NCBI GenBank assembly: GCA_965277805.1 | Contig: OZ255842.1 | Location: 4,704,001-4,768,000 of the forward strand | Direction: 5' to 3' | From: Candidatus Lustribacter sp. | GTDB taxonomy: Bacteria > Vulcanimicrobiota > Vulcanimicrobiia > Vulcanimicrobiales > Vulcanimicrobiaceae | Length of the DNA stretch: 64,000 nt | Shown here: piece after piece, positions 1-64,000 of the stretch | How the letters are laid out: each line of letters begins with the position of its first letter | Position numbering within the stretch: position 1 is the stretch's first letter | The notes under the pieces: model-generated | Told to the model about the DNA's origin: nothing | Database searches by the model: none | The model's input: the letters and a program-made list of their open reading frames with translations, nothing else | Made by a program: the position numbers and the translations under genes

Positions 1-1
1 C

Positions 2-535
2 GCGGAAGTCGGCGTGCTCGGTGCGACCCACACCGGCATCGCGCATTGTCCCACCTCGAATATGCGGCTGGGCAGCGGCGTCGCGCCGGTGCGCGCGCTG
101 CTCGCTGCCGGCGCGCGCGTAGGTCTCGGCGTCGACGGTTCGGCGTCCAACGATAGCTCGCACCTGCTCGATGAAGTGCGTCACGCGTTGCTGCTGCAGC
201 GCGTTGCGGGCGGAGCAAAAGCCGTCACCGCGCACGAGATGCTGCGCTTGGGAACGCGTGGCGGGGCGGAAGTCCTCGGCCGCGACGACGTGGGTTATCT
301 CGCGCCCGGCATGGCGGCGGATCTGGCGGGCGTGCGGCTCGACACGTTGCCGATGGCCGGCGGCGCCGTGCACGATCCGCTCGCCGCGCTCGTCTTCTGC
401 CGCCCCGCCGGCGTCGATTTCACGATCGTCAACGGCAAGCCGCTCGTCGAACACGGCGCGTTGATCGCGCTCGACGTCGAGCGTCTCGTCGCAAAGCACA
501 ACGAACTCGCGAGAAAGCTTGTAAGCGACGGTTAA
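2..535 (+). CDS. Amidohydrolase-family deaminase (8-oxoguanine/hydroxyatrazine deaminase-like), 5' end outside the window
   Basis: C-terminal metallo-amidohydrolase motifs AHCPTSNMRLGSG, GLGVDGSASND, GYLAPGMAADL; adjacent to xanthine dehydrogenase. Confidence 0.85.
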   Translation, partial: AEVGVLGATHTGIAHCPTSNMRLGSGVAPVRALLAAGARVGLGVDGSASNDSSHLLDEVRHALLLQRVAGGAKAVTAHEMLRLGTRGGAEVLGRDDVGYLAPGMAADLAGVRLDTLPMAGGAVHDPLAALVFCRPAGVDFTIVNGKPLVEHGALIALDVERLVAKHNELARKLVSDG

Positions 536-541
536 CCGCTG

Positions 542-565
542 CCCTTCGATGAGCTCAGGGTGACA
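542..565 (-). repeat. REP-like dispersed repeat (TGTCACCCTGAGC type)
   Basis: Reverse complement reads tgtcaccctgagctcatcgaaggg, closely matching tgtcaccccgagcttgtcgagggg at 49674-49697; lies between convergent genes. Confidence 0.65.
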
Positions 566-2726
566 CGGGTTCGCGCGTCGATGCTTGCTGCGCGGTCATG
601 GCGGCGAGAACGCGGCCGGGCGTGAACGGCATGTCGGAAACCCACGCGCCGGTAGCGTGATGGATCGCGGCCGCGACGGCGGCGCCGAAGGGGACGAGCG
701 GCATCTCCGACATCCCGCGCGCACCGAAGGGTCCCTGCGGATCGGGCGTTTCCATAATCACGGAGTAGATTTGCGCCGGTACGTCGAGCGCGGTCGGCAA
801 GAGATAGTTGCTGAAGTGCGGCGTTTGGATGCGGCCCTGCGCGATGCGAAAATCCTCGGTGAGCGCGTAGCCGATCGCTTGCGCGACGCAGCCTTCGATC
901 TGCGCTTCGACCTGTTGACGGTTGATCGCGCGGCCCACGTCGTTCACGCTGACCACGTTGAGTACCGCAACTTCGCCGGTCGTGATGTCGACCTCGACCT
1001 CGACCGCTTGCGCGACGTAGCCGTACGCATAGTGCGGCGTTCCGTGACCGTTCTCGTCGAACGGCGTCGTCGGGTTGGGCTTGAACTGCACCGTCGCTGC
1101 GGGCGCGCCGCCGGTGGCGAGATTGCGCAGCGCGAGTTCGGCCGCGTCCTTCACCGCGCGTCCGCCCATCAGCGTCATGCGGGACGCCGATGCGGAGCCG
1201 GCGTTCGGCGCATCGGCGGTATCTTCGGCAATGATCGCGACCGCGTCGAGCGGCAGGTTCAGCGTTTCGGCGGCGATCTGGCGCAGGATCAAGTGCGCGC
1301 CCTGGCCGACGTCGGCAGCACCGATGCTCACGCGCGCCGCGCGCACGCCGTCGAGCACCACGAGTTCCACCGTTGCCGTCGCCTGTTCGGGAAAACCGAA
1401 CGAATAGCCGACGTTCTTGACGCCGCTGGCATAGCCGATGCCGCGGCGTTTGCGCGAGTTCACGTCGTGCGTGACCGGGGTGAGACGCAGCGCGGCTTCT
1501 TCGATGCAGCGCTCGAGCACCGGGAGGGCGCTGACGCCGGGCGGCATTACGGTGCCCGACGAGTTGAGGCTGCCTTCGCGGTAGAGATGCTTGCGGCGCA
1601 CGTCCAGCGGGTCGAGCTTCAGCGCGTGCGCGACGCGCGTCATCATCGATTCGGCCGCGAAGTGCGCTTGCGGGCCGCCGAAGCCGCGGAACGCGCCGCT
1701 CGGCACGTTGTTGGTGTAGCAGGCGTAGCCGTCGACGCTGATGTTGGGGATGTCGTAGGGCCCGTGCGCGAACGTCATCGCGCCCTTGAGCACTTCGATG
1801 CTGGTTGACGCGTAGGCGCCGCCGTCGGCGATCAAGGTCGTCTCCACCGCGGTGATCGTACCGTCGCGCTTCGCGCCCCACTTCGCCGTGATGAAGAACG
1901 GATGGCGTTTGTGATGGCCGATGATCGATTCTTCGCGGCTCCAGCGAATCGACGCCGGACGCTTGAGCACCCACGTCGCGAGCGCGACCAGGCACTGCAC
2001 CGACATGTCCTCGCGGCCGCCGAACGCGCCGCCGATCTTCGCGTACTTCACGACGACCCGATCTTCGTGCAGTTCCAGGATCTCGGCGAGTTGCTTGCGA
2101 TCTTCGTGCAGCCACTGCCCGGCGGTTTCGACGACGAGCCGTCCCGCTTTGTCGAAATACGCAATGCCCGCATCGGGCTGCAGATAGGCGTGTTCTTGCC
2201 ACTGCGTCGAGAACGTGCCTTCGACGATCACGTCGGCCTCGTCGAACGCGCGCGCGGTATCGCCGCGCCGGATCTTCTGGTGCAGCAGCACGTTGTCGCG
2301 ATCGTGGTGCACGCGCGGCGCACCGGGCTTCATCGCCTCGCGCGGATCGCTCACGATCGGCAAGTCTTCGTACTCGACGCGAACGAGCGCCGCACCGCGC
2401 GCGGCGGCAATGTCGGTTTCGGCCGCGACGAGCGCGACGCGGTCGCCGTCGTGCCGCACGGTGTCATCGCACAGCACGGGCTGGTCGGAATCGATCAGGC
2501 CGTAGCGGTTGTGCGGCACGTCCTTGGCGGTGAGCACCGCGATCACGCCCGGCACGGCCATGGCTGCCGTGGTGTCGATCGAGACGATGCGCGCGTGTCC
2601 GCGGCGCGCGAACACCGTCTTCAGGCGTACCATGTCCGCGGTGATCAGATCGGCCGGATAGTTGGCCGCGCCGGTGACTTTATCCAGCGCATCGTGACGC
2701 GGATGCGACGTGCCGATATGCGTCAC
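555..2726 (-). CDS. Xanthine dehydrogenase family molybdopterin-binding subunit
   Basis: DKVTGAANY, GGAFGGRE, GAFRGFGGPQ, DVGQG, SASRMT, QIEG, GPFGARGMSE motifs; start placed at GTG 2726 overlapping the upstream TGA. Confidence 0.92.
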   Translation of the reverse strand: MTHIGTSHPRHDALDKVTGAANYPADLITADMVRLKTVFARRGHARIVSIDTTAAMAVPGVIAVLTAKDVPHNRYGLIDSDQPVLCDDTVRHDGDRVALVAAETDIAAARGAALVRVEYEDLPIVSDPREAMKPGAPRVHHDRDNVLLHQKIRRGDTARAFDEADVIVEGTFSTQWQEHAYLQPDAGIAYFDKAGRLVVETAGQWLHEDRKQLAEILELHEDRVVVKYAKIGGAFGGREDMSVQCLVALATWVLKRPASIRWSREESIIGHHKRHPFFITAKWGAKRDGTITAVETTLIADGGAYASTSIEVLKGAMTFAHGPYDIPNISVDGYACYTNNVPSGAFRGFGGPQAHFAAESMMTRVAHALKLDPLDVRRKHLYREGSLNSSGTVMPPGVSALPVLERCIEEAALRLTPVTHDVNSRKRRGIGYASGVKNVGYSFGFPEQATATVELVVLDGVRAARVSIGAADVGQGAHLILRQIAAETLNLPLDAVAIIAEDTADAPNAGSASASRMTLMGGRAVKDAAELALRNLATGGAPAATVQFKPNPTTPFDENGHGTPHYAYGYVAQAVEVEVDITTGEVAVLNVVSVNDVGRAINRQQVEAQIEGCVAQAIGYALTEDFRIAQGRIQTPHFSNYLLPTALDVPAQIYSVIMETPDPQGPFGARGMSEMPLVPFGAAVAAAIHHATGAWVSDMPFTPGRVLAAMTAQQASTREPVSP

Positions 2727-4144
2727 GTGCCGACCTCGATGCGCAGCGCTTCGGCGTCGACCTCGGCGGCCGATGCGATCGCGGTGAGGATCTTCGCGTA
2801 GCCGGTGCAGCGGCAGATGTTGCCGCTGATCGCGCTGCGGATGTCGGCCGTCGCCGGTTCGGGACATTCGTCGATGAGCTTCGCGCCGGCCATGATCATG
2901 CCCGGAATGCAGAAACCGCACTGCACCGCGCCGTGATCGATGAAGGCCTGTTGCACCGGATGCAGCACCGCGCCGTCGGCCAAGCCTTCGATCGTCGTGA
3001 TTGCCGCGCCGTGCGCCTGCGGGGCGGGGACGAGGCACGACATCACCGCGCGGCCGTCGAGCCACATCGTGCACGCGCCGCACTCGCCCTCGGCGCAGCC
3101 TTCTTTCGCGCCGGTGAGGCCGGCAACGTCGCGCAGCGCATCGAGCAGCGAGAGATGCTGCACGTCCTCGAGCGTGTAGTGCCGTCCGTTGATCGTGGTA
3201 TCGACGGTGCCCTCAAACGGCAGCACGGCTTGCGCGGGTGCGGGCGTTTCGAGCAGCACGGGTTCGACGGCGAGCCCGTTGGCTTCGGTGCCGTCGGCGA
3301 TTTGATCGAGCGCGCGTTCCACCAGCGCGGCGACGGTCGTGCGCCGGTAATCCGCCGTCGCGCGGATGTCGTCGATCGGCGCGATCGCCGCAGCGGCTAG
3401 TGACGCCGCGCGCATGCGCGCCGCACGATCGAGCGTGCTCCCGGCGAGCGAGGCTTCGGCTTCCGTGACGCGCACGATCGTCGGCGCGACGCAACCGAGT
3501 GCGATGCGCGCTTCGACGACGCGCGGCCCGTCGAATTCGATCACGATCGCGACGCTGATCACCGAGATCGCCTGCGCTTTGCGCAAGCCGAGTTTGAGAA
3601 AGATGCCGCGGCGCGAGGGACCGAGTTTGCGCACCGAGATCGAGTGCACCAGTTCGCCCGGCGCGAGCGCCGTTTTGCGAAAGCCCGTGCAGAACTCGGC
3701 GATGCCGAGGCTGCGCCGGCCCGCCGCGCCTGCAATTTCGACTTCGGTGTCGAGAACGAACAGCGCCGCGATCGTATCGTTGGCCGGCGACGCGGTGACG
3801 AGATTGCCGGCGATCGTGCCGCGCGCGCGAATTTGCGGCGCGCCGACTTCGGCACACGCTTGAACGAGCGGCAGCGCTTCGCGGCGGAACGTCGCCGATC
3901 CGAGCACGTCGTTGTGCGTGGTGAGCGCGCCCATGGTCAAACGATCCGCGTCTTCGGTGATGAAGCGCAGCTCGGGCTCGAGGGCCGTCAGGTCGATCAG
4001 CTTAGTTGCCTTGTTGCCCCGGCCAAGCTCAACCATAACGTCGGTGCCCCCGGCAATCAGCCGGGTATCGGCGCCCGCGCGGGCGAGTTCGGAGAGAGCG
4101 TCGGCAAGCGAGGTCGGCCGACGATAGACCTCGATCATCTCCAT
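2723..4144 (-). CDS. Xanthine dehydrogenase family fused FAD-binding + (2Fe-2S) subunit
   Basis: N-terminal FAD domain ([19 protein letters not shown]); C-terminal [10 protein letters not shown] and QCGFC...NICRCTGY iron-sulfur motifs. Confidence 0.92.
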
Positions 4145-4254
4145 ATGTTCGGATTTCCCAGTTTCGGCTCTTCTTTCAGATTGTCACATCTGCGTATCTC
4201 CGCACGTGACGATTGGCGCACGGCGACGGAGCGTATGCTCCCCAAAGGGTCATC

Positions 4255-4557
4255 ATGCACCTGACGGATGTCGAGCGGGACAAATTGCTGCTCAGCTATG
4301 CAGCCGACATGGCGTGGCGGCGGAAGGCGCGCGGCGTGAAGCTCAACCATCCGGAATCGATCGCGATCATCGCCTCGTTCGTGCTCGAAGGCGCGCGCGA
4401 CGGGCGCAGCGTGGCCGATCTGATGCAGGCCGGCCGGGCCGTGCTCACGCGCGAAGACGTCATGGAGGGCGTGCCCGAGATGATCGAGTCGGTCCAAGTC
4501 GAGGCGACGTTTCCGGACGGAACCAAACTGGTCACCGTCCACGAGCCGATCCTATGA
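4255..4557 (+). CDS. ureA: Urease gamma subunit
   Basis: [11 protein letters not shown]...RGVKLNHPE...[20 protein letters not shown]. Confidence 0.97.
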
Positions 4558-4829
4558 TTCCCGGTGAAATTTTCGTTCAGGCTGGCGAGGTGGAGCTGAA
4601 GCCCGGGCGCCGCCGCGTCACGCTCACGGTGAGCAACACCGGCGACCGGCCGATCCAAGTCGGATCGCACGCGCACTTCGCCGAGGTCAACAGCGGGCTC
4701 GCGTTCGATCGCGCCGCCGCGCGCAACATGCTGCTCGACATTCCGGCGGGCACGGCGGTGCGCTTCGAGCCCGGCATCGAGCGCCCCGTCGATCTGGTGG
4801 AAGCCGCGGGCGAGAAACGCTTCGCATGA
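4554..4829 (+). CDS. ureB: Urease beta subunit
   Basis: MIPGEI...[15 protein letters not shown]...[18 protein letters not shown] overlap with ureA. Confidence 0.97.
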
Positions 4830-6538
4830 AAATTTCGCGCGAACAGTACGCCCGGCTGTACGGGCCGACGACCGGCGACCGGATGCGCCTCGCCGACACC
4901 GGTCTGATCGTCGAGATCGAACGCGACCTCACCGGCTTCGGCGACGAACTGAGTTTCGGCGGCGGTAAAGTCATTCGCGATGCGATGGGCCAGCATCCGT
5001 CGATCTCGCGCGCCGACGGTGCGCTCGACACCGTCATCACGAACGCGATCGTCATCGACGCCGGCGGTATCTACAAAGCGGACATCGGACTGCGCGACGG
5101 GCGCATCGCCGGCATCGGCAAAGCCGGCAATCCGTACATCATGGACGGCATTACGCCCGGAATGATCGTCGGCGCTTCGACCGAAGCGATTGCGGGCGAA
5201 AGCTTGATCGTCACCGCGGGCGCGATCGACACGCACATCCATTTCATCTCGCCGCAACAGGTCACCGCCGCAATCGGCAGCGGCGTCACGACGATGATCG
5301 GCGGCGGCACGGGGCCCGCATCGGGCACGAACGCAACGACTTGCACGCCCGGCGCGTGGCATCTCGATCAGATGCTGCTGGCCACCGAGTCGCTGCCGGT
5401 GAACGTCGGATTTCTCGGCAAGGGGAATGCGACCGGACTCGCGCCGCTGCGCGAGCAGATCGACGCCGGTTGTCTCGGTCTGAAGCTGCACGAAGACTGG
5501 GGCTCGACCCCACGCGCGATCGACGCCGCCCTCACCGCGGCGGATGAAGCCGACGTGCAAGTGGCGATTCACACCGACACGCTCAACGAGATGGGTTTTC
5601 TCGAAGAGACGATTCGCGCGATCGCCGGCCGCACGATTCACACCTATCACACCGAAGGGGCGGGCGGCGGCCACGCGCCCGACATCATCCGCATCGCCGG
5701 CGAATCGTACGTGCTGCCGTCGTCGACCAATCCGACGCGGCCCTACACCGTCAACACGCTGGCCGAACACCTCGACATGCTGATGGTCTGCCATCATCTC
5801 GATCCGTCGATTCCCGAAGACGTCGCGTTCGCCGACTCGCGCATCCGCGGCGAGACCATCGCGGCCGAGGACGTGCTGCACGATCTCGGCGCGATCAGCA
5901 TGATGTCCTCGGACTCACAGGCGATGGGCCGCGTGCACGAAGTGATCATGCGCACCTGGCAGACCGCGCACAAGATGCGCGTGCAGCGCGGGCCGTTGCC
6001 GGGCGAGCGTGAGGGCAGCGACAACCTGCGCGTGAAGCGATACGTAGCGAAATACACGATCAATCCCGCCATCACCCACGGCATCGGCACGTATGCGGGC
6101 TCGGTCGAGGTGGGGAAGATCGCCGATCTCGTCGTGTGGAAGCCCGCATTCTTCGGCTTTCGGCCCGAACTCGTGATCAAGGGCGGCACGATCGCCTACG
6201 CCGCGATGGGCGATCCGTCGGCATCGATCCCGACGCCGCAGCCCGAGCGCATGCTGCCGATGTGGGGTGCGTTCGGCGCCGCGCCGGCGGCCGGCTCGTT
6301 CACATTCGTTTCGAAGCGCGGCCTCGAGTGCGGGATGTCCGAACGCGTCCGCTCGCGCCGCACGTTCTTGCCGGTGATGAATTGCCGCGCGATCGGCAAG
6401 CGGGATATGGTGCACAACGCTGCGTTACCGCACATCGAGGTCGATCCGAAGACGTACGCGGTGCGCGCCGACGGCGAACTGATGACGTGCGAACCCGCAA
6501 CGGTGCTGCCGCTCGCGCAGCGGTACGCGCTGTTCTGA
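4826..6538 (+). CDS. ureC: Urease alpha subunit
   Basis: [62 protein letters not shown]-terminus [10 protein letters not shown]; Ni ligands intact. Confidence 0.99.
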
Positions 6539-6993
6539 TGTTTCGCCGCATCGACGCCGTGCTCGGCAACCTCGCCACGTTCCCCGTCGGCACGCGCACG
6601 GTGGAACGCTTGCCGGTGGCGAGCAGTGCCATGACCCGCCGGCTCATCCGGCTGCCCTCGACCATCGGCGACCTCGGCCTGATGCTCGAGGGCGAGCAGC
6701 GCCTTCGTGACGGCGACGTGCTCGTGGCGGATGCGACGCGCGTGCTCGCGATCGAGGTCGTGCCGGAAGACGTGTTGATCGCCTATCCCGATTCCATTCC
6801 GCAGGCGGTCGAGATCGCGCACGCGTTCGGCAACCGGCACATTCCGGTCATCCGGGAAGGCGACGCGATCGTGGTGAGTTATGCGGCCCCGCTCGAAGAA
6901 CTGCTCCAACGCAGCGGCGTGCGTTACGAGCGCTGCGCGCGCGTACTGGAACGGCCGTTCGTTTACGCGCACGCCCCGCACACGCACGCATGA
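6538..6993 (+). CDS. ureE: Urease accessory protein UreE
   Basis: LRDGDVL and AHAFGNRH motifs; short His tail HAPHTHA; TGATG overlap with ureC. Confidence 0.88.
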   Translation: MFRRIDAVLGNLATFPVGTRTVERLPVASSAMTRRLIRLPSTIGDLGLMLEGEQRLRDGDVLVADATRVLAIEVVPEDVLIAYPDSIPQAVEIAHAFGNRHIPVIREGDAIVVSYAAPLEELLQRSGVRYERCARVLERPFVYAHAPHTHA

Positions 6994-7661
6994 TCGATCC
7001 GCGTTTTCTGCAGTTGTGCGACAGCGCGTTTCCGAGCGGCGCCTTCTCGCAGTCGTTCGGTCTCGAGACGGCGATCGCAGAACGCGGCATCGCGGATGCG
7101 GCGGCCGTGCGCGCGTGGATCGTCGAATACCTCGAACGCGGCCTGGCGACGTGCGATGCGCGCGCGTTCGTGCTCGGCATGCGCGCCGTCGCGACCGTGG
7201 CTGAACTCGACGGAATGCTGGCGGTCTCGGTGTTTCCCGCCGACGTCCGCGCCGCGAATCGCCGCTTGGCGCGCGCGACGCTCGAAGCGTATCTCGCGAT
7301 GGGGATCGCGGACGAGGCGATCGGTGCGTACCGCGATGCGATTCTGGCCGGCGCCGCGAGCGGTCAGCACGCGCTCGCGTGCATGCTCGGCTACCGCGCG
7401 ATCGGCGCGCGCATCGAAGACGCCGTGTGCGCGTATCTCAGTTCCGCCGCGGCGGCGCTGGCGGCCGTGGCAGCGCGCGCGGTGCCGCTCGGGCAGCGCG
7501 ACGTCGGCGCGCTCTTGTGGTCGCTGCGCGCGCCGATCGCGGAGTTCACGCGCAGCGCCTGCGCGGCGGCGTCGCTCGACGATCTGACCTCGAGTGCGCT
7601 CCACTGCGAGATCGATGCAATGCGGCACGCAGCGCTCGACGCGCGGTTGTTCGCGTCGTGA
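6990..7661 (+). CDS. ureF: Urease accessory protein UreF
   Basis: [21 protein letters not shown]-terminal H...RLFAS. Confidence 0.93.
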
Positions 7662-8269
7662 GCGCGGTGCGCATCGGCGTCGGTGGGCCGGTCGGCGCCG
7701 GGAAGACGGCGCTCGTCGAGCGGCTGGCGCGCGCGTTCTACCCGCGCGTCGATCTGGCTGTCGTGACCAACGACATCTACACGCGCGAGGACGCGCTGAT
7801 CCTGACGCGCAGCGGCTGTTTGCCGCCCGAACGCATCGTCGGCGTGGAAACCGGCGGTTGCCCGCACACCGCGATCCGCGAAGATGCCTCGATGAATCTC
7901 GAAGCGATCGCCGAGCTCGAAGCGCGCTTTCCGCAGCTGCGCCTGGTGATCGTCGAGAGCGGCGGCGACAACCTCGCCGCTACCTTCAGCCCCGATCTCG
8001 CCGACGTGACGATCTACGTCATCGACGTGGCCGGCGGGGACAAGATTCCGGCCAAGGGCGGACCCGGCATCACTAATGCCGATCTGCTCGTGATCAACAA
8101 GATCGACTTGGCACCGCATGTCGGCGCCGATCTCGAACGCATGCGGCGGGATGCGGGCGCCGCCCGCGGAACGCGTCCGTATCTGTTCACCGACATGCGG
8201 CACGGTACCGGACTCGATCCGTTGATGGAATTCGTCGCCCAGGCCGCGCTGCTCGACGCCGCTTCGTGA
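7658..8269 (+). CDS. ureG: Urease accessory GTPase UreG
   Basis: P-loop [38 protein letters not shown] start overlaps ureF stop. Confidence 0.96.
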
Positions 8270-8985
8270 GAAATGCCGGCAGCATCGCGCTGACGTGCGA
8301 TGCGAGCGCGGGCCGCACGCGTCTGGCGACGATTCGTTGCGAGGGGCTCTCGCGCACGAGTCGCGCCTTCGCCGCGCCGCGCGGCGCGATTCGCCTCATG
8401 CTCTCGGCGCTCGGCCCCGGCGTACTGGCCGGCGACCATTTCAGCATCGACGGGGCGCTCGCGGAACGAGCGTCGCTCACCGCATTCGGTCAGATGGCGA
8501 CGCCGGTGTTTGCCGGCGCAGATGTGTCGCAAACGCGCGCGGTCTGGCACGTGGCCGACGGCGCAACGCTCGTCGTTGCGAGCGAACCGCTGCTGCTCGA
8601 ACCCGGTAGCGAGCACGCCGCCGGCGCCTCATTCGCGGTCGAAGGCAGCGGCAGCGCGATCGTGATCGACACGTTCGGCTTGCGCGGTTCGGCGCGGCTG
8701 TCGATGCGCACGCGGGCGACGCTCGACGGGCGCCTCGCGTACCGCGACGCGTACGACATCGCGAGCGGCCTCGACGGCGCATTCGGCACCGTTACGCTGA
8801 TCGCGGCGGCTGCCGATGCGCGCGACGCGTTCCTCGCGCGTGCATCCGCGGTTGCGGCAAACGCGAACGAGGTGCGCATCGGATGCGGCGAGACGGCCGG
8901 TGCCGCGATCGTTCGTTTGCACGGTGCGCGCGTGTGGGACGTGCGCGCCGCGGCCTTGCGCATCGCCGGCGCTACGGGGCCGTGA
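8266..8985 (+). CDS. ureD: Urease accessory protein UreD (divergent)
   Basis: Last gene of the ure operon; GPGVLAGD motif; beta-rich; GTGA overlap with ureG. Confidence 0.75.
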
Positions 8986-9520
8986 TTTCCCGCGTGTCGC
9001 GTTCGAGCGCGGCGTACTCGCGGTCCCACGCACCGCTCTCGATGTGACGCTTCGCGCGCATTGCCAGATGCTCGAATGCGCGCCCGGTGTACGGACCGAG
9101 CGCAACGCGGCGCAGTTCGATCGCCGGGCGCAAGTGATCCCACATGTCGCTGAACGTGTCGGCGTACTCGGCCAGCACCAGGCTTTCCGCCACGCCGCCC
9201 TTGGAGATCAGCACGGAGATGTGCTCGAGAAAGCGCAGCGTTTCGCCCATCTGGCGGAATTCTTCGGGGACGAACTTCGGATCGGTCAATTGGGTGCGGT
9301 AGGCGGGGTCGGTGCGCACGCGCTCGGCCACGGCCCGAAGATTTTCACGCGCAGCGGTCGTGCCCGGCGAGTCCATGAAATCGATCAGTCGCAGGTAGAT
9401 GACCATTTCGTTGGCATTGCGGTTGTGCCGTAATTGACGGAACGCCGCGACCGCCGTTACGGCGACGATGATCGCGGTGATGATGGCCGCAATGGCGGCA
9501 GCCCACCCCGAGTCCAACAA
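8972..9520 (-). CDS. Membrane-anchored hypothetical protein (DUF4760-like)
   Basis: N-terminal TM helix (WAAAIAAIITAIIVAVTAVAAF) then helical domain with FLEHISVL and FEHLA. Confidence 0.65.
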   Translation of the reverse strand: MLDSGWAAAIAAIITAIIVAVTAVAAFRQLRHNRNANEMVIYLRLIDFMDSPGTTAARENLRAVAERVRTDPAYRTQLTDPKFVPEEFRQMGETLRFLEHISVLISKGGVAESLVLAEYADTFSDMWDHLRPAIELRRVALGPYTGRAFEHLAMRAKRHIESGAWDREYAALERDTREITAP

Positions 9521-9580
9521 TGCTTGCCTAACTTAGAGAGAGACGAGGTCCACGCACCCCTTCCCGTGGAACGCATCCAG

Positions 9581-10849
9581 GTGCTGCTTCAACAACGCCG
9601 GTTCATTTCTATTGGGATGTTTTTGGCCGTTGCGGCCATCGCCGGATGCGCGGGCGGCAGCACTTCAGGTCCGGTTCCCTCGGCCACGGCCACGGCCAGC
9701 CCGGGCTCGGCGAACACCACGCTCGTGGCGATCCCCACCACACCAGGCAACGTTGCGTTGACGGCCATTGCCGGAATTACGCCCGGCTTTGCGATCGGTT
9801 CCGGCGCACCGGCGAACCTGACGGCGACCATGACCGAGAGCGCGACCGCACCGTCGGGCGCGCCGACCTTGTCGGTGGCGCGCAAGACGCAGTCCGCAAC
9901 CGACGGCATCACGCCGTTTCTCTACGTCACGGCGACGTTCTCGGCCAACGTTCCCTCGGGCGTCGTCCTCTCGGAACTGCTGCAGCTTTCGAACGCGCTG
10001 CCGGCCAACGCCGACTACTTCTGCGCGATCACCGACCTCACGGCCAACTCGCAGACCGTCACCTTCGGGCCCGCCGTGCCGGCGAACGGCTTTGTGACGA
10101 TCCCCAACGGCACCGCGACGGGCACGACGAACGCGGCGCCGAGCACTCCGTCGTTCCAGGGCGGCCACACCTACCTCTTCGAGTTCTACGAACTGCCGGT
10201 CTCATCGGCCACGCCGACCCCCTCGCCGAGCCCGACGGCCGGCGGTTCGGCCTCGCCGAGTCCGTCCCCGAGCGCTACCGCCAGCAGCAGCGCGGCCCCG
10301 ACGCCGACCGCGACCGCCACGAGCGCCGGAACGGCGACGGCGCCGCCGGTTTTCACCTTCACCGGCCCGAGCGCAACGAGCGCCCCGGTCACCCCGCCGA
10401 ACGCTCCGCCCGCGTTCTCCGTCGGCGGATCCGGCTACGGCAGCCACAGCGCGCAGGTCTCGATTTCGCTCGGCGCCGCGACCACCTCAGGCGCTTACAG
10501 CATGACGGCGGAACTCGGCAGCGTCGGCGACATCACCTCGAACAACTTCCCGTTCTACACCGGCAGCGCGGCGACGCCGCTGTTCTACGTCCAGCTCGAG
10601 CCGACCGCATCCGTGACGTTCTCCCAGACCCCGGCCATCACGGTGAACGTGAACAGCTTCGGCAGCAGCAACACCTGCAGTCTCTTCATCTACGCGAACA
10701 CCGGTGGGTCGTCGTACCAGTGGCTCCAAGTCCCCAACACGATCGTGAACGTCAGCGGCACCCAGGTGGTGATCCCGGCGGCCTCGGCGCCCGGCGTGAC
10801 CCTGCAATACTTGCCGACGCAGTCGCAGGTCGGGTTCATCGGCTGTTAG
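9581..10849 (+). CDS. Ser/Thr/Pro-rich surface lipoprotein
   Basis: Lipobox-like LAVAAIAGC; central TPSPSPT linker; start uncertain (GTG 9581 or ATG 9617). Confidence 0.75.
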   Translation: MLLQQRRFISIGMFLAVAAIAGCAGGSTSGPVPSATATASPGSANTTLVAIPTTPGNVALTAIAGITPGFAIGSGAPANLTATMTESATAPSGAPTLSVARKTQSATDGITPFLYVTATFSANVPSGVVLSELLQLSNALPANADYFCAITDLTANSQTVTFGPAVPANGFVTIPNGTATGTTNAAPSTPSFQGGHTYLFEFYELPVSSATPTPSPSPTAGGSASPSPSPSATASSSAAPTPTATATSAGTATAPPVFTFTGPSATSAPVTPPNAPPAFSVGGSGYGSHSAQVSISLGAATTSGAYSMTAELGSVGDITSNNFPFYTGSAATPLFYVQLEPTASVTFSQTPAITVNVNSFGSSNTCSLFIYANTGGSSYQWLQVPNTIVNVSGTQVVIPAASAPGVTLQYLPTQSQVGFIGC

Positions 10850-10914
10850 CCCGGCAAGCCCGGCGCGGCTGAAGGCGTCCCCTCGCTAAATGCTCAAAAA
10901 GTGAAGATGTTCAT

Positions 10915-12423
10915 GTGCGAGGGGCAGCGTTGGCAGTAGCACTCGGGACGGAGCCGTTCATCGACGTGGTCCGCCGCGTGGCGGCGCAGCGCGGCGACGC
11001 GCTCGCGGTCGACGAGCTCAGCTACAGCGAGCTGTGGAGTCAGACGGGCCGCATCGCCGGTAAGCTCGCTGCGCGCGGTGTCGTACGCGGCGACCGGGTC
11101 GCCATCTATTCCGAGAACCGGCGCGGGTTCGTGCTCGCCTATTTGGCGCTGCTGCGCCTGGGCGCGATCGCGGTGCCGACCAACGTGCTCTACCGCGCCG
11201 CCGACCTCGGGAACATTCTCAGCGATGCCACGCCGCGCGTCGTCGTGGGCTCTGCACAAACCCGGCCCCACGTGCCCGCCGACGTCCCGTTCGTCGATGC
11301 GGCCGAGATCGAAGCGTGGGCGAAGGACACGACGCTGCCGTCGTCGTTCGATGACGTCGCGGTCGCGCCCGACGACGTCGCGGTCATGATCTACACGAGC
11401 GGCACGACAGGCCGCGCCAAGGGCGCGCTGATCACGCACGGCAACCTCTCCGCCATCGCCGCCCAAGTCGGCGCGGCGTGGCACTGGACGAGCGCTGATA
11501 CGCTGCTGATCACGCTTCCGCTCTTCCACGTGCACGGGCTGTGTGCGGGACTCAACGGCACGCTCGCGGCCGGCGCGCACGCGATCATTCATGAGCGGTT
11601 CGACGTCAACGAAGTGGTGAAGCTCTTGCAGTCGGGGACGGTGACGCTGTTCTTCGGCGTGCCGACCATGTACGTGCGCTTCATCGAGAAGATCCCGCCG
11701 CAGAAGTTTCCGCACGTGCGGCTGTTCGTGTCGGGATCGGCCGCGCTTCCCGCCGACGTGCACCAAGCGTTCGAAGAGAAGTTCGGCGCGTCGATTCTCG
11801 AGCGCTACGGTTCGACCGAATTCGGCTTTCCGCTGGGCAACCGCTACGAGGGCCCCCGCGTCGTCGGCAGCGTGGGCGTGCCGATGCCGGGCGTCGAGGT
11901 GACGATCGTTGCGCCGAAGACGACCGATCGGGTCGCGCCGGGTGAGGTCGGCGAACTGCTCGTTTCCGGCCCCAATGTGTGTCACGGCTATTGGGACCGT
12001 CCCGAAGCGATGGCCGATGCGTTCGTCGATTTCGACGGGCGGCGCTGGTTCCGCTCGGGCGATTCGATGCGCTTTGATCCCGAAGCCGGCGTCTACATCG
12101 TGATGGGCCGGCTCAAGGAGCTGATCATCAGCGGCGGCTTCAACGTGTATCCGTTGGAAGTCGAAGCCGAAATGCGCCTCTATCCGGGCGTGCGCGATGC
12201 GGCGCTGGTGGGCGTGCACGACGCGGCGCGCGGTGAGATTCCGGTGGCGTTCATCGAAGCCGACCCGGGCTTCGATTCCGACGCGTTCGTGGCTGCAATG
12301 CGCGAGCGGCTGGCAAGTTTCAAACTCCCGAAATCCGTCCGGGTCGTCGATGCGCTGCCGCGTAACGCGATGGGCAAAGTCGAGAAGCAACGTTTGAAAG
12401 CGAGTGTAGAGGAGAAGCCGTGA
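10915..12423 (+). CDS. Acyl-CoA synthetase, malonyl-CoA synthetase (MatB)-like
   Basis: YTSGTTGRAKG, LPLFHVHGL, GVPTMY, RLFVSGSA, ILERYG, LPRNAMGKV; exact start uncertain. Confidence 0.88.
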   Translation: MRGAALAVALGTEPFIDVVRRVAAQRGDALAVDELSYSELWSQTGRIAGKLAARGVVRGDRVAIYSENRRGFVLAYLALLRLGAIAVPTNVLYRAADLGNILSDATPRVVVGSAQTRPHVPADVPFVDAAEIEAWAKDTTLPSSFDDVAVAPDDVAVMIYTSGTTGRAKGALITHGNLSAIAAQVGAAWHWTSADTLLITLPLFHVHGLCAGLNGTLAAGAHAIIHERFDVNEVVKLLQSGTVTLFFGVPTMYVRFIEKIPPQKFPHVRLFVSGSAALPADVHQAFEEKFGASILERYGSTEFGFPLGNRYEGPRVVGSVGVPMPGVEVTIVAPKTTDRVAPGEVGELLVSGPNVCHGYWDRPEAMADAFVDFDGRRWFRSGDSMRFDPEAGVYIVMGRLKELIISGGFNVYPLEVEAEMRLYPGVRDAALVGVHDAARGEIPVAFIEADPGFDSDAFVAAMRERLASFKLPKSVRVVDALPRNAMGKVEKQRLKASVEEKP

Positions 12424-13013
12424 GTACCGATCAGGCTGGTGCAAACGAGTACGACGCGTCGGTACGCGAGTATCACGCGTCGCGTGCGCGTTACATCCGC
12501 ACGGTGACCACCGACACCGAGAAGAAGCTGATGGAGACGGTCGCCAAACGCCGCGACCCGCTCAAGGAAGAGATCAACAACCTGCAGGCCCTCGCGCGGG
12601 CGCGCTACGAGGCGCGCCAAACGACGTTGAAGGCCTACGCGGCGAAAGCACCCGGCCGCGTGAGCTCCGGCGGCCTGCTGCCGCCGTCGGCGGCAGAACG
12701 CATGGTCGGCGGCATCGATAAGCTCTATAAGGCTGCGGTCAAAGCGGCCGAAGAGTTCAACGAAGTCAACGAGATCATCAAGAAGCGCAAAGAAAAGCTC
12801 GATTCGATCGACAACGAAGTGCGCACCGTACTCGAGCAGCACGGACGCGATCTGATCGCGCAGCTCGAAACGCCGACCGGCTTGGAAGGCGCATTCAAGC
12901 GCGACCCGTTGCTCGAACGTGCTCACTCACGCATGGTTGCCGCCGAAGCGCGGCGCGAATCGGTGCTCGGGGCGACGCTACCGGTGCTGGAGGCGCCGCC
13001 GAGTGGCGGATAA
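12420..13013 (+). CDS. Hypothetical helical/coiled-coil protein, paralog A
   Basis: GTGA overlap with the ligase; charged helical sequence; similar along its length to the next gene. Confidence 0.8.
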   Translation: MSTDQAGANEYDASVREYHASRARYIRTVTTDTEKKLMETVAKRRDPLKEEINNLQALARARYEARQTTLKAYAAKAPGRVSSGGLLPPSAAERMVGGIDKLYKAAVKAAEEFNEVNEIIKKRKEKLDSIDNEVRTVLEQHGRDLIAQLETPTGLEGAFKRDPLLERAHSRMVAAEARRESVLGATLPVLEAPPSGG

Positions 13014-13608
13014 ATCGGGCGAATTCGGCGAGTTGTTACCGGGTCAAGCCGGTTTCGACGAGGCGATCGCTCAAGGGCAATACGATTTCGCCAAGACGCG
13101 GTTCGTGCGCACGCTCACCGGCGACGGTGTCGCCCGGGTCGTAGAGCACGCCGCCGCGCGACGCGCGAAACTGCGGGCGGAAATCGATAACTTGCGCGCG
13201 CTCGTGCGCGCGCGCCACGAAGCGGCGGTCGAGCACGCGCGCGCATACGGCGAGATCTTGCCGCACCGCGTCGGCAAGACCTGGATTCAACCACCGGGTC
13301 AAATGGAAAAGGTCGGCTCCGCGCACGGCGCCGACCGCTTCTACAAGCGCGCCGAAAAAGCGGCGAAAGAATATGTGGAAGTGCGCGACATCTTGGTGAA
13401 GCGCCGCGAACAGCTCGTCAAGATGGAAGAAGATCTCCGCGTTGCGCTCGACACCCGCGAAGCCGCGTTGATCCGGCAAATGGAGTCACCGCGCGGCCTG
13501 CAGTCGGCGCTGCAGCGCGATCCGCTGCTCAACGTTGCGTATCAGAAGTTGAAAGCGCTGCGTGAGGAACTCCAGACGCCGCCGGCCGACGGACTCGGCG
13601 ATCTCTAG
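13003..13608 (+). CDS. Hypothetical helical/coiled-coil protein, paralog B
   Basis: GTG 13003; shares EIxNLxALxRARxEA, YKxAxKAAxE and PxGLxxAxxRDPLL with the upstream gene. Confidence 0.8.
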   Translation: MADKSGEFGELLPGQAGFDEAIAQGQYDFAKTRFVRTLTGDGVARVVEHAAARRAKLRAEIDNLRALVRARHEAAVEHARAYGEILPHRVGKTWIQPPGQMEKVGSAHGADRFYKRAEKAAKEYVEVRDILVKRREQLVKMEEDLRVALDTREAALIRQMESPRGLQSALQRDPLLNVAYQKLKALREELQTPPADGLGDL

Positions 13609-14037
13609 GTGGATTCACGTTCCGTGAGTCCTTCGCGTTTGGGCTTCGGCCAAAGCGCCGGCGGTGCGTACATCCGCACCGGCCTCGGCGTTGCCTCCGC
13701 CGTAATCCTCACGTTCTTCGCGATGCAGATCTTCTACGATCAGAAGATCAATCTGCCGTACAAGATCACGGTGATCGTGGTGATCGCCGTCATCGGAATC
13801 GCCGGCATCGCCGCGCTGCTGAGCCCCGAACCCGAGGAACCTGTCGTAACCGAGAAGCTGTACACCGCCGATGAAGTGGCGGCGCTGCTGGCCGCGGTGC
13901 AGTCGGGCCGGCTCGTCGCGGCCGCACCGGTCACGTGCAAATTTTGCGGCGCAGCCGACCCCGACTCAACCGGCGTCGACGGATCCCGCTACCACGCCCA
14001 CTGCTTCCAAACCGCCTACAGCATCGGCAAAACCTAG
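13609..14037 (+). CDS. Two-TM membrane protein with C-terminal putative zinc finger
   Basis: Two hydrophobic segments; C-terminal CKFC...YHAHC; abuts the upstream stop codon. Confidence 0.72.
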   Translation: MDSRSVSPSRLGFGQSAGGAYIRTGLGVASAVILTFFAMQIFYDQKINLPYKITVIVVIAVIGIAGIAALLSPEPEEPVVTEKLYTADEVAALLAAVQSGRLVAAAPVTCKFCGAADPDSTGVDGSRYHAHCFQTAYSIGKT

Positions 14038-14126
14038 TCAACGCTGGCTGCATTTCTCCGATGTCATGTCACATGTGATGTCTTATATCATAGTCAAAAA
14101 AAGTTAGGGTAACGACACCGGCCGGT

Positions 14127-14726
14127 TTAGCCGAAGGCGGGTTCTTCGGCTCCGGCCGGTAGCGGGGTGCGCCACACGCGCAGGCCGAGGGCGAGCAAGT
14201 CGTAGTAGCCCACCAGCGCGATCAGTTCCATCAGCACGCGCTCGCCCAGCGTTTTCACCGCGCCCGCATAGGCGATGTCGTCGAGGTCGCGGTCGCGCAC
14301 GAGTGTGCCGACGAGTTTGCGCACCAGCGTTTCGCTCGCATCGAGCGTCGGCGCGGGTGCCCCGTCGCGCAGCGCGGCGAGCTCGTCATCGGTGAGTCCG
14401 GCCTGCTTCCCGACGCGCTCGTGCGCGTACCACTCGAACGCCGCGCGGCGCAACACCGAAAGCTCGAGGATCGCGATCTCGCGGCTGCGTGCGGTGAGGC
14501 TCGAACGATAGCGGATCGCGGCACCGAGTTCTTGCAACGCCGAACCGACTTCGGGGCTGAGCAGCATCGCGTTGAACGGGCCGTTGAGCCGCCCGTCTTC
14601 GTCGGTTAGCGGAAACGGGCGCGACACTTGCGCGCGCGGGCCGCCGGTGATCGCATCGTAGAGCGCGCGGGCATCGGGATCGAGTTCGTCCGGCGTAAAC
14701 CAGGGCAGCCGTCCGTGTTTGGTCAC
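14127..14726 (-). CDS. Carboxymuconolactone decarboxylase (CMD/AhpD-like) family protein
   Basis: GPFNAMLLSP, REIAIL, FEWYAHE, ELIALVGYY; GTG start overlaps the upstream TAG. Confidence 0.82.
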   Translation of the reverse strand: MTKHGRLPWFTPDELDPDARALYDAITGGPRAQVSRPFPLTDEDGRLNGPFNAMLLSPEVGSALQELGAAIRYRSSLTARSREIAILELSVLRRAAFEWYAHERVGKQAGLTDDELAALRDGAPAPTLDASETLVRKLVGTLVRDRDLDDIAYAGAVKTLGERVLMELIALVGYYDLLALGLRVWRTPLPAGAEEPAFG

Positions 14727-15952
14727 TACGACACCAGATCGTTGACGCACTCGCGCCAGTCGACGTCGCCCGGATGAAACACGCCTTGGCCGGTGATGCG
14801 CCGGTACGGTTCGTGGCCCGAAGCGCCGCGCGGGACGTTGCCGCGTTCTTGCTCGTGAATCGCCTCGAGGAAAATGCGCCGGAAGCGCGCGACCGCAGCG
14901 TCGCTCGAGCCGAGGTATTCGCCGGTGCGATCGGCGATCGGTCCCATCGTTTCGGCCACGATCATGTCTTCGGTCAACAGGTTGTTGATGCCGGTCATGT
15001 GGCCGTGCGCCATCTTCGCGCGATCCTGACCCATCAGCGGTTCGTCGATCACTTCGAGGTACTCATCGTTCCACACCGTCCAGCGTGCTTCTTCATACGA
15101 GATCGGACGGCCGGGATGCCAGCTGATGTACCACACGATCGTCGTCACGTCGTCGACCGGCGTTTGGTGAACGACGAAGCGCGGCATGTCGTCGTACTCC
15201 GCCGTTCCGGGCGCCGTGGGCCGCGGGATGAACTCCCAGCTCGGCATGACGAATTCGGTGATGCGCGTGTAGCGTTTGTCATCGCTCAGCTTACGCGTCG
15301 CCGCGACGTGCATTCCCCACGGGGTCGTCTCAACGTCGAAGCGCGGCGCGCGATCGGCGCTCGCGAGCGGCGCGAGCGAGTTGGTTGCCGCGGAGGCGTG
15401 CAAGTGCGAGATGTGCGCCGAATCGAGTTGGCCCTCGGCCAGCTGAACCCAGTTGCAGCGGCCGGGAACTTCGGCGATCTGGATGTGATCGAGCGGCAGC
15501 GCGGTGAACTCGAAGTCGGGAAACTGCGGCGCATCGCCGGGCCCGATATACGCCCAGATCAGATTACTGCTCTCGCGCACGGCGACGCGGCGCGTGCGGA
15601 CTTTGTTCACGAACGCGACGCGGTCGGCGGGCTCCGACGGCGCCTCGACGACGCGGCCGTCGAGATCGAGTTTCCAGCCGTGGAAGAGACAGCGCAGGCC
15701 GCAATCTTCGTTGCGGGCCAAAACGAGCGACGCGCGGCGATGCGGGCACAGCTCTTCCATCATGCCGACGCGGCCGTCTTCACTGCGGAACGCCACGAAG
15801 TTCTCGCCCAGTAAGCGCACCTTGCGCGGGGCGCCGCCGGGTTCGAGTTTATCGGCCTTCAATACCGGATACCAGTAACGCCGGAGCAGCGAGCCCCCGA
15901 GCGTTTCCGGTCCGACGCGCGTGATCAGTTCGTTCTCTTCTTTGCTCAACAT
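14726..15952 (-). CDS. Rieske non-heme iron oxygenase (phthalate 4,5-dioxygenase-like family)
   Basis: MLSKEENELITRVGP, Rieske CPHRRA...CLFHGW, mononuclear Fe motif EGQLDSAHISHLH. Confidence 0.9.
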   Translation of the reverse strand: MLSKEENELITRVGPETLGGSLLRRYWYPVLKADKLEPGGAPRKVRLLGENFVAFRSEDGRVGMMEELCPHRRASLVLARNEDCGLRCLFHGWKLDLDGRVVEAPSEPADRVAFVNKVRTRRVAVRESSNLIWAYIGPGDAPQFPDFEFTALPLDHIQIAEVPGRCNWVQLAEGQLDSAHISHLHASAATNSLAPLASADRAPRFDVETTPWGMHVAATRKLSDDKRYTRITEFVMPSWEFIPRPTAPGTAEYDDMPRFVVHQTPVDDVTTIVWYISWHPGRPISYEEARWTVWNDEYLEVIDEPLMGQDRAKMAHGHMTGINNLLTEDMIVAETMGPIADRTGEYLGSSDAAVARFRRIFLEAIHEQERGNVPRGASGHEPYRRITGQGVFHPGDVDWRECVNDLVS

Positions 15953-16011
15953 GATGAGACGCTCCGGTGGCCGGCAGAATGGCGCGGCTCGTTTCCATGG
16001 AATGGTGTGGT

Positions 16012-16992
16012 ATGAAAAACCTTTCCTGCCGCTCGGTTGATCGTCGTGGTGCCCTTGCGCTGCTCGGTGCTGCCGCAACGATCCCGATGCTGCGCGCGCC
16101 GGCCACCGCGCAGAGCAGCGCGATGACGATCCGCGTCGCCTACATCCCGTTCGAAGCGAGCGCGCAGCTGTTCTACGCGCAGGAGCTGGGTTTGTGGAGC
16201 AAGGCGGGTCTCACGGTCCAAATGCAGCCCAATCCGTTCGGTGCGGCGATCGCCGCGGCGGTCGCATCGAACGCGGTCGACGTCGGTTACGCCACCGTCA
16301 TGACGCTCGCATCGGCGCACGCGAAGAAGATTCCGTTTACGATCATCGCGCCGGCCAACGCGTTCGACGTCTCGCAACCGCCCGGCGGCATGTTGATGAG
16401 CGCGAACAAGAACGTGCGCAAGGGCGTAGATCTCAACGGCAAGCTGATCGGCACCCCGGGCCTCAACACGCTCGGCGAGTACGGCGTGCGCGCGTGGGTC
16501 GACGCGGGCGGCGGCGACGCATCGACGCTGAAGTTTGTCGAGCTGCCGTTCTCGGAGATGCCGGCCGCGCTCGCCAGCGGGCGCATCGACGCGGCCTTCG
16601 TGGCCGAGCCGTTCTTGACCGACGCGAAGAAAACGTCGCACACCGTCGGCATCGAGTTCGACGCAATCGCGAACTCGTTTCTCGTGGCGGGCTGGTTTAC
16701 GACCAGCGACTGGGCGAAGTCGCACGCGCGCGCGGTGCAGCTCTTCGCGCAGTCGATGCGCCATGCGTCCGATTGGGCGCTGAAGAATCCGAGCAAGTGC
16801 CCCGACATCCTCGCGAAGTATCTCAAAGTCGATGCGGCGCAAGTCGCAGCCACGCCGCGGACGTATTTTGCGCGCACGCTCGACCCGGCCCAGGTTCAGA
16901 CGGGCATCGACCTCACGGCCAAGTACGCGAAGTTCGAGACGTTCCCGGCGTCGGAACTCATCTACGCGCCGGCTCGCCGACGTTTGCTTTAA
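16012..16992 (+). CDS. ABC substrate-binding protein, SsuA/NMT1-like, Tat-like signal
   Basis: DRRGALALLG signal; DLNGKLIG, FVELPFSEMPAALASGRIDAA. Confidence 0.85.
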   Translation: MKNLSCRSVDRRGALALLGAAATIPMLRAPATAQSSAMTIRVAYIPFEASAQLFYAQELGLWSKAGLTVQMQPNPFGAAIAAAVASNAVDVGYATVMTLASAHAKKIPFTIIAPANAFDVSQPPGGMLMSANKNVRKGVDLNGKLIGTPGLNTLGEYGVRAWVDAGGGDASTLKFVELPFSEMPAALASGRIDAAFVAEPFLTDAKKTSHTVGIEFDAIANSFLVAGWFTTSDWAKSHARAVQLFAQSMRHASDWALKNPSKCPDILAKYLKVDAAQVAATPRTYFARTLDPAQVQTGIDLTAKYAKFETFPASELIYAPARRRLL

Positions 16993-18028
16993 CCTCGGTC
17001 GCGAAGAGTTCCATCGACCGCATGGCGTCCTTGAGCGTCATATTTCCGAACATGAAGTAGCAAATCAGGTAGTTGATGCCGAGCGCTTCGATCTGCGCTT
17101 CGATCGCGGCGCGCACGGTCGCCGGCGAACCGGCGATCGTTGAGCCGTCGGCGACCGCGATGTCGTAATCGCCTTTGGACGGCGGATCGACGTAGCCGGG
17201 GCGGCTCTTCATGTCGGTGCGGCGCAGCGCTTCGCGGCGCAAGAACATCTGGTTGTTGTAGATGTGCTCGTGCGCGGGCTTCGCGATGCGGTGCGCTTCT
17301 TCGTCGGTGTCGGCGACGACGACTTGACGGCTGATCCCGATCGCGCCGCCGCCCGGAAATTCCGCATGGGGCGTTTCGACGCCGGTGCCGCGCGCGGCCA
17401 GCGCGGCGCGATAGGCGGCGATATTTTCTTTGGCGCGTTCGGTGCCGCCGTTGGAGGCGAAGTGCAATCCGCGTTCGCCCGCCCACTGCGAGCCGACCAC
17501 GTTCGATGAACCGTACCACATCGCCGGATGCGGCTGCTGCAGCGGGCGCAGGATCATCGGCACGTCATCGTAGTTGTAGAATTCACCGTGATAGGTGAGG
17601 CGGTCGTGGGTGAGGCCTTCGATCAAGCAGTCGTAGGCGTCGATGAAGATCTCGCGCGACTTCTCCGCGTCGACCTTATGAAAGTTCAGTTCGTAGGGCG
17701 AGACGCCGCGTCCGACGCCAACCTCCATGCGGCCGTGGCTGAGATGATCGAGGATCGAGATCTCTTCGATCAGCCGCAAGGGCGAATACAGCGGGAGCAA
17801 ATAGACCATCGGACCCATGCGGATGCGTTTGGTCGCGCGCGCGACGGCGCCCAGGAACGTGCCGGGGACGGGGATCGTGTTGAGCGGCGTCGCGTGATGT
17901 TCGGCCACATGATAGGCGTAGAAGCCCAGCTCGTCGGCGGCGGCGACGAGTTGCAGGCGCTCATCGTACTGCTGGGCCAACGGCCGGTCGCCGGCGAGGT
18001 CGATGTGGTCGAAGAGTCCGAACTGCAA
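16958..18028 (-). CDS. LLM (luciferase-like) flavin-dependent monooxygenase
   Basis: FGLFDH, AEHHATP, PLRLIEEISILDHLSHGR, PLQQPHP; TTG start with GGAGG RBS. Confidence 0.88.
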   Translation of the reverse strand: MQFGLFDHIDLAGDRPLAQQYDERLQLVAAADELGFYAYHVAEHHATPLNTIPVPGTFLGAVARATKRIRMGPMVYLLPLYSPLRLIEEISILDHLSHGRMEVGVGRGVSPYELNFHKVDAEKSREIFIDAYDCLIEGLTHDRLTYHGEFYNYDDVPMILRPLQQPHPAMWYGSSNVVGSQWAGERGLHFASNGGTERAKENIAAYRAALAARGTGVETPHAEFPGGGAIGISRQVVVADTDEEAHRIAKPAHEHIYNNQMFLRREALRRTDMKSRPGYVDPPSKGDYDIAVADGSTIAGSPATVRAAIEAQIEALGINYLICYFMFGNMTLKDAMRSMELFATEVKANVGEPARR

Positions 18029-18080
18029 GGTATCCTCCGGGAAATGCGAACCAACGCGAAAACTGCTTGCGGAGGTTCCT

Positions 18081-19259
18081 ATGCGAGTTCGGATTCTGCC
18101 TTTTCTGGTCGCCCTGGCATTGCTTGCTCCATCCGCCGCGGAGGCGCCGGCCTCCGCCCAAGGTGCGCCCTTCGAGATCAACACGATCCTCGCGCTCACC
18201 GGCCCCGCGGCATTCATCGGCGGCTCCGAGCAGAAGGCGTTGCAGATTCTGGAAACGCTGACCAACAAGAGCGGCGGTATCAAAGGCCGCCCGATCAAGT
18301 TCGTCATCGTCGACGACCAATCGAATCCGGCCGTCTCGGTTCAGCTCACGAACGGGCTCATCGCGAAAAAAGTCCCGGTGATCTTGGGTCCCTCGTTTAC
18401 CGCCACGTGTCTCGCCGACGGCCCGCTACTGGCGAAGTCGGGGCCCGTCGACTATTGCTTCTCACCGTCGATCTCGCCGGCGCCCGGCAGCTATCAGTAT
18501 TCGTCGACGGTCTCCACGCGCAACGACGCGCGCGCGCTCGCACACTTCTATCGCGACAACGGCTGGACGAAGATCGCCTTGATGACGACGACCGACGCTA
18601 GCGGCCAGCAGTTCGAGCAGTACTTCGACGAAGCGCTGGCATTGCCGGAAAATTCGTCGCTGAAGCTCGTCGCGCGCGAACATTGGGCCGGCACCGATCT
18701 CAACATCACCGCGCAAGCCGAGCGCATCAAGAACTCGGGGGCGCAAGCGATGATCGGCTGGTCGGCCGGCACCGCAACCGGCACGCTGCTGCACGGCCTG
18801 CACGACACCGGCGTCGACATTCCGGTCGCTTGCGGCAACGGCAACATGATCCCCGAGCAGCTCGCCGGCTACGCGACGTTCCTCCCGAAGAATCTGCTCT
18901 TCCCCGGCCGCCGCTCGCTCGTGCTCGATCCGAATGCGCCGAAGGCGATGCACGCGGTGCAAGTCACGTACTTCGATGCCTTCAAAGCGGCCGGCGTCGG
19001 CACGAACCTCGCAACCACGCTCGGCTGGGATCCGGCGATGCTCGTCATCGATGCGTTTAAGAAACTCGGCACCGAGGCCACGGCCGAGCAGATCAACGAA
19101 TACATCCAGCACACCAAAGGCTGGGTCGGGATCAACGGTTCCTACGACTACACCGACGGCAGCCAGCGCGGCATCGGGATCGACGGCGTGGTGATCGACC
19201 GCTGGGATCCGGCCAAGGGCGATTTCGTCGCGATCAGCAAGCCCGGCGGCGGCAAGTAG
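18081..19259 (+). CDS. ABC substrate-binding protein, LivJ/type 1 periplasmic family
   Basis: Signal peptide; LTGPAAFIG, NKSGGIKGRPI, DDQSNP; GGAGG RBS. Confidence 0.85.
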   Translation: MRVRILPFLVALALLAPSAAEAPASAQGAPFEINTILALTGPAAFIGGSEQKALQILETLTNKSGGIKGRPIKFVIVDDQSNPAVSVQLTNGLIAKKVPVILGPSFTATCLADGPLLAKSGPVDYCFSPSISPAPGSYQYSSTVSTRNDARALAHFYRDNGWTKIALMTTTDASGQQFEQYFDEALALPENSSLKLVAREHWAGTDLNITAQAERIKNSGAQAMIGWSAGTATGTLLHGLHDTGVDIPVACGNGNMIPEQLAGYATFLPKNLLFPGRRSLVLDPNAPKAMHAVQVTYFDAFKAAGVGTNLATTLGWDPAMLVIDAFKKLGTEATAEQINEYIQHTKGWVGINGSYDYTDGSQRGIGIDGVVIDRWDPAKGDFVAISKPGGGK

Positions 19260-19291
19260 ATCCGGCGAAGATCCTGAAGGGGGAAGTCACG

Positions 19292-19726
19292 ATGAAAACG
19301 ATCACGCTCGCTCAAGCGCAAACCATTGTGACCTCCGCGCTCGCGCACGCGCGCGCGCAGAAATTCAAGCCGCTCGGTGTCGCGGTGCTCGACGTGCGCG
19401 GCGTGCTCACCGCGTATGCCGCCGAAGACGGCGCGACGCTGGGGCGTGCGCACGTCGCGATGGGCAAAGCCGGCGGCGCGATCGGCATGGGCCTCGGCTC
19501 ACGCACGCTCGCGAAGCGCGGCCGTGAAGCACCGCAGTTCGTCAACGCCGTCGGCTCGCTGTTCCCGCTCGGCCTCGTGCCCGTGCCGGGCGGCGTCCTC
19601 ATCAAAGACGGTGACGACGTCGTCGGCGCGGTCGGCATCTCCGGCGACAACTCCGATAACGACGAAGCCGCCGCCATCGCCGGCATCACCGCCGCCGGCC
19701 TAACCCCCGACCCCGGCACCGACTAA
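19292..19726 (+). CDS. GlcG/HbpS heme-binding family protein
   Basis: VAVLDVRG, AMGKA, GGVLI...VGAVGISGD...DE. Confidence 0.85.
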   Translation: MKTITLAQAQTIVTSALAHARAQKFKPLGVAVLDVRGVLTAYAAEDGATLGRAHVAMGKAGGAIGMGLGSRTLAKRGREAPQFVNAVGSLFPLGLVPVPGGVLIKDGDDVVGAVGISGDNSDNDEAAAIAGITAAGLTPDPGTD

Positions 19727-19766
19727 TCCACCGGGGGTGTGCGCACGGCGCCCGCACGCCCTCCGT

Positions 19767-19884
19767 TGTCATCCCGAGCGGAGCGCCGCAGGGCGCGCAG
19801 ACGATGTGGCGTTGCCCTGGCTGAAAATGACGACTGTCTCGGTCCCTCGTCTTCGCGCCCTATGGCGCTCCGCTCGGGATGACA
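19767..19884. repeat. REP doublet / MITE-like element with 38-bp inverted arms
   Basis: 19767-19804 and the reverse complement of 19847-19884 match at 35/38 nt (tgtcatcccgagcggagcgcc...agacga). Confidence 0.85.
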
Positions 19885-21068
19885 TTGGGGGTGGGGGTTA
19901 GGTTACGGGTGGTGGTTAGGAGGCTTATGGTTATGGCGATGATGCCGAGGATGATGGCGGCGGTGATGAAGGCGGGGGTTAGGCCGAAGTAGGTTGAGGC
20001 GATGCCGATGCCGAGCGCGGGGATGCTGAAGCCGAGATAGCACGCGACGAGATAGGCGGACAGCGTTTCGGCGCGGTGTTCGGGCGGGGCGATCGTGCCG
20101 ATGATGGAGAGGCCCGAGAGGTACGACACGCCGCCGCCGGCACCCGCGATCAGCGCGGCGATCGCGACCAGCAGTTCGGCGCGCAGCGAAATCGCGATCA
20201 GCAAGAGCCAGACGCCCGCGCCGAGCGCGAGCATCGCGCCGATGATCGCCGTGCGCGGTGGAAGCTTTTGCGCGGAGAGCGATGCTGAGACCGAACCGAT
20301 CTGCACGATCGTAATGACGAACGCGCCGACGAGCAGGCTGTGCAGGTTCAGCGCGCGCGAGAGAAACGCGGGGACGAGCGCGATGAAGATCGCGAACGTC
20401 GACCAGCCGATGAACGACTGCGTCGCCGCGATCATGAACGGCCGCCGGATCGAAGCCGGTACGTGCAGGGTCGCGCTGAGCCCCGCCGGATGCAGGTGCG
20501 GACACGACGGCACGGTGGCAACCGCGATCGCACCGCACGCGAGCAAGCCGATCATCACCAAGTACGGGAGCGCGGTCGGATGCGGGCCGTACTCGGCGAG
20601 CATGCCGCCGAGCAGCGCCCCGAACGCCGAACCGCCGCCCGTGGCCAGCACGGTGATCGCCGGAGCATGAACGCGCTGCGCTTCGGTCGTCCATTCACGA
20701 ATCGCTGCGGCCGCCGCGCCGGTACCGATGCCCATTGCGAGGCCTTGGATGATGCGCGCGATGATCAGCCAGCGCAGCCCGTCGGCGAACGCGAACGCGA
20801 GCGAGGCGATCGCCAGCAGCGCAAACGCGAGCAGGATCGTGCGGCGGCGGCCGATGCTGTCGGAGAGGCCGCCGAGAAACAGCAGCGAGGGGATCAGCGA
20901 CGCGGCGTACACCGCGAACACGACGCTGGTATCAGCCGGCGTGAGGTTCCACGTGCGATGGTAGAGTTCAAACAGCGGCGTCGGCAAGAGCGAGCTCGCA
21001 AGCATCAGCGCCATCGCGACCGCGGCGATCGGGTAGCGGCCCGCGGCCGGATTGGCTGACTGCACCAT
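19860..21068 (-). CDS. MFS transporter
   Basis: About 12 hydrophobic segments; motif A GGLSDSIGRR; PTPLFELY. Confidence 0.88.
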   Translation of the reverse strand: MVQSANPAAGRYPIAAVAMALMLASSLLPTPLFELYHRTWNLTPADTSVVFAVYAASLIPSLLFLGGLSDSIGRRRTILLAFALLAIASLAFAFADGLRWLIIARIIQGLAMGIGTGAAAAAIREWTTEAQRVHAPAITVLATGGGSAFGALLGGMLAEYGPHPTALPYLVMIGLLACGAIAVATVPSCPHLHPAGLSATLHVPASIRRPFMIAATQSFIGWSTFAIFIALVPAFLSRALNLHSLLVGAFVITIVQIGSVSASLSAQKLPPRTAIIGAMLALGAGVWLLLIAISLRAELLVAIAALIAGAGGGVSYLSGLSIIGTIAPPEHRAETLSAYLVACYLGFSIPALGIGIASTYFGLTPAFITAAIILGIIAITISLLTTTRNLTPTPNVIPSGAP

Positions 21069-21132
21069 TGCAAGACAAAACGTACATCGGTACGAAACAC
21101 GGCGGCAAGATGCGGCGTGCGAGAATCGGGGA

Positions 21133-21726
21133 ATGAGAATAGGGTTCTCTTTCCTGCGCACGCTCGCCGGCGTGACCTCGGCGGTCGTTCCGTTCGCAAT
21201 CGCCGTCCATCTGTTCGCTGAAGGGCTCGCGCTCGGCGCGAGCGCGATGGCGTCCGATTTCTGGCTGCGCCACGCCTACTTGCTTGCGCCGCTCGCCCTC
21301 TCGCTGTGGTCGTTTAGCCGCACCGTCGGCCTCGGTGCCGGCCGTACGGAGATGATCCGGCGCTGCGCGTTCGTGCGCGCGCGCCTGCGGGCCGCCGGCG
21401 CGAGCTCGACCGTCGTTGCGTTCACCGTCTCCAACCTGATCTTCTTCGGCATCACGCAGTTGCTCGAAGGCGTACCAATCGCGACGACCTCGATCGGCAC
21501 CGGCCTCACTGCGGCCGTGCTCGGCGCGCTGTTTTCCGCGCTGGCCATCTTCTTTTGGGGCCGCTCACTCGTCGCTACCGCGCTGGCCGCGGCCGTGCGG
21601 CGCCCGCGCCTGCCCGCGCGTCTCGCGTCCACGATCCGGCGCATCATCGCTGCCCCGCGTGCGGCTGCGAGCACGTTCTCCCTGTTCGTCCCGAATCGTC
21701 CCCCGCCGGCTTCGTCCCCGGCCTGA
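21133..21726 (+). CDS. Membrane protein ending in NRPPP, putative arrest-type leader of the TonB-dependent receptor
   Basis: About 4 hydrophobic segments, basic linker, C-terminal FVPNRPPPASSPA; 35 nt upstream of the receptor. Confidence 0.65.
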   Translation: MRIGFSFLRTLAGVTSAVVPFAIAVHLFAEGLALGASAMASDFWLRHAYLLAPLALSLWSFSRTVGLGAGRTEMIRRCAFVRARLRAAGASSTVVAFTVSNLIFFGITQLLEGVPIATTSIGTGLTAAVLGALFSALAIFFWGRSLVATALAAAVRRPRLPARLASTIRRIIAAPRAAASTFSLFVPNRPPPASSPA

Positions 21727-21761
21727 TCTCAACCACAACTTTCATTTAAGGGGACGTTCCC

Positions 21762-24209
21762 GTGGGTATTTTTCGACGTGCGGCGCGCATTGCGCCGGCA
21801 CTTTGCCTTGTTTGTATTCTCTGTCTATCCGCCTTCGGAAGTGCGCTAGCGCAATCGACGGCATCGCTCTCCGGTCAAGTGACCGTCAACGGTCAGCCCG
21901 TCAAGGGCGCCAACGTCACGGCGGTCGGCAGCAACGTATCGTTGCACGTCCTCACCGACGCGCAGGGGCACTTCACGTTCACGGGCGTGCCGATCGGCAC
22001 GTACGACGTCGACGCGAACGCGCCCGACGGCACCGCATCGCTGCGCGTCGACGTGCCGTCGGCGGGCGCAGTCATCACGATCGGCCTCTCCGGTCTCAAG
22101 GAGATCGGCCGCACGTCGGTCATCTCGCATCCGCCGCTGGGCGGATCGGGGACCGATCTCAACCTCAGCAGCGACGTGCTCACGCACTCGCCGGCCAACG
22201 GCAGCCTGCCGAACTTGCTCTTGCAGCTCCCCGGTGCCGCGCGCGGCGCGAACGGGGTCGTGCACATCAACGGCGATCACGGCGACGTGAACTACATCGT
22301 CGACGGCGTGCCGATTCCGCAAGAGCTCAACCGCAACATCGGAACGGAGTTCGACCCCAACGACCTCGCGTTCATCGAAGCGATCGAAGGCGCATATCCG
22401 GCGCAGTACGGCGAGCGTTTCGCTTCGGTTATCAACGCCAACACGCGCAACGGCGCCGGCGCGCCGGGTATCAACGCGCAATTCGATGCCGGGTCGTTCA
22501 ATAGCTTCGATTCCGACCTTTCGTACCACGCACCGATCGGCACGGGTTCGCTGGTCCTGGCGTCGCGCAACGAGCAGAGCTCGCGCGGGCTCGATCCGCC
22601 GAACCCCGGCTCGCCGCACAACGGCTTCAGCAACACCAACCAGTTCCTGCGCTACACCCAGCCGATCGGTACCGACTTTCTCAACCTCACGCTCAGCCAC
22701 GCCTATCAAACCTACCAGATCCCCAACGACACCGACGGCGGCGAACCGGCCGCAACCGACGACAACGAAACGCAGAACGACTTCTTCGGAACGCTGCAGT
22801 ACCGCCATCCGATCGGCGATCACGGCTCGCTCACGTTGGGGCCGACGTACAAACGCTCGCAGATCCGCGATTTCGGCGATCCGAACAACGACTTCATCTA
22901 CGGTGAAGCGCAGAATCCCGGCGCGCCGGCGGACTGCGCGCTGGCGTTGAGTTCTACCGGCCCGATCGTGGGCGGCATCGTCACGAACCCCGTGCCGAAT
23001 CCGGCCGTCGCGTACTCCAACGCGACGTGCGGCTTCTCGCTCTACGGCAACCGGACGGCGATCGACCTCGGCGGCGTGCTCGACTACGACAACTCGAGCC
23101 CGCATCACGACGTGCGCTTCGGCGGCGTGTACGACGCGACCAACGTCGCGAAAGACTACGAGATCACGCTGCAGCCCGGCAACTTCCTCGCCCCGATTTT
23201 CACTCCGGCCACGCCCGGCGCCGCGTATACCGTGATCGACAACGCACCGAACGTCGGCCATCTCACCGCATTGTATCTGCAAGACTCGTGGAAAATGGGC
23301 GCCTACGAGCTCGACTACGGCCTGCGTCAGGATGCCTTCCTCGTGTCGTCGACCCAGTTTGCGGTCGGCTACGCCCAAACGAGCCCGCGTATCAAGCTCA
23401 CGCGCAACATCGGCCCGCGAGCGAGCGTATACGTGTTCTACGGCCGTTACTTCACGCCGTTCTCGCTCGAGAACGTCTCGCCGCTCGCGGCGTACACGTT
23501 GAATCTGCCGCTGCAGACTTCGGTCGCGCAGTTCGATCTCAAACCCGAGCGAGACTCAACCTACGAGGTCGGCGGACACGTCGGCATCGGCAAGGGCGAT
23601 CTCGGCTTACGCGTGATGCAGAAAGATGCAACCGACCTGATCGACGATACGCAAGTGGGCGTGACGGCCTTGCATCAGGACATCAACTACGCGCAGGGGC
23701 GCATCGCAACGCAATCGGCGTACTACCAGCTCGGCTTCGGCCAAGGCAGCCGCGTCTACGCCTCCGCCACGCACACGTACTCGGTGAACAAGGGCTGCGA
23801 AACGCAACTTTTGGCGCCGTGTTTCGGTCAGCCCGACGATTGGACGCCGGCCGATCACGATCAGCGGGTCGACATCTCATCGGGAATCATCGCCAACGAA
23901 CGTAACGGCGGGTGGTTCGCCTTTGACGGCGAGTACGGCAGCGGTCTATCGACGGGGCTCAACCCGACCGGCGGCATCACGTGCGCGGGACCGGGCTACA
24001 CCGCGAACATCGGCGGACCGTGTAAATTCACGCCGCATCTGACGTTCGATGCGGAAAAGGGTGTGCCGTTGGGAACTGGGGTCGTGTTGACACTCCGGAT
24101 CCAGAATCTGCTCAACGATCAGTATCAGGTGACCTACCTCAACGCGCAGGGCAACCATTACGCGCCGCCCCGCACGTTTCAAGTCGGTCTCCGCATCAGC
24201 GGAAAGTAG
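21762..24209 (+). CDS. TonB-dependent receptor with N-terminal carboxypeptidase-regulatory-like domain
   Basis: Signal peptide; LSGQVT...TDAQGHFTF; plug YIVDGVP, GAYPAQYG; LYLQDSW, LKPE; C-terminal NLLN...PRTFQVGLR. Confidence 0.9.
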   Translation: MGIFRRAARIAPALCLVCILCLSAFGSALAQSTASLSGQVTVNGQPVKGANVTAVGSNVSLHVLTDAQGHFTFTGVPIGTYDVDANAPDGTASLRVDVPSAGAVITIGLSGLKEIGRTSVISHPPLGGSGTDLNLSSDVLTHSPANGSLPNLLLQLPGAARGANGVVHINGDHGDVNYIVDGVPIPQELNRNIGTEFDPNDLAFIEAIEGAYPAQYGERFASVINANTRNGAGAPGINAQFDAGSFNSFDSDLSYHAPIGTGSLVLASRNEQSSRGLDPPNPGSPHNGFSNTNQFLRYTQPIGTDFLNLTLSHAYQTYQIPNDTDGGEPAATDDNETQNDFFGTLQYRHPIGDHGSLTLGPTYKRSQIRDFGDPNNDFIYGEAQNPGAPADCALALSSTGPIVGGIVTNPVPNPAVAYSNATCGFSLYGNRTAIDLGGVLDYDNSSPHHDVRFGGVYDATNVAKDYEITLQPGNFLAPIFTPATPGAAYTVIDNAPNVGHLTALYLQDSWKMGAYELDYGLRQDAFLVSSTQFAVGYAQTSPRIKLTRNIGPRASVYVFYGRYFTPFSLENVSPLAAYTLNLPLQTSVAQFDLKPERDSTYEVGGHVGIGKGDLGLRVMQKDATDLIDDTQVGVTALHQDINYAQGRIATQSAYYQLGFGQGSRVYASATHTYSVNKGCETQLLAPCFGQPDDWTPADHDQRVDISSGIIANERNGGWFAFDGEYGSGLSTGLNPTGGITCAGPGYTANIGGPCKFTPHLTFDAEKGVPLGTGVVLTLRIQNLLNDQYQVTYLNAQGNHYAPPRTFQVGLRISGK

Positions 24210-24212
24210 GGT

Positions 24213-25400
24213 CTAGAGCGGGGCGCCGCCGGGACGGCTCACGGCGACGACACGCTTCTTAGCGGCGTCCCATTTCACGATGATCAGCGAGGTGATGTGT
24301 TCGCCTCGCTGATCGCCCGCACGATAATCCTGGATCCCGTTGATGCCGGCCAAACCGTGCGCCGACTCGATGAAGGCGAGCAGCGACTTCGCGTCGGTGT
24401 TCGTGCCGAGCTTGCGCAGTCCGTCGATCACGATGAGCGTCGGATCCCACGGGAAGCCGTTGCCGACGTCGGGGTCGATTTTCTTCGCGTTGAACGCCTT
24501 GTAATATGCGACTTCGGCGTCGCGTACGGGGCCCTTTCCCGCGACCTCACGCGCGTAGAAGCGCGGGGCGGTGGAGTAGAATTCGTTGGGCATGAAGCTC
24601 GAATACTGCGAGAGCGCCTCGTCGAGCACGTTGCCGAGGTTGGTCATGAACGGAACGTTGGAAAGCCCGGCGTCGCGCAAGCCGCGCAACAGGGTGCCGG
24701 TCGCAGTGCCGACCGTCATGCCGAAGATCGCGTCGGGGTTCGCGGCCTTGACGTTGGCCAGCTGCGCGCCGACGCCGACGTCGGTTGCGTTGTAATGCTC
24801 GGTCACGACGAAGCTCATGCCGGCGAAGCGCGGATCCTTGATAGCCAGATTGAACTGTCCGCCGATGTCTTGTCCCGTGGCGTCGTTGGTCGTGACTTCA
24901 GCCAGGCGCTTCCAGCCCTTGGCCTTGGCGAAAACGAGCGTCTCGATCGCCTGATCGTAGCTCGAGGCGCCGCCGGAGAAGACGTAGCTGCCGGCGGCCG
25001 GATGGATCGTCGGCGCGAAGCAGTAATCCACCGGCCCGTTTTTCATCAGCGGCGCGATGGCCAGGCACGACGCGAGGAACGTCGGTCCCAGCATCACCGG
25101 CGGATGGTTGGCGATGATGCCGTTCGCGAGTTGCACGGCGACGGCAGGCTGCGTCTGGTCGTCCAGCAGGTTGAAGTGGACGGGCTGACCTTTGATGCCG
25201 CCTTCTTTATTAATCAGCACCTCCAGCGTCTTCAGCGATTCGCCTTCGGCGGTGCCGAGAAATGCGAACGCGCCGGTCAGCGAGAGGATGACGTCGATCG
25301 TGTACGGCGCGGCGGCGCGGGCCGGGACCGAGGCGAACGGCGTGGAGAGAAGCGCGGCGATGCCGAGCGTAGCAATGAAGCGATGCCAACGGTTTTTCAC
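24213..25400 (-). CDS. ABC substrate-binding protein, LivJ/type 1 periplasmic family
   Basis: GTG start, signal peptide; LSLTGAFAFLG, INKEGGIKGQP, DDQTQP; paralog of 18081-19259. Confidence 0.85.
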   Translation of the reverse strand: MKNRWHRFIATLGIAALLSTPFASVPARAAAPYTIDVILSLTGAFAFLGTAEGESLKTLEVLINKEGGIKGQPVHFNLLDDQTQPAVAVQLANGIIANHPPVMLGPTFLASCLAIAPLMKNGPVDYCFAPTIHPAAGSYVFSGGASSYDQAIETLVFAKAKGWKRLAEVTTNDATGQDIGGQFNLAIKDPRFAGMSFVVTEHYNATDVGVGAQLANVKAANPDAIFGMTVGTATGTLLRGLRDAGLSNVPFMTNLGNVLDEALSQYSSFMPNEFYSTAPRFYAREVAGKGPVRDAEVAYYKAFNAKKIDPDVGNGFPWDPTLIVIDGLRKLGTNTDAKSLLAFIESAHGLAGINGIQDYRAGDQRGEHITSLIIVKWDAAKKRVVAVSRPGGAPL

Positions 25401-25438
25401 GTGAGCCGCTTTCGGTGGCTCCGCGTGCTGCCCCCGCG

Positions 25439-26656
25439 TCAGGCGGGCGTTTCGGGCGTGTGGATGTGTTCGGGCCGCGGGCCGATGCCGACGACATAGC
25501 CCGGCAGACGCCGCAAGAGCGGGATCGACGCGAACAGCCGCAGCGCGAGCGGCACATTCATCTTCGCCGCGGGCTTGCTCTCGAGAATTTTGCCCATGAA
25601 GCCGTTTTGGACCGCGACCTGGATGCCTTGAATGACCTGCATGGGAAAGACGCGCCGGCGCTGCACCGCGCGCAGATCGTTCGACCTGGGCGTGCCGCGT
25701 CTGAAAGCGGGATAAAGAATGTTCGCCGCCGCCACCGCGTCTTGCACGGCGAGGTTGATGCCGACGCCGCCGATCGGCGACATCGCATGCGCGGCATCGC
25801 CGATGCACAGCAAACCGGGACAGTACCACGTGCGTAACCGGTCGACGCTGACCGTCAGCAGTTTTACGTCGTTCCATTCGCGCAGTTCGTCCACGCGATC
25901 CGCCACCCAGGGCACGAGTGCGGCGATCTCGGCCCGGAACGCATCGATGCCGGCGCTTTGGATCGCATCGAACCCGCCTTTGCGAATCACGTACGCACAC
26001 TGCCAGTAATCATGGCGGTCGATCATCACCATCATCTTGCCGAAGTCAACGCGGCCCAGCACTTGTTCGGGATCGTCGGGCCGGCGCGACAGGCGCATCC
26101 ACAAGATGTCCATCGGCGCGCCGATCGTCTGCACCGGAAGTTGCGCCGCCGCGCGCACCGTCGACGTGCGGCCGTCGGCACCCACCACGAGCTCGGCGCG
26201 AATCTCGCCCGCGCCGTCTTTCGTTTCGGTGCGGACGCCGCGCACGACACCATCTTCGACGATCAAGCCGGTGGCCGATGTTTCCATGAGCAAATGGAAC
26301 GCCGGATAGCTGCGCGCGTTCTCGGCCAGGAAGTTCAAGAAATCCCACTGCGGCATCAACGCGATGAATTTCGCGGCGCCCGGCACGTGCGACACGTCGG
26401 CGACGGTGATGAGCGCGTCGCCGATCTGCGCGCGCACTTGCCGAATCTCGTTGTGGGGCCGTTGCAGAAACGCGTCGAGCAAGCCGAGTTCGTGCATCAG
26501 CTGCAGCGTCGACGGATGAATCGTGTCGCCGCGAAAGTCGCGGAAGAAGTCGGCGTGCTTCTCGAGTACCGTGACGTCGATGCCGGCGCGCGCGAGCAAG
26601 AAGCCGAGCATCATGCCGGCTGGACCGCCCCCGGCGACGACGCAGCGGGTACTCAG
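25439..26656 (-). CDS. FAD-dependent oxidoreductase (UbiH/FAD_binding_3-like)
   Basis: VVAGGGPAG (upstream of the first ATG), LEKHADFFRDFRGD, VGADGRTS, IGDAAHAMSPIGGVGINLA; start inferred at CTG 26656, first ATG at 26614. Confidence 0.85.
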   Translation of the reverse strand: MSTRCVVAGGGPAGMMLGFLLARAGIDVTVLEKHADFFRDFRGDTIHPSTLQLMHELGLLDAFLQRPHNEIRQVRAQIGDALITVADVSHVPGAAKFIALMPQWDFLNFLAENARSYPAFHLLMETSATGLIVEDGVVRGVRTETKDGAGEIRAELVVGADGRTSTVRAAAQLPVQTIGAPMDILWMRLSRRPDDPEQVLGRVDFGKMMVMIDRHDYWQCAYVIRKGGFDAIQSAGIDAFRAEIAALVPWVADRVDELREWNDVKLLTVSVDRLRTWYCPGLLCIGDAAHAMSPIGGVGINLAVQDAVAAANILYPAFRRGTPRSNDLRAVQRRRVFPMQVIQGIQVAVQNGFMGKILESKPAAKMNVPLALRLFASIPLLRRLPGYVVGIGPRPEHIHTPETPA

Positions 26657-27069
26657 AGCTTGCGAGCCATCGCGAGGCCCAGACCGACGGCGACGGCATC
26701 TTCGACGAGCGCTGCAAGAACGTTCGGAATGTGCCGTTCTGATGCGGCTTTGCGATACGCTGCTCCGACGTACGCAGCGGTGATCGCGCCCGCGCTTCCA
26801 AGCACGGCGCCGATCCAGCGCTGGCCGCCGCTCCGCTTCGCCGTTACGGCTCCCGAAATAGCGCCTGCTGCGATCCTGACGAGGAGCGCCGGCGGAATCG
26901 TGCGCGACGGCACGTTGGGCAATTTATCGACGATCAGCTCGGATAGGGCCAGCAGCGGAAGAGTGCGCTGCCATTTGCTTCCGCGCAGTGCGGTTGCGGG
27001 TCCAGTCATCGAACGAAGCCCGGCGACCACGCCGGAACCGAAGGGCCGTACGAGTTCTGCGGTTTTCAT
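26653..27069 (-). CDS. Small membrane protein (DUF4126-like)
   Basis: GVVAGLRSMTGP, ELIVDKLP, ALVEDAVA motifs; hydrophobic. Confidence 0.7.
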   Translation of the reverse strand: MKTAELVRPFGSGVVAGLRSMTGPATALRGSKWQRTLPLLALSELIVDKLPNVPSRTIPPALLVRIAAGAISGAVTAKRSGGQRWIGAVLGSAGAITAAYVGAAYRKAASERHIPNVLAALVEDAVAVGLGLAMARKL

Positions 27070-27107
27070 TCGGCCCTTCTACCCGCGCAACGAACCATAA
27101 CGAACAA

Positions 27108-27428
27108 TTAGGCCGTGCAGATCCCGTGCACCGGATCGAGCACCATGCTCTTGAGCGAGGCGACGAGCGGCCCGTCGCGTTCGGTTGCTTCGCGCACGGC
27201 CGCCCAGGCCGGGTCGGCCAGAAACGCCTTCCAGGCTGCCTTCATCGCGGCTTCGTCGTTGAAGCGACAAACGTAGTAGAGCGTATCGGCCGGTTCGCGC
27301 ACCGTCCAGAACGCGGTTACCACGATGTTGTGCCGGTCGAACAGCGGCTTCGTCTCGTTCTGGAAGCGTTTCACCAGGGCGTCGAGCTTGCCGGGCGTTG
27401 CGACGTAGTGCCGAAGTTCTTCGATCAT
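27108..27428 (-). CDS. NIPSNAP family protein
   Basis: MIEELRHY...PGK...AWKAFLADPAW. Confidence 0.85.
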   Translation of the reverse strand: MIEELRHYVATPGKLDALVKRFQNETKPLFDRHNIVVTAFWTVREPADTLYYVCRFNDEAAMKAAWKAFLADPAWAAVREATERDGPLVASLKSMVLDPVHGICTA

Positions 27429-27509
27429 GCGCTTGGGTTCCGCAGCACGGAACCGCGATACCTCGCTTTCATGGGGAAAGCCCGGACCCCGCACCGAAGG
27501 CAGAGCCCT

Positions 27510-28964
27510 GTGAAAACGTTGTTTTTGAGCCCCCCGTCGTTCGACGGCTTCGACGGTGGAGCGGGCGCGCGCTATCAGGCAAAGCGCGAAGTCACCTCGT
27601 TCTGGTACCCGACCTGGCTCGCGCAGCCGGCGGCCCTCGTTCCGGGTAGCACCCTGGTCGACGCGGCCCCGCACGGGCTCTCGACCGAGGACGTGTTGAA
27701 GATCGCGGTCGGCCATGATCTGGTCATCATGCACACCAGCACCCCGTCGCTGCCCAACGACGTCGAGTGCGCGCGCCGCATCAAAGAGCAGAACCCCAAC
27801 GTGAAGTGCGGTTTCATCGGCGCGCACGTGGCGGTGCTGCCCGAGCAAACGCTCCAGATGAACCCGGTCATCGATTTCGTCTGCCGCAACAATTTCGACT
27901 ACACGTGCCTCGAGCTCTCGGAAGGCCGCCCGTGGGAAGATATCCTCGGCCTCTCCTATCGCGACGCCGACGGCGTGCTGCATGCGAACGCCGAGCGCCC
28001 GGACATCGCCGACTGGGATGCGATGCCGAGCGTCCTTCCGACGTACGACAAGTTCCTCGACATCCGCAAGTACTACAACGGCTACTTACTGCACCCGTAC
28101 GTCTCGTGGTACACCGGCCGCGGCTGCGTGGCGAAGTGCACGTTCTGCCTCTGGCCGCACACGATCGGCGGGCACAAGTTCTTCCACAAGTCGGCCGAAG
28201 CCGTGGGCCGCGATCTCGATGAAGCGAAGAGCATCTTCGGCGACCGCGTGGCCGAGTACATGTTCGACGACGACACGCTGACCGGCGAAAAAGAATATGC
28301 GATCGCGCTCAGCAAGCACATGAAGCGCCTCAAGCTGAGCTGGGCCTGCAACGCGCGTGCGCACGTCGACTACGACACGCTCAAGACGCTGCGCGACAAC
28401 GGGCTGCGCGTGCTGCTGGTCGGTTTCGAATCGGGCAATCAAGAGATTCTGCACCGCATTCGCAAGGGGCTGAACCTCGCGATGGCGCGCGAGTTCATGA
28501 AGAACTGTCACAAGCTCGGCATCAAGGTGCACGGCACGTTCATCATCGGCTTACCGGTCGAAACGCCGGAGACCGTGCGCGAAACGATCGAGTTCGCGAA
28601 AGAACTCGATCCGCATACGATCCAGGTATCGATCGCGTCGCCCTATCCGGGCACGGTGCTCTACGATCAAGCGCTGGCCAACGGCTGGTTCGCGCGTCAG
28701 GACCTCGTCTCGGGTTCCAACGGCATCCAAACCTCGACCTTGAGCTACGACACGCTCTCGACCGCGGAGATCGAGGATTCGGTCGAGCGCATGTATCGCG
28801 AGTTCTACTTCCGTCCGAAGAAGATCGCCAAGATCGTCGGCGAGATGGTGACGAGCCGTCAGATGATGGTGCGCCGTCTGCGCGAAGGCGGCGAGTTCTT
28901 CGAATATCTCCGTCGCCGCCACACCTCGACTGCCAACCGCCGCGGGGAGGCCGTGACCGCTTGA
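27510..28964 (+). CDS. hpnJ: Hopanoid biosynthesis-associated radical SAM protein HpnJ
   Basis: N-terminal PPSFDGFDGGAGARYQ, FWYPTWLAQPAA; radical SAM CVAKCTFC; TIQVSIASPYPGT. Confidence 0.92.
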   Translation: MKTLFLSPPSFDGFDGGAGARYQAKREVTSFWYPTWLAQPAALVPGSTLVDAAPHGLSTEDVLKIAVGHDLVIMHTSTPSLPNDVECARRIKEQNPNVKCGFIGAHVAVLPEQTLQMNPVIDFVCRNNFDYTCLELSEGRPWEDILGLSYRDADGVLHANAERPDIADWDAMPSVLPTYDKFLDIRKYYNGYLLHPYVSWYTGRGCVAKCTFCLWPHTIGGHKFFHKSAEAVGRDLDEAKSIFGDRVAEYMFDDDTLTGEKEYAIALSKHMKRLKLSWACNARAHVDYDTLKTLRDNGLRVLLVGFESGNQEILHRIRKGLNLAMAREFMKNCHKLGIKVHGTFIIGLPVETPETVRETIEFAKELDPHTIQVSIASPYPGTVLYDQALANGWFARQDLVSGSNGIQTSTLSYDTLSTAEIEDSVERMYREFYFRPKKIAKIVGEMVTSRQMMVRRLREGGEFFEYLRRRHTSTANRRGEAVTA

Positions 28965-29833
28965 GAAAGCCTCGCGTCGGATCGCTCGAACACCGCGATC
29001 TGTTCTGCCGCACGTTCATCGAGACGCACCGCGCGTTCGAACCGGAAAACTTGCCGTGGCCCCGCCTCGAAGCGCGCTACGTCGAGTTGCTGCGCGCGTT
29101 TCCGTTTTGGAGCTTCGCGCGCAGCATGGAGCAAGAAGCGGACCGCATGATCGCGACGTTTGCGAAAACGCTCACCGATCCGGTCATTCGCGAAGCGGTC
29201 GAACTGCAAGGGTATGAAGAAGGCCGCCACGGCCGCCTGCTCAATCACATGCTCGAGCGCTACGAGATCGACGTGCCGAGCGTGCCGCTGACCACCTTGC
29301 CCGTGACGCGCGAAGACTTCGTCGTGTTCGGCTTCAGCGAGTGCCTCGATTCGGTCATCGGCTTCGGCGGCTTTGCGCTCGCGCGCGAGAAGCAGATCTT
29401 TCCCAAAGGCTTGCTCGACATTTTCGAACACATCTTGTTCGAAGAAGCGCGGCACATCGTGTTCTTCATCAACTGGTGGCGGTACGATGAAGAATTGGCC
29501 GGACGCACCAATCCGCTCGCGCGCCAGCTCGCCATCGCGCAATATCACGCGCGGGCGGGCATGCACCAAGCGCAGGGCGCCCAGGGTGCGGCCGTGGTGC
29601 CGGCGCCGATCGACTTGACCGGCGGCGGCTCGCAAGCGATTCTCGAAGGCGTCTCGCCGAAGATGTTTCTCGAGGTGGCGCTAGCCGAAGAGCGCGCGAT
29701 GATGTCACGGCTCGATCCGCGCCTCCTGCGGCCGCGCTTCGTGCCGGTGCTGGCGACCGCCGCGCTGCTCGGACTGCGCCTGCTGCCGCCCCGCAAAGAA
29801 ACCCTCAAGCGTCCCTTAGCGGTTGCTTCGTAG
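28961..29833 (+). CDS. Ferritin-like diiron-carboxylate domain protein
   Basis: Paired EEGRH and EEARH motifs, each preceded by a Glu-containing helix; TTGA overlap with hpnJ. Confidence 0.8.
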   Translation: MRKPRVGSLEHRDLFCRTFIETHRAFEPENLPWPRLEARYVELLRAFPFWSFARSMEQEADRMIATFAKTLTDPVIREAVELQGYEEGRHGRLLNHMLERYEIDVPSVPLTTLPVTREDFVVFGFSECLDSVIGFGGFALAREKQIFPKGLLDIFEHILFEEARHIVFFINWWRYDEELAGRTNPLARQLAIAQYHARAGMHQAQGAQGAAVVPAPIDLTGGGSQAILEGVSPKMFLEVALAEERAMMSRLDPRLLRPRFVPVLATAALLGLRLLPPRKETLKRPLAVAS

Positions 29834-29837
29834 TAGA

Positions 29838-30800
29838 ATGGCTGTCGTCGCCGAGAAGAAGATCCTGCTCTGCCAGCCGCGCGGATTCTGCGCGGGGGTG
29901 GAGCGCGCCGTGCAGATCATCGATGAGCTGGTGCGCCGCTCGGGCGAGACGGTCTACGTGCGCAAGGAAGTCGTTCACAACCGCGTCGTGGTAGACGAAT
30001 TCCGCCGGCGCGGCGTGATCTTCGTCGACGACGTCGAGGATGCACCCGAGTCGTCGCTGCTGGTGTTCAGCGCGCACGGCATCGCGCCCGAAGTGCGCGC
30101 GCGCGCCGAGAAGCGCCACCAGCGCACGATCGACGCAGTCTGCCCGCTGGTGGTGAAAGTTCATCGCGAAGTGTCGAAGTTCGTCGGTGAAGGCTATCAC
30201 GTGCTGCTGATCGGTCATGCCGGCCATGAAGAAGTCGACGGCACGATGGGTCACGCCGGCGGTCACGTGACGCTCATTCAAAACGAAGCCGAAGCCGAAG
30301 CGTACCAGAATACGAGCGGCAAAGCCCTGGCGCTCGTGTCGCAAACGACGCTCGCCGTCAGCGAAGTGCAGCACGTGATCGACGTGCTGCAGCGGCGCTT
30401 CCCCGGCATCCACTTGCCGGCCAAGAGCGACATCTGTTACGCGACCGAGAACCGCCAAGTCGCGGTGCGCGCGATGGCGCCGTCGTGCGACGCGATCCTC
30501 GTCATCGGCTCGAACAACAGTTCCAACTCGCGCAGTCTGCGCGACGCCGCGGGCGAAGGCGGACGCCCCGCCTACCTGATCGACGATCCCGCGATGATCT
30601 TACCGGCCTGGCTCGCGGGCGTCACGACGCTCGGCGTCACCGCCGGCGCCTCAACCCCCGAAACCCTCGTCGCCGATGTGATCGAACGCGTGCGTCAACT
30701 TGACGCGGGCTTCATCACCGTCGAACCCGTCGGCACCGGCGAACCCGCCATGACGTTCCGCCCCCCACGCGAACTCGCAGAGCTGTTACCGCCCGCCTAA
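29838..30800 (+). CDS. ispH: 4-hydroxy-3-methylbut-2-enyl diphosphate reductase
   Basis: PRGFCAGVERA, VHN, SAHG, DAVCPLV, GHAGHEEV, SQTT, DICYATENRQ, SSNS, TAGASTP. Confidence 0.96.
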   Translation: MAVVAEKKILLCQPRGFCAGVERAVQIIDELVRRSGETVYVRKEVVHNRVVVDEFRRRGVIFVDDVEDAPESSLLVFSAHGIAPEVRARAEKRHQRTIDAVCPLVVKVHREVSKFVGEGYHVLLIGHAGHEEVDGTMGHAGGHVTLIQNEAEAEAYQNTSGKALALVSQTTLAVSEVQHVIDVLQRRFPGIHLPAKSDICYATENRQVAVRAMAPSCDAILVIGSNNSSNSRSLRDAAGEGGRPAYLIDDPAMILPAWLAGVTTLGVTAGASTPETLVADVIERVRQLDAGFITVEPVGTGEPAMTFRPPRELAELLPPA

Positions 30801-30830
30801 TAGCAACGCCGGTAGCGTGGAGCGCGTCCT

Positions 30831-30868
30831 TCGTCTGCGCGCCCTTCGGCGCTTCACTCAGGATGACA
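30831..30868 (-). repeat. Single REP-like arm related to the 19767 element
   Basis: Reverse complement matches 19767-19804 at 34/38 nt; between convergent ispH and DUF1697 genes. Confidence 0.8.
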
Positions 30869-31406
30869 GGTCTACGGCGGCGGCGAGTTTTAGGACGGTA
30901 TTCCAATTGCGAGCGGTGCATTGGACGCCGAGTTTGCGTTCGATCAGGGCGTTGGTGAGTTTCGAGTTGCCCTGCCCGTCGGGGTAGATCGCGTAGACTT
31001 GCTTGCCGGCGGCGGTGATGGTTTCGCGGCCCACGATCGCCGCGCGCAACGCCGCAACATCCTTCGCGGCGGGGGCCGACTTGCAGGCGATCATGACGAA
31101 CCGGCTCGGATCGTCGCGTGCGGCGTCGGGATATGGGTTGTTGGTGACGATTGCGTCCCACTCGCGCGCGGTGCGTACGAAGAACGCCGTCTGCACGCCG
31201 AGCTTCGCCGCGACCGCAGTTTCCAGTTGCCGTTCGAGCGCAGCATCGGCTTTGCCGCTGCAGCCGAACACGACGTTGCCGCTCTGCAAGAGCGACTTCA
31301 CGCCGGTGAAGCCGAGCCCGGTCAGCGCCTTGCAGAGCGCGGGCATCGAGACGGCTTTCGTTCCGCCGACGTTGACGGCGCGCAAGAGCGCGACGACGCG
31401 GGTCAC
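30858..31406 (-). CDS. DUF1697 family protein
   Basis: VALLRAVNVGG, LQSGNVVF, C-terminal TARNWNTV. Confidence 0.88.
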   Translation of the reverse strand: MTRVVALLRAVNVGGTKAVSMPALCKALTGLGFTGVKSLLQSGNVVFGCSGKADAALERQLETAVAAKLGVQTAFFVRTAREWDAIVTNNPYPDAARDDPSRFVMIACKSAPAAKDVAALRAAIVGRETITAAGKQVYAIYPDGQGNSKLTNALIERKLGVQCTARNWNTVLKLAAAVDLSS

Positions 31407-32557
31407 GTCAGACGGGCCGCCGCGGCGAGCGTTTCTTCGAGCATGTTGCGCTGGAACGCAACCATATCCGCAACGTGCGGGAACCGTGCATCGGCGCGCG
31501 CGTCGGTGAGCCGGTAGCGCGGCCCTGCGGCGGCGAGGATGCCCAAGCGGATCAGCACCATCAGCGCTTCGTCGACGACGGCATCCGGACGGCGGCGCAA
31601 TTCCGGATCGGCGAACACGTTCGACGGCAACGCGGCTAGCTGCGTCAGCACGCTCTCGCGCGCCGCGCTCGCCGCGAACGGCTCATCGACGCCGCAGAGA
31701 AACGTTGCCACAAGCGCGCTCGTCGTCACCGTGCGCGCGGCGGCGAGCGACGTGCCGAGATCGTTGCGGTCGGCGGGCGGGACGACGCGGTAGAGCATCG
31801 AGAGGCGCCGTCCGCGGAACGGATCGTAGGCGATCGCGCACAACCACGGTTCGGCAACGGGCAGCACCGCATCGGTAAGTCCGTTGCGCATCGGGTGCAT
31901 CGTGCCGTCCCGGCTGAAATCGCCTTCGGGCGTCACGTAAAACGTCGCGCCCTCGCGCAAGCGCTCCACTACCGCGGCAATGTCGGCGGTCATCGTCGCG
32001 CGGAAATGCTCGAGCGCTTCGCGGCGGTAGGGCTGTTTCAGATTGCCCAGCTTCACGAACGTCTGCGCCGCCGCGAAGTGCGCCGGTTTCCACAGATCGG
32101 CGAGGCTGCAGCCGGCGAGTCCGAGCTGCTCGGCGACGTCGTCGGCCAAGATCGTAACGAGCGGAACATCGCCGTGAGCGACGCGCGCTTCTTCTGCGAG
32201 GCTGATCAGCGCGCGCGAATGCAGATGGTTCTCGATCGGCAACAGTCCGAACAATTCCCACAAGCCGGTTGGATTGAGCCGGCGCGTGAACGGTGCCGTT
32301 TGCGGCAGGCGCGCGGCGAAGAAGCCGGTCTCGAACGTGCGGCGCGAGTTGACCGCGATGATCGGGATCTGCGGATGCTTCCAGAACGTCCGCGAGAACA
32401 CGATCTCGCCTTCGTCCATGTGCTGATGATTGGTGACTAGGACGGCCGCTCCGCGCGGAGCCGGCAGCGCCCCCCACTGGCGGACGCGTATCCGTGTGTT
32501 CAGATAGAGTTGGCGCGTGCCGATGGCAAGAAACAGGAGCGGAAGGCTGCGCTTCAC
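31403..32557 (-). CDS. PlsC-like acyltransferase domain protein
   Basis: NHQHMDE (HX4D-like) and TPEGD blocks; GTGA overlap with the MFS gene. Confidence 0.7.
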   Translation of the reverse strand: MKRSLPLLFLAIGTRQLYLNTRIRVRQWGALPAPRGAAVLVTNHQHMDEGEIVFSRTFWKHPQIPIIAVNSRRTFETGFFAARLPQTAPFTRRLNPTGLWELFGLLPIENHLHSRALISLAEEARVAHGDVPLVTILADDVAEQLGLAGCSLADLWKPAHFAAAQTFVKLGNLKQPYRREALEHFRATMTADIAAVVERLREGATFYVTPEGDFSRDGTMHPMRNGLTDAVLPVAEPWLCAIAYDPFRGRRLSMLYRVVPPADRNDLGTSLAAARTVTTSALVATFLCGVDEPFAASAARESVLTQLAALPSNVFADPELRRRPDAVVDEALMVLIRLGILAAAGPRYRLTDARADARFPHVADMVAFQRNMLEETLAAAARLT

Positions 32558-33759
32558 GCCGTCTTTCCGTTGGCGTTGCGCACCGCGAGCACGGTGAGCG
32601 AACCCAGCAAGAAGCATGCGCTGGCGGTCGCGAACAGCCAGCGATAGCCGTCGCTCGGCGTGCTGCCGTGCGCGATGATCACGGCACCGAGCGCGGGCGC
32701 GATGACCATCGGCGAGTTGGAGAGCGTGCCCCAGATGCCGAGGTCGCGCGCCACGTCGCCGAGCTCGGGCACCGCATCGAGCGCGAGCGCCCAGCCCACC
32801 GAAAACACGCCGCCGTAACCGAGCCCGAAGAGCGCGGCGAAGACGAAAATCACGCGCGGATCGGGCAAGAGCGCGAAGCCGAGCGCCGCCAGCGTCATCG
32901 GCAGGCCCGAAAGACACACGACGAGCCGGCGATCGAGCCGGTCGGAGAGCACGCCGGCTGCCACGCTCGAGACGACCGCGCCGACCATCGCCGACGCGGC
33001 GACGAGGCCCGTGTTGAACGATGCGTTGCCGATGCCGAGCACGTCGTGAAAGAAGAACAGCACGTAGGTGTTGAGCAGCGTCATGCCGAGCACGATCCAC
33101 GCGCGCCCGATCAGCGTGACGAAAAGGTCCCAGCGGTCGCGTATGCTCGCGCCCGAGCCCACCGTTTCAACGTACGGCGGCGACGGCGGAACAAAGAACA
33201 GCGTGATCGCGCTCAGGGCAACGCCGCCCGCGTCGAGCAGCAGCGCTTGGCGCGCCGGCAGGAGTGCGGCAAGCCCGAGGCCGACGATCGTTCCCACCAG
33301 CGTCATTGCCCCGCGAAAACCCGCGGCCGTGCCCCAGAAGCGCCGCGGCACGATTTCCGGCAACAGCACTTGGTACACGGTCGATCCGCTCATCAGCGCG
33401 ACGGTGGCCACGACCACCGCGCCCGTGAGCCCGACGATCGTCGACACCTGCGACATCAAAAGTAGCGCGATCGTATCGACGGCCAGAATGATGCCCGTCT
33501 GGATGCGGCGGTCGCCGCCCAGCCGTCGCGAGCGATCGGAGAAAGCGCCGGCCAGCGGCGGGACGATGGCCGCCGAGAACGCCGCGACCGTCGAAAGCAC
33601 GGCCAGCACGTTGGTGTGGTTGGCCGGCGCCAGCACCAGCAGCAAGGCTGGTACCAGAATCGTCATCAGCGCCGCGTCTTGAAAGTGGACCCCCACCCAC
33701 AAGGCATTGATCGCGAGGTGATCGCGGTTGCGAAAACGCTCCGTACTCGTACTCTCCAT
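32554..33759 (-). CDS. MFS transporter
   Basis: About 12 TM segments; GAFSDRSRR and GVLSDRLDRR motifs. Confidence 0.87.
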   Translation of the reverse strand: MESTSTERFRNRDHLAINALWVGVHFQDAALMTILVPALLLVLAPANHTNVLAVLSTVAAFSAAIVPPLAGAFSDRSRRLGGDRRIQTGIILAVDTIALLLMSQVSTIVGLTGAVVVATVALMSGSTVYQVLLPEIVPRRFWGTAAGFRGAMTLVGTIVGLGLAALLPARQALLLDAGGVALSAITLFFVPPSPPYVETVGSGASIRDRWDLFVTLIGRAWIVLGMTLLNTYVLFFFHDVLGIGNASFNTGLVAASAMVGAVVSSVAAGVLSDRLDRRLVVCLSGLPMTLAALGFALLPDPRVIFVFAALFGLGYGGVFSVGWALALDAVPELGDVARDLGIWGTLSNSPMVIAPALGAVIIAHGSTPSDGYRWLFATASACFLLGSLTVLAVRNANGKTA

Positions 33760-33823
33760 CGACCAGTACGGCTTCGCCCATTGGCCGAGCGGGCCCGCCT
33801 TCGAAGATGGGGAACCGAGCCGC

Positions 33824-34990
33824 GTGGGATTCGGCAGAACATTCCGGCGTGCGCTCGCACTGACGGCCGAGATTGCAGCGATCGCGTCGCTCGGCTATAC
33901 GGCCGCCGCGGTCGCCGCATCCGCGCACTTCGGCCGGCGTGAACGCGAGGAAGCGCATGCGCAGCCGCCGGTGACGCTGCTGGTGCCGCTGCACGGCGAC
34001 GAACCGCTGCTCGAAGAGAACCTGCGCGCGTTCGCGGAGCAGAACTATCCCGATCTGCAGATCGTGCTCGGCGTGGCGCACGCGGACGATCCGGCGCTGC
34101 CGGTCGCGCGCCGCGTTGCCGCCGCGTTGCCGCATCACCGCATCGAGATCGACATCGGCGAGGTTGCCGGCGCGCGTAATCCCAAGCTCGCCAACGTCCT
34201 CTCGATGATGCGCCTAGTGCGCCACACCACGCTGATCCTGGCCGACAGCGATACGCGCGTCGATGCCGACTACGTGCGCGCCGTGACGGCCCCGCTGCAG
34301 AGGCCGGAGATCGGCGCGGTCACGTGTCTCTTCGCCGGGGTGCCCGACGAAACGTTTGCATCGCAGCTCGGGGCGATGTTCATGAACGAGCAGTTCATTC
34401 CGTCGGCGCTGGTCGACCGGCTGTTCGGCCCGCTGCGCCACTGCTTCGGCCCCACCAACGCGTTTCGCGCGGCGGTACTGCAGTCGATCGGCGGCTTCGA
34501 TGCGCTGGCGCCGCACCTGGCCGATGACTTCATGCTCGGGCACTTCGTCGCCGAGCGCGGCTTGCGCGTAGTGATCTCGAAGTACGTGATCCGCACGATG
34601 GTCTCCGACTCGACGTTGCCGGTCTTATGGGATCACGAACTGCGCTGGCATCGCACGATCCGCGGATTGCAGCCGCTCGGTTACGCCGGGATGTTCCTGA
34701 CGTTTCCGGTGCCGCTCGCGCTGCTTGCGTTTGCGCTCGCGCGGCGGCGCGTGCCGGCCGGCGTGCTGCTGGCAACGGCGGTACTCGGCCGAATCGCGTT
34801 GCAGCGTGTTGCGGCGCGCGCGCTCGGCGTGCCGCCCGCGCCGTTGTGGATGATTCCCGCGCGTGATGCGTTCGGGCTCGCGGTGTGGGCGCGCGGGCTC
34901 ACCGGCCACGACGTGCGCTGGCGCGGCGCCCCGCTGCAGATGGCCGCCGACGGCGACCTGCTCGAGGAGCGCAACGCTAGCGCACGCTAG
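33824..34990 (+). CDS. hpnI: Bacteriohopanetetrol glucosamine glycosyltransferase HpnI (ceramide glucosyltransferase-like GT2)
   Basis: NPKLANV, LADSD, IGGF...LADDF, ELRWHRT, C-terminal VRWRG; near hpnJ; start uncertain. Confidence 0.82.
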   Translation: MGFGRTFRRALALTAEIAAIASLGYTAAAVAASAHFGRREREEAHAQPPVTLLVPLHGDEPLLEENLRAFAEQNYPDLQIVLGVAHADDPALPVARRVAAALPHHRIEIDIGEVAGARNPKLANVLSMMRLVRHTTLILADSDTRVDADYVRAVTAPLQRPEIGAVTCLFAGVPDETFASQLGAMFMNEQFIPSALVDRLFGPLRHCFGPTNAFRAAVLQSIGGFDALAPHLADDFMLGHFVAERGLRVVISKYVIRTMVSDSTLPVLWDHELRWHRTIRGLQPLGYAGMFLTFPVPLALLAFALARRRVPAGVLLATAVLGRIALQRVAARALGVPPAPLWMIPARDAFGLAVWARGLTGHDVRWRGAPLQMAADGDLLEERNASAR

Positions 34991-36711
34991 ATCGTCCCGA
35001 TCTTGTTCCCGGCCGCGTTGTTCTCGGCGAACCAGATGTGGTTATTGGGACCAAGCGTGATGCTGCACGGTCCGCTGTTGGCCGTCGGTAACGGGAACTC
35101 GGTGAAGACGCCGGCCGTCGTCATCCGCGCGACTTTGTTTGCGGAGTTGTTATTCTCCGTGAACCAGAGGTTGCCGTCGGCGCCGGTGACGATCGTCATC
35201 GGCTGGCTGTTCGCGGTTGGAATCGTGTATTCGGGGCCGAAGACACCGGCCGTCGTAATGTGGCCGACTTTGTTGGCCGCGCCGGATTCTTCCAAGAACC
35301 ACAGCGCACCGTCGGGCCCCACGCTGATGCCCGACGGATTGCTCGACGCCGTCGGGATGGTGTATTCGGTAAAGCTGCCGCTGGTCGTCATGCGCCCGAT
35401 TTGATTCGTTCCCGACTGGGTGAACCACAGCGCGCCGTCCGGAGCCGACACGATATATCCCGGAAACGTGTTCGCGGTCGGAATCGTGAATTCGGTCACG
35501 ACGCCGGCTGTGGTGATGCGAGCGATCTTGTTGCCGTCGTACTCGGTGAAATATAGATTCCCATCCGGATTCGACGTGATCTGGTAAGGAAACACGAACG
35601 GGCTAATGCCCGCTGAATACTCCGTGATCACGTGCGTCGTCGGATTGATCGTGCCGATCTTGTTCGCGAAGCTGTTTTCCTCGGTGAACCAGAGGTTGCC
35701 GTCGGAACCGAGTGCCATCGAGGTTGGTGCTGAGTTGACGGTCGGAATCGGGTACTCCGTGATCGTGCCGCCGATCGAGACGCGTCCGACGTTGTTACCG
35801 GTTTGCTCGACGAACCACAGCGCGTTGTCGGCCGGATCGCTCACGATGCCTTCCGCTTCGCTCGACGACGTCGGGATCGAGAATTCCGAGAACGTGAAAC
35901 TGCCCGACGGCGAAATCGGGACCACTGCATACGGCAACGTTGGGGCGTTCGGATTCGCGAACGTGATATGCACCGTGCTCGCTACCGACGAGGATCCGTC
36001 GTAGGTGAGCGTGACCGCTTGCGACGGCGAGGTCCAAAGTGCCGGGGTGATCGTGATGTGCGAATCGCTCGACGTGAGAGTGATTCCGGCTGCGAACGTC
36101 GCCGATGACGGGATCGTCGTACCGTCCGGATCGTCTGCGCCGATCGTTACCGTTGCCGTTCCGGGGGTGCCGATGATGAACGACGTTCCGGACGTGTAGA
36201 CGACCGAACCGGGGACGAGCGACGCAACGACCGGCGCCATCGTTGCGGATGCAGTGAACGTTTGGCCGCTGACGACGGTCGGCTGCGCGCTGCCTTGTGC
36301 GATCAAGTGTCCGGTCCCGTTGGGAGCATCGTAGAGAGCGAGTAGAATCGTGGGCGTGCCGACCGGCGCCGTGATCGGGATCGAGCACGTACGCACGCTG
36401 CCGAGTGTGATAGGTCCCGTCGTGCACAGCGACGATGTCGAACTGACGTCGAAATATGTGTCCGGCGTTGCCGTGCTGGTCAACACCCCGAGCGACGACG
36501 CATTGGCGGACACGAATTGTACGCGCCGCGCCGTCGTGCTGTTCGTCGCCGCGCCGGCGCTGCCGATCGTGATCGTCATGACGCCGCTTGCATGTGGTCC
36601 GGTCAGGCCGGCCGGTGCTGCGGGAGTCGCCGGGGACGAACCGCCGCCGCCGCCGCACGCGGCAAGCAGCAGAACCGTGACGACTGCGGCAATGCGAAGC
36701 GATCCGGACAC
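34987..36711 (-). CDS. Lipoprotein with C-terminal virginiamycin B lyase (Vgb)-like beta-propeller repeats
   Basis: Lipobox LLAAC-GGGG; about seven repeats of GxDGxLWFxE...NKxGxxT...TExxIPT. Confidence 0.85.
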   Translation of the reverse strand: MSGSLRIAAVVTVLLLAACGGGGGSSPATPAAPAGLTGPHASGVMTITIGSAGAATNSTTARRVQFVSANASSLGVLTSTATPDTYFDVSSTSSLCTTGPITLGSVRTCSIPITAPVGTPTILLALYDAPNGTGHLIAQGSAQPTVVSGQTFTASATMAPVVASLVPGSVVYTSGTSFIIGTPGTATVTIGADDPDGTTIPSSATFAAGITLTSSDSHITITPALWTSPSQAVTLTYDGSSSVASTVHITFANPNAPTLPYAVVPISPSGSFTFSEFSIPTSSSEAEGIVSDPADNALWFVEQTGNNVGRVSIGGTITEYPIPTVNSAPTSMALGSDGNLWFTEENSFANKIGTINPTTHVITEYSAGISPFVFPYQITSNPDGNLYFTEYDGNKIARITTAGVVTEFTIPTANTFPGYIVSAPDGALWFTQSGTNQIGRMTTSGSFTEYTIPTASSNPSGISVGPDGALWFLEESGAANKVGHITTAGVFGPEYTIPTANSQPMTIVTGADGNLWFTENNNSANKVARMTTAGVFTEFPLPTANSGPCSITLGPNNHIWFAENNAAGNKIGTI

Positions 36712-36803
36712 AAAACACCTCGAGGTACAAGCAACCTAGGGGCCGGTCTCAGGAGTTTACCAGCAAGCTGGAAGGTTCGTCTAGAGCGCGAAAGCCCGAG
36801 CCG

Positions 36804-37742
36804 ATGAACAGACAAGCTGCCCTCGCGCTCGGAAGCGCTTTTCTCGCCTCCCCGTCGGTGCTGTCGGCGCAAACGGCCACGCAAATGGTACTGGGTGCCG
36901 TGCCCGAGGAGTCGGTGACGCCGGCCCTTTGGGCAGTGCAGAGCGGGATGTTCCGCAAGGCGGGGCTGGATGTTGAGGTGCAGTCGGCGAGCAGCGGAAC
37001 GGCCATCGCGGCCGGCGTCGCGGGAGGCTCCTATGCGGTCGGCAAGTCGTCGCTGGTCGCGATCATCACCGCGCACGCCAAAGGGCTGCCGTTCGTGTTC
37101 GTGGCCGGCGGCAGTCTCTACGATACGAAGTTTCCGTACTCGGTGCTGACGGTGAAAGCCGACTCGCCGCTCAAGACCGCCAAAGATCTCGACGGCAAGA
37201 CGCTCGCCGTGCCGGCCCTCAGCGACCTCACCACCTACGCCACCAAAGCGTGGGTGGACTCGCACGGCGGCGATTCCACCACGTTGAAGCTGCTCGAGTT
37301 TCCGTTCTCGCAGATCCCCGATGCGCTGGCCTCGGGCCGCGTCGACGCGGGCTTCGTCGCCGATCCGGTTCTGCAGCAAGCGCTCGACGCCAAAAAAGTG
37401 CGTATTTTCGCGCACGCCTTCGACGCCGTTGCGCCGCAGTTCATGGTCACCGGCTGGTTCGTCACGCAAGAGTACGCGTCGAAGAACCTCACGGAACTGC
37501 AGAAATTTAAGAACGTCATCTACGAAGCGGCGAAGTACATCGAGAGCCATCCCGCCGATACGGTCAACGTGCTGGCGAAGTTCAGCGGCGTCGATCCCGC
37601 GGTCATCGCGCGGACGCACCGCATCGGGTACGCGCCGCTCGAGCCGAAATACATTCAGCCGGTCATCGACATCTGCGCGAAGTACAAGGCGATCCCGGCG
37701 GCGTTCGACGCCAAAGAGATTATAGCGGCAGGGTTACACTAA
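36804..37742 (+). CDS. ABC substrate-binding protein, SsuA/NMT1-like
   Basis: Signal peptide; GMFRKAGLDV, DLDGKTLAV, ALASGRVDAG. Confidence 0.85.
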   Translation: MNRQAALALGSAFLASPSVLSAQTATQMVLGAVPEESVTPALWAVQSGMFRKAGLDVEVQSASSGTAIAAGVAGGSYAVGKSSLVAIITAHAKGLPFVFVAGGSLYDTKFPYSVLTVKADSPLKTAKDLDGKTLAVPALSDLTTYATKAWVDSHGGDSTTLKLLEFPFSQIPDALASGRVDAGFVADPVLQQALDAKKVRIFAHAFDAVAPQFMVTGWFVTQEYASKNLTELQKFKNVIYEAAKYIESHPADTVNVLAKFSGVDPAVIARTHRIGYAPLEPKYIQPVIDICAKYKAIPAAFDAKEIIAAGLH

Positions 37743-38010
37743 CCGGGTCGAGCCGTTTAGGATAGCGGCGCACGCGCCGGTAGGTGGCGATCGCGCGAGC
37801 CACGTCCTGGTCGGCGACGTCGAAGATCAGGTGTTCGGCGATCGCCGCCGCATACGCGTAACCGCGAATTGCCCGTTCGAGATCGGCGTCGCGCAGCCAC
37901 TCGCGGTGGCGGCTGCGGTCGCGCCGCGCCATCGCGGTGGCAAAGTCTCGCAGCCGCGTCGCGCCGATGCTTGCAGCCGGGAGCCGTTTTCTGAGCGTTT
38001 GCGTGCCCAT
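37720..38010 (-). CDS. Small hypothetical protein
   Basis: 96-aa ORF filling the gap between two SBP genes; AAGGA-type RBS upstream of the ATG. Confidence 0.5.
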   Translation of the reverse strand: MGTQTLRKRLPAASIGATRLRDFATAMARRDRSRHREWLRDADLERAIRGYAYAAAIAEHLIFDVADQDVARAIATYRRVRRYPKRLDPVSVTLPL

Positions 38011-38122
38011 GTCGTCCTTATACCCGCTTTAGGGTGCTGGAAGCGCCTTCGGGTCTTTGAGATAGGTCACTCTACTAACGCGAAGAAGGGTCGATTAGTC
38101 GCTTAGAACTGAGGATTTTCTC

Positions 38123-39088
38123 ATGTTTTCGAAGCTCGATCGCCGCCTGATGCGGCCGTTGCGCACCGTTTGCGCGGCACTGCTGCTCCTGACTCCGGGT
38201 TCGCTCGCGTGGGCGCAAACGGGCGACGAAATCGCCGTCGCCACGCCGCCGATCGATTCGTCGGGCGAAGTCTTCTATGCCGCCGACATGGGCTTCTTTG
38301 CGAAGGCCGGCTTGAACGTGAAAATCGTGCCGATGAACAACGCCGGCGCGATCGCGCCGGCCGTCATTTCGGGCACGGTCGCGATCGGCGGGCTTACGGT
38401 GCCGGCCGTCGCCCTGGCGCGCGAGAAGAACGTGCCGATTACGATCGTAGCGCCCGGGTCCGTGTACTCGATGGCGGCGCCGACGTCCGGCATCGTCGTG
38501 CTCAAGAACTCGACGTTCAAGAAAGCGGCCGATCTCAACGGCAAGACCATCGGCACGCGCGACATCTCGAATATGAGCTACTACGGCTCGAACGTCTGGA
38601 TCGACAAGAACGGCGGCGATTCGAAGTCGATCAAATGGGTCGAGATCAACGACAACGTTGCGGTTGCGGCGATGCAGCAGGGACGCATCGATGCCGCCTC
38701 GCTCAGCGAACCCGGGCTCGACGACGCCGTGCACGGCGCCGCGCGCATGCTGGGGCCGGTTTACGATGCGGTCGGCGACAAGTTTCTGATCGCCGTCTTC
38801 TTCACGACCGAAACCTACGCCAACGCGCATCCCGACGCGATGCGCAAGTTTGCCGCCGCGATCATCGAAGCCGGCAAATGGGCCAACAAGAACCACGCCG
38901 CCAGCGCGAAGATCCTCGAGAAGTACGCCGGCACGCTCATTCCGCCGAGTTATACGCGCGTGACGTATGCCGAGCGGTTACGCGCGGCCGATGCGCAACC
39001 GGTGCTCGATATGCTCGCGACCTACGGCGTAATCAAACCCAACCCGCGCGCCGCCGACCTCTTCTCGCCGGCTGTGTACGCGCAGTGA
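38123..39088 (+). CDS. ABC substrate-binding protein, SsuA/NMT1-like
   Basis: Signal peptide; YAADMGFFAKAGL, DLNGKTIG, QGRIDAA. Confidence 0.85.
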   Translation: MFSKLDRRLMRPLRTVCAALLLLTPGSLAWAQTGDEIAVATPPIDSSGEVFYAADMGFFAKAGLNVKIVPMNNAGAIAPAVISGTVAIGGLTVPAVALAREKNVPITIVAPGSVYSMAAPTSGIVVLKNSTFKKAADLNGKTIGTRDISNMSYYGSNVWIDKNGGDSKSIKWVEINDNVAVAAMQQGRIDAASLSEPGLDDAVHGAARMLGPVYDAVGDKFLIAVFFTTETYANAHPDAMRKFAAAIIEAGKWANKNHAASAKILEKYAGTLIPPSYTRVTYAERLRAADAQPVLDMLATYGVIKPNPRAADLFSPAVYAQ

Positions 39089-39095
39089 GCGGCGT

Positions 39096-39917
39096 TTAGC
39101 CCAGGAGCTTTTGCAGGTCGGCGTGCGTGATCCGGTCGGCGGCGAACGTATACGTGCCGCGGTCGCGCACTTCGAGGGCGGCACGCCGGAGCGCGGCGAG
39201 CAGATGCGCCGCAGGTGCGGAGCCGGTGCTGACGCGCTTCACGCCCAGGCGCGTCAGCGCTGCGACGTCGGGCGTCGTGCCGCCGGCGAGGATGTTGATC
39301 GGGCCGGGAATCGCGGCTGCCAACTGTCCGATCAGATCACCGTCGGCGATGAACGGAACGAAAATGCAGCCGGCGCCCGCGTCGAGATACGCTTTCGCGC
39401 GCGTGACCGTTTCATCGAACTGCGCTGCAGCATCGCCGTCGGTCTGATAGACGTCGGTGCGCGCGTTGATCACGAATTCGGGCACGCCGAGTTCACTTGC
39501 GGCGGCGGAGATGGCGCGAATCCGTTCGCATTGCGCGTCCATCGGCATCAGCGGCGTTTGCCCCGGCAAGCTGTCTTCGAAGTTCATGCCGACGGCACCG
39601 GCGGCGATCGCGCCGCGCACGGTGGCGACGGCATCGGCAACGGTCGGGCCATAGCCGCCTTCGAGGTCGGCGGTGACCGGAACGCTTACCGCGCCGGCGA
39701 TCGTCCTGACGTGCGCGAGCATGCCGTCGCGCGAGATCGCTTGGCCGTCGGGAAAGCCGTCGACGTACGCGATGCCCGCGCTCGTCGTAGCGATGGCCGG
39801 AAAGCCGATCGATTCCACGATGCGTGCGCTCGCGCCGTCCCATGCGTTGACGAACACCACCGGGGTCGCCTGATGGTGCAGCGCGCGCAAAGCGGCGGCT
39901 TTTTCTTTCAGGTCCAT
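39096..39917 (-). CDS. Isocitrate lyase/PEP mutase family protein
   Basis: NAWDGASA, ATTSAG, VTADLEGGYG, GMNFED, INARTD, RVSTG. Confidence 0.9.
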   Translation of the reverse strand: MDLKEKAAALRALHHQATPVVFVNAWDGASARIVESIGFPAIATTSAGIAYVDGFPDGQAISRDGMLAHVRTIAGAVSVPVTADLEGGYGPTVADAVATVRGAIAAGAVGMNFEDSLPGQTPLMPMDAQCERIRAISAAASELGVPEFVINARTDVYQTDGDAAAQFDETVTRAKAYLDAGAGCIFVPFIADGDLIGQLAAAIPGPINILAGGTTPDVAALTRLGVKRVSTGSAPAAHLLAALRRAALEVRDRGTYTFAADRITHADLQKLLG

Positions 39918-40411
39918 TACGGCGGATGGCCGGGCTGGATGTCGCGCACCGAGCGCGAGCCGAGCTGCGGTGCATCCGGGTGTTCTTCGCCGACGTCGAC
40001 GATGTCGAGTATGTGCGCGACGTGGTCGCCGCAGTCGTGGCGTTCGAGGACGCGTCCGGCGAGCCAATCGCAGCCGTCGAGGATCGGCGACCCGCCGGGA
40101 CCCGGCCGCCACGCGCATTGTTCGAATTTTTCGTGCGGCGCGATTTCGTCTTCGGTCTCACCGCCGAAGAGTTGCGCGAGCGCGTGCTGATCGTTCCGCA
40201 GCAGATGCACGATCAGCCACTCCGCCCGTTCGGCGACGCCGAGTGTATGGTTCTTTTTCGAAATGCACACGAGCCAGCGCCGCGGCGAGATGCTGCACTG
40301 CGTGTGAAATCCCAGCAGACAGCCGCTGCGTTCGTGTCCGTCGAACGCGGTCACGACCGTCATCGGGAAATCGAGCGAGAGACATTGGCGGGTGAACGGG
40401 TCGGTGTTCAT
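39917..40411 (-). CDS. Flavin reductase (DIM6/NTAB) family protein
   Basis: VVTA...GCLLGFHTQCSISP, AQLFGG, GDH motif. Confidence 0.82.
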   Translation of the reverse strand: MNTDPFTRQCLSLDFPMTVVTAFDGHERSGCLLGFHTQCSISPRRWLVCISKKNHTLGVAERAEWLIVHLLRNDQHALAQLFGGETEDEIAPHEKFEQCAWRPGPGGSPILDGCDWLAGRVLERHDCGDHVAHILDIVDVGEEHPDAPQLGSRSVRDIQPGHPP

Positions 40412-41142
40412 GTCGATGCATTCTCCGTACGGCGTGGACGCATGCGCACGATCGGTCCGGAGGTGTGCGCCGCCGGATCGGTCGTGCGTCCGGTTGCGAC
40501 CAACTCGACGACGACGTCGGCAACTTCTCCGGCCGTGATCCAGTGCGCGGCCGAGATGGTCTCGGAGATGCGCGTACGCACCGGCCCGTCGACGACCAGC
40601 TCGAGAATGTCGACCTGCGGGTTTTCGACTTCTTGGCGCAGCGCACGCGTGAGCATAAGCTGCGCGGCCGCGGCGATCGATACGAGGCTCGAGTTGCGCA
40701 CGGGGTGGTAGGCCGCGCCGCCCCCGATGCCGATGTAGCGTCCGCCCGCCGGCTGCGCGCACAGCACGGGCACGAACGCGTGCGCGAAAACGTAGTGCGT
40801 GCGCAGCATCTCGTCCATCACCGTATCCCAGATCTCGGGTCCCGAGCCCAGCAAGTCGCCTTCCCACCAGCCGCCGAGCGAGGGGATCAAGACGTCCAGC
40901 GGACCGCACTCCCGCGCGATCTGCTCGCGCAGCGCGGCCGCACCGGCGGGCGAGCCGATCGCGCCGGTGAGCGTGACGAGCGCGTCCGGAGAACTGCCGT
41001 CGCCGGCCGCGTCGGCCCGCAGGCGTTCGAGCCGGGTCGCGCTGCGCGACGGAACGATGACCCGGTGTCCGGCTCCGAGTAATGCCCGCACGATCGCTTC
41101 GCCTACGCCCCCGGCCCCGCCGGCCACCAGGATCTGCTTCAT
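40408..41142 (-). CDS. SDR family NAD(P)-dependent oxidoreductase
   Basis: ILVAGGAGGVG Rossmann motif; no canonical YxxxK seen. Confidence 0.78.
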   Translation of the reverse strand: MKQILVAGGAGGVGEAIVRALLGAGHRVIVPSRSATRLERLRADAAGDGSSPDALVTLTGAIGSPAGAAALREQIARECGPLDVLIPSLGGWWEGDLLGSGPEIWDTVMDEMLRTHYVFAHAFVPVLCAQPAGGRYIGIGGGAAYHPVRNSSLVSIAAAAQLMLTRALRQEVENPQVDILELVVDGPVRTRISETISAAHWITAGEVADVVVELVATGRTTDPAAHTSGPIVRMRPRRTENAST

Positions 41143-41293
41143 TTCCCGGTTCCCATACCCGCTCTACGACGTTGGGCCTGTTCGGGGGGCTGCGGGCTGG
41201 GCGCGTCAAAGCGGTAAGCGCCGCTCGATGTCGTAGGGGTACGGTAGCGGCACATTCTGGTCGACTGCACCATCAAGCTGGGGTGATCACGGC

Positions 41294-41968
41294 GTGCTCC
41301 AAGCGCTCTTCGGGAACAAGAACAAGGATAAGCGCCGGCATACGCGCCGAGAGAAGGCGTTCTCTGCCGACTGGACTTCCGCGCCCGAAGTTGCCCCGAC
41401 CCCGGTCATCGGACTCGACGTGAGCGCGAGCGGCGCCGGCATTCTCTCGCGCGAAGAGATCAAACAAGAAGAGTTCATTCTTCGGCTCAAGCTCGACGAA
41501 CGCATCATCCCGACCCGCGTGAAAGTTGCGCGGCGGTTACCGGGAACGTTGCAAGGCGCGAAGGCATTCCGCTACGGCGTCGAGTTCGTGAGCATCTCGG
41601 CCGACGATTGGGATGCGGTCGTGCGCTGGTCGAAGGGCGGCGAGGCCGCCGAAGCCAGCAACAAAGTGAAGTCGGATCTCGAGATGGTCAAGATGACCGC
41701 CGACGATGCCGACCGTCTCATGCCGGTCGCGTTGCAAACGAAGTTGCTCAACGGCCTGACCCGCCGCGGCCGCCTCGCGCCGCTCGTGCCGAACCAGCAG
41801 CCGCTCGTCGGGTATTTCTACGGCGGCACGGTCAAACGCAACGGGATGATGATGCACCGTCTGGCGATCGTCTCGCGCGTGGCCGACGTCAACAACGGGC
41901 CGCCGGCCGAGTTCCGCACCATGTTCTACTTCGATGACGCCGGCGCGCACATCGAAATGGGCGATTAA
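41294..41968 (+). CDS. PilZ domain-containing protein
   Basis: RRHTR (RxxxR) and DVSASG (DxSxxG); RYGVEF strand; unknown C-terminal domain. Confidence 0.72.
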   Translation: MLQALFGNKNKDKRRHTRREKAFSADWTSAPEVAPTPVIGLDVSASGAGILSREEIKQEEFILRLKLDERIIPTRVKVARRLPGTLQGAKAFRYGVEFVSISADDWDAVVRWSKGGEAAEASNKVKSDLEMVKMTADDADRLMPVALQTKLLNGLTRRGRLAPLVPNQQPLVGYFYGGTVKRNGMMMHRLAIVSRVADVNNGPPAEFRTMFYFDDAGAHIEMGD

Positions 41969-41982
41969 CGCCCAAGCCGCCC

Positions 41983-42921
41983 TCAGTGGCTAGGTTTGTA
42001 GATCATTTGATCGGCGGGAAACGGCGTGAACTTGCTGTATTTCGCCGCGACGTTGATCACCGGTTGTAAGAACGCGGGATTCAACGTCTCGCCGTACCGC
42101 ACGCGCAACATACCGGCGGCGGCGTCCGGATCCATCTTCGCGTACTTCAAGAGAATTTCAGCGCTCTTCGCATGGTTTGCGTTCGCCCATACCGCCGCTT
42201 CGTGAATCGCCGCGACGAAACGGTTGAGCAGGTCGGCGTGATCTTTGGCCCACGCAGCGTTGGTGAAGTAAGCGCTGACGAGAAATTCTTTCGCGATCGC
42301 GTCGTACGGCGCGCCGATGACGCGTTCGGTCTTGCGAGCGACCGATAAGAACGGTTCGGCGATCGTAATCGCGTCGACGCGGCCGGCATCGAGCGCGGGC
42401 TGCATCTGCGGAAACGGCAGTTCGACGAATTTTACCGTGCTCAAGTCGCCGCCGTTGGCCTCGATCCACGCGCGCGGGCCGTAACCGGAGATCGTGCCGA
42501 GGCCCGAGCCTGCGACGATTTTTCCGTTCAGATCTTTCGCGCTGTGAATCGATGAGTTTGCGGAGACCATCAGCAGGTTTACCGGTGCCGTCGACTCGCT
42601 CATGCCGGCCGGTGCGACGACGACGAACGGCACGTTGCGTCCGACGCCCGATGCGATCGAGACCATGTCGGAGTAGCCGATGTCGATCGCATTGCCGGCG
42701 ACCGCCGTCGCCACCGCGCCGCCGTTGGCACCGGCCTGGATGTCGACGTCGATCCCGGCTTTGGCGAAGAAGCCCATGTCCTTGGCGTAGTACACTTCTG
42801 CGCCGGCGTCGATCGGCACGGTCATCACGTGCACGACCGGCGGCGTTTGCGCGCCGGCCGGCAGTGCGAGCGCGCACATCCATATCGCTGCGAGAACAAC
42901 GTTGCGCAGGGTCGATGACAT
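41983..42921 (-). CDS. ABC substrate-binding protein, SsuA/NMT1-like
   Basis: Signal peptide; YAKDMGFFAKAGI, DLNGKIVA, FVELPF...AGRVDA. Confidence 0.85.
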   Translation of the reverse strand: MSSTLRNVVLAAIWMCALALPAGAQTPPVVHVMTVPIDAGAEVYYAKDMGFFAKAGIDVDIQAGANGGAVATAVAGNAIDIGYSDMVSIASGVGRNVPFVVVAPAGMSESTAPVNLLMVSANSSIHSAKDLNGKIVAGSGLGTISGYGPRAWIEANGGDLSTVKFVELPFPQMQPALDAGRVDAITIAEPFLSVARKTERVIGAPYDAIAKEFLVSAYFTNAAWAKDHADLLNRFVAAIHEAAVWANANHAKSAEILLKYAKMDPDAAAGMLRVRYGETLNPAFLQPVINVAAKYSKFTPFPADQMIYKPSH

Positions 42922-42940
42922 AGCTAGTTCCCCCGTTCGT

Positions 42941-43525
42941 TCAAGTGAGGTTGGACGTTGCGCCGTCCGGAAGTTGTTGCGCGAACACGGCGAGCGTCGT
43001 TGCGGTAGCGGCGTACGCGCCCATCAGCATCACGAGGTTGACCAGCGTCTCGGTTTCGAACTGTTCGGCTGCGGCGGCGTAGGTGGAGCGGCGCACGCGG
43101 TGTTTGCCCAGCGCTTCGCGGCCGAGTTTGATGATCGCCGCTTCTTTGGCGCCGATGCCGCGCACGCGCTTGCGTTTGCGCACGATCTCGATGATCTCGT
43201 CCTCGAGGCCTTCGCGGCGCGCGTTGATCTCGTGCTGGTACCACTCAAAGTGAGAATCCATCTCGCGAGCGACCACGAGGATCGCCAGCTCGCGCAGCCG
43301 CACGTCGAGGCCGGTCTCGAAACGCAGCATCTGATTGAGCTTGTGGTGCGCGGCATAGACGCGCGGGCTGTGCAACACGATCCCGGCGGGCCCGCGAAAA
43401 CCGGCCAGCGAGCGCGGATCGTTGGCGACGCTGTCGTAGAGCGCTTGGCCCTCGGCGTCGAGCGGCTCGCGCTCGATCAACGGCAAACGGTTCCCAGATT
43501 CAGGAAAAACGTCACCCGGTCGCAT
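42941..43525 (-). CDS. Carboxymuconolactone decarboxylase (CMD/AhpD-like) family protein
   Basis: LHSP, RELAILVVARE, FEWYQHE; related to 14127-14726. Confidence 0.8.
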   Translation of the reverse strand: MRPGDVFPESGNRLPLIEREPLDAEGQALYDSVANDPRSLAGFRGPAGIVLHSPRVYAAHHKLNQMLRFETGLDVRLRELAILVVAREMDSHFEWYQHEINARREGLEDEIIEIVRKRKRVRGIGAKEAAIIKLGREALGKHRVRRSTYAAAAEQFETETLVNLVMLMGAYAATATTLAVFAQQLPDGATSNLT

Positions 43526-43601
43526 CTCCGGCCCCTTCGGTCCGGGCCGCGACCGCCCTTTGCACCGAGGGGGGCTTCTGCGATGGGGAGAAACCGATGC
43601 G

Positions 43602-44129
43602 ATGACGCGACAACGCACGGGAGCGCTGCTCATTCCCGAGGAGCACCTGGAGAAGCACCGTCGCCGGTTTGCGCGCTTCAAGCCGCTCAACGCGCAGGTG
43701 CTCTTCGCGGTTCGAGCGCTGGCCCAACGGATCAACGACGATGCCACCGAACGTCTCGCCGCGCTCGGGCTCACGGCTCGCCAATACAACTACCTCTCGG
43801 TGATCTACGTCGAGGAAAGCGTCACGCCGAACGAGATCGGGACGCTCATTCATACCGCGAATCCGACCGTTACCTCGATGCTCAACGCGCTCGAACGCGA
43901 CGGGCTCATCGTGCGCGAAGCGCATCCCGAAGACGGGCGCAGTTCGGTCGTGACGCTCACGCCGCGCGGCAAGACGCTCTATGAAAAAGCGTTCCAGCTC
44001 CATCACGATCCGCTCGAGGAAACGATGGCCGCGCTGAGCCTAGACGAGCGCAAAAAGCTGGTCGACGTGCTCGTTCGCCTGGGCGATTCTTTCGCCGAGT
44101 CGGGTAAGCAGAAAAAGAAGGCCAATTGA
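43602..44129 (+). CDS. MarR family transcriptional regulator
   Basis: GLTARQY, TVTSMLNALERDGLI, HPEDGRS...LTPRG. Confidence 0.9.
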   Translation: MTRQRTGALLIPEEHLEKHRRRFARFKPLNAQVLFAVRALAQRINDDATERLAALGLTARQYNYLSVIYVEESVTPNEIGTLIHTANPTVTSMLNALERDGLIVREAHPEDGRSSVVTLTPRGKTLYEKAFQLHHDPLEETMAALSLDERKKLVDVLVRLGDSFAESGKQKKKAN

Positions 44130-44171
44130 CTTTTAGGGTAGGGCACCCTAGAATGTTGTTAGAATACTAAG
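44126..44171 (+). promoter_or_regulatory. Sigma70-type promoter with overlapping palindromic operator
   Basis: TTGACT (44126-31), N17, TAGAAT (44149-54); GTTAGAATACTAAG (44158-71); TAGGGT-N5-ACCCTA inverted repeat in the spacer. Confidence 0.75.
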
Positions 44172-44183
44172 GACGAGGATTGC

Positions 44184-44561
44184 ATGCAAGACGTTAAGGT
44201 AATCGCGACGCGGTACACCGATCGCGAGAAGACCGATCCAAACGCGCGGATCATGAACCCGGCCGATTTCATCAAAGTGAATCCCGAGAAGCTGCAATCG
44301 GGACGGATGTACGTGGGCGATGAGTTTCGCGCGGTCGTACTGACCTTGACGCCGGGGCAGGCGCAGACGCTGCACATGCATCCCGAAACCTCGCACGCCT
44401 GGTTCATCATTTCCGGCAGCGGCGAAGTGACGATGGAAGACGGCCGTAAAGAGCGTGCGAGCGCCGGCCAGTTTTGCGTGCATCCGCGCAACAGCGTGCA
44501 CGGCATCACCAACGACACGAACGAAAACCTCACCTACATCGCCCTGTCGATCGGCGACTGA
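44184..44561 (+). CDS. Cupin domain protein
   Basis: HMHP...W..ISGSG and PRNSVHGITN cupin motifs. Confidence 0.85.
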   Translation: MQDVKVIATRYTDREKTDPNARIMNPADFIKVNPEKLQSGRMYVGDEFRAVVLTLTPGQAQTLHMHPETSHAWFIISGSGEVTMEDGRKERASAGQFCVHPRNSVHGITNDTNENLTYIALSIGD

Positions 44562-44571
44562 GAGAAACACG

Positions 44572-45549
44572 ATGTTGTCAGCGAAAGATTTCCACGGCTT
44601 GTGGGCGATCATCCCGACGCCTTCGAAACCCGGCGCCGATCGCGCCGACGCGGTCGATACGGTGGATCTCGAAGAGACCGCGCGCGTCGTCGACAAGCTG
44701 ATCAAAGACGGCTCCGATGCGCTGATCGTGCTGGGCACGACCGGCGAGTGCGCGACGCTGACGCGCAGCGAATACGAAGCCTTCGTCGACACGGTGCTGA
44801 CGACGGTTAACAAGCGTATCCCGTGCTTCATCGGCACGACGGCGCTCGGCACCCACGAAGTCGTCTATCGCACGCGCTTCGCGCAAGACCGCGGCGCCGA
44901 CGGCATCCTGCTCGGCCTGCCGATGTGGCAGCCGCTCACGGTCGTGCAAGCCGTGGAGTACTATCGCAGCGTCAGCGAGCTGTTCCCGAAACTCGCGATT
45001 CAAGTCTACGGCAACCCGCGCGCCTTCCGTTTTGCGTTTCCACCCGAGTTCTGGGCTGCGGTGGTCAAGGCCGTGCCGAACATCACCTCGGCGAAATACT
45101 CGCGTCCGAAAGCGCTGCTCGAATCACAAGCCGCCTCGAACGGCAAAGTGCACTTTCTGCCCAATGACGGCGGCGTGATGCAGTTCGTCGATCTGGCGCC
45201 GGAAACGACGACGGCCTGCTGGTCGACCGCGGCCTCGATGGGTCCGGAGCCGGCCCTGGCGCAGATCCGCGCGATCCAATCGGGCGACCTCGAGCGCGCG
45301 CGCGCGATCGCCAAAGACCTGAAGTGGACGCGCGAACCGATCGCGCCGATCGTCGCCGACGCCGACCTCTTCGCAAGCTACAACATCCAGCTCGAAAAGA
45401 CGCGCATCGGCCTCGCCGGTTACTGCAAAGCCGGTCCGTTGCGGCCGCCCTACAACGTGTACCCTGAAGAATATCACGCGCTCTTCCAGGAAAACGCAAC
45501 GCGCTGGCGCGAGCTGTGCGAGCGTTACTCGAAGGTAGCCGCTCCGTGA
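44572..45549 (+). CDS. DHDPS-family hydratase-aldolase, NahE (o-hydroxybenzylidenepyruvate hydratase-aldolase)-like
   Basis: GLWAIIPTP, LGTTGECATLT, GILLGLPMW, YGNPRAF, AKY, YNIQLEK. Confidence 0.85.
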   Translation: MLSAKDFHGLWAIIPTPSKPGADRADAVDTVDLEETARVVDKLIKDGSDALIVLGTTGECATLTRSEYEAFVDTVLTTVNKRIPCFIGTTALGTHEVVYRTRFAQDRGADGILLGLPMWQPLTVVQAVEYYRSVSELFPKLAIQVYGNPRAFRFAFPPEFWAAVVKAVPNITSAKYSRPKALLESQAASNGKVHFLPNDGGVMQFVDLAPETTTACWSTAASMGPEPALAQIRAIQSGDLERARAIAKDLKWTREPIAPIVADADLFASYNIQLEKTRIGLAGYCKAGPLRPPYNVYPEEYHALFQENATRWRELCERYSKVAAP

Positions 45550-46457
45550 CGTCCACTCCGGCCGTGACGGCGGTTCGCAGCGTCGAACTCGGCGTCCGCG
45601 ACCTCGATGCATCATCGGCCTTCTATCAAGACACGTGGCTGCTCGACGAAGTCGCGCGCACACCGACGGCCGTCTATCTGCGCGCGGCCGGATCCGAGCA
45701 CCACGTGCTCGCCATTCACGGCGATCAGCCGTTCGGCGTCGTGCGCATCAATCTCGCGGCACCCGATCGGGCAGCGGTCGACGCACTGCACGACGCAGTG
45801 CTCTCAGCGGCGGTGCCGATCGTCCATGCGCCGCGCGATCTCGATGAACCCGCCGGCGGTTACGCGTTCGCCTTTACCGACTACGAAGGACGGGAGTTCC
45901 GCATCGTCGCCGGCTTGCCCGTACACCGTGAAGTCGACCACTCGAACGACCGGCCGGAGAAGGTGAGCCATATCGTCTTGAACGCCGAGGCGGAGAGCGG
46001 CAGCGCGAAGCTTTTCTGCGAGAAGCTCGGGTTCCGGTTGCGCGATCAAACGGGCCGGGCGAATTTCATCGGCTGCAACGCCGATCATCACAGCCTGGCT
46101 TTCGGCCGCGTCGGCGGCAGCGCGATGAACCACGTTGCGTTCGACATCCACGATCTCGACGGCGAGATGCGAGCGGCCGGCCGCATGAAGCGCGGCGGGC
46201 ATCCGATCGAGTGGGGCGTCGGCCGTCATGGCCCCGGCCACAACGTTTTCGCCTATTTTATCGACCCCAACGGTTACGCCATCGAGTACACGACCGAGAT
46301 GGATCAAGTCGACGATGCAAAATACGTCCCGGGTACACCCGAGACGTGGAAGCGCGCGCCGCACTCGGACGCGTGGGGCATCGCCGACCCGCCGACCCAA
46401 CGTTTTCGCGACGCGATCACCGGAAAGCTAGGTGCTTATGCTGAGTCAACAAGATAA
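45546..46457 (+). CDS. VOC-family protein, extradiol dioxygenase-like
   Basis: Two VOC domains; SHIVL, CNADHHSL, NHVAF, WGVGRHGPGHNVFAYFIDP..IEY. Confidence 0.85.
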   Translation: MTSTPAVTAVRSVELGVRDLDASSAFYQDTWLLDEVARTPTAVYLRAAGSEHHVLAIHGDQPFGVVRINLAAPDRAAVDALHDAVLSAAVPIVHAPRDLDEPAGGYAFAFTDYEGREFRIVAGLPVHREVDHSNDRPEKVSHIVLNAEAESGSAKLFCEKLGFRLRDQTGRANFIGCNADHHSLAFGRVGGSAMNHVAFDIHDLDGEMRAAGRMKRGGHPIEWGVGRHGPGHNVFAYFIDPNGYAIEYTTEMDQVDDAKYVPGTPETWKRAPHSDAWGIADPPTQRFRDAITGKLGAYAESTR

Positions 46458-47703
46458 CGAGCGCTTGACGCGGGTCGGCCCCGGCACGCCGATGGGCAAC
46501 CTGTTCCGCCGCTATTGGATCCCCGCGCTGCTTTCCGAAGAGCTGGTCGAGGCCGATGGCCCGCCGGTGCGCGTGCGCTTACTCGGCGAAGACCTGGTGG
46601 CGTTCCGGGACACGGAAGGCGTGGTCGGCATCGTGTCGGCGTATTGTCCGCACCGCCGCGCGCCGATGTTCTTCGGCCGCAACGAAGATTGCGGTTTGCG
46701 TTGCGTGTATCACGGCTGGAAGTTCGATCGCAACGGCGCGTGCGTCGACATGCCGTCTGAGCCGCCGGATTCGCTGTTCAAAACGAAAGTCACGATCGAC
46801 GCCTATCCCACCTGGGAAGGCGGCGGCATGGTGTGGATCTACATGGGGCCGCTGGAGCTGAAGCCGGCGCCGCCGGATCACGAGTTGGTGCGCGCGCCCG
46901 CGAATCACCGTCACGTTTCGAAGCTGTTCGAAGATTGCAACTACCTGCAGGCGCTCGAGGGCGGCATCGATCCGACGCACGCAACGATCCTGCACAACGT
47001 CAAGATCGGCGATCGTTCGTTCCTCAACAAGTACGACGAGCTGGTTGCGGCGCTCGACATCGAGACGACCGATTACGGCTTCACCTACGCCGGCATCCGT
47101 CAGCACGCCGATTTCGACTGGATCCGCGTTTATCACTGGATCATGCCGTCGTATCACATGCGCGGCAGCGTGGCCGGCTTGTTCAACAAGCCCGGACAGA
47201 TCCCGACGATCAACGGCCACATCTGGGTCCCGATCGACGATTACAAGAGCTGGGTGTTCAGCTTCACGTATTCGGCCGATCCGAATCAGCCGATCTCGCA
47301 TGAGCACGTCGAGGAACAGGAAACGCGCCTCGGCCGCGGCACGAATACCGGCCCCGGCTACATGCCGGTCCGCAACCGCTCCAACGACTACCTCATCGAC
47401 CGGCAGTTGCAGAAGACCGAGAGCATGACCGGCATCGCCGGCGTCAACACGCAGGACTACGCATTGCAAGAAGGCATGGGTCCGATCGTCGACCGCACCA
47501 AGGAACACGTCGGTACGACGGATCGCGCTATCATCTTGCTGCGCAAAGTGCTGCTGGACGCGCTCAACACGATGGAAAAGGGCGGTACGCCGCCGGCGGT
47601 CGATCCGTCATCGTACCGCGGCGTGCGCGCGGTCGACCGCACGATTCCCAAGGGCACGGAATGGAAGGTCGTCTGCGAGCCGGATGCGGTAGCGTTGTTC
47701 TGA
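46438..47703 (+). CDS. Rieske non-heme iron oxygenase (phthalate 4,5-dioxygenase-like family)
   Basis: RVGPGTPMG, CPHRRA...CVYHGW, EGGIDPTHATILH, QDYALQE. Confidence 0.9.
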   Translation: MLSQQDNERLTRVGPGTPMGNLFRRYWIPALLSEELVEADGPPVRVRLLGEDLVAFRDTEGVVGIVSAYCPHRRAPMFFGRNEDCGLRCVYHGWKFDRNGACVDMPSEPPDSLFKTKVTIDAYPTWEGGGMVWIYMGPLELKPAPPDHELVRAPANHRHVSKLFEDCNYLQALEGGIDPTHATILHNVKIGDRSFLNKYDELVAALDIETTDYGFTYAGIRQHADFDWIRVYHWIMPSYHMRGSVAGLFNKPGQIPTINGHIWVPIDDYKSWVFSFTYSADPNQPISHEHVEEQETRLGRGTNTGPGYMPVRNRSNDYLIDRQLQKTESMTGIAGVNTQDYALQEGMGPIVDRTKEHVGTTDRAIILLRKVLLDALNTMEKGGTPPAVDPSSYRGVRAVDRTIPKGTEWKVVCEPDAVALF

Positions 47704-48815
47704 TGGAATCACAGCACCAGGCGGCCCGGTACGGTATCGATTCCTATCTCGATTGGGTCGCGCACGAGAAGCTGCTCGTGCACACGGGCCTCGCCATCGA
47801 CTGCTTCAAAGTCGAAACGCGCGAGTGGGCGCGCGCCGGCGTGCCTTCGGCCGTGCTCCATCTCGACGGCCGCGGCGACTTCTGCAACGCCTTCGTCTTC
47901 AACATTCCGGCCGGCGGCTCGACCATTCCGCAGCGGCATCTCTACGAAGAGATCGTCTACGTTCTCGAGGGCAACGGCTCGACGCAGATCGAGTTACCCA
48001 ACGGCGAAAAGCGCAGCTTCGAGTGGGGACCGACATCGCTATTTGCGATCCCGCTCAATGCGACGTATCGCCACTTCAACGCCAGCGGTCTCAAGCGCGC
48101 GCTCATCACCACGACCACCAACGCGCCGATGATGCTGAACCTCTTTCACAACGAGCGCTTCGTGTTCGACAACCCGTTCTTTTTCGACGACCGGGTCGGG
48201 AAGCAAGAGTACTTCGCGGGCGAGGGCGTGCTCAACATCGTGCGCCAAGGCAACAATACCTGGGAAACCAATTTCATCGCGAGCCTCGAGACGATCGATC
48301 TGCCCGACTTCTCCGATCGCGGCGCGGGCGGCGGCAACCTGATCTTCCTACTCGCCGACAGCTCGATGCACGCGCATGTCTCGGAGATGCCGGCCGGCAC
48401 CTACAAGAAAGCGCATCGCCACGTCGCCGGCTATAACGTCATGTGCGTGGCCGGCAGCGGCTTCTCGCTGATGTGGTTTGAAGGCGATCAGGAGTACGTG
48501 CGCATCGACTGGCACCACGGCGTGCTCTTTCCGCCCGCGCACCATCAGTTCCACCAGCACTTCACCACGAGCACGGTCGCGGCGCGCTACCTCGCGATGG
48601 GTTTCGGCAGCCTGCGCTATCCGTTCACGCAGGAACGCCGCGACGAAATTCTCGGCAAGGACGTGAAGTTCTCGACCAGCATCAAAAAGGGCGGCGACCA
48701 GGTCGAGTACGAGGACCAGGACCCGCGCATCCACCCCATCTGGCTTGCGGAAATGAAGAAGAACGGCCTCACCCCGCGCATGGACAAATACATCAAGACC
48801 GCCGAACCGGTCTAG
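47703..48815 (+). CDS. Bicupin protein (gentisate 1,2-dioxygenase-like fold)
   Basis: QRHLYEE...YRHFN and KAHRH...FHQHF cupin pairs; TGATG overlap with the Rieske gene. Confidence 0.75.
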   Translation: MESQHQAARYGIDSYLDWVAHEKLLVHTGLAIDCFKVETREWARAGVPSAVLHLDGRGDFCNAFVFNIPAGGSTIPQRHLYEEIVYVLEGNGSTQIELPNGEKRSFEWGPTSLFAIPLNATYRHFNASGLKRALITTTTNAPMMLNLFHNERFVFDNPFFFDDRVGKQEYFAGEGVLNIVRQGNNTWETNFIASLETIDLPDFSDRGAGGGNLIFLLADSSMHAHVSEMPAGTYKKAHRHVAGYNVMCVAGSGFSLMWFEGDQEYVRIDWHHGVLFPPAHHQFHQHFTTSTVAARYLAMGFGSLRYPFTQERRDEILGKDVKFSTSIKKGGDQVEYEDQDPRIHPIWLAEMKKNGLTPRMDKYIKTAEPV

Positions 48816-49138
48816 GTCGCTTTCCGGGCCTCAAAAACATCGTAGGCGATATTGCCGGCGGAGACCGCACTGGGATGGCCCGCGTAGAACGCGACGTGGG
48901 TCATCATCTCGGCGAGTTCGTCCTGCGTGACGCCGTTGTCGAGCGCGAAGCCGATGTGATAGCGCAACTGATCGGGCCGGTAGAGCGCGGTTAACACAGC
49001 GCAGGTGATGAGGCTGCGGTCGCGCTTGGAGAGTTGCGGCCGCTCCCACACATCGCCGAAGAGCACGTTCATCGCGATGTCCCAAAGTTTGGGCAGCGCC
49101 ATGGCCCACTTGGGCATGTGAGCCGGCTGTTCGGGCAT
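48812..49138 (-). CDS. Carboxymuconolactone decarboxylase family protein (PcaC-like)
   Basis: LFGDVWERPQLSKRDRSLIT, QLRYH...ALDNG, HVAFYAG. Confidence 0.88.
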   Translation of the reverse strand: MPEQPAHMPKWAMALPKLWDIAMNVLFGDVWERPQLSKRDRSLITCAVLTALYRPDQLRYHIGFALDNGVTQDELAEMMTHVAFYAGHPSAVSAGNIAYDVFEARKAT

Positions 49139-49213
49139 GGTATCCTCCGTCGTCGTCCGAGTCGTTGTGCTTCGCAGCGCGGTGTTCGGGAAGACGGCGG
49201 CGAACCCCGGCGC

Positions 49214-49657
49214 ATGCCGTTACGCATCGGAGATGCCGCACCCGATTTCACGCTTCAGAGTTCGGATGGCCGCGACGTTGCGCTGTCATCGTTCCACGGC
49301 GCGCAAAGCGTGGTGCTGATCTTCTATCCGAAAGATCAAACGCCGGGCTGCACCAAACAACTGTGCACGGCGAGCAACGACGCGGCGGCGTTCGCATCCG
49401 CGGGCGCCGCGGTCTTCGGCGTCAACGGCGACAACGCCGCATCGCACGAGCGCTTCATCGCCAAGTACCAGCTCGCAATGCCGCTGCTGATCGATCCCGG
49501 CCTTATGGTAGCGAAGGCCTACGACGCCGTTGCCGGCTTCGGTCCGATCAAAATCGTCAACCGCACGGTGGTCGGCATCAACCGCGCCGGCCGCATCGCC
49601 TTCTACCAGCGCGGCATGCCCGACACCCCAACCATCCTCAGCGCTCTCTTGTCCTGA
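49214..49657 (+). CDS. bcp: Peroxiredoxin (Bcp/PrxQ type)
   Basis: GDAAPDFTL, FYPKDQTPGCT. Confidence 0.85.
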   Translation: MPLRIGDAAPDFTLQSSDGRDVALSSFHGAQSVVLIFYPKDQTPGCTKQLCTASNDAAAFASAGAAVFGVNGDNAASHERFIAKYQLAMPLLIDPGLMVAKAYDAVAGFGPIKIVNRTVVGINRAGRIAFYQRGMPDTPTILSALLS

Positions 49658-49697
49658 GCTTGTCGAACAAGCATGTCACCCCGAGCTTGTCGAGGGG
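49650..49697 (+). repeat. Tandem REP-like repeats (one partial, one full)
   Basis: tgtcctgagcttgtcgaa (49650-67) and tgtcaccccgagcttgtcgagggg (49674-97); same family as 542-565. Confidence 0.7.
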
Positions 49698-49702
49698 CCG
49701 CC

Positions 49703-50170
49703 CTAACCGTCGCTGTACGCGAGGTTATGCCGCACTCGCGCGGCCACGCTCCGAAACGTCTTCAAATCACTCGCACTAATCCCGCGAATGGCATCAGCCT
49801 GAGCGGAGTCGATTGCAGCGCGAATCGGTTGACGTAGCGCGCGGCCCTTGGGCGTGAGGTAGATCAGCGCTTTACGGCGATCCGTTGCGTCCTTGCGGCG
49901 TTCGACGATCTTCGCGCGTTCAAGCGTATCTATCACCGTGACGACCGTCGATGGATCGACGCCGACGCGTTCGCTCAACTCTGCTTGCGAGATGCCGTTC
50001 GTCTCGAACAGCGCGCGCAAATAATAGTAATGCTTGAAGGGGATCCCGATCTTCGCCAGTTCGGCGGCAAAGCGGCGCGACATCGCTTTGTGCGTGTGCC
50101 GCAGTACGTAGCCCACGCCCGAGCTGGACGGAATCGGGATCGCCGCGTCCGGAGATTTTTCTGCGCTCAT
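49703..50170 (-). CDS. MarR family transcriptional regulator
   Basis: GISQAELSE, STVVTVIDTLE, DRRKALIYLTPKG; start placed at ATG 50170. Confidence 0.9.
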   Translation of the reverse strand: MSAEKSPDAAIPIPSSSGVGYVLRHTHKAMSRRFAAELAKIGIPFKHYYYLRALFETNGISQAELSERVGVDPSTVVTVIDTLERAKIVERRKDATDRRKALIYLTPKGRALRQPIRAAIDSAQADAIRGISASDLKTFRSVAARVRHNLAYSDG

Positions 50171-50179
50171 GCTCTTGAC

Positions 50180-50239
50180 AATATAATCGAACCCGATTAA
50201 GAATACAAGGACATCCATATATTGGACTTCCAAGTATAT
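50180..50239. promoter_or_regulatory. Divergent marR control region: minus-strand promoter and palindromic operator
   Basis: Minus strand TTGTAT (50208-03), N17, TATATT (50185-80); palindrome TTGG-ACTT-CCAA (50222-33) with AT-rich flanks. Confidence 0.6.
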
Positions 50240-50262
50240 CCACACCCAGCCGGGAGGCCCGT

Positions 50263-50631
50263 ATGACCGAAGTCTTTGCCGGAACGATCGGTGAGATCAT
50301 CGAGAACAACGATCGCACGATCGTCAAACACGGCAAGCTCGAGATCGGCGTTCTGCATCGCAACGGCGAACTTTACGCGTACAACAACCACTGCGTCCAC
50401 CAAGGCGGACCGGCGTGCGAGGGCATGATCATCGCACGCGTCGAGGACGTCATGCTGCCCGACAAGACGGTCACGGGCCAGCGCTTCAACCACGACGAGA
50501 TGCATTTCGTCTGTCCTTGGCACGGCGTGGAATACGATTTGAAAACCGGCGCGTGCGTGCCCAATCCCAAACGCCGCTTGCAAAAATTCGATGTCGTGCA
50601 GAAAGGGAATGAAGTTTATGTCATCATCTGA
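50263..50631 (+). CDS. Rieske (2Fe-2S) ferredoxin
   Basis: NHCVHQGGP...CPWHG; 122 aa; GGGAGG RBS. Confidence 0.92.
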   Translation: MTEVFAGTIGEIIENNDRTIVKHGKLEIGVLHRNGELYAYNNHCVHQGGPACEGMIIARVEDVMLPDKTVTGQRFNHDEMHFVCPWHGVEYDLKTGACVPNPKRRLQKFDVVQKGNEVYVII

Positions 50632-50899
50632 GATGGTCGCAACCTTGACGCCTGAAGGCGCTCTCGAGACGCTCGATTCCGCTGCGTTGCAGCAGCTCGT
50701 CGCCGCCGCGGTGCGCGAGTACGCGAAACGCGCCGATAGCCCGGGCGGCTACTTCCCGATCGTCCCCACGAGTACGATCACCGCAACCGACGCCATGATC
50801 GCGTGCACAGCCTTGCTCAAGGTCGTCAATATCGCCGTGTTCGAGTTGGGCTTGTGGCAATCGTGGGCCGGCGGCATCCCGCAAGAGGTTCCGGCATGA
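50618..50899 (+). CDS. Small hypothetical helical protein
   Basis: Overlaps both neighbours; ITATDAM...FELGLWQ. Confidence 0.7.
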   Translation: MSSSEMVATLTPEGALETLDSAALQQLVAAAVREYAKRADSPGGYFPIVPTSTITATDAMIACTALLKVVNIAVFELGLWQSWAGGIPQEVPA

Positions 50900-52125
50900 C
50901 GTCGACGCTGACGCTTCCTACCAGCGACCCGGGCGGCTTGAACATCACCGAGTTCGATACCCGCACGCTGCTCTCGCACGCCGCCGAACAATCGCGCGCC
51001 AACAACTACAACGATTTCTTCATCTGCGACGTCGACTCGCACCATTACGAGAACGAGTCCTTCGGCGCGATCGTCAAGTACATCGAAGATCCGGTCCTCC
51101 GTCACCAGGCGCAGGTCAGCGCTTCCCGCCGCTCGGGCGCAGGCTTTCTCGGCGGGGCGATCGGCAATCAAGACCAATCGGGCCGCGTGACACGCTACCA
51201 CACGCGGCACATGGATAGTTACCCGCCCGGTTCCCAGCGCGATGCGCACCTCTCGAAAAAGTGGATGGATGCGATGGGCGTTGACATCGCCTTCCTGTTC
51301 CCGTCCCCGATCCTGACGCTCGCCAGCCATCCCGTGCAGCACGTCCAGAATCAATATCTCCGCGCGTACAACTCCTGGCTGACGCAAGAGGTCCTACCGG
51401 CCGAGCCGCGGCTGCGTTCGATGCTATGCCTGCCGTTCAACGACCCGGCGGCCTCCTACCAGATGGTCCAAGACTTCGGCGACGCCAAGGGCGTCTCGGG
51501 TTTCATGATCACGGCGTCGCACAACCGGCCCGTGCATGACAATGCATACATGAAGCTCTACTCGGCGCTCGAAGAGCGCGGTCTGCCGCTCGCCTTTCAC
51601 GGCTCCTACAACTGGGCCGATACGTCGTTCTCGACTGCCAACAAGTTCATCACGGTGCACGCGCTCGGTTTCGTGTTTTACAACATGGTGCACATGGCGA
51701 ACTGGATCATGAACGGTCTGCCGGAGCGCTTTCCAAAGCTGAAGGTGATTTGGATGGAATCGGGCTTGGCCTGGGTGCCGTTCATGATGCAACGCTTCGA
51801 CAACGAGTACCTGATGCGCAGCAACGAGGCGCCGATGCTCAAAATGAAGCCCAGCGAGTACATGAAGCGCATGTACTACTCCGTGCAGCCGCTCGAGATC
51901 CCCGAAGACCTCTCGATCCTGCAGACGACGTTCAAGATGATCAACGCCGAGACGCAGCTGATGTACTCTTCGGACTATCCGCACTGGGATTTCGATCTGC
52001 CGAGTGTGATCTACGACTTGCCGTTCCTCTCCGAGGAAGGCAAACGGAACATCCTCGGCGAGACGGCGCGCAACGTATTCAACTTGGGGCCGCTGCCGAA
52101 GCTCGCCCAAATCCCGGCCGAATAA
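50896..52125 (+). CDS. Amidohydrolase_2-fold metalloprotein, candidate dinuclear oxygenase
   Basis: CDVDSHHYE, AFHG, ERFPKLK, WMESG, SSDYPHWDFD; in an operon with a Rieske ferredoxin. Confidence 0.88.
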   Translation: MTSTLTLPTSDPGGLNITEFDTRTLLSHAAEQSRANNYNDFFICDVDSHHYENESFGAIVKYIEDPVLRHQAQVSASRRSGAGFLGGAIGNQDQSGRVTRYHTRHMDSYPPGSQRDAHLSKKWMDAMGVDIAFLFPSPILTLASHPVQHVQNQYLRAYNSWLTQEVLPAEPRLRSMLCLPFNDPAASYQMVQDFGDAKGVSGFMITASHNRPVHDNAYMKLYSALEERGLPLAFHGSYNWADTSFSTANKFITVHALGFVFYNMVHMANWIMNGLPERFPKLKVIWMESGLAWVPFMMQRFDNEYLMRSNEAPMLKMKPSEYMKRMYYSVQPLEIPEDLSILQTTFKMINAETQLMYSSDYPHWDFDLPSVIYDLPFLSEEGKRNILGETARNVFNLGPLPKLAQIPAE

Positions 52126-52128
52126 CCG

Positions 52129-53433
52129 ATGGCCGCGATCGCCCCCGGCGGAGCGGCCCTCGGTTCACCGCTCTCGATCCAAGCCACCGCGCGCATTCGA
52201 GAGATCCTCGAAGGCCGCCGGCGCGGACTGCGCGCGGTGCTGCCGCTCGCCGGACCGGCGGTGGTCGCTTCGGTCGCCTACATGGATCCGGGGAATTTTG
52301 CAACGAACATCGCGGCCGGCTCGAAGTTCGGTTATGGGCTGCTCTGGGTCGTACTGCTTGCAAATGCGGTCGCGATGTTGTATCAGGCGATGTCGGCGAA
52401 GCTCGGCATCGTCACCAATCGCAATCTGGCCGAACTTAGCCGGGCGCATTTCCCGAAGCCGGCCGTGGTCGCGATGTGGCTCGCGAGTGAGGTCGCGGCG
52501 ATGGCCACCGACCTCGCCGAGTTCGTCGGCGGCGCGCTGGGCCTTTCGCTCTTGCTGCATTTGCCGCTGCTCTACGGCATGGCCGTCACCGCGGTGTTCA
52601 CCTATGTCATCCTATGCGTCGAGCCGAGCGGATTTCGTAAGATCGAACTGATCATCGGCTCACTGGTGCTCGCGATCGGCGCGTGTTATCTGCTCGAATT
52701 GTTCATCGTGCCGGCCGACTGGGGTGCCGTGGCCCTGCACTCGGTGCTGCCGCAATTCGGCGGCCCCGGAGCGGTCGCGCTCGCCGCGGGCATCGTCGGC
52801 GCAACGATCATGCCGCACGCGATCTTTCTGCACTCCGGGCTCACGCAAGATCGCGCACCCGCTCGGAGCGACGCCGAGCGGCGTTCGCTCGTTCGCTATT
52901 CGAATCGCGAGGTCGCGATCGCGCTATCGTTCGCGGGCTTGATCAACGTCGCGATGGTCGTGATGGCGGCCGCCGCGTTTCACGCGGGCCATAGCGGCGT
53001 GGCAGAGATCCAGACGGCGTATTACACGATGGTCCCGCTGCTCGGCGCCGCGGCCGGACTGGTGTTTCTCATCTCGCTGATGGCATCGGGTATCTCGAGT
53101 TCGGTCGTCGGGACGATGGCGGGGCAAATGATCATGCAAGGCTTCGTCGGCTTCAGCATTCCGGTCTGGCTACGGCGCACCATCACGATGGTACCGGCGT
53201 TCGTCGTGATCGCCCTCGGCATCAACGTGACCAACGCGCTTGTGGTCAGCCAGATTGCCCTGAGTATCGTGCTGCCTATCCCGATGGTTGCGCTGCTCGT
53301 GCTCAGCCGAAAACGTTCCTTGATGGGCAGCTTTACTGCCGGCCCGACGTTGCTCACATTTGCTGCTGTCGCGATCGTGGCGATCGTCGGGCTCAACGCG
53401 GTGCTCGTGGTCGGGGCGATCGGAGGGAATTAA
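52129..53433 (+). CDS. mntH: Nramp family divalent metal (Mn2+) transporter
   Basis: AYMDPGN, ATDLAEFVG, GATIMPHAIFLHS, GTMAGQMIMQGF. Confidence 0.95.
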   Translation: MAAIAPGGAALGSPLSIQATARIREILEGRRRGLRAVLPLAGPAVVASVAYMDPGNFATNIAAGSKFGYGLLWVVLLANAVAMLYQAMSAKLGIVTNRNLAELSRAHFPKPAVVAMWLASEVAAMATDLAEFVGGALGLSLLLHLPLLYGMAVTAVFTYVILCVEPSGFRKIELIIGSLVLAIGACYLLELFIVPADWGAVALHSVLPQFGGPGAVALAAGIVGATIMPHAIFLHSGLTQDRAPARSDAERRSLVRYSNREVAIALSFAGLINVAMVVMAAAAFHAGHSGVAEIQTAYYTMVPLLGAAAGLVFLISLMASGISSSVVGTMAGQMIMQGFVGFSIPVWLRRTITMVPAFVVIALGINVTNALVVSQIALSIVLPIPMVALLVLSRKRSLMGSFTAGPTLLTFAAVAIVAIVGLNAVLVVGAIGGN

Positions 53434-53460
53434 CGTCGGTCTAACGTCGGTCGCGCGCTC

Positions 53461-54114
53461 TTATTGGATCACGGCCTCGCAATGCTCGAGACATATCACG
53501 TTGTGGCCGAGGATCGAGACGCACTGCTCGACGCAAACGCTGTAATCGGGGCTGACGGCCGTCGACGCGTTGATCATCGACAACGTGGCGATGCCGGTAA
53601 CTTGCGCCGAGCCGTCATCGCCGATCAAGTCAGGACGCTTTGCGAGGCTCGACAGTACCGCGTTCGTGAGTACGATACCCGCCTCCATCGGCGTGCCGGC
53701 GCGCACGACTGAGCCGGCGAGTGCTTGCTCGAAGGGCGCGGGATTTTTCAGCGGGGGCCCCGGCGTGACGAGCCCCATAAGCGTCCGATCGTCCGGTGGC
53801 TTATGCGCGGCCGGCGTTTCGGGGTGAATTGTCGTGCACCGCGTGTAGCAGAGCACCTCCTGATCGAAAACTTTCCAGCACATGGTGCTACACAGGATCG
53901 TATCGAGTGGTCCCTCGCCGGCGGCCGCTGCCGGTGCAACCGTTACCGCGAAGGGGACGACCAGACTCTTGCCGTCTTCGGACGTGATTTTATGTGCCAT
54001 CGCGCTGCGCATGATGGACTTCATAAAGAGCACGCCGAGTTCTTCGGCGGAAGTCAGGGTCGACGCAAGCTGCGCGTACGGTTTTGCCGACCCGTGTGAA
54101 CCACCCTGAGCCAT
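53461..54114 (-). CDS. Hypothetical protein with two C-x3-C-x9-C-x3-C repeats
   Basis: CSTMCWKVFDQEVLCYTRC and CVEQCVSILGHNVICLEHC; GGGGAG RBS upstream of the ATG. Confidence 0.72.
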   Translation of the reverse strand: MAQGGSHGSAKPYAQLASTLTSAEELGVLFMKSIMRSAMAHKITSEDGKSLVVPFAVTVAPAAAAGEGPLDTILCSTMCWKVFDQEVLCYTRCTTIHPETPAAHKPPDDRTLMGLVTPGPPLKNPAPFEQALAGSVVRAGTPMEAGIVLTNAVLSSLAKRPDLIGDDGSAQVTGIATLSMINASTAVSPDYSVCVEQCVSILGHNVICLEHCEAVIQ

Positions 54115-54226
54115 AACTTACTCCCCTCAGCGATCTTAGCTATTAGGCGCGCGCTTCTTGGGTTGCTCAGCTGGTTCCCAGCAAGTAAGCGTCTGCGTTT
54201 CGAGCCAACGCGGCGGGGTGCGGCGA

Positions 54227-55156
54227 TCATAGCAGTTCGCGCGCGTCGAACCCCTTCGGGAGTTGCTTGTATTTTGCCATCAGATCGATGACCGGCTGGA
54301 TGGCGGCGGCGTTGAAGCTCGTCGCGGTATAGCCGTGGCGCATGTCGGTGGCGACATTCAGCTCCATGCCGGTGAGCGGCAGCAGTAGCGGGATCGTTTC
54401 CTTGACGTGCGTGTTCGCGTAACCCGCGGCGGCTTCGATCGCCTTGCTGAAGCCCGCGACGGCTTCTTTGTTCTTCGCCGCATAATCGCGCGTGCAGAAG
54501 TACACGACTTCCAGAATCGGCCGCGGATAGCCTAAGAGTTCGTCGACGAAGTAGCGCAGCTTGCCGGCCCGTACCGCTTGCATCATGCCCGGTTCGCCCA
54601 TCAGGCCGGCGTCGACGCGCCCTTCTTCGAGCGCGATCGCGACCGCGTTGAACGGCATCTCGACGAACTTCACCGTTGACGAATCGCCGCCGCGCGCATC
54701 GATCATCGCGCGCAGACCGAGATAGGCGATATCGCCGATCGCGCTGCAGGTCACCGTTTTGCCTTGCAGGTCGAGCGGCGTCTTCAGCGGTGAGTTCGCC
54801 GTGACGAGATATCCCGCGGTCGGATCGCCTTTGCGATACGACAATCCCGGCGCGATCACGGTGAACGGGATGCCGCGCGCGTAGGCGGCGATGATCGAGG
54901 TGACGCTGGCCTTACCGATGTCGGCTGCGCCGCCGACGATCGCTTGCGCGACGATCGCGCCCGTGCCGGCCGGTTGTAGCGTTACCTCGACGCCGTTATC
55001 GCGGAAGAGCCCCGACGTCTGCGCGTAGAGCAGCGGACGCAGATCGTCGGCGACGGTCGAGATGAAGTGCACCGGCGTGAGTTTCTCGCCGGCCGCCAGC
55101 GCCGTTCCGGCCGCGGCAGCGAACAAACCCTGGAGCATGAGCGCGCGTGTCAGCAT
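54227..55156 (-). CDS. ABC substrate-binding protein, SsuA/NMT1-like
   Basis: DDLRPLLYAQ, SPLKTPLDLQGK, CSAIGD, EGRVDAG; GAAGG RBS. Confidence 0.85.
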   Translation of the reverse strand: MLTRALMLQGLFAAAAGTALAAGEKLTPVHFISTVADDLRPLLYAQTSGLFRDNGVEVTLQPAGTGAIVAQAIVGGAADIGKASVTSIIAAYARGIPFTVIAPGLSYRKGDPTAGYLVTANSPLKTPLDLQGKTVTCSAIGDIAYLGLRAMIDARGGDSSTVKFVEMPFNAVAIALEEGRVDAGLMGEPGMMQAVRAGKLRYFVDELLGYPRPILEVVYFCTRDYAAKNKEAVAGFSKAIEAAAGYANTHVKETIPLLLPLTGMELNVATDMRHGYTATSFNAAAIQPVIDLMAKYKQLPKGFDARELL

Positions 55157-55190
55157 GGGACCTTCCTTCGTCAGACCATTCATCGAACGT

Positions 55191-55553
55191 TTAGCGGACG
55201 TTGTCGATCGCCAGTAATTGCCAGCCCGATGAGCCGCGTGTCCACACGCTCATATAACGCAACGGCGACGTACGGGGTTCGCCGGCCACCGTCACGTCGA
55301 GCTCCGCGCGCGCGCAGAGGATGGCGACATCACCGCTCACCCGCACGTCCGTTTCCCCGCGTGTAATCGCGCGATAGCGGACGCGTCCCGACCGCGTGTG
55401 CTCGAGAAAGGCGGCTTTGCCTTCACGCCGCCCGTCGTTGTGGACGAAGACGAGTTCGGGGCGCACGAGCCGATCGAGCGCCTCGATATCGCAAGCAACT
55501 ATGGCCGCCAGGCGGGCTTCATCGGCGGCCAAAACTGCATCGTCGTCGGTCAT
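55191..55553 (-). CDS. NTF2-like (DUF4440) protein
   Basis: RLAAIVACD...FVHNDG...GDVA...VW...WQL. Confidence 0.78.
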   Translation of the reverse strand: MTDDDAVLAADEARLAAIVACDIEALDRLVRPELVFVHNDGRREGKAAFLEHTRSGRVRYRAITRGETDVRVSGDVAILCARAELDVTVAGEPRTSPLRYMSVWTRGSSGWQLLAIDNVR

Positions 55554-55573
55554 TCCCGCCACTTCCTAAGGCA

Positions 55574-55617
55574 TTGACTTTTACTATCCGAGACCCTATT
55601 CTACTTAGAACTCTATC
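55574..55617 (+). promoter_or_regulatory. Sigma70-type promoter with operator-like site, similar to the 44126 promoter
   Basis: TTGACT (55574-79), N17, TATTCT (55597-602), then CTTAGAACTCTAT; shares TTGACTTTTA-N9-ACCCTA with 44126. Confidence 0.7.
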
Positions 55618-55664
55618 ATTTTTCATCCTCCCGTCCAGACGTTCGGCCCACCCGAGGGGGACCC

Positions 55665-56672
55665 GTGAAGTTCGGCGTTTTTGATCATCTCGACCGTAAC
55701 GATTTACAACTCGCCGACTTTTACGAGCAGCGCCTCGATTTCGTTGAGCTCTACGATCGTTTGGGTTTCTACAGCTACCATCTCGCCGAACATCACGGTA
55801 CGCCGCTCGGTATGGCATCATCACCGAGCGTGTTTCTTTCCGCCGTTGCGCGCCGCACGAAGCGCCTGCGTTTCGGCCCGATGGTGTACTTGCTGCCGCT
55901 CTATCATCCGATTCGTTTGGCGGAAGAGATCGCGATGCTCGATCAGCTCGGCCGCGGCCGGCTCGATGTGGGCGTCGGACGCGGCCGCTCGCCGATCGAG
56001 CTGCAGAGCTTCGGCGTCAATCCGGCCGTAGCCGAAGCGGTGTACGAAGAATCGCTCGAGATCATCCGGCGCGTGCTGAGCGACGGCGTCGTGAATTTTA
56101 GCGGCACGCACTACACCATGAGCGACGTGCATATCCAGATGCGTCCACTGCAGACACCGCATCCGCCGCTTTGGTATGGGATCGGCTCGCTCGGCGGCGT
56201 CGACAAATTCGTTGCTGCCGATTTTAACGTCATCACGATCTCGAAGCCCGCGTTGGCCGGCGAACTCGTGCGCAAGTATCTCGATACCGCAGCGAATGCC
56301 GGCAAGGATTTGCTCGCGGGCGTGAGCCGGTTCGTCGTCTGTGCCGATACGACCGATCAAGCGCTCAAGATCGCGCGCCGGGCGTATCCCTTCTGGCACA
56401 AGAGTTTCGACTATCTCTTTGCGATTCACGGCCTGCGCCCGGTGCAGGCGTGGCCGGGCAGCTTCGATGCGATGGCGGCCGACGGCCTCGCATTTGCCGG
56501 CTCGCCCGACGATCTTACCGAAGCGCTATCGGCGCATATGGACCAGATCGGCGCGAACTATTTCGCCGGCCAATTCGTTTTCGGTGACATGACGGTCGAA
56601 GAAGGCCGCCGGTCGATCGATCTCTTCAGCCAAAAAGTCATGCCGGCCCTTGCCGGCGCGGTTTCTGCTTAA
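55665..56672 (+). CDS. LLM (luciferase-like) flavin-dependent monooxygenase
   Basis: FGVFDH, AEHHGTP, PIRLAEEIAMLD, PLQTPHPP; paralog of 16958-18028. Confidence 0.88.
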   Translation: MKFGVFDHLDRNDLQLADFYEQRLDFVELYDRLGFYSYHLAEHHGTPLGMASSPSVFLSAVARRTKRLRFGPMVYLLPLYHPIRLAEEIAMLDQLGRGRLDVGVGRGRSPIELQSFGVNPAVAEAVYEESLEIIRRVLSDGVVNFSGTHYTMSDVHIQMRPLQTPHPPLWYGIGSLGGVDKFVAADFNVITISKPALAGELVRKYLDTAANAGKDLLAGVSRFVVCADTTDQALKIARRAYPFWHKSFDYLFAIHGLRPVQAWPGSFDAMAADGLAFAGSPDDLTEALSAHMDQIGANYFAGQFVFGDMTVEEGRRSIDLFSQKVMPALAGAVSA

Positions 56673-56680
56673 GGATTCAC

Positions 56681-57643
56681 ATGGATTTCCGGAACATCAT
56701 TCGCACCTCAGTTCGTTTGAGCGCGGCCCTTGTCGCGCTTTTCGTTGCCACGGCGGCAACGGCGCCCGCGCAACCGGCCCTGACGACGATCCACTTCATC
56801 TCCTCGGCCAGCGACGATCTGCGGCCACTGCTGTACGCGCAGAGTGCGGGCCTCTTTCAAAAAGCCGGACTCAACGTGGTGGTCGACAAGGCCGCGAGCG
56901 GCGGCGTGGTCGCGCAGGCGATCATCGGCGGCGCCGACGACATCGGCAAGGCGAGCCTCGTTTCGCTGATCGCCGGCTACGCTCGCGGCGTACCGTTCGC
57001 GATGATCGCGCCGTCGGCCGTCCATCTGAAAGACGACGCAAACTCCGGGATCATGATCGCGGCGAATTCCCCGCTCAAATCAGTCCTCGACTTGCAAGGC
57101 AAGGTCGTCGGTTGCACGGCGATCGGCGACATCGGGTATCTCGGCACGCGCGCGATGATCGATTCGATGGGCGGCGACTCGGCGACCGTGAAATGGGTCG
57201 AAATTCCCATTGCGACGCTCGCGCCCGCCGTCGAGCAAGGCCGCGTCGTTGCGGGCTTGACGACCGAACCGTACATGTCGAAGGACTTAGCCTCCGGTAA
57301 GTTCCGCATTCTCACGGACATGCTCAACGGCTACTCGAAGCCGATCCTCGAATCGGCGTTCTTCTCGACCCGCGACTATGCAGCGAAGAACCACGACGCC
57401 GTGGTCAAGTTTGCGAAGGTGATGTCGCAAGCAGCCGGCTACGCGAACACGCACATCCCGGAAACGCTGCCATTGATGGTTTCGTTCAGCGGCATGGATC
57501 CGGAAGCGGCTGCGAAGATGCACAAAACGCAAACTGCGCTCTCGTTCGATCCCTCGGCACTTCAACCCGTGATCGACGCCGCGGCCAAATATCAGATCAT
57601 CCCGAAAGGCTTCTCGGCGCGCGACATGCTCGCGCTGCCCTGA
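56681..57643 (+). CDS. ABC substrate-binding protein, SsuA/NMT1-like
   Basis: Signal peptide; DDLRPLLYAQ, SPLKSVLDLQGK, CTAIGD. Confidence 0.85.
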   Translation: MDFRNIIRTSVRLSAALVALFVATAATAPAQPALTTIHFISSASDDLRPLLYAQSAGLFQKAGLNVVVDKAASGGVVAQAIIGGADDIGKASLVSLIAGYARGVPFAMIAPSAVHLKDDANSGIMIAANSPLKSVLDLQGKVVGCTAIGDIGYLGTRAMIDSMGGDSATVKWVEIPIATLAPAVEQGRVVAGLTTEPYMSKDLASGKFRILTDMLNGYSKPILESAFFSTRDYAAKNHDAVVKFAKVMSQAAGYANTHIPETLPLMVSFSGMDPEAAAKMHKTQTALSFDPSALQPVIDAAAKYQIIPKGFSARDMLALP

Positions 57644-57646
57644 CAA

Positions 57647-59026
57647 TTAGGCGAAAACGCGGTCGAGCAGGGCGCTTGCGTGCGGAAGTTCTTCGAGACG
57701 CAGCGTCAGCTCGGCGAGTTCGCGCGCGGCTGGTTCGCCGATTGATGGGGCGACGTTGTCGACGAACTTCTCCAGCAGTTGCACTTCGGTGAGGCGCTGC
57801 AGGAGCGGCATGTGATCGTCGTAGGTTCCGTTCGCGGTTTGGATCGTCACCGACGTCGGAACGTAGCCTTCCCAGTAGCGCACGTCGGGCGGACCCGTCT
57901 CGACGTACGGTTCGATCGTCGCGAGCTCCACCAGCCGCGCGACCTCGGGCGGCGGCGGTTCGCCGTTTTGCCATGCGCTATAGGGCCGCGTTCCGCATGC
58001 GCCGTGCGCTGCGTTGAGACGCAGGCTCAGCCATTGCGACATCGAGCCGCCGCTGCCGTCACCGCCGTGGCCCTTGATGTCACGTGAACAGCGCAGAATC
58101 ATTCGCGTGATTTCGGCCGGCTGGATCTGATGTTCGGCAACGATCTTCTGCACGAGCGCCACGACGGAAGCGTCGTAGAGATTGCACGGTACCGACTTGA
58201 AGAACGTCGGCGCGATCATGAAGTCGCCGCCGAATGTTTCGAGTATCGTCCAATCGCAGCCCAGCGCGCCGGAATAACGCCACGCGCCGTATTCGCCCTC
58301 GAAGGCTTCGCGATCGCCGGTGAACCCGTGCTGCGCTAGACGCGCCGCATCGATGCCGGCCAGCGCCATGCCGCCCATGTGATCGTACTTCGTCATCGGC
58401 GGATCATACGACTCGAGCACCTTGCGCAAGGTCGGCACGTGCGCGCTGTAGCTTGCGATTCCGAGCGCATTGCGAATCGACTCGCGATCGAGTCCCAGCA
58501 GCATCGACGCCGGAACGGTAGCGGCGAAGATCGAGTGCGGTGCCCCGCGCACCGCCGGCAGCCCGACGACTTTCGAGCCGCTCGTATCGCGCCGCCACGC
58601 TGCGCCGATGCGGCCGCTGACGTCGAGGCCGGCAATCAGCGCGGTCAGCACGTCGGCGCCGGAACTCCCGCGCCAATCGGCATACGCGAGCACCACCGGC
58701 ACCGCGATCACGCCGACGTGGCCTTCGGGGCCGACGGGTTCGAAGTCGAGCGCGTTGCAGCAGATCGTGTTGGCGAGCGCCGCGCGTTCGAGCGCGACGA
58801 GTTCGCCGCCGCCCGCGATGCGCGATTGCGGCAATGGCGATTCACGCGCAAGCGCAAGCGCCGCCCGTCCGCTCGGCGTGGAGGCGCCCACGATCATGCA
58901 ACCCAGGCAATCGAGCAGCATGATTTTGGCGAAGCGCTGCACGCCGGTGGAAACGTCGTCTAACCGCAAGCCGAGGACGTAGTCGGCAATCAGCCGAGTG
59001 ATCGTCCCCGGTTCGGGCGAGGGCAC
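57647..59026 (-). CDS. MmgE/PrpD family protein
   Basis: LLDCLGC, ANTICCNALDF, GH, NALGIA, FEGEYG, FKSVPC. Confidence 0.8.
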   Translation of the reverse strand: MPSPEPGTITRLIADYVLGLRLDDVSTGVQRFAKIMLLDCLGCMIVGASTPSGRAALALARESPLPQSRIAGGGELVALERAALANTICCNALDFEPVGPEGHVGVIAVPVVLAYADWRGSSGADVLTALIAGLDVSGRIGAAWRRDTSGSKVVGLPAVRGAPHSIFAATVPASMLLGLDRESIRNALGIASYSAHVPTLRKVLESYDPPMTKYDHMGGMALAGIDAARLAQHGFTGDREAFEGEYGAWRYSGALGCDWTILETFGGDFMIAPTFFKSVPCNLYDASVVALVQKIVAEHQIQPAEITRMILRCSRDIKGHGGDGSGGSMSQWLSLRLNAAHGACGTRPYSAWQNGEPPPPEVARLVELATIEPYVETGPPDVRYWEGYVPTSVTIQTANGTYDDHMPLLQRLTEVQLLEKFVDNVAPSIGEPAARELAELTLRLEELPHASALLDRVFA

Positions 59027-59027
59027 G

Positions 59028-59837
59028 CTAGGTGTTGAGGCCGGGCTTCGATTTGCCGTCGATGAATTCGCCGATGCCGCTCTTCATCCACGCGCCGTCC
59101 TGTTTGTAGGTCAGGTCGCCGGCCAGGGCCATGCTGTACGCGTACGCTTCTTCGTAGTCCATGCGCTGACTGATCTTCAAGACGTCTTTGGTCACCTTGA
59201 GCGCGATCGGATCTTTCTCACGTAGGGCTTCGGCGATGCGGCGCACTTCGGCCTTGAGCTGCTCTTTCGGCACCGAGATCGTAACGAGGCCGATCTCGGC
59301 GGCGCGCTTGCCGCTGAACGGCTCGCCCATCAACGCGTAGTACATCGCCTGGCGCTGCGGTATTTTCTCCGAGATATCGCGGCTGACGAGTCCGAGCGGC
59401 GCGGTCTTGAAGTTGATCTCGGAGAGGCCGAACGTCGCGTCGTCGGCGGCGACCACGATGTCGCACGACGTGATGACTGAAAACGCTCCGCCGAAGCAGT
59501 AGCCGTTGACCATCGCGATCGTCGGCGCCGGAAACAAGCGCAGCATGTGGCTGCGCCACTGATTCGACTGCTCGCGAGAGCGCTCGCGCAGCTCCTTCGT
59601 GCTCTCATCGGCGAGCAGGTAGAAGTACTCTTTGAGATCTTGGCCGGCGCAGAAGCTCTCGCCCGCACCGGTGATGATGAGCACGCGCACCCGTTCGTTG
59701 TACTTCAGATCGTTCAACAGCTTGTGCATCTGCTGATGCATGGCCGGGTTCATCGCGTTGCGCTTTTCCGGCCGGTTGAAGGTGATGGTGAAGATGCCGT
59801 TATCTTCTTCGAGCAAGACCACGTTTTCGTCAGCCAT
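59028..59837 (-). CDS. p-Hydroxycinnamoyl-CoA hydratase/lyase-like crotonase
   Basis: NRPEKRNAMNP, AGQDLKEYF, PTIAMVNGYCFGGAF, FGLSEINF, C-terminal KPGL. Confidence 0.82.
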   Translation of the reverse strand: MADENVVLLEEDNGIFTITFNRPEKRNAMNPAMHQQMHKLLNDLKYNERVRVLIITGAGESFCAGQDLKEYFYLLADESTKELRERSREQSNQWRSHMLRLFPAPTIAMVNGYCFGGAFSVITSCDIVVAADDATFGLSEINFKTAPLGLVSRDISEKIPQRQAMYYALMGEPFSGKRAAEIGLVTISVPKEQLKAEVRRIAEALREKDPIALKVTKDVLKISQRMDYEEAYAYSMALAGDLTYKQDGAWMKSGIGEFIDGKSKPGLNT

Positions 59838-59888
59838 GTCGTACTCCCGAACGCGCGAAGGGCCACGCGTTCGCACGCGAGCCGGCAA

Positions 59889-59935
59889 GTTAGATGACTA
59901 ACAATAATGATAGAGAAGCATCGGGGTGAAGTCAA
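59889..59935 (-). promoter_or_regulatory. Sigma70-type promoter with overlapping palindromic operator
   Basis: Minus strand TTGACT (59935-30), N17, TATCAT (59912-07), then palindrome GTTAG-N4-CTAAC (59889-902). Confidence 0.75.
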
Positions 59936-59975
59936 GGCACTCGCCGTAGCAATGCATGCTTTTTGAGGACTCAAC

Positions 59976-60278
59976 ATGCTCTATATCGGATATGCGGAAG
60001 ACATCCCGGGCACCGATGAAAAGCGCGCGGCCGCGCTCGACGCGCACATGGCCTACCTGCACGGAACGACCGAGATCGTCGTGCTCGGCGGACCGTTGCT
60101 CGACGGCGCCGACAAGCGCCACGGCACGTGTCTCATCATCAGCGCGCCGGATATGGCCACGGCCGAAGACTGGTTTGCAAACGAGCCGTTCAACAAAGCC
60201 GGCATCTTCAAATCGCTGAAGGTCTCGCGCGTAAGACGCGGCATCTGGCATCCCGAACTGGCCGCCGATAGCAAATGA
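59976..60278 (+). CDS. YciI family protein
   Basis: R...AHMAYL, LGGPLL, EPF..AG. Confidence 0.82.
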   Translation: MLYIGYAEDIPGTDEKRAAALDAHMAYLHGTTEIVVLGGPLLDGADKRHGTCLIISAPDMATAEDWFANEPFNKAGIFKSLKVSRVRRGIWHPELAADSK

Positions 60279-61231
60279 AGCTCGCGCGCGCAGCCCTCAT
60301 CGCGTTTTCGCTGCTCGCCCTCTCGTCCGCAGCGATGGCGCAACCCTCCGGTCCGGCCCTCACGGTCATTCGCTTTACGGCCGCACCCAGCGACGATCTG
60401 CTGCCGTTCTGGTATGCGCAGAGTACCGGCATGTTCAAGGCCGCCGGGCTCGACGTGCAGGCGTCGAGCGTTTCGACCGGCGCGGTCGTTACCCAGGCCG
60501 TGATCGGCGGTGCCGCCGACATCGGCCGCACGAGCCCGCAGGTCCTCATCGCGGCGCACATCCGCGGCATTCCGCTCGTGATCGTCGCACCCGGCGCGAT
60601 TCATCGCCAGAACGTACAGGGCAACGCCGCGATCGCGGTGGCCGCGAATTCTCCACTGAAGTCCGTGCTGGATCTGCAAGGGAAGACCGTTGCCTGCACG
60701 GCGATCGGCGATGTCGGCTATCTCGGTTTGCGCGCGCTGATCGATGCGGCCGGCGGTGACTCATCTACGGTGAAGTGGATCGAGATTCCGATTCCGGCCG
60801 TTGCGGCCGCACTGGATGCGGGTCGCATCGATGCCGGGCTCACGACCGAGCCGTTCATGACGCGCGACATCGCCGGCGGCAAGATCCGCACGCTCGTCGA
60901 CATGCTCAACGGCTACCACGCGAACATCATGCAGGGCGCCTACTTCGCGATGCGCGCGTATGCCGAAGCGAACCCGGATGCGATCGCGCGCTTTGCGCGC
61001 GTGCTGCGGCAAGCGTCGATCTACACCAACGCGCACGCCGCGGAAACGCTCTCGCTCCTGGTCGCGAACACGGGCTTGGAGCCGGAGGTCGCCGCCAAGA
61101 TGCACCGTACGACGATGGCGCTGACGCTCGATCCGGCGCAAGTGCAGCCGCTCATCGACGTCGCTGCGAAGTACAAGTCGATCCCGCAAAGTTTCGACGC
61201 GCGCGACTTTTTTTGGATCCCGCCCAAGTGA
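60275..61231 (+). CDS. ABC substrate-binding protein, SsuA/NMT1-like
   Basis: Signal peptide; DDLLPFWYAQ, SPLKSVLDLQGK, CTAIGD, AGRIDAG. Confidence 0.85.
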   Translation: MKLARAALIAFSLLALSSAAMAQPSGPALTVIRFTAAPSDDLLPFWYAQSTGMFKAAGLDVQASSVSTGAVVTQAVIGGAADIGRTSPQVLIAAHIRGIPLVIVAPGAIHRQNVQGNAAIAVAANSPLKSVLDLQGKTVACTAIGDVGYLGLRALIDAAGGDSSTVKWIEIPIPAVAAALDAGRIDAGLTTEPFMTRDIAGGKIRTLVDMLNGYHANIMQGAYFAMRAYAEANPDAIARFARVLRQASIYTNAHAAETLSLLVANTGLEPEVAAKMHRTTMALTLDPAQVQPLIDVAAKYKSIPQSFDARDFFWIPPK

Positions 61232-62835
61232 ACGCAACGACAGAGCAGACGATCGGGCAGGCGTTGAGCAACGCCGTCGCGCGTTACGGAAAGCGCGAAG
61301 CGTACACGTACGCGGACCGGCGTTTGAGCTTCAACGACGTCGATACGGAATCGAATAGCGTCGCGCTCGCGCTGCTGGCGAGCGGCATCACGCGCGGCGA
61401 CTACGTAGCCGTCTGGATGGCCAATCATTCGCCGTGGCCCTCGCTGTATTTCGGCGTCTTGAAGATCGGCGCGATCCTCGTTCCGCTGAACACGCGTTCG
61501 CGACCCGACGAGCTCGCCTTCGCGCTGGTGAATTCGAAAGCGAAGCTGTTCTTGTTCAAGCGCGAAACGAAAGGCCGCACCGATTACGGTGACGTGCTGC
61601 TCGACGTGTTGCCGGAGCTGCAGCACGCCGAAAGCGGCGCGCTGCACGCTGAAAAATTCCCCGCGCTGCATACCGTCGTCGACATCGCCGACCCGCCGAT
61701 GAACGGCACGCTGGGTTTTGCCGCGTTTCTCGACCGCGGCGGAAGCGTTGCGGCCGCCGATCTTGCCACGGCCGAACGGGCCGTACAGCCGCGCGATGAA
61801 TCCGTCATCGTCTACACCTCCGGCACCACCTCAGCGCCGAAGGGGACGCAGCTCTATCACGAAGGCATGCTCCACAGCGTGCGCTGGAGCGACGCGTGCA
61901 TCGCGCTCGGACCGGACGACGTGTACTTCAGCTTGCAGCCGGTCTATCACAGCGGCGGTGCGATCGGTGCGATGCTGCGCCCGATCGTTGACGGGTGCCG
62001 GCTCGTGACGCAGCCGTACTTCGATCCGGGCGACGCGTTGGCCGCGATCGAAGCGGAAGGCGTGACGGTGATGTCCGGCTTGCAGCCGCATTGGGTCGAG
62101 TACCTCAATCATCCGAGTCTGCCGCAGCGCAACCTCAAAGTCGAGCGCGCATTCGTCATGGCGCCGCCGGAGTTGCTGTGGACGATCTATGAGAAGATGG
62201 GCATCGAAGGGCTCGTCACCGGCTATTGCATGACCGAGACGCACCTCTACGGCACGAACACGACGCTCGCCGATTCGCGCGAGGTGCGTTACAACACCAA
62301 CGGCCGGCCCAATCCCGACGTCGAAGTGGAGATTCGCGATCCCGACGACGGCACGGTGCTCGGACGTGAGGAGCCCGGCGAGATCTTCATGCGCGTTCCG
62401 CATCCGATGCAGGGCTATCTCGGCGAACCGCAACTGACGGCCGACGTGCTCGGTGCCGACGGCTGGTACCGGACCGGCGACAACGGCGTGATCCGCGCCG
62501 ACGGCAATCTCATCTTGCTCGGCCGCGTGCGCGACATGATCCGCGTCGGCGGCGAAAATCTCTCGGGCGCCGAGGTCGAAGCCGTGCTCGGCGCGCACCC
62601 GGCGGTGAAGCAAACCGCCGTCGTGCCCGCGCCGGATCCGCGGCTCGGTGAGATCGTGGTGGCCTTCGTGGAGCTCAAGCCCGGCGCGCAGGCGACCGAG
62701 GCCGATCTGGTTGAGCACTGCCGTGCGCACCTCAGCAATTACAAGGTGCCGAGGGCCGTGCACTTCGTGACGGCGTGGCCGATGACGGGGTCGGGCAAAG
62801 TCCAGAAACGCAGCCTGCTCGGGACCCTAGTCTAA
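61228..62835 (+). CDS. Acyl/aryl-CoA ligase (AMP-binding enzyme)
   Basis: YTSGTTSAPKG, GYCMTE, GWYRTGD, GRVRDMIRVGGEN, PMTGSGKVQK; GTGA overlap. Confidence 0.9.
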   Translation: MNATTEQTIGQALSNAVARYGKREAYTYADRRLSFNDVDTESNSVALALLASGITRGDYVAVWMANHSPWPSLYFGVLKIGAILVPLNTRSRPDELAFALVNSKAKLFLFKRETKGRTDYGDVLLDVLPELQHAESGALHAEKFPALHTVVDIADPPMNGTLGFAAFLDRGGSVAAADLATAERAVQPRDESVIVYTSGTTSAPKGTQLYHEGMLHSVRWSDACIALGPDDVYFSLQPVYHSGGAIGAMLRPIVDGCRLVTQPYFDPGDALAAIEAEGVTVMSGLQPHWVEYLNHPSLPQRNLKVERAFVMAPPELLWTIYEKMGIEGLVTGYCMTETHLYGTNTTLADSREVRYNTNGRPNPDVEVEIRDPDDGTVLGREEPGEIFMRVPHPMQGYLGEPQLTADVLGADGWYRTGDNGVIRADGNLILLGRVRDMIRVGGENLSGAEVEAVLGAHPAVKQTAVVPAPDPRLGEIVVAFVELKPGAQATEADLVEHCRAHLSNYKVPRAVHFVTAWPMTGSGKVQKRSLLGTLV

Positions 62836-62863
62836 ACGCACCGTACGTGCTACGATATATTAC

Positions 62864-63193
62864 GTGGAACGTAATGTCGTGCGGAAGGACGCGGGCCTGG
62901 GGCGCCTGTCCGAACCGGCCCTGCTCGTCCTGGCCGCGCTCGCCGCGGGGTCCAAGCACGGGTACGCGATCATCAACGACATCGAGGAACACGCCGGCCA
63001 GCGCCTCGGTCCCGGCACGCTCTACGGGGTGATCGCGCGGCTCGAGTCCCAAGGGTTCATCGAAGCGCTCGAGCTCGAGGAGCGTGGCCGCCGCCCGTAC
63101 CGGATCACCGCCGCCGGCCGGCGCGTTTTCCAGAAACGTTTGGGCGAGCTGACGCGCTACCAAAGCGCGCTGCTCGAGTTGGCGGGCGGATGA
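62864..63193 (+). CDS. PadR family transcriptional regulator
   Basis: LAAL...HGYAI, GPGTLYG...RL, RRPYRITAAG. Confidence 0.9.
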   Translation: MERNVVRKDAGLGRLSEPALLVLAALAAGSKHGYAIINDIEEHAGQRLGPGTLYGVIARLESQGFIEALELEERGRRPYRITAAGRRVFQKRLGELTRYQSALLELAGG

Positions 63194-63513
63194 ACGCGCG
63201 GCTCGCGGCCATGCTGACGGCAGCGCATGCGCCCGGGTGGCGCCGGCGCTACGGTGTCGAGTTCTGCGCGCTGCTCGAAGAACTTCCGGCCACGCCGCCG
63301 GTGATCGCAAGCGCAACGGCGAGCGCGCTCGGTACGCACGGATCGCTGCTCGTCACGGCCGGCGCGTTTGCATTGGCCGCCGCGGTATTGGCGTTGGGCC
63401 CGGCTGCCAGCGATCGCCGCACGGTCACCGCACATACGCAGTCCGCGCACGTATCCAAACGCGCGGTCTCGTGGGACCGGCAGGCGCCGTGCGATTCGGA
63501 GGTTTCATGCTGA
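63190..63513 (+). CDS. PadR-associated small membrane protein
   Basis: PGWRRRYGVEF..LL N-terminal motif typical of PadR-downstream genes; one TM helix; ATGA overlap. Confidence 0.65.
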   Translation: MNARLAAMLTAAHAPGWRRRYGVEFCALLEELPATPPVIASATASALGTHGSLLVTAGAFALAAAVLALGPAASDRRTVTAHTQSAHVSKRAVSWDRQAPCDSEVSC

Positions 63514-63956
63514 ACGCCGACACGCTCGACGAGCACGTCCACGCCGGGCGCCTGCGCCGGTTGCTGGAGGCTTACGGGTACAGCGTAGCGTCGGTCGGCA
63601 CCGCGAGCGGTAACCTCGTGACGGTCGTTGCGCCGCCCACGCCGCGGCCCGAACGTATTTCGGCCGGCGGTCTGGAGCTCGATCCGGAATTGCAGCTGCT
63701 TGCATTCGAGGGCCGCGTCGTGCGGCTCACCGCGAGCGAAACGTCGGTGCTGCACGCGCTCTTGCTGCGCGCCGAAACCGTCGTGCCGCAGCGCGAACTG
63801 ATCGCTGCGCTATGGCCCGGCAGCGATCCCAAAATGTGCAAGAACCGTCTTTACGCGCACGTGTTTACGCTGCGCCGCAAACTCGCCGAGGCGTGCACCG
63901 CGGCGGCGATTCACGGGTCGCGCAGCGGCTACCGGCTCGCCTTCAAAGCAGGCTGA
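63507..63956 (+). CDS. OmpR/PhoB-type winged-helix protein lacking an intact receiver domain
   Basis: GGLELD, LTASETSVL, RELIAALW, HVFTLRRKL, GYRL. Confidence 0.78.
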   Translation: MLNADTLDEHVHAGRLRRLLEAYGYSVASVGTASGNLVTVVAPPTPRPERISAGGLELDPELQLLAFEGRVVRLTASETSVLHALLLRAETVVPQRELIAALWPGSDPKMCKNRLYAHVFTLRRKLAEACTAAAIHGSRSGYRLAFKAG

Positions 63957-64000
63957 AGGCCGCTTCTCAGGCCAGTCCCAACGGCGCTGGCGACAATCCC

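Follow-up and report, generated by a model that had tools for sequence, protein, structure and literature searches.

A membrane-protein ORF with a conserved C-terminal RPPP motif as a probable ribosome-arrest leader of a TonB-dependent receptor in Candidatus Lustribacter

The window analyzed here is a stretch of 64,000 nucleotides from a Candidatus Lustribacter sp. genome, in which two adjacent genes on the forward strand form an apparent module. The upstream gene (21133–21726, +) encodes a predicted four-helix inner-membrane protein of 197 residues that belongs to an unnamed family, and its translation ends with FSLFVPNRPPPASSPA directly before the stop codon at 21724–21726. Within this ending, the codons for Arg189 (21697–21699) and Pro190 to Pro192 (21700–21708) make up the RPPP motif, the proposed arrest site (21697–21708, +). 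A gap of 35 nt separates the stop codon from the GTG start at 21762 of a TonB-dependent receptor of 815 residues (21762–24209, +), composed of a signal peptide, a CarboxypepD_reg domain, a plug and a barrel. The ribosome-binding site of the receptor (21748–21764, +) reads AAGGGGACG and includes the Shine-Dalgarno (SD) sequence, with AAGGGGA at 21748–21754. A preliminary description of this DNA had reported a 197-residue ORF ending in RPPP 35 nt ahead of a receptor, and all its statements on the sequence hold in translation and coordinates. It had also named a separate receptor promoter in the gap as a finding that would speak against leader control; a scan for sigma-70-like promoters found none anywhere in 20800–24500, the gap included, with a consensus that may not be that of this phylum.

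Pfam recognizes the CarboxypepD_reg and Plug domains of the receptor, while its NCBIfam matches all lie far below the cut-off. Its closest relatives in the PDB are YncD and PqqU (E 4e-6), with a match of 87 residues confined to the plug. The receptor is rich in conserved His. The Cys pairs and the DHDQR-type motif to which attention had been drawn earlier are indeed present, as pairs 392/423 and 679/687 and as D698-H699-[DE]-Q701, and are conserved in 64–66 of 66 aligned orthologues.

The upstream protein had been described as a multi-transmembrane protein with a basic linker, and structure prediction bears this out. The AlphaFold2 model, built from a 103-sequence alignment (pLDDT 87, pTM 0.76), contains four long helices at residues 19–39, 48–65, 90–112 and 121–155, followed by a tail (156–197) of low confidence. 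Lys and Arg residues number 2 in the N-terminus, 1 in loop 1, 6 in loop 2, 0 in loop 3 and 8 in the tail. This distribution fits a predicted N-in/C-in topology in which a basic loop and the basic tail face the cytoplasm. Pfam and NCBIfam searches with the protein returned no family above threshold. The best Pfam match was ZIP (PF02535), at E 0.015 and with a score of 15 bits where the cut-off is 35.1, and it covers only residues 14–44 versus profile positions 176–206. An identity as a ZIP metal transporter was rejected because the score falls below the gathering threshold, and the likeness to the ZIP helix motif is something that we take to be a lead only. Searches with four homologous leaders and two paralogue-type leaders gave 0 families at E ≤ 0.001, and Foldseek of the model against the PDB turned up generic helical bundles but no match at E ≤ 0.001. 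One metatranscriptome run contains a 191-nt contig at 21435–21625, inside the gene, with 3 differences and a possible origin from DNA; no contig of that run spans the junction with the receptor.

A small set of polar residues stands out in the predicted helices. The codons of His26 to Glu30 (HLFAE; 21208–21222, +) lie in the core of the first transmembrane helix and mark a candidate ligand or polar site. The codon of His47 (RHAY; 21271–21273, +) falls at the periplasmic start of the second helix, and those of Glu112-Gly113-Val-Pro-Ile (21466–21480, +) at the periplasmic end of the third, where relatives read EGCP[FLM]C. Translation confirms the HLFAE and RHAY residues as well as the reported absence of CxxC, the only Cys being C78. 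In the 103-sequence alignment (A3), H26 is kept in 87, E30 in 93, H47 in 96 and E112 in 97 sequences; His47 is invariant in the 12-sequence alignment A1, and the whole set is retained in 66 of 73 loci. The spacing between Glu112 and Arg189 amounts to 76–80 residues in 90/103 sequences, even though mean column identity is only 23%, placing the putative site at a nearly constant distance from the motif.

The family occurs in two families of Eremiobacterota/Vulcanimicrobiota and comprises 168 representative clusters. The preliminary description had proposed conservation of the motif and of its adjacency to the receptor as checks, and both came out strongly positive. Among the best 150 of the 168 clusters, 137 representatives cover the C-terminus, and these carry RPPP (129), RAPP (5) or LPPP (3), so that R-[PA]-P-P stands near the stop in 134/137. 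The only substitute at the second position is Ala, which yields the canonical RAPP, and the residues after the motif are variable. Of 103 near-length homologues, 99 have RPPP at a distance of 3–73 residues from the stop; three of the remaining four are truncated or odd sequences, and one is a fragment reading NRPRP. Such conservation across the family makes the RPPP ending more than a product of chance. The motif is likewise retained, as RPPP or RAPP, in 73/73 unique loci, which were collected with the closer alignment A2 and hence represent the subfamily of the window only. An orthologue of the same receptor directly follows in 72 of them, locus L117 lacking a receptor, and the distance from the Arg codon to the receptor start ranges from 56 to 129 nt.

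Sequences of this kind are known to stall ribosomes. Changing RAPP to RPPP leaves ApdP with near-wild-type arrest in B. subtilis, while arrest is intermediate in E. coli and also in ApdA, and the Arg is irreplaceable, according to the experiments presented in PMC12992588. Among the XPPP sequences, RPPP is also listed as the one that stalls most strongly in E. coli, where EF-P relieves the stall (Starosta et al. 2014, PMC4176338). In those EF-P-dependent polyproline stalls the same four residues are incidental within ordinary proteins, whereas in the present family they are invariant, C-terminal and coupled to what appears to be an RNA switch. The genome of the window encodes EF-P, a point that speaks against a stall here. 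In its crude proteome, RPPP has a bias of 0.75, the lowest of 12 XPPP motifs (the rest 1.2–5.0), and RAPP and RGPP have values of 0.27 and 0.085. The leader shows the features of the RAPP-like class, namely R-[A/G/(P,S,D)]-P-P near the C-terminus, transmembrane segments and a co-directional downstream gene.

The mRNA between motif and receptor start provides a possible read-out for such a stall. An anti-SD arm, CGTCCCC (21713–21719, +), lies within the tail codons Ser194-Ser195-Pro196 and pairs in the minimum-free-energy fold with 21750–21756; the spacer between the two (21727–21747, +; 21 nt, G-free, rich in C, T and A) would form the hairpin loop, and similarly G-poor spacers occur in relatives. 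In a swap test on 56 dereplicated loci, the duplex of leader tail and SD had a mean of −17.4 kcal/mol for cognate and −11.7 kcal/mol for non-cognate combinations, and 0/20,000 permutations were as low as the cognate mean. Upstream-window controls gave −11.7 and −11.4 kcal/mol, and the leader tail against a receptor coding window gave −15.2. Part of the pairing thus comes free, as Pro codons are C-rich and SD sequences G-rich. RNAalifold finds a consensus helix of 6 bp (21713–21718 with 21751–21756) that is 95.5% paired, compared with 58% at most for slid controls, and that carries compensatory changes at 3/6 pairs, a result reached by 0/500 shuffles. At least 4 nt of the −15 to −5 window pair with the leader tail in 56/56 dereplicated loci, and the helix arm has a median span of nt 11–26.5 counted from where the Arg codon begins. 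Tail and SD pair poorly in three loci (L031, L080 and L102), and this region of the window is unremarkable when folded as a single sequence (z = −1.2).

Modelling of SD accessibility points in the same direction. With a ribosome footprint at RPPP, the mean over 56 loci rises from 0.22 to 0.35, compared with 0.23 for a control footprint 30 nt upstream. In the window itself the gain is small (0.22 to 0.30), and it exceeds 0.2 in only 18/56 loci, with a decrease in 1 locus. The SD is predicted from these data to be sequestered by the mRNA that a leader-stalled ribosome would occupy, as expected of a monitoring substrate, and the predicted opening is modest.

We consider it probable that the 197-residue ORF is a RAPP-like ribosome-arrest leader that controls translation of the receptor by a CruR-like logic. 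Motif and gene order are conserved, the spacing is conserved, and the helix between tail and SD covaries; the stall, the direction of control and the ligand are inferred. In the stall register taken from Fujiwara 2025 (PMC12992588), a ribosome translating the leader would pause with Arg-Pro-Pro in the P-site (21703–21705) while the tRNA of the last Pro occupies the A-site (21706–21708). At this point the fourth membrane helix, whose end lies 36 residues back along the chain, would just be emerging from the ribosome. The paused ribosome would cover approximately 21691–21718, including most of the CGTCCCC arm that otherwise pairs with the SD (21750–21756), and with the arm covered, the receptor ribosome-binding site would be open only during the pause or passage over the tail. 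Upon release of the pause, termination would follow 5 codons on, the hairpin would re-form and receptor translation would fall. By the CruR analogy, the trigger of release would probably be ligand binding by the nascent four-helix bundle, or its folding and insertion, through the conserved His26, Glu30, His47 and Glu112. A plentiful substrate, such as a metal, would then shut the importer off.

The leader could instead be an ordinary, stable inner-membrane partner of the receptor with a metal-binding or redox function, in which RPPP is a protein motif, serving as an interaction, degradation or topology signal, and the RNA helix does no more than couple translation of the two genes and so fix their ratio. 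The confidently predicted four-helix bundle with its conserved polar residues goes beyond most leader peptides, leader and receptor co-evolve as a fixed pair, and the helix-end CxxC of relatives resembles that of thiol-redox membrane proteins and occurs near Redoxin or DsbD genes. However, RPPP and RAPP are the sole tolerated variants, Arg and the two final Pro being fixed while upstream residues vary, and the motif stays 0–13 residues from the stop throughout the 103 aligned full-length sequences, a set selected for the motif. This combination of conservation and C-terminal position is the pattern of an arrest motif rather than of a binding motif. Moreover, the helix arm sits exactly inside the ribosome footprint of the motif, and four-transmembrane RAPP/RGPP proteins ahead of metal, thioredoxin and ECF-sigma genes do arrest, as reported in PMC12992588. 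We regard this alternative as unlikely, and the two roles are compatible with each other.

The closest known parallel to an arrest leader at this position is CruR (Bp2923, DUF2946/PF11162) of Bordetella pertussis, the leader of cruR-bfrG-bp2921 (Roy et al. 2022, PMC9426467), whose arrest has been toeprinted (Fujiwara et al. 2025, PMC12992588). Both are upstream ORFs that head an operon with a TonB-dependent transporter, both carry an invariant R-x-P-P only a few residues short of the stop and, with fixed spacing to that motif, a conserved putative ligand site, and relatives of the RPPP leader share with CruR the synteny with SCO1, PCuAC, CopC and AhpC/TSA genes. One would also expect the same logic, a stall turning the receptor on and the ligand relieving the stall. 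The RPPP leader differs in having no PF11162 match (hmmscan, E up to 0.1) and four transmembrane helices, where CruR has a signal peptide or a single N-in/C-out anchor, and in carrying RPPP rather than RAPP. CruR has its CXXC about 45 residues before the motif, whereas the window leader has none and its relatives have theirs at about 75.

These parallels raise the question of whether the paused ribosome acts as demonstrated for CruR-bfrG, by blocking Rho or an intrinsic terminator and thereby allowing readthrough into the receptor, with SD unmasking being secondary. The C/T-rich, G-free spacer after the stop would suit this mechanism, and loci L018, L019 and L024 have a GC-rich hairpin just past the stop, in L018 together with a T-run. 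Yet the gap is 35 nt here compared with 162 bp in B. pertussis, a scan found no terminator-like site between leader and receptor, and the element that is conserved and covaries is the pairing with the SD. This conserved helix points to translational control rather than to Rho-dependent termination as in CruR, and we judge the latter quite improbable here.

Outside Bordetella, small secretory or membrane proteins with RAPP or RGPP precede TonB receptor, YcnI, PCu(A)C and PepSY genes, and SLIV_18480 and SLIV_27375 of Streptomyces lividans are four-transmembrane arrest peptides, as described in PMC12992588. The RPPP leader resembles these proteins in its C-terminal motif, which is of a class depleted in the proteome, and in its small membrane-protein character and co-directional, metal-related downstream gene; it resembles the S. 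lividans examples in its four transmembrane helices and conserved His. That survey took RAPP and RGPP ORFs only, the RPPP string is absent from its main text, and its TonB-related class as presented there consists almost entirely of signal-peptide proteins, in contrast to the four-transmembrane leader of the Eremiobacterota.

An arrest leader that frees a downstream site also resembles the monitoring substrates to which PMC12992588 and PMC10987492 refer. In SecM-secA, MifM-yidC2 and VemP-secDF2, a hairpin masks the ribosome-binding site of the downstream gene until a ribosome stalled near the end of the ORF ahead of it melts the hairpin, and in monitors of the MifM/SecM type, insertion force acts on the stall at a distance like the one between fourth helix and motif. 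The proposed switch would free the receptor site in the same manner, but the downstream gene encodes an outer-membrane importer rather than secretion or insertion machinery, and the arrest core is RPPP. That the pause reports polyproline translation (EF-P activity, proline supply) or membrane-insertion capacity instead of a metal is very improbable: the EF-P dependence of RPPP stalls in E. coli (PMC4176338), the EF-P gene of this genome and the 36 residues between the end of the fourth helix and the P-site Pro, over which insertion force could act, would allow it, but there is no obvious logic in making an outer-membrane importer depend on the activity of EF-P or an insertase, CruR regulation is EF-P-independent, and the conserved His/Glu (Cys) residues together with the copper, thiol and Zn/Mn neighbors of relatives point to a ligand.

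The nature of the ligand that the leader would sense may be approached through these relatives. CxxC is found in 31/73 loci, about 75 residues before the motif, and in 0 of the clade of the window; in distant relatives it takes the form CP[FLM]C directly after the invariant Glu-Gly. Relatives with CxxC adjoin copper or thiol-redox genes: behind the module, 8 loci have SCO1, PCuAC, CopCD or CusF and 9 have thiol-redox genes, and the same gene families are given as synteny partners of cruR (PMC9426467). The Cys-less clade, to which the window belongs, adjoins Zn/Mn-type genes wherever the neighbors are informative, while the neighbors of the window copy itself contain no pointer to a metal. For this clade, Zn or Mn would be a likelier ligand than Cu. 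The earlier suggestion of a larger, CxxC-less variant on the CruR theme fits this distribution, in that the distant members combine CP[FLM]C with copper or thiol genes and the clade of the window has lost the Cys. A link to the nickel supply of urease, raised earlier as speculative, finds no support and was dropped: the urease genes lie at 4826–8985 of the window, separated from the module by unrelated genes, and the loci examined have no nickel or urease gene downstream of the module.

Metal-sensing arrest leaders that gate uptake genes have been described only in 2022–2025, for copper and for RAPP/RGPP. The present module would add a natural, invariant RPPP core overlooked by RAPP/RGPP motif searches, a structured four-helix putative sensor in which a set of His and Glu is conserved, a translational read-out that has good support, through unmasking of an anti-SD:SD helix instead of a Rho-dependent one, and an apparent switch of ligand type inside one protein family. 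It also brings in a dedicated, highly divergent TonB-dependent receptor from a phylum with very few cultured members. In its boldest form, the proposal would be a first family of non-copper, probably Zn/Mn-sensing nascent-chain switches, in which a four-helix membrane sensor, still attached to the ribosome, reads the metal through an intramembrane/periplasmic His-Glu-His-Glu site, an RPPP core interchangeable with RAPP in evolution opens the importer ribosome-binding site, and Cys loss has retuned the system from copper, as in the CxxC clades beside SCO1/PCuAC/CusF, to other metals; this is a speculative extension that we hold to be more doubtful than probable. As a clean test system, the leader would lend itself to asking if arrest at RPPP can withstand EF-P given a suitable context, and by what route a stall is released once a nascent membrane protein binds its ligand.

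The same genome also harbors a second membrane leader, ending in RAPP, ahead of CusF and a TonB receptor. A test for homology between it and the RPPP leader found none (hhalign probability 5.6%).

The leader ORF (21133-21726, + strand) translates into a 197-residue protein that ends in FSLFVPNRPPPASSPA, with Arg189 encoded at 21697-99, the three Pro codons of the RPPP motif at 21700-08 and the stop codon at 21724-26. A gap of 35 nt separates it from an 815-aa receptor ORF that starts with GTG at 21762 (+ strand), is preceded by the Shine-Dalgarno (SD) sequence AAGGGGA at 21748-54, and has a signal-peptide-like N-terminus and, by Pfam, CarboxypepD_reg and TonB plug domains. Translation and coordinates confirm the arrangement reported in the preliminary description, and the receptor features listed there are conserved as well: orthologues of the receptor have in common two Cys pairs, a D698-H699-[DE]-Q701 motif matching the reported DHDQR type, and ten near-invariant His. 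NCBIfam and PDB comparisons returned no characterised close relative of these orthologues.

The leader protein matches no Pfam or NCBIfam family, its sole hit being a sub-threshold alignment between residues 14-44 and a portion of the ZIP model (E 0.015; 15 bits, cut-off 35.1). A confident AlphaFold2 model based on a 103-sequence alignment (pLDDT 87, pTM 0.76) predicts four long helices, at residues 19-39, 48-65, 90-112 and 121-155, besides an amphipathic helix (71-88); the tail (156-197) is poorly ordered. Lys and Arg residues number two in the N-terminus, six in the middle loop and eight in the tail, with one and none in the remaining two loops, pointing to an N-in/C-in topology.

The motif near the stop codon is conserved across nearly all family members examined that cover it. 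A word-indexed search yielded 103 near-length homologues, 99 of which carry RPPP, mostly five residues ahead of the stop; of the other four, three are truncated or odd and the last is a fragment with NRPRP. When 1.84 billion representatives were searched with a profile, 168 clusters matched at E <= 0.001. Among the best 150 of these 168, 13 are fragments without the C-terminal region, and the 137 that cover it display RPPP (129), RAPP (5) or LPPP (3), so that R[PA]PP is present in 134/137; it likewise lies near the end of the leader in 73/73 unique loci, with RAPP in two. The rare LPPP members (P0144, P0158, P0167) and the RPRP fragment (P0105) are possibly natural loss-of-arrest variants, or sequencing errors.

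Across 12 sequences at 25-74% identity to the window protein, the invariant columns are H26, E30, H47, Y49, L50, T108, E112, G113, P115 and R189-P192. In the 103 full-length aligned sequences, which were chosen for having the motif and show a mean column identity of 23%, H26 is kept in 87, E30 in 93, H47 in 96 and E112 in 97, and the distance from E112 to the motif Arg is 76-80 residues in 90. The residues ahead of the motif vary by subfamily (FSLFVPN, FSFRY, LFN, LAN, LGN, ARGN), and those behind it form a tail of 0-13 residues without conservation. Many tails end in LAA, IAA, VAA or a similar non-polar sequence, such as YRPPPLAA and NRPPPIAA directly before the stop; these resemble C-terminal degradation signals, and their codons are also constrained by RNA pairing.

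The source organism belongs to the phylum Eremiobacterota/Vulcanimicrobiota (WPS-2), and close homologues are labelled Candidatus Lustribacter. Of 401 genomes sampled from this phylum, 97 contain a member. All of these fall in two families (70/296 and 26/30 genomes), and none was found in the other 19 families sampled. The matching genomes include five unpublished ones (G245, G288, G247, G352, G036); without them the counts become 92/396 overall and 68/294 and 23/27 for the two families.

Gene order is also preserved. We examined 78 loci, of which 73 are unique after removal of five duplicates. A homologue of the window receptor is the first ORF called downstream in 69/70 cases (phmmer E <= 1e-54), and three further loci (L115, L116, L111), where the receptor is in pieces or cut by the contig end, raise the total to 72/73, bearing out the expected receptor adjacency. 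At the single exception among the 73, L117, the receptor is not directly behind the leader. Some relatives harbor tandem leader-receptor modules (L021 2926-3645, - strand; L020 11431-12102, + strand), with two copies 3 kb apart at L115. The second leader type in these modules ends in IA[NS]RPPP and again precedes a TonB-dependent receptor; hhalign identifies it as a distant paralogue (probability 93.6%, E 2e-7) of the family.

Published mutagenesis of RAPP offers a measure of how RPPP might behave as an arrest core. In ApdA and ApdP the Arg and the third Pro are reported as irreplaceable and Ala to Gly as fully permissive; Ala to Pro leaves ApdP arrest near wild-type in B. subtilis (2.4 vs 1.9 units) and intermediate in E. 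coli and in ApdA, while random-library screens yielded RxPP with x = G, A, S or P (PMC12992588). Of the XPPP motifs, RPPP is described as stalling most strongly, both in vitro and in E. coli deleted for efp, and as under-represented in that species (PMC4176338). In a crude ORF set of the window's genome (n = 5,026, simple ORF caller), RPPP has the lowest bias of 12 XPPP motifs tested (0.75; others 1.2-5.0), with RAPP, RGPP and RAGP at 0.27, 0.085 and 0.28. The genome encodes EF-P; RAPP/RGPP arrests are reported with EF-P present (PMC12992588), and CruR regulation as independent of it (PMC9426467).

At the RNA level, the sequence CGTCCCC occurs twice in the window leader, at the Arg-Pro codons (21697-703) and in the tail codons (21713-19), and both copies are complementary to GGGGACG of the SD (21750-56). 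In the minimum free energy fold, itself unremarkable (z = -1.2), the second copy pairs with the SD, and the Pro codons pair with the start-codon region. Among relatives the SD and the leader tail both vary, in step: tail and SD-side arms read CATCCC with GGGATG, GGTCCCT with AGGGACC, GGATCCCTTCA with TGAAGGGATCC, CCTCTCGA with TCGAGAGG, CTCTCCAAGTC with GACTTGGAGAG, and CCTTTCCG with CGGAAAGG. At L027, L029, L036 and L076 the usual stop is out of frame, so the leader frame runs on for 36-43 residues past RPPP before closing 67 nt into the receptor gene; these loci keep the pairing, as GGTCCCT:AGGGACC or GGATCCCTTCA:TGAAGGGATCC.

For pairing tests we set aside 10 loci with an uncertain or missing receptor start, leaving 63, or 56 after dereplication at 80% identity. 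Duplex energies were computed for the 36-nt stretch that begins with the Arg codon against the 24-nt stretch that ends at the start codon; they average -17.4 kcal/mol for cognate and -11.7 kcal/mol for swapped partners, and 0/20,000 permutations were as low as the cognate mean (mean rank fraction 0.13). Control windows 36 and 72 nt upstream gave -11.7 and -11.4, and the leader tail against the receptor coding start -15.2. The -15..-5 window has 4 or more paired nt in 56/56 loci. RNAalifold of 15 sequences of the window's type recovers a 6-bp helix of 21713-18 with 21751-56 that is 95.5% paired and shows compensatory changes at 3 pairs; its paired fraction or covariation score was reached by 0/500 shuffles, and slid controls were 58% paired or less.

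Relative to the Arg codon's first base, the pairing arm occupies nt 11-26.5 (median), running from the A-site codon into the tail, mostly within the ~15 nt covered by a ribosome 3' of its P-site. The distance from Arg codon to start is at least 56 nt; therefore, the receptor ribosome-binding site would stay free with a ribosome at RPPP. Some results count against such a pairing switch or back it weakly. Placing a footprint at RPPP lifts the modelled SD accessibility no further than from 0.22 to 0.35 on average (0.22 to 0.30 for the window); the gain exceeds 0.2 in 18/56 loci, and one locus shows a fall. Pairing is poor in three loci (L031, L080, L102). In L018, L019 and L024, a subfamily with 53-83-nt gaps, a GC-rich hairpin directly follows the leader stop, and in L018 a T-run comes next, which hints at transcription attenuation besides SD pairing. 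The 21-nt spacer from leader stop to SD (21727-21747) lacks G in a G+C-rich genome, and relatives' spacers are likewise G-poor and C/T-rich; this stretch could simply serve as the loop of the hairpin, or as a site for 30S standby or Rho loading.

Taken together, conservation, synteny and RNA covariation support the proposed reading of an arrest leader gating the receptor; the stall itself, the direction of control and the ligand we infer. The logic is that of CruR, whose RAPP lies three residues from the end and a constant 45 residues from a CXXC, whose gene is followed by that of a TonB transporter, and whose stall is reported to keep expression on until copper relieves it, via Rho (PMC9426467). 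Unlike CruR, the present family has four TM helices, RPPP, a 35-nt gap (in the window) and a covarying helix between the anti-SD arm and the SD, a helix of the kind known from SecM/MifM, and by Pfam it is not a member of DUF2946. A wider class of RAPP/RGPP small secretory or membrane proteins precedes TonB, YcnI, PCu(A)C and PepSY genes, including four-TM proteins whose arrest is reported both in vitro and in vivo (PMC12992588). Among the papers found on RPPP stalling of ribosomes, on arrest peptides with TonB-dependent genes and on TonB in Eremiobacterota, none was seen to describe this family or a natural RPPP leader.

For the ligand, we scanned 140 ORFs behind complete receptors of unique loci and classified 73 loci by copper (SCO1, PCuAC, CopCD, CusF), thiol-redox (Redoxin/AhpC-TSA, DsbD, MauE) and Zn/Mn-type genes (Fur+ZnuA+ABC-3, Nramp, cation efflux). 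The 31 loci with a CxxC after Glu-Gly have 4, 7 and 0 of these, respectively, the 38 without Cys 3, 1 and 6, and the four with one Cys 1, 1 and 0; this is only a trend, because related loci are non-independent and most neighbours uninformative. It matches the reported cruR synteny with ScoC, PcuAC, CopC and AhpC_TSA (PMC9426467), and suggests a signal other than Cu(I) for the Cys-less clade to which the window's leader belongs. Genome G005, from the same genus, has a Fur-family gene, ZnuA and an ABC-3 permease behind the module, on the same strand. The window's own neighbours (an MFS transporter, an HbpS-like protein, Peripla_BP_6 proteins, an FAD monooxygenase) give no clue. An Nramp (MntH-like) gene lies 28 kb downstream at 52129-53433 (+), and in four related loci an Nramp gene is convergent directly behind the receptor. 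The speculative link to nickel and urease finds no backing: the urease cluster (3366-8985; UreC 4826-6538, UreF 6990-7661, UreD 8266-8985) lies 12-17 kb upstream, with unrelated genes between.

Outside the window, the same genome contains a second arrest-type leader (G000:C1:2661741-2665069; L128 242-3570, minus strand), unrelated to the RPPP family (hhalign probability 5.6%). It encodes a 224-aa multi-TM protein with a Met-rich stretch and the C-terminus GRGLRAPPSFVR, followed 48 nt downstream by a CusF-like gene (PF11604) and then by a CarboxypepD_reg TonB-dependent receptor, with an ECF sigma factor gene divergent.

Follow-up and report, generated by a model that had tools for sequence, protein, structure and literature searches.

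We report a four-gene cluster in Candidatus Lustribacter that encodes a Rieske ferredoxin, a small protein without a recognised family, a PF04909 protein and an Nramp-family metal importer. The PF04909 protein is very probably an oxygenase, and we give about even chances to the proposal as a whole, namely that a MarR regulator controls the cluster as an operon, and that its products form a multicomponent monooxygenase of the amidohydrolase-related dinuclear oxygenase (ARO) class, complete with an importer that supplies its metal. Coordinates refer to the window, the stretch of 64,000 nucleotides that was analysed.

Organization of the predicted operon

The genes and sites discussed below are:

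46432..47703, LigXa-like Rieske oxygenase, 2.6 kb upstream
49703..50170, minus strand, MarR-family regulator (PF01047, 2.3e-12; PF12802, 7e-12), divergent from the operon
50175..50204, plus strand, promoter-like site TTGACA-18-AAGAAT (10 of 12 consensus positions)
50263..50631, plus strand, Rieske ferredoxin gene (122 aa; PF00355, E = 2e-11)
50618..50899, plus strand, small-protein gene (93 aa; no Pfam or NCBIfam family)
50896..52125, plus strand, predicted ARO gene (409 aa; PF04909, E = 2.4e-20)
52129..53433, plus strand, mntH (434 aa; PF01566, E = 5.7e-117)

As the first-pass annotation had it, four coupled genes lie divergent from the MarR gene, all as open reading frames on the plus strand. 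The Rieske and small-protein genes overlap by 14 nt, the small-protein and ARO genes by 4 nt (ATGA), and the ARO gene is separated from mntH by 3 nt (TAA, ccg, ATG). Because the packing is so tight (-14, -4 and +3 nt), we consider it likely, judging from spacing, that the four genes are co-transcribed. The start of the 93-aa protein is the ATG common to its homologues, while an ATG upstream at 50591 would make 102 aa; the 409 aa of the ARO are counted from an ATG, with an alternative GTG at 50803. The MarR reading frame is open as far as a GTG at 50245 (49703-50245, minus strand), but the ATG at 50170 (CAT at 50168-50170) is the likelier start.

The 92 bp between the MarR and Rieske genes contain the TTGACA-18-AAGAAT site. 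In 4.8 kb we counted only two such sites against a chance expectation of 1.2 ± 1.0, which makes this one weak evidence if taken alone. In the genus, a cTTGACAA element stands at a comparable position in all ten of the intergenic regions that were read by eye. From 50205 to 53648 we detected no promoter-like sequence, nor was a riboswitch found. A divergent MarR gene is also present at a paralogous locus in the same genome and at eight more loci of Candidatus Lustribacter.

The PF04909 protein is a predicted dinuclear oxygenase

The PF04909 match scores 73.9 bits (cut-off 26.4), and Pfam, an AF2 model with alternating strands and helices (pTM 0.83) and Foldseek all place the protein in the TIM-barrel fold of that family. 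Its motifs D45-V-D47-S-H49, H235, E288-S-G and D360-Y-P-H363-W-D365, already picked out in the first-pass annotation, are real and invariant or nearly so in a 35-sequence family alignment. In the published definition of the class, the site-1 ligands come from a D-x-H near the N terminus, on beta strand 1, and those of site 2 from a C-terminal D-x-P-H-x-D/E that is preceded by some 200 residues or more; a His that follows strand 5 and a bridging carboxylate that follows strand 6 complete the ligand set. The window protein has this full set (D-x-H, His, Glu, D-x-P-H-x-D). D47-S48-H49 lies inside modelled strand 44-50, with H49 invariant and D47 nearly so among the 35 sequences; a D-x-H was recovered by pattern at 77 of 80 related loci, the three misses being late-starting matches or failures of the regular expression. 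D-x-P-H-x-D is present at all 80, and 359 residues precede D360 in the window protein. H235 and E288 are invariant and align to the conserved His and Glu of 8SM7, SfbO, AibH2 and PtmU3. The metal ligands predicted from sequence are D47, H49, H235, E288, D360, H363 and D365, the role of H235 and E288 being drawn from alignments and the published ligand count rather than from coordinates.

Similarity searches point the same way. With the single sequence, the best PDB match is 8sm7_A (1.2e-39), and AibH2 (3.3e-26) and LigW (3.9e-13) are also hit. A family profile matches the Mn-capable AROs 8SM7 at 1.9e-50, SfbO at 5e-43 and AibH2 at 2.8e-34, the diiron AROs PtmU3 at 2.5e-17 and DitZ at 4e-10, and the decarboxylases LigW and ACMSD at 3.4e-17 and about 1e-12. 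The top three Foldseek hits of the model are again 8SM7, SfbO and AibH2 (TM 0.80-0.82). The comparison proposed in the first-pass annotation, AibH2 and PtmU3 versus LigW and ACMSD, thus groups the protein with the solved AROs and not with the decarboxylases, and its central claim, that an "amidohydrolase" by annotation would be a dinuclear O2-dependent oxygenase, is upheld at the level of sequence, with the published motifs complete and solved AROs nearest. We regard the protein as very probably a Rieske-dependent ARO.

It is exceedingly improbable that it is instead a mononuclear decarboxylase, hydratase or hydrolase and that the ferredoxin serves the LigXa-like oxygenase. Such enzymes, LigW and ACMSD among them, do share the fold and the Pfam family, the match to LigW is significant, and the nearby LigXa-like oxygenase needs a ferredoxin. 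However, profile matches to ARO structures are better by 20 to 30 orders of magnitude, and it is reported that no characterised hydrolase or decarboxylase with this fold, LigW and ACMSD included, has D-x-H and D-x-P-H-x-D. A Rieske gene accompanies the ARO gene at 76 of 80 related loci, as the first-pass annotation would have it, whereas the LigXa-like gene is confined to the two nearest orthologous loci, apart from a single partial match.

Residues around the metal site

The second-sphere residues of the predicted oxygenase are S48 (gamma1), F135 (gamma2), S358 (gamma3), W364 (gamma4) and F366 (gamma5). Alanine, like serine, counts as hydrophilic on the octanol scale of the gamma1 rule. According to Table 1 of PMC13154177, a Mn-dependent "low-potential" ARO has a hydrophobic gamma1, a small hydrophilic gamma2 and an aromatic gamma4, whereas assignment to the diiron "high-potential" class takes a hydrophilic gamma1, a hydrophobic gamma2 and a non-aromatic gamma4 together. 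Ser48 is in the diiron-type rather than the Mn-type state, as is the Ser at gamma1 of PtmU3, classed as hydrophilic in the same source; among 77 motif-bearing relatives, gamma1 is Ser or Ala in 75, Gly in one and Cys in one. Phe135, which is invariant and ends modelled strand 131-136, aligns with Thr108 of SfbO and with a Phe of PtmU3, and is likewise diiron-type rather than Mn-type. Trp364 aligns to Trp341 of SfbO and is aromatic, as in the Mn-dependent class.

Since Ser48 and Phe135 are diiron-type but gamma4 is Trp364, the protein falls outside both high-confidence metal classes. In the available text of Liu et al. 2026, one tested ARO had a hydrophilic gamma1 despite higher homology to Mn-capable AROs, and five hydrophilic-gamma1 proteins, that one included, were without a Mn(III)Fe(III) signal. 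Of the Mn-supplied oxygenase proposed in the first-pass annotation, one part is favoured, in that Trp364 matches Mn-capable AROs, but two of the three diagnostic residues, Ser48 and Phe135, predict a diiron enzyme. On sequence grounds the use of manganese by this oxygenase is doubtful; supposing that the importer does serve the enzyme, we put manganese rather than iron at somewhat below an even chance.

Electron supply

The ferredoxin was correctly called a stand-alone Rieske protein, with a PF00355 match of 2e-11 and both ligand motifs (C43-V-H45 and C83-P-W85-H86) intact. We presume this [2Fe-2S] protein to be the electron donor to the oxygenase, from whose gene its own is separated only by the small gene that overlaps both neighbours. 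All 71 Rieske partners with a tblastn match of at least 100 aa show C-x-H, a spacer of 36-37 residues and C-P-W-H. Position gamma5, aromatic in ferredoxin-dependent AROs (PMC13154177), is Phe366 here and is Phe at 78 and Met at 2 of 80 loci. Both marks of a multicomponent ARO, a Rieske gene in the same predicted transcription unit and an aromatic gamma5, are therefore found. In the SfbR ferredoxin a surface Trp is a published contact with the ARO (PMC13154177), and we infer that the Trp of the window Rieske protein occupies the same position.

The absence of a ferredoxin reductase from the window was borne out among the ORFs scanned: no FAD/NAD(P) ferredoxin-reductase domain was found in 51 of the 60 longest non-overlapping ORFs, and the only related domain there belongs to a Flavin_Reduct protein (39917-41209). 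Elsewhere, the genome encodes two PF00175 and eleven PF07992 proteins.

A family of small proteins

The 93-aa protein has a conserved core, T57-A-T-D...V-F75-E-L-G-x-W80-Q-x-W83. It is indeed without a recognised family: searches of Pfam, NCBIfam, PDB and Atlas gave no match, and the best structural neighbour of its AF2 model (pLDDT 74.9; helices 21-39, 56-69 and 75-84) reaches a Z of only 3.1. At 54 of 80 loci such a gene separates the Rieske gene from the ARO gene; at the other 26 it is missing, so the protein is not universally required. With 1,101 representative clusters at E ≤ 1e-3, it appears to represent a large, unnamed and novel family.

An Nramp gene behind the oxygenase gene

DPGN in TM1 and MPH in TM6 define the Nramp metal site. 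The mntH product, a predicted proton-coupled importer of divalent metals (Mn2+/Fe2+), carries DPGN at residue 53 and MPH from residue 228. It scores above the cut-offs of two curated models, with 481.6 bits against 430 for the MntH model NF001923 of NCBIfam and 292.4 against 272.5 bits for TIGR01197, which agrees with its earlier description as an intact Nramp/MntH. Nramp proteins carry Fe2+ as well (NCBIfam TIGR01197 description).

Within the genus, an Nramp gene stands behind the ARO gene at 9 of 19 ARO loci and starts -4 to 12 nt from the ARO stop at all nine, which speaks for mntH as a member of the operon; the junction is the same at four orthologous loci, and all five close MntH copies found in the genus sit directly behind an ARO gene. 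At the ten loci without Nramp, the downstream genes encode NMT1-type binding proteins or other products. Outside the genus, an Nramp gene is found at only 1 of 78 ARO-anchored loci, in Gemmatimonas, where it is placed 1.7 kb 5' of the Rieske gene and is accompanied by an MntR-like gene of its own, and a survey anchored on MntH finds an ARO at 1 of 80 loci. The refuting condition named in the first-pass annotation, an mntH that is not conserved in the neighbourhood, thus holds outside the genus but not inside it.

A paralogous locus in the same genome (ARO 64%, Rieske 57%, small protein 51% and MarR 44% identical) carries a second Nramp type, Nramp2, in the same slot. It is 29% identical to MntH over 95 aa and lacks the DPGN and MPH motifs. 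Orthologues of Nramp2 (57-61%) occur across the class in genomes without an ARO, where the upstream gene was a DtxR-family metal repressor in three of three cases tested; the close Nramp2 copy G001:C117 has no ARO link. In trees, the MntH proteins of the genus fall inside a Pseudomonadota clade (SH-aLRT 100) and branch in the same order as the ARO copies, both trees being quick trees with SH-aLRT as their only support. An independent case was found in an isolate, Caulobacter sp. S45, with Rieske, small-protein, ARO, MFS and MntH genes on one strand.

Our preferred reading, at about even odds, is that the importer serves the metal demand of the oxygenase and is co-expressed to load it with Mn2+ or Fe2+. 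Rather unlikely, in our estimate, is that mntH is a passenger, the manganese importer of the cell left there by gene transfer and rearrangement, functionally unrelated to the oxygenase and possibly using a promoter within the oxygenase gene. The near absence of the link outside the genus and the lack of Nramp at 10 of 19 loci within it would fit this, and the nine linked loci are not nine independent events because kin inherit arrangements. The window copy is also the sole one of five Nramp genes in the genome above the NCBIfam MntH cut-off (242.8, 116.5, 83.6 and 62.8 bits for the other four), and so could be the housekeeping importer. Against this, two unrelated Nramp lineages fill the same slot behind paralogous oxygenases, and the arrangement is seen again in Caulobacter sp. 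S45. MntH is not a universal housekeeping gene of the genus, since five of five close copies are oxygenase-linked and three of seven other genus genomes searched lack a match at E ≤ 1e-20; in another (G002) the sole match is 27% identical. The usual DtxR/MntR partner gene is missing from these loci, and an intergenic promoter would not fit into spacings of -4 to 12 nt.

Manganese import is a common oxidative-stress response, and the importer might instead be protective, with Mn2+ buffering reactive oxygen species from uncoupled oxygenase turnover in a peroxide-stress unit under an OhrR-like MarR. AhpC/TSA (49220-49657) and CMD/AhpD-family (48812-49138) genes lie directly beyond the MarR gene, whose product weakly matches the OhrR model (2.8e-11). 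This reading is improbable: the match, at 43 bits, is far under the 200-bit cut-off, and the AhpC and CMD genes are shared with just the two nearest orthologous loci (L114 and L126) and were found neither at the other 15 genus loci nor at the paralogous one.

A transporter taking up the substrate, or a metal-substrate chelate, also deserves consideration because a gene for substrate uptake is what normally occupies the slot behind the oxygenase gene. Elsewhere the first downstream genes often encode TctC receptors (one cluster of 21 ORFs at 18 loci), NMT1-type binding proteins are found downstream at six loci, in the aib cluster the gene for the permease AibT comes after those for the oxygenase and redox proteins, and Nramp2 lacks the metal-site motifs. 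Such a role is nevertheless very improbable for the window MntH, which has canonical DPGN and MPH and passes the curated MntH model; both Nramp types lie behind DtxR-family metal repressors in oxygenase-free genomes, and in Caulobacter sp. S45 the role of substrate transporter is filled by a separate MFS gene alongside MntH.

Proposed working of the system

On our preferred reading, the system would work as follows. A reductase encoded elsewhere in the genome would reduce the Rieske ferredoxin, which would dock on the oxygenase near W364/F366 and pass electrons to the carboxylate-bridged two-metal site, where O2 would be activated and a small organic substrate hydroxylated or oxidatively dealkylated. 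The conserved three-helix 93-aa protein may be a family-specific accessory component of the oxygenase, which could act in assembly or as a subunit with a structural or effector role. Translational coupling of mntH to the oxygenase gene would let induction of the operon raise cytoplasmic Mn2+ and/or Fe2+, so that newly made oxygenase is correctly metallated. In Candidatus Lustribacter the oxygenase cassette and mntH may both have come from Pseudomonadota and been inherited together, and the paralogous cassette would have acquired a different Nramp-family gene at the same position.

Relation to known systems

Rieske-linked AROs have already been published (Liu et al. 2024, 2026, JACS; PMC10811679, PMC13154177), so the Rieske-ARO pairing belongs to a known class. 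The Rieske-associated "low-potential" AROs, comprising SfbO with its ferredoxin SfbR and the orphans D3EI84 (8SM7), W7L2Y2 (8SM9) and B6JH23 (8SM8), share with the window oxygenase the PF04909 TIM barrel, all seven positions of the ligands, aromatic gamma4 and gamma5 and a small Rieske ferredoxin encoded next door, and 8SM7 is its best fold match (Foldseek 1.2e-18, TM 0.81). They differ in being only 24-26% identical over the structural alignment and, as far as the available text goes, in having Val/Ile at gamma1 and Thr (SfbO) at gamma2 where the window protein has Ser and Phe; the window family also has about 40 more N-terminal residues and a poorly modelled insert (81-100). The "high-potential" diiron AROs PtmU3 and DitZ share the ligand motifs, and PtmU3 also has Ser at gamma1 and Phe at gamma2 in an F-P-S context. 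Overall similarity to the window family is much weaker, however, and the available text of PMC13154177 reports them as lacking Rieske neighbours and as variable and non-aromatic at gamma4, in contrast to the Rieske gene and Trp364 found here.

The 2-aminoisobutyrate hydroxylase AibH1H2-AibG-AibF (Hibi et al. 2021; Powell et al. 2023), as described in the available parts of those papers, likewise has an ARO catalytic subunit and a Rieske protein in its operon, and its gene set also ends with a transporter gene. Its cluster also encodes an FMN reductase and a second, ARO-like subunit without catalytic function, AibH1, whereas the window operon has a single ARO chain and the 93-aa helical protein, and a reductase was not found among the window ORFs scanned. 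The Aib transporter takes up the substrate and is an amino-acid permease; in the window operon the transporter is a predicted metal importer.

Our literature search found no paper with both "amidohydrolase-related dinuclear oxygenase" and "MntH", and the main texts of the ARO papers, in their available parts, mention neither a conserved small-protein gene nor an Nramp gene. Metalloenzyme operons with their own importer are known, for example those that pair cobalt nitrile hydratase with NhlF and the urease and hydrogenase clusters with nickel permeases; the logic of co-expression is the same, but enzyme, metal and transporter family differ from those of the window operon. The genus-confined link between Nramp and ARO genes, built on two unrelated Nramp lineages, appears to be novel, and what makes this predicted operon unusual among ARO systems is that it would join a manganese/iron importer gene to those of the oxygenase and its electron carrier.

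A predicted four-gene operon encodes a probable amidohydrolase-related dinuclear oxygenase and its Rieske partner

We report that the four open reading frames described in the first-pass annotation lie on the plus strand at the positions it assigned to them, with a MarR gene divergent from them:

From 50170, minus strand: MarR gene, divergent (from an ORF scan, start read in the sequence)
50263-50631, plus strand: Rieske gene, 122 aa, Pfam/NCBIfam family confirmed
50618-50899, plus strand: small-protein gene, 93 aa, in no Pfam or NCBIfam family
50896-52125, plus strand: PF04909 oxygenase gene, 409 aa, Pfam/NCBIfam family confirmed
52129-53433, plus strand: MntH gene, 434 aa, NF001923 at 481.6 bits (cut-off 430)

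The genes are joined by a 14-nt overlap (Rieske/small protein), an ATGA overlap (small protein/oxygenase) and a TAA-ccg-ATG junction (oxygenase/MntH). Start codons were chosen as those backed by homologues: alignments of the 409-aa oxygenase to its relatives begin at residues 2-5, and M1-S2 are common to the small-protein homologues.

The first-pass annotation took the PF04909 protein for an oxygenase rather than a hydrolase and proposed comparing it with AibH2 and PtmU3 versus LigW/ACMSD-type decarboxylases. By sequence, profile and Foldseek alike, amidohydrolase-related dinuclear oxygenases (AROs) score best and the decarboxylases fall behind. The top five matches among solved-structure sequences are all AROs (8SM7, E = 1.2e-39; 8SM9, 1.1e-28; SfbO (8SM6), 4e-28; AibH2, 3.3e-26; PtmU3, 4.7e-19), with LigW (3.9e-13) and ACMSD (about 3e-5) lower. 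The gap between the two groups is larger with a 35-member family profile than with the single sequence (8SM7, 1.9e-50; SfbO, 5.2e-43; AibH2, 2.8e-34; PtmU3, 2.5e-17; LigW, 3.4e-17), and Foldseek with the AlphaFold model (pTM 0.83) ranks 8SM7, SfbO, AibH2 and 8SM9 before LigW. According to the main text of Liu et al., 2026, the superfamily is defined by an N-terminal D-x-H and a C-terminal D-x-P-H-x-D/E motif, both absent from every characterized hydrolase or decarboxylase of the fold, and comprises an estimated 17,000 or so sequences, mostly annotated as amidohydrolases (PMC13154177). The protein carries D47-S-H49 and D360-Y-P-H363-W-D365, with H235 and E288 at the positions of the remaining conserved ligands, all invariant or nearly so across the family alignment. 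Together with the structure matches, these motifs and ligand residues make the assignment to the ARO class, predicted from sequence and model, a well-supported one. The class itself is already published: the first-pass reasoning follows the same approach as Liu et al., 2024, who found candidate AROs as PF04909 genes beside small Rieske genes (PMC10811679).

The Rieske gene is a near-constant companion, adjoining the oxygenase gene at 76 of 80 related loci, the best of at least 597 confirmed relatives in a species-representative genome collection. In every one of the 71 Rieske partners whose hit spans 100 aa or more, 36-37 residues separate C-x-H from C-P-W-H. In a docking model described in the main text of PMC13154177, a surface Trp of the SfbO ferredoxin stacks on the second-sphere residue gamma5; this ferredoxin-contact residue is Phe366 in the oxygenase, and Trp85 of the window Rieske protein is probably the equivalent of the SfbO-ferredoxin Trp. 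No ferredoxin reductase is encoded among the scanned ORFs of the window, as the first-pass annotation had stated, and candidate reductases are present elsewhere in the genome.

An unnamed small-protein family travels with one branch of AROs

Sequence comparisons indicate that the 93-aa protein is the product of a real, conserved gene. By tblastn and an alignment HMM, 54 of the 80 loci (best of at least 597) have this gene between those for the Rieske protein and the oxygenase, and it is present too at 16 of the 17 additional genus loci, at a paralogous locus in the same genome and in Caulobacter sp. S45. It is missing from the other 26 of these best 80, among them one tree clade whose Rieske and oxygenase genes are direct neighbors. 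The family comprises 3,686 clusters at 90% identity among 8,000 candidates scored, and an exhaustive search of 1.84 billion proteins gave 1,101 representatives at 50% identity; its named members are nearly all "hypothetical protein" and none has a Pfam domain. A large unnamed family thus travels with one big branch of Rieske-dependent AROs.

The conserved core consists of two to three helices and ends in V-F-E-L-G-M-W-Q-x-W; the AlphaFold model, of moderate confidence (pLDDT 74.9), places helices at 21-39, 56-69 and 75-84 and has no structural match among solved chains (best Z 3.1). The window protein matched nothing in Pfam or NCBIfam, nothing in the PDB by sequence or profile (best E = 0.19) and nothing usable in the ESM Atlas, and at E<=1 no family is common to more than one of 35 members of the small-protein family. 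Fused forms were not found, the search for longer proteins returning a single match of 423 aa without Pfam domains. Many alphaproteobacterial members have an additional Lys/Ala/Pro-rich N-terminal tail, which in many Xanthobacteraceae members (e.g., L080:5530-5964 and L086:5456-5896) is a 40-80-residue, probably disordered extension; the window protein is without it.

Second-sphere residues give a mixed metal signature

The first-pass annotation had called the system a candidate manganese-supplied one. In the main text of PMC13154177, metal use is predicted from three second-sphere residues: Mn-capable, low-potential AROs combine a hydrophobic gamma1 with a hydrophilic gamma2 and an aromatic gamma4, and diiron, high-potential AROs show the reverse pattern. 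The oxygenase has Ser48 at gamma1, where diiron PtmU3 also has Ser; Phe135 at gamma2, which stands at the end of modeled strand 131-136 and aligns with SfbO Thr108 and a PtmU3 Phe; and Trp364 at gamma4, aligned with SfbO Trp341. This hybrid signature is common to the whole family, as represented by the best 80 of at least 597 relatives. In the same set, D-x-D-x-H-H-Y-E occurs at 77 of 80 loci, with S or A preceding the first His at 75 of them, G at one and C at one, and [SA]-S-D-Y-P-H-W-D-[FM] occurs at all 80.

The family thus resembles Mn-capable AROs in overall similarity and Rieske partner but diiron AROs in two of the three diagnostic residues, and it fits neither high-confidence class defined in the main text of PMC13154177. 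Judged from sequence by the criteria in that text, Mn dependence is if anything the less likely option. The same text describes one tested ARO with a hydrophilic gamma1 yet higher homology to the low-potential group, which is among five proteins without a Mn(III)Fe(III) signal; from Table 1 and the Figure 7 legend, our guess is that this is A0A2K8M2W4. Of the first-pass claim, the importer link gains comparative support within the genus, while manganese as the metal has no support yet.

Nramp genes follow the oxygenase at some loci of the genus

A second locus of the same architecture (C1:2154871-2158622; L009:4871-8622) is present in this 5.53-Mb, single-contig genome, with a divergent MarR gene followed by Rieske, small-protein, oxygenase and Nramp-family genes. 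Identity between the two loci is 64-65% for the oxygenase, 57% for the Rieske protein, 51% for the small protein and 44% for MarR, and 29% over 95 aa for the Nramp pair. The Nramp gene of the paralogous locus (L009:4871-6220, minus strand), which overlaps the oxygenase stop by 4 nt, belongs to a different lineage of the family, Nramp2 (Pfam Nramp, 6.8e-51; MntH model, only 62.8 bits). Nramp2 has E-N-D-G-P-S and T-V-T-P-W in place of the D-P-G-N and M-P-H of MntH, and the ion it carries may differ from that of canonical MntH. The genome has five Nramp-family genes in all. Bicupin genes were considered as a further feature common to both loci and rejected, the window bicupin having no match at the paralogous locus at 1e-5.

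Among 60 related genomes, 6 of the 7 others of the genus contain the oxygenase at E<=1e-60 and none of the 53 outside the genus does, counts that include six unpublished genomes. An Nramp gene lies directly downstream of the oxygenase at 9 of 19 genus loci (17 fetched, the window and the paralogous locus), five of MntH type and four of Nramp2 type, with distances from oxygenase stop to Nramp start of 3, 3, 0, 6, 3, -4, 6, 7 and 12 nt; at the other ten, mostly NMT1-type binding proteins occupy the slot. All five close MntH copies found in the genus sit directly behind an oxygenase gene. Three genus genomes (G001, G006 and G007) gave no MntH match at E<=1e-20, and the sole match in a fourth, G002, is 27% identical. 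A close Nramp2 copy in G001 (L148, on contig C117) is not adjacent to the oxygenase gene and lies behind a DUF2277 gene and a gene for a 356-aa protein with a C-terminal Rieske domain. At L126:6001-7228 in G003, the orthologue of the window oxygenase is split in two frames near residue 170 (two tblastn pieces), through either a frameshift or an assembly error; the flanking Rieske, small-protein and MntH genes are intact.

Outside the genus, an Nramp gene occurs at 1 of 78 oxygenase-anchored loci (from the best 80 of at least 597 relatives), in Gemmatimonas, where it lies 1.7 kb upstream of the Rieske gene with its own MntR-like gene. Anchoring on MntH, we found the oxygenase at 1 of 80 loci outside the genus, in Caulobacter sp. 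S45, where the genes for Rieske, small protein, oxygenase, MFS and MntH share one strand, 98 nt separating oxygenase from MFS and 21 nt MFS from MntH. At this locus (L211, NZ_LMUL01000001.1, 10-5331), a MarR gene is also present on the same strand, the oxygenase is 51% identical with motifs C-D-V-D-A-H-H and D-W-P-H-F-D-F, and the small protein is divergent. Conservation of the four-gene neighborhood, on which the first-pass annotation had staked its reading, is therefore partial: the Rieske gene is kept (76 of the best 80 of at least 597 relatives), but the Nramp gene mainly within the genus.

Two Nramp lineages occupy the same slot

The ARO tree, a quick maximum-likelihood tree of 93 rows, comprises the window, the paralogue, 14 genus loci and 77 of the 80 loci; two duplicates, one truncated locus and three broken copies from the genus were excluded. 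Of its 16 genus rows, 14 (the window, the paralogue and 12 fetched loci) form one clade (SH-aLRT 99) amid alphaproteobacterial sequences. The MntH-linked copies form part of one subclade, and two divergent copies, L127 and L128, fall outside the genus clade on long branches. A quick MntH tree of 42 rows (27 of the 80 MntH-anchored loci, taking each third one, with L211, L032, seven sister-family loci, four genus loci, the window and another copy from the same genome) places genus MntH inside a Pseudomonadota clade (SH-aLRT 100), apart from sister-family MntH, and its branching order agrees with that of the oxygenase. These placements argue that the oxygenase cassette and the window mntH were both imported and have since traveled together. 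The cassette also seems to have expanded along with the genome after transfer from Pseudomonadota; G002 has 8 matches to the window oxygenase, and genomes of the genus measure 3.4-5.8 Mb versus 1.6-4.5 Mb for the family's other genera.

Capture of a resident, DtxR-regulated gene was rejected for the window mntH, because the tree puts the genus copies inside Pseudomonadota, and is retained only for Nramp2, which looks like such a gene: orthologues at 57-61% identity occur throughout the class in oxygenase-free genomes, and Nramp2 sits directly behind a DtxR-family repressor gene at all three oxygenase-free loci tested. Three sister-family MntH loci likewise lie directly behind a DtxR-family repressor gene, and a single-protein scan of genome contigs for a wider origin of Nramp2 confirmed no relative. 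Two unrelated lineages thus fill the same slot behind paralogous oxygenases, and both would have swapped a metal-responsive regulator for the oxygenase promoter. It is mainly this double occupancy that suggests a functional link between Nramp and oxygenase, a circumstantial case in which the loci are kin and not independent samples.

Regulation and genomic surroundings

The MarR/Rieske spacer contains a promoter-like TTGACA-18-AAGAAT, alone not above chance, and a TTGACAA element is present in all ten genus spacers inspected. Promoter-like sites were not found inside the operon, and a search for riboswitches and RNA elements gave a single chance-level Rfam match (RcsR1, E = 0.48). A MarR operator dyad at about 50217-50239 was dropped, as it has no inverted repeat with a 6-nt seed.

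Neighbors at related loci include TctC receptors, NMT1/SsuA-like binding proteins, M24 (creatinase/prolidase-like) peptidases, formamidase, GST and ABC permeases, and the window is rich in NMT1-type binding proteins, LigXa-like Rieske oxygenases and luciferase-like monooxygenases. This content suggests, and no more than suggests, catabolism of small organic acids, sulfonates or N-alkyl compounds. Window segments 14726-18307, 38123-48815 and 54227-57643 form a catabolic island with at least six NMT1/SsuA-like genes, two LigXa-like Rieske oxygenases, two luciferase-like monooxygenases, a flavin-reductase-domain protein, cupins, an extradiol-type (glyoxalase-fold) protein and a DHDPS-family protein. 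Convergent to mntH lies a 217-aa, Cys-containing ORF without a Pfam family (53461-54114, minus strand); since mntH is directly followed by an NMT1 gene at L114, the nearest orthologous locus, the ORF is an insertion or else no gene at all. A urease cluster (4206-8985; beta and alpha subunits, UreG-like, UreD) and a B12-binding radical SAM protein (26988-28964) are unrelated to the oxygenase operon.

Discussion

AROs are a recently recognized class whose chief question, as framed in the main text of PMC13154177, is what decides between iron, manganese or both. The parts of our findings that go beyond the ARO main texts are the unnamed small-protein family and the importer link: both are absent from the main-text passages of PMC10811679, PMC13154177, Hibi 2021 and Powell 2023 that our comparison covered. 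Our literature search found no paper joining an amidohydrolase-related dinuclear oxygenase with MntH; the text of Powell 2023 mentions no MntH, transporter or uptake, and the main text of Liu 2026 (PMC13154177) none of MntH, transporter, uptake, Nramp or importer. On the sequence evidence, "manganese-supplied" is a reasonable hypothesis, its importer link genuinely supported within the genus only.

A far-reaching reading, which we think unlikely as a whole, is that the operon is a self-sufficient kit for a Mn-containing C-H oxygenase in an iron-poor or manganese-poor cell. Nramp would bring in Mn2+, and the 93-aa helical protein would be a new kind of obligatory third component, acting as a cofactor-assembly or metal-selection factor or, alternatively, as an effector subunit like those of four-helix-bundle diiron monooxygenases. 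The cofactor in vivo would be Mn/Fe despite the diiron-predicting gamma1 and gamma2. If this kit reading is true, ARO metal choice would be set by supply and accessory proteins, besides the second sphere; if the importer link is incidental, the oxygenase would simply be one more new member of an enzyme class already known.

The metal choice of AROs has so far been studied only in vitro, through protein sequence and redox potential. Taken together, our findings suggest that this operon may offer a genetic handle on the in vivo side of that choice, with a divalent-metal importer predicted to be expressed in lockstep with an oxygenase whose mixed residue signature the predictor in the main text of PMC13154177 leaves unclassifiable, and with Caulobacter sp. 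S45, a cultured isolate, as a tractable system for direct tests of the importer link.
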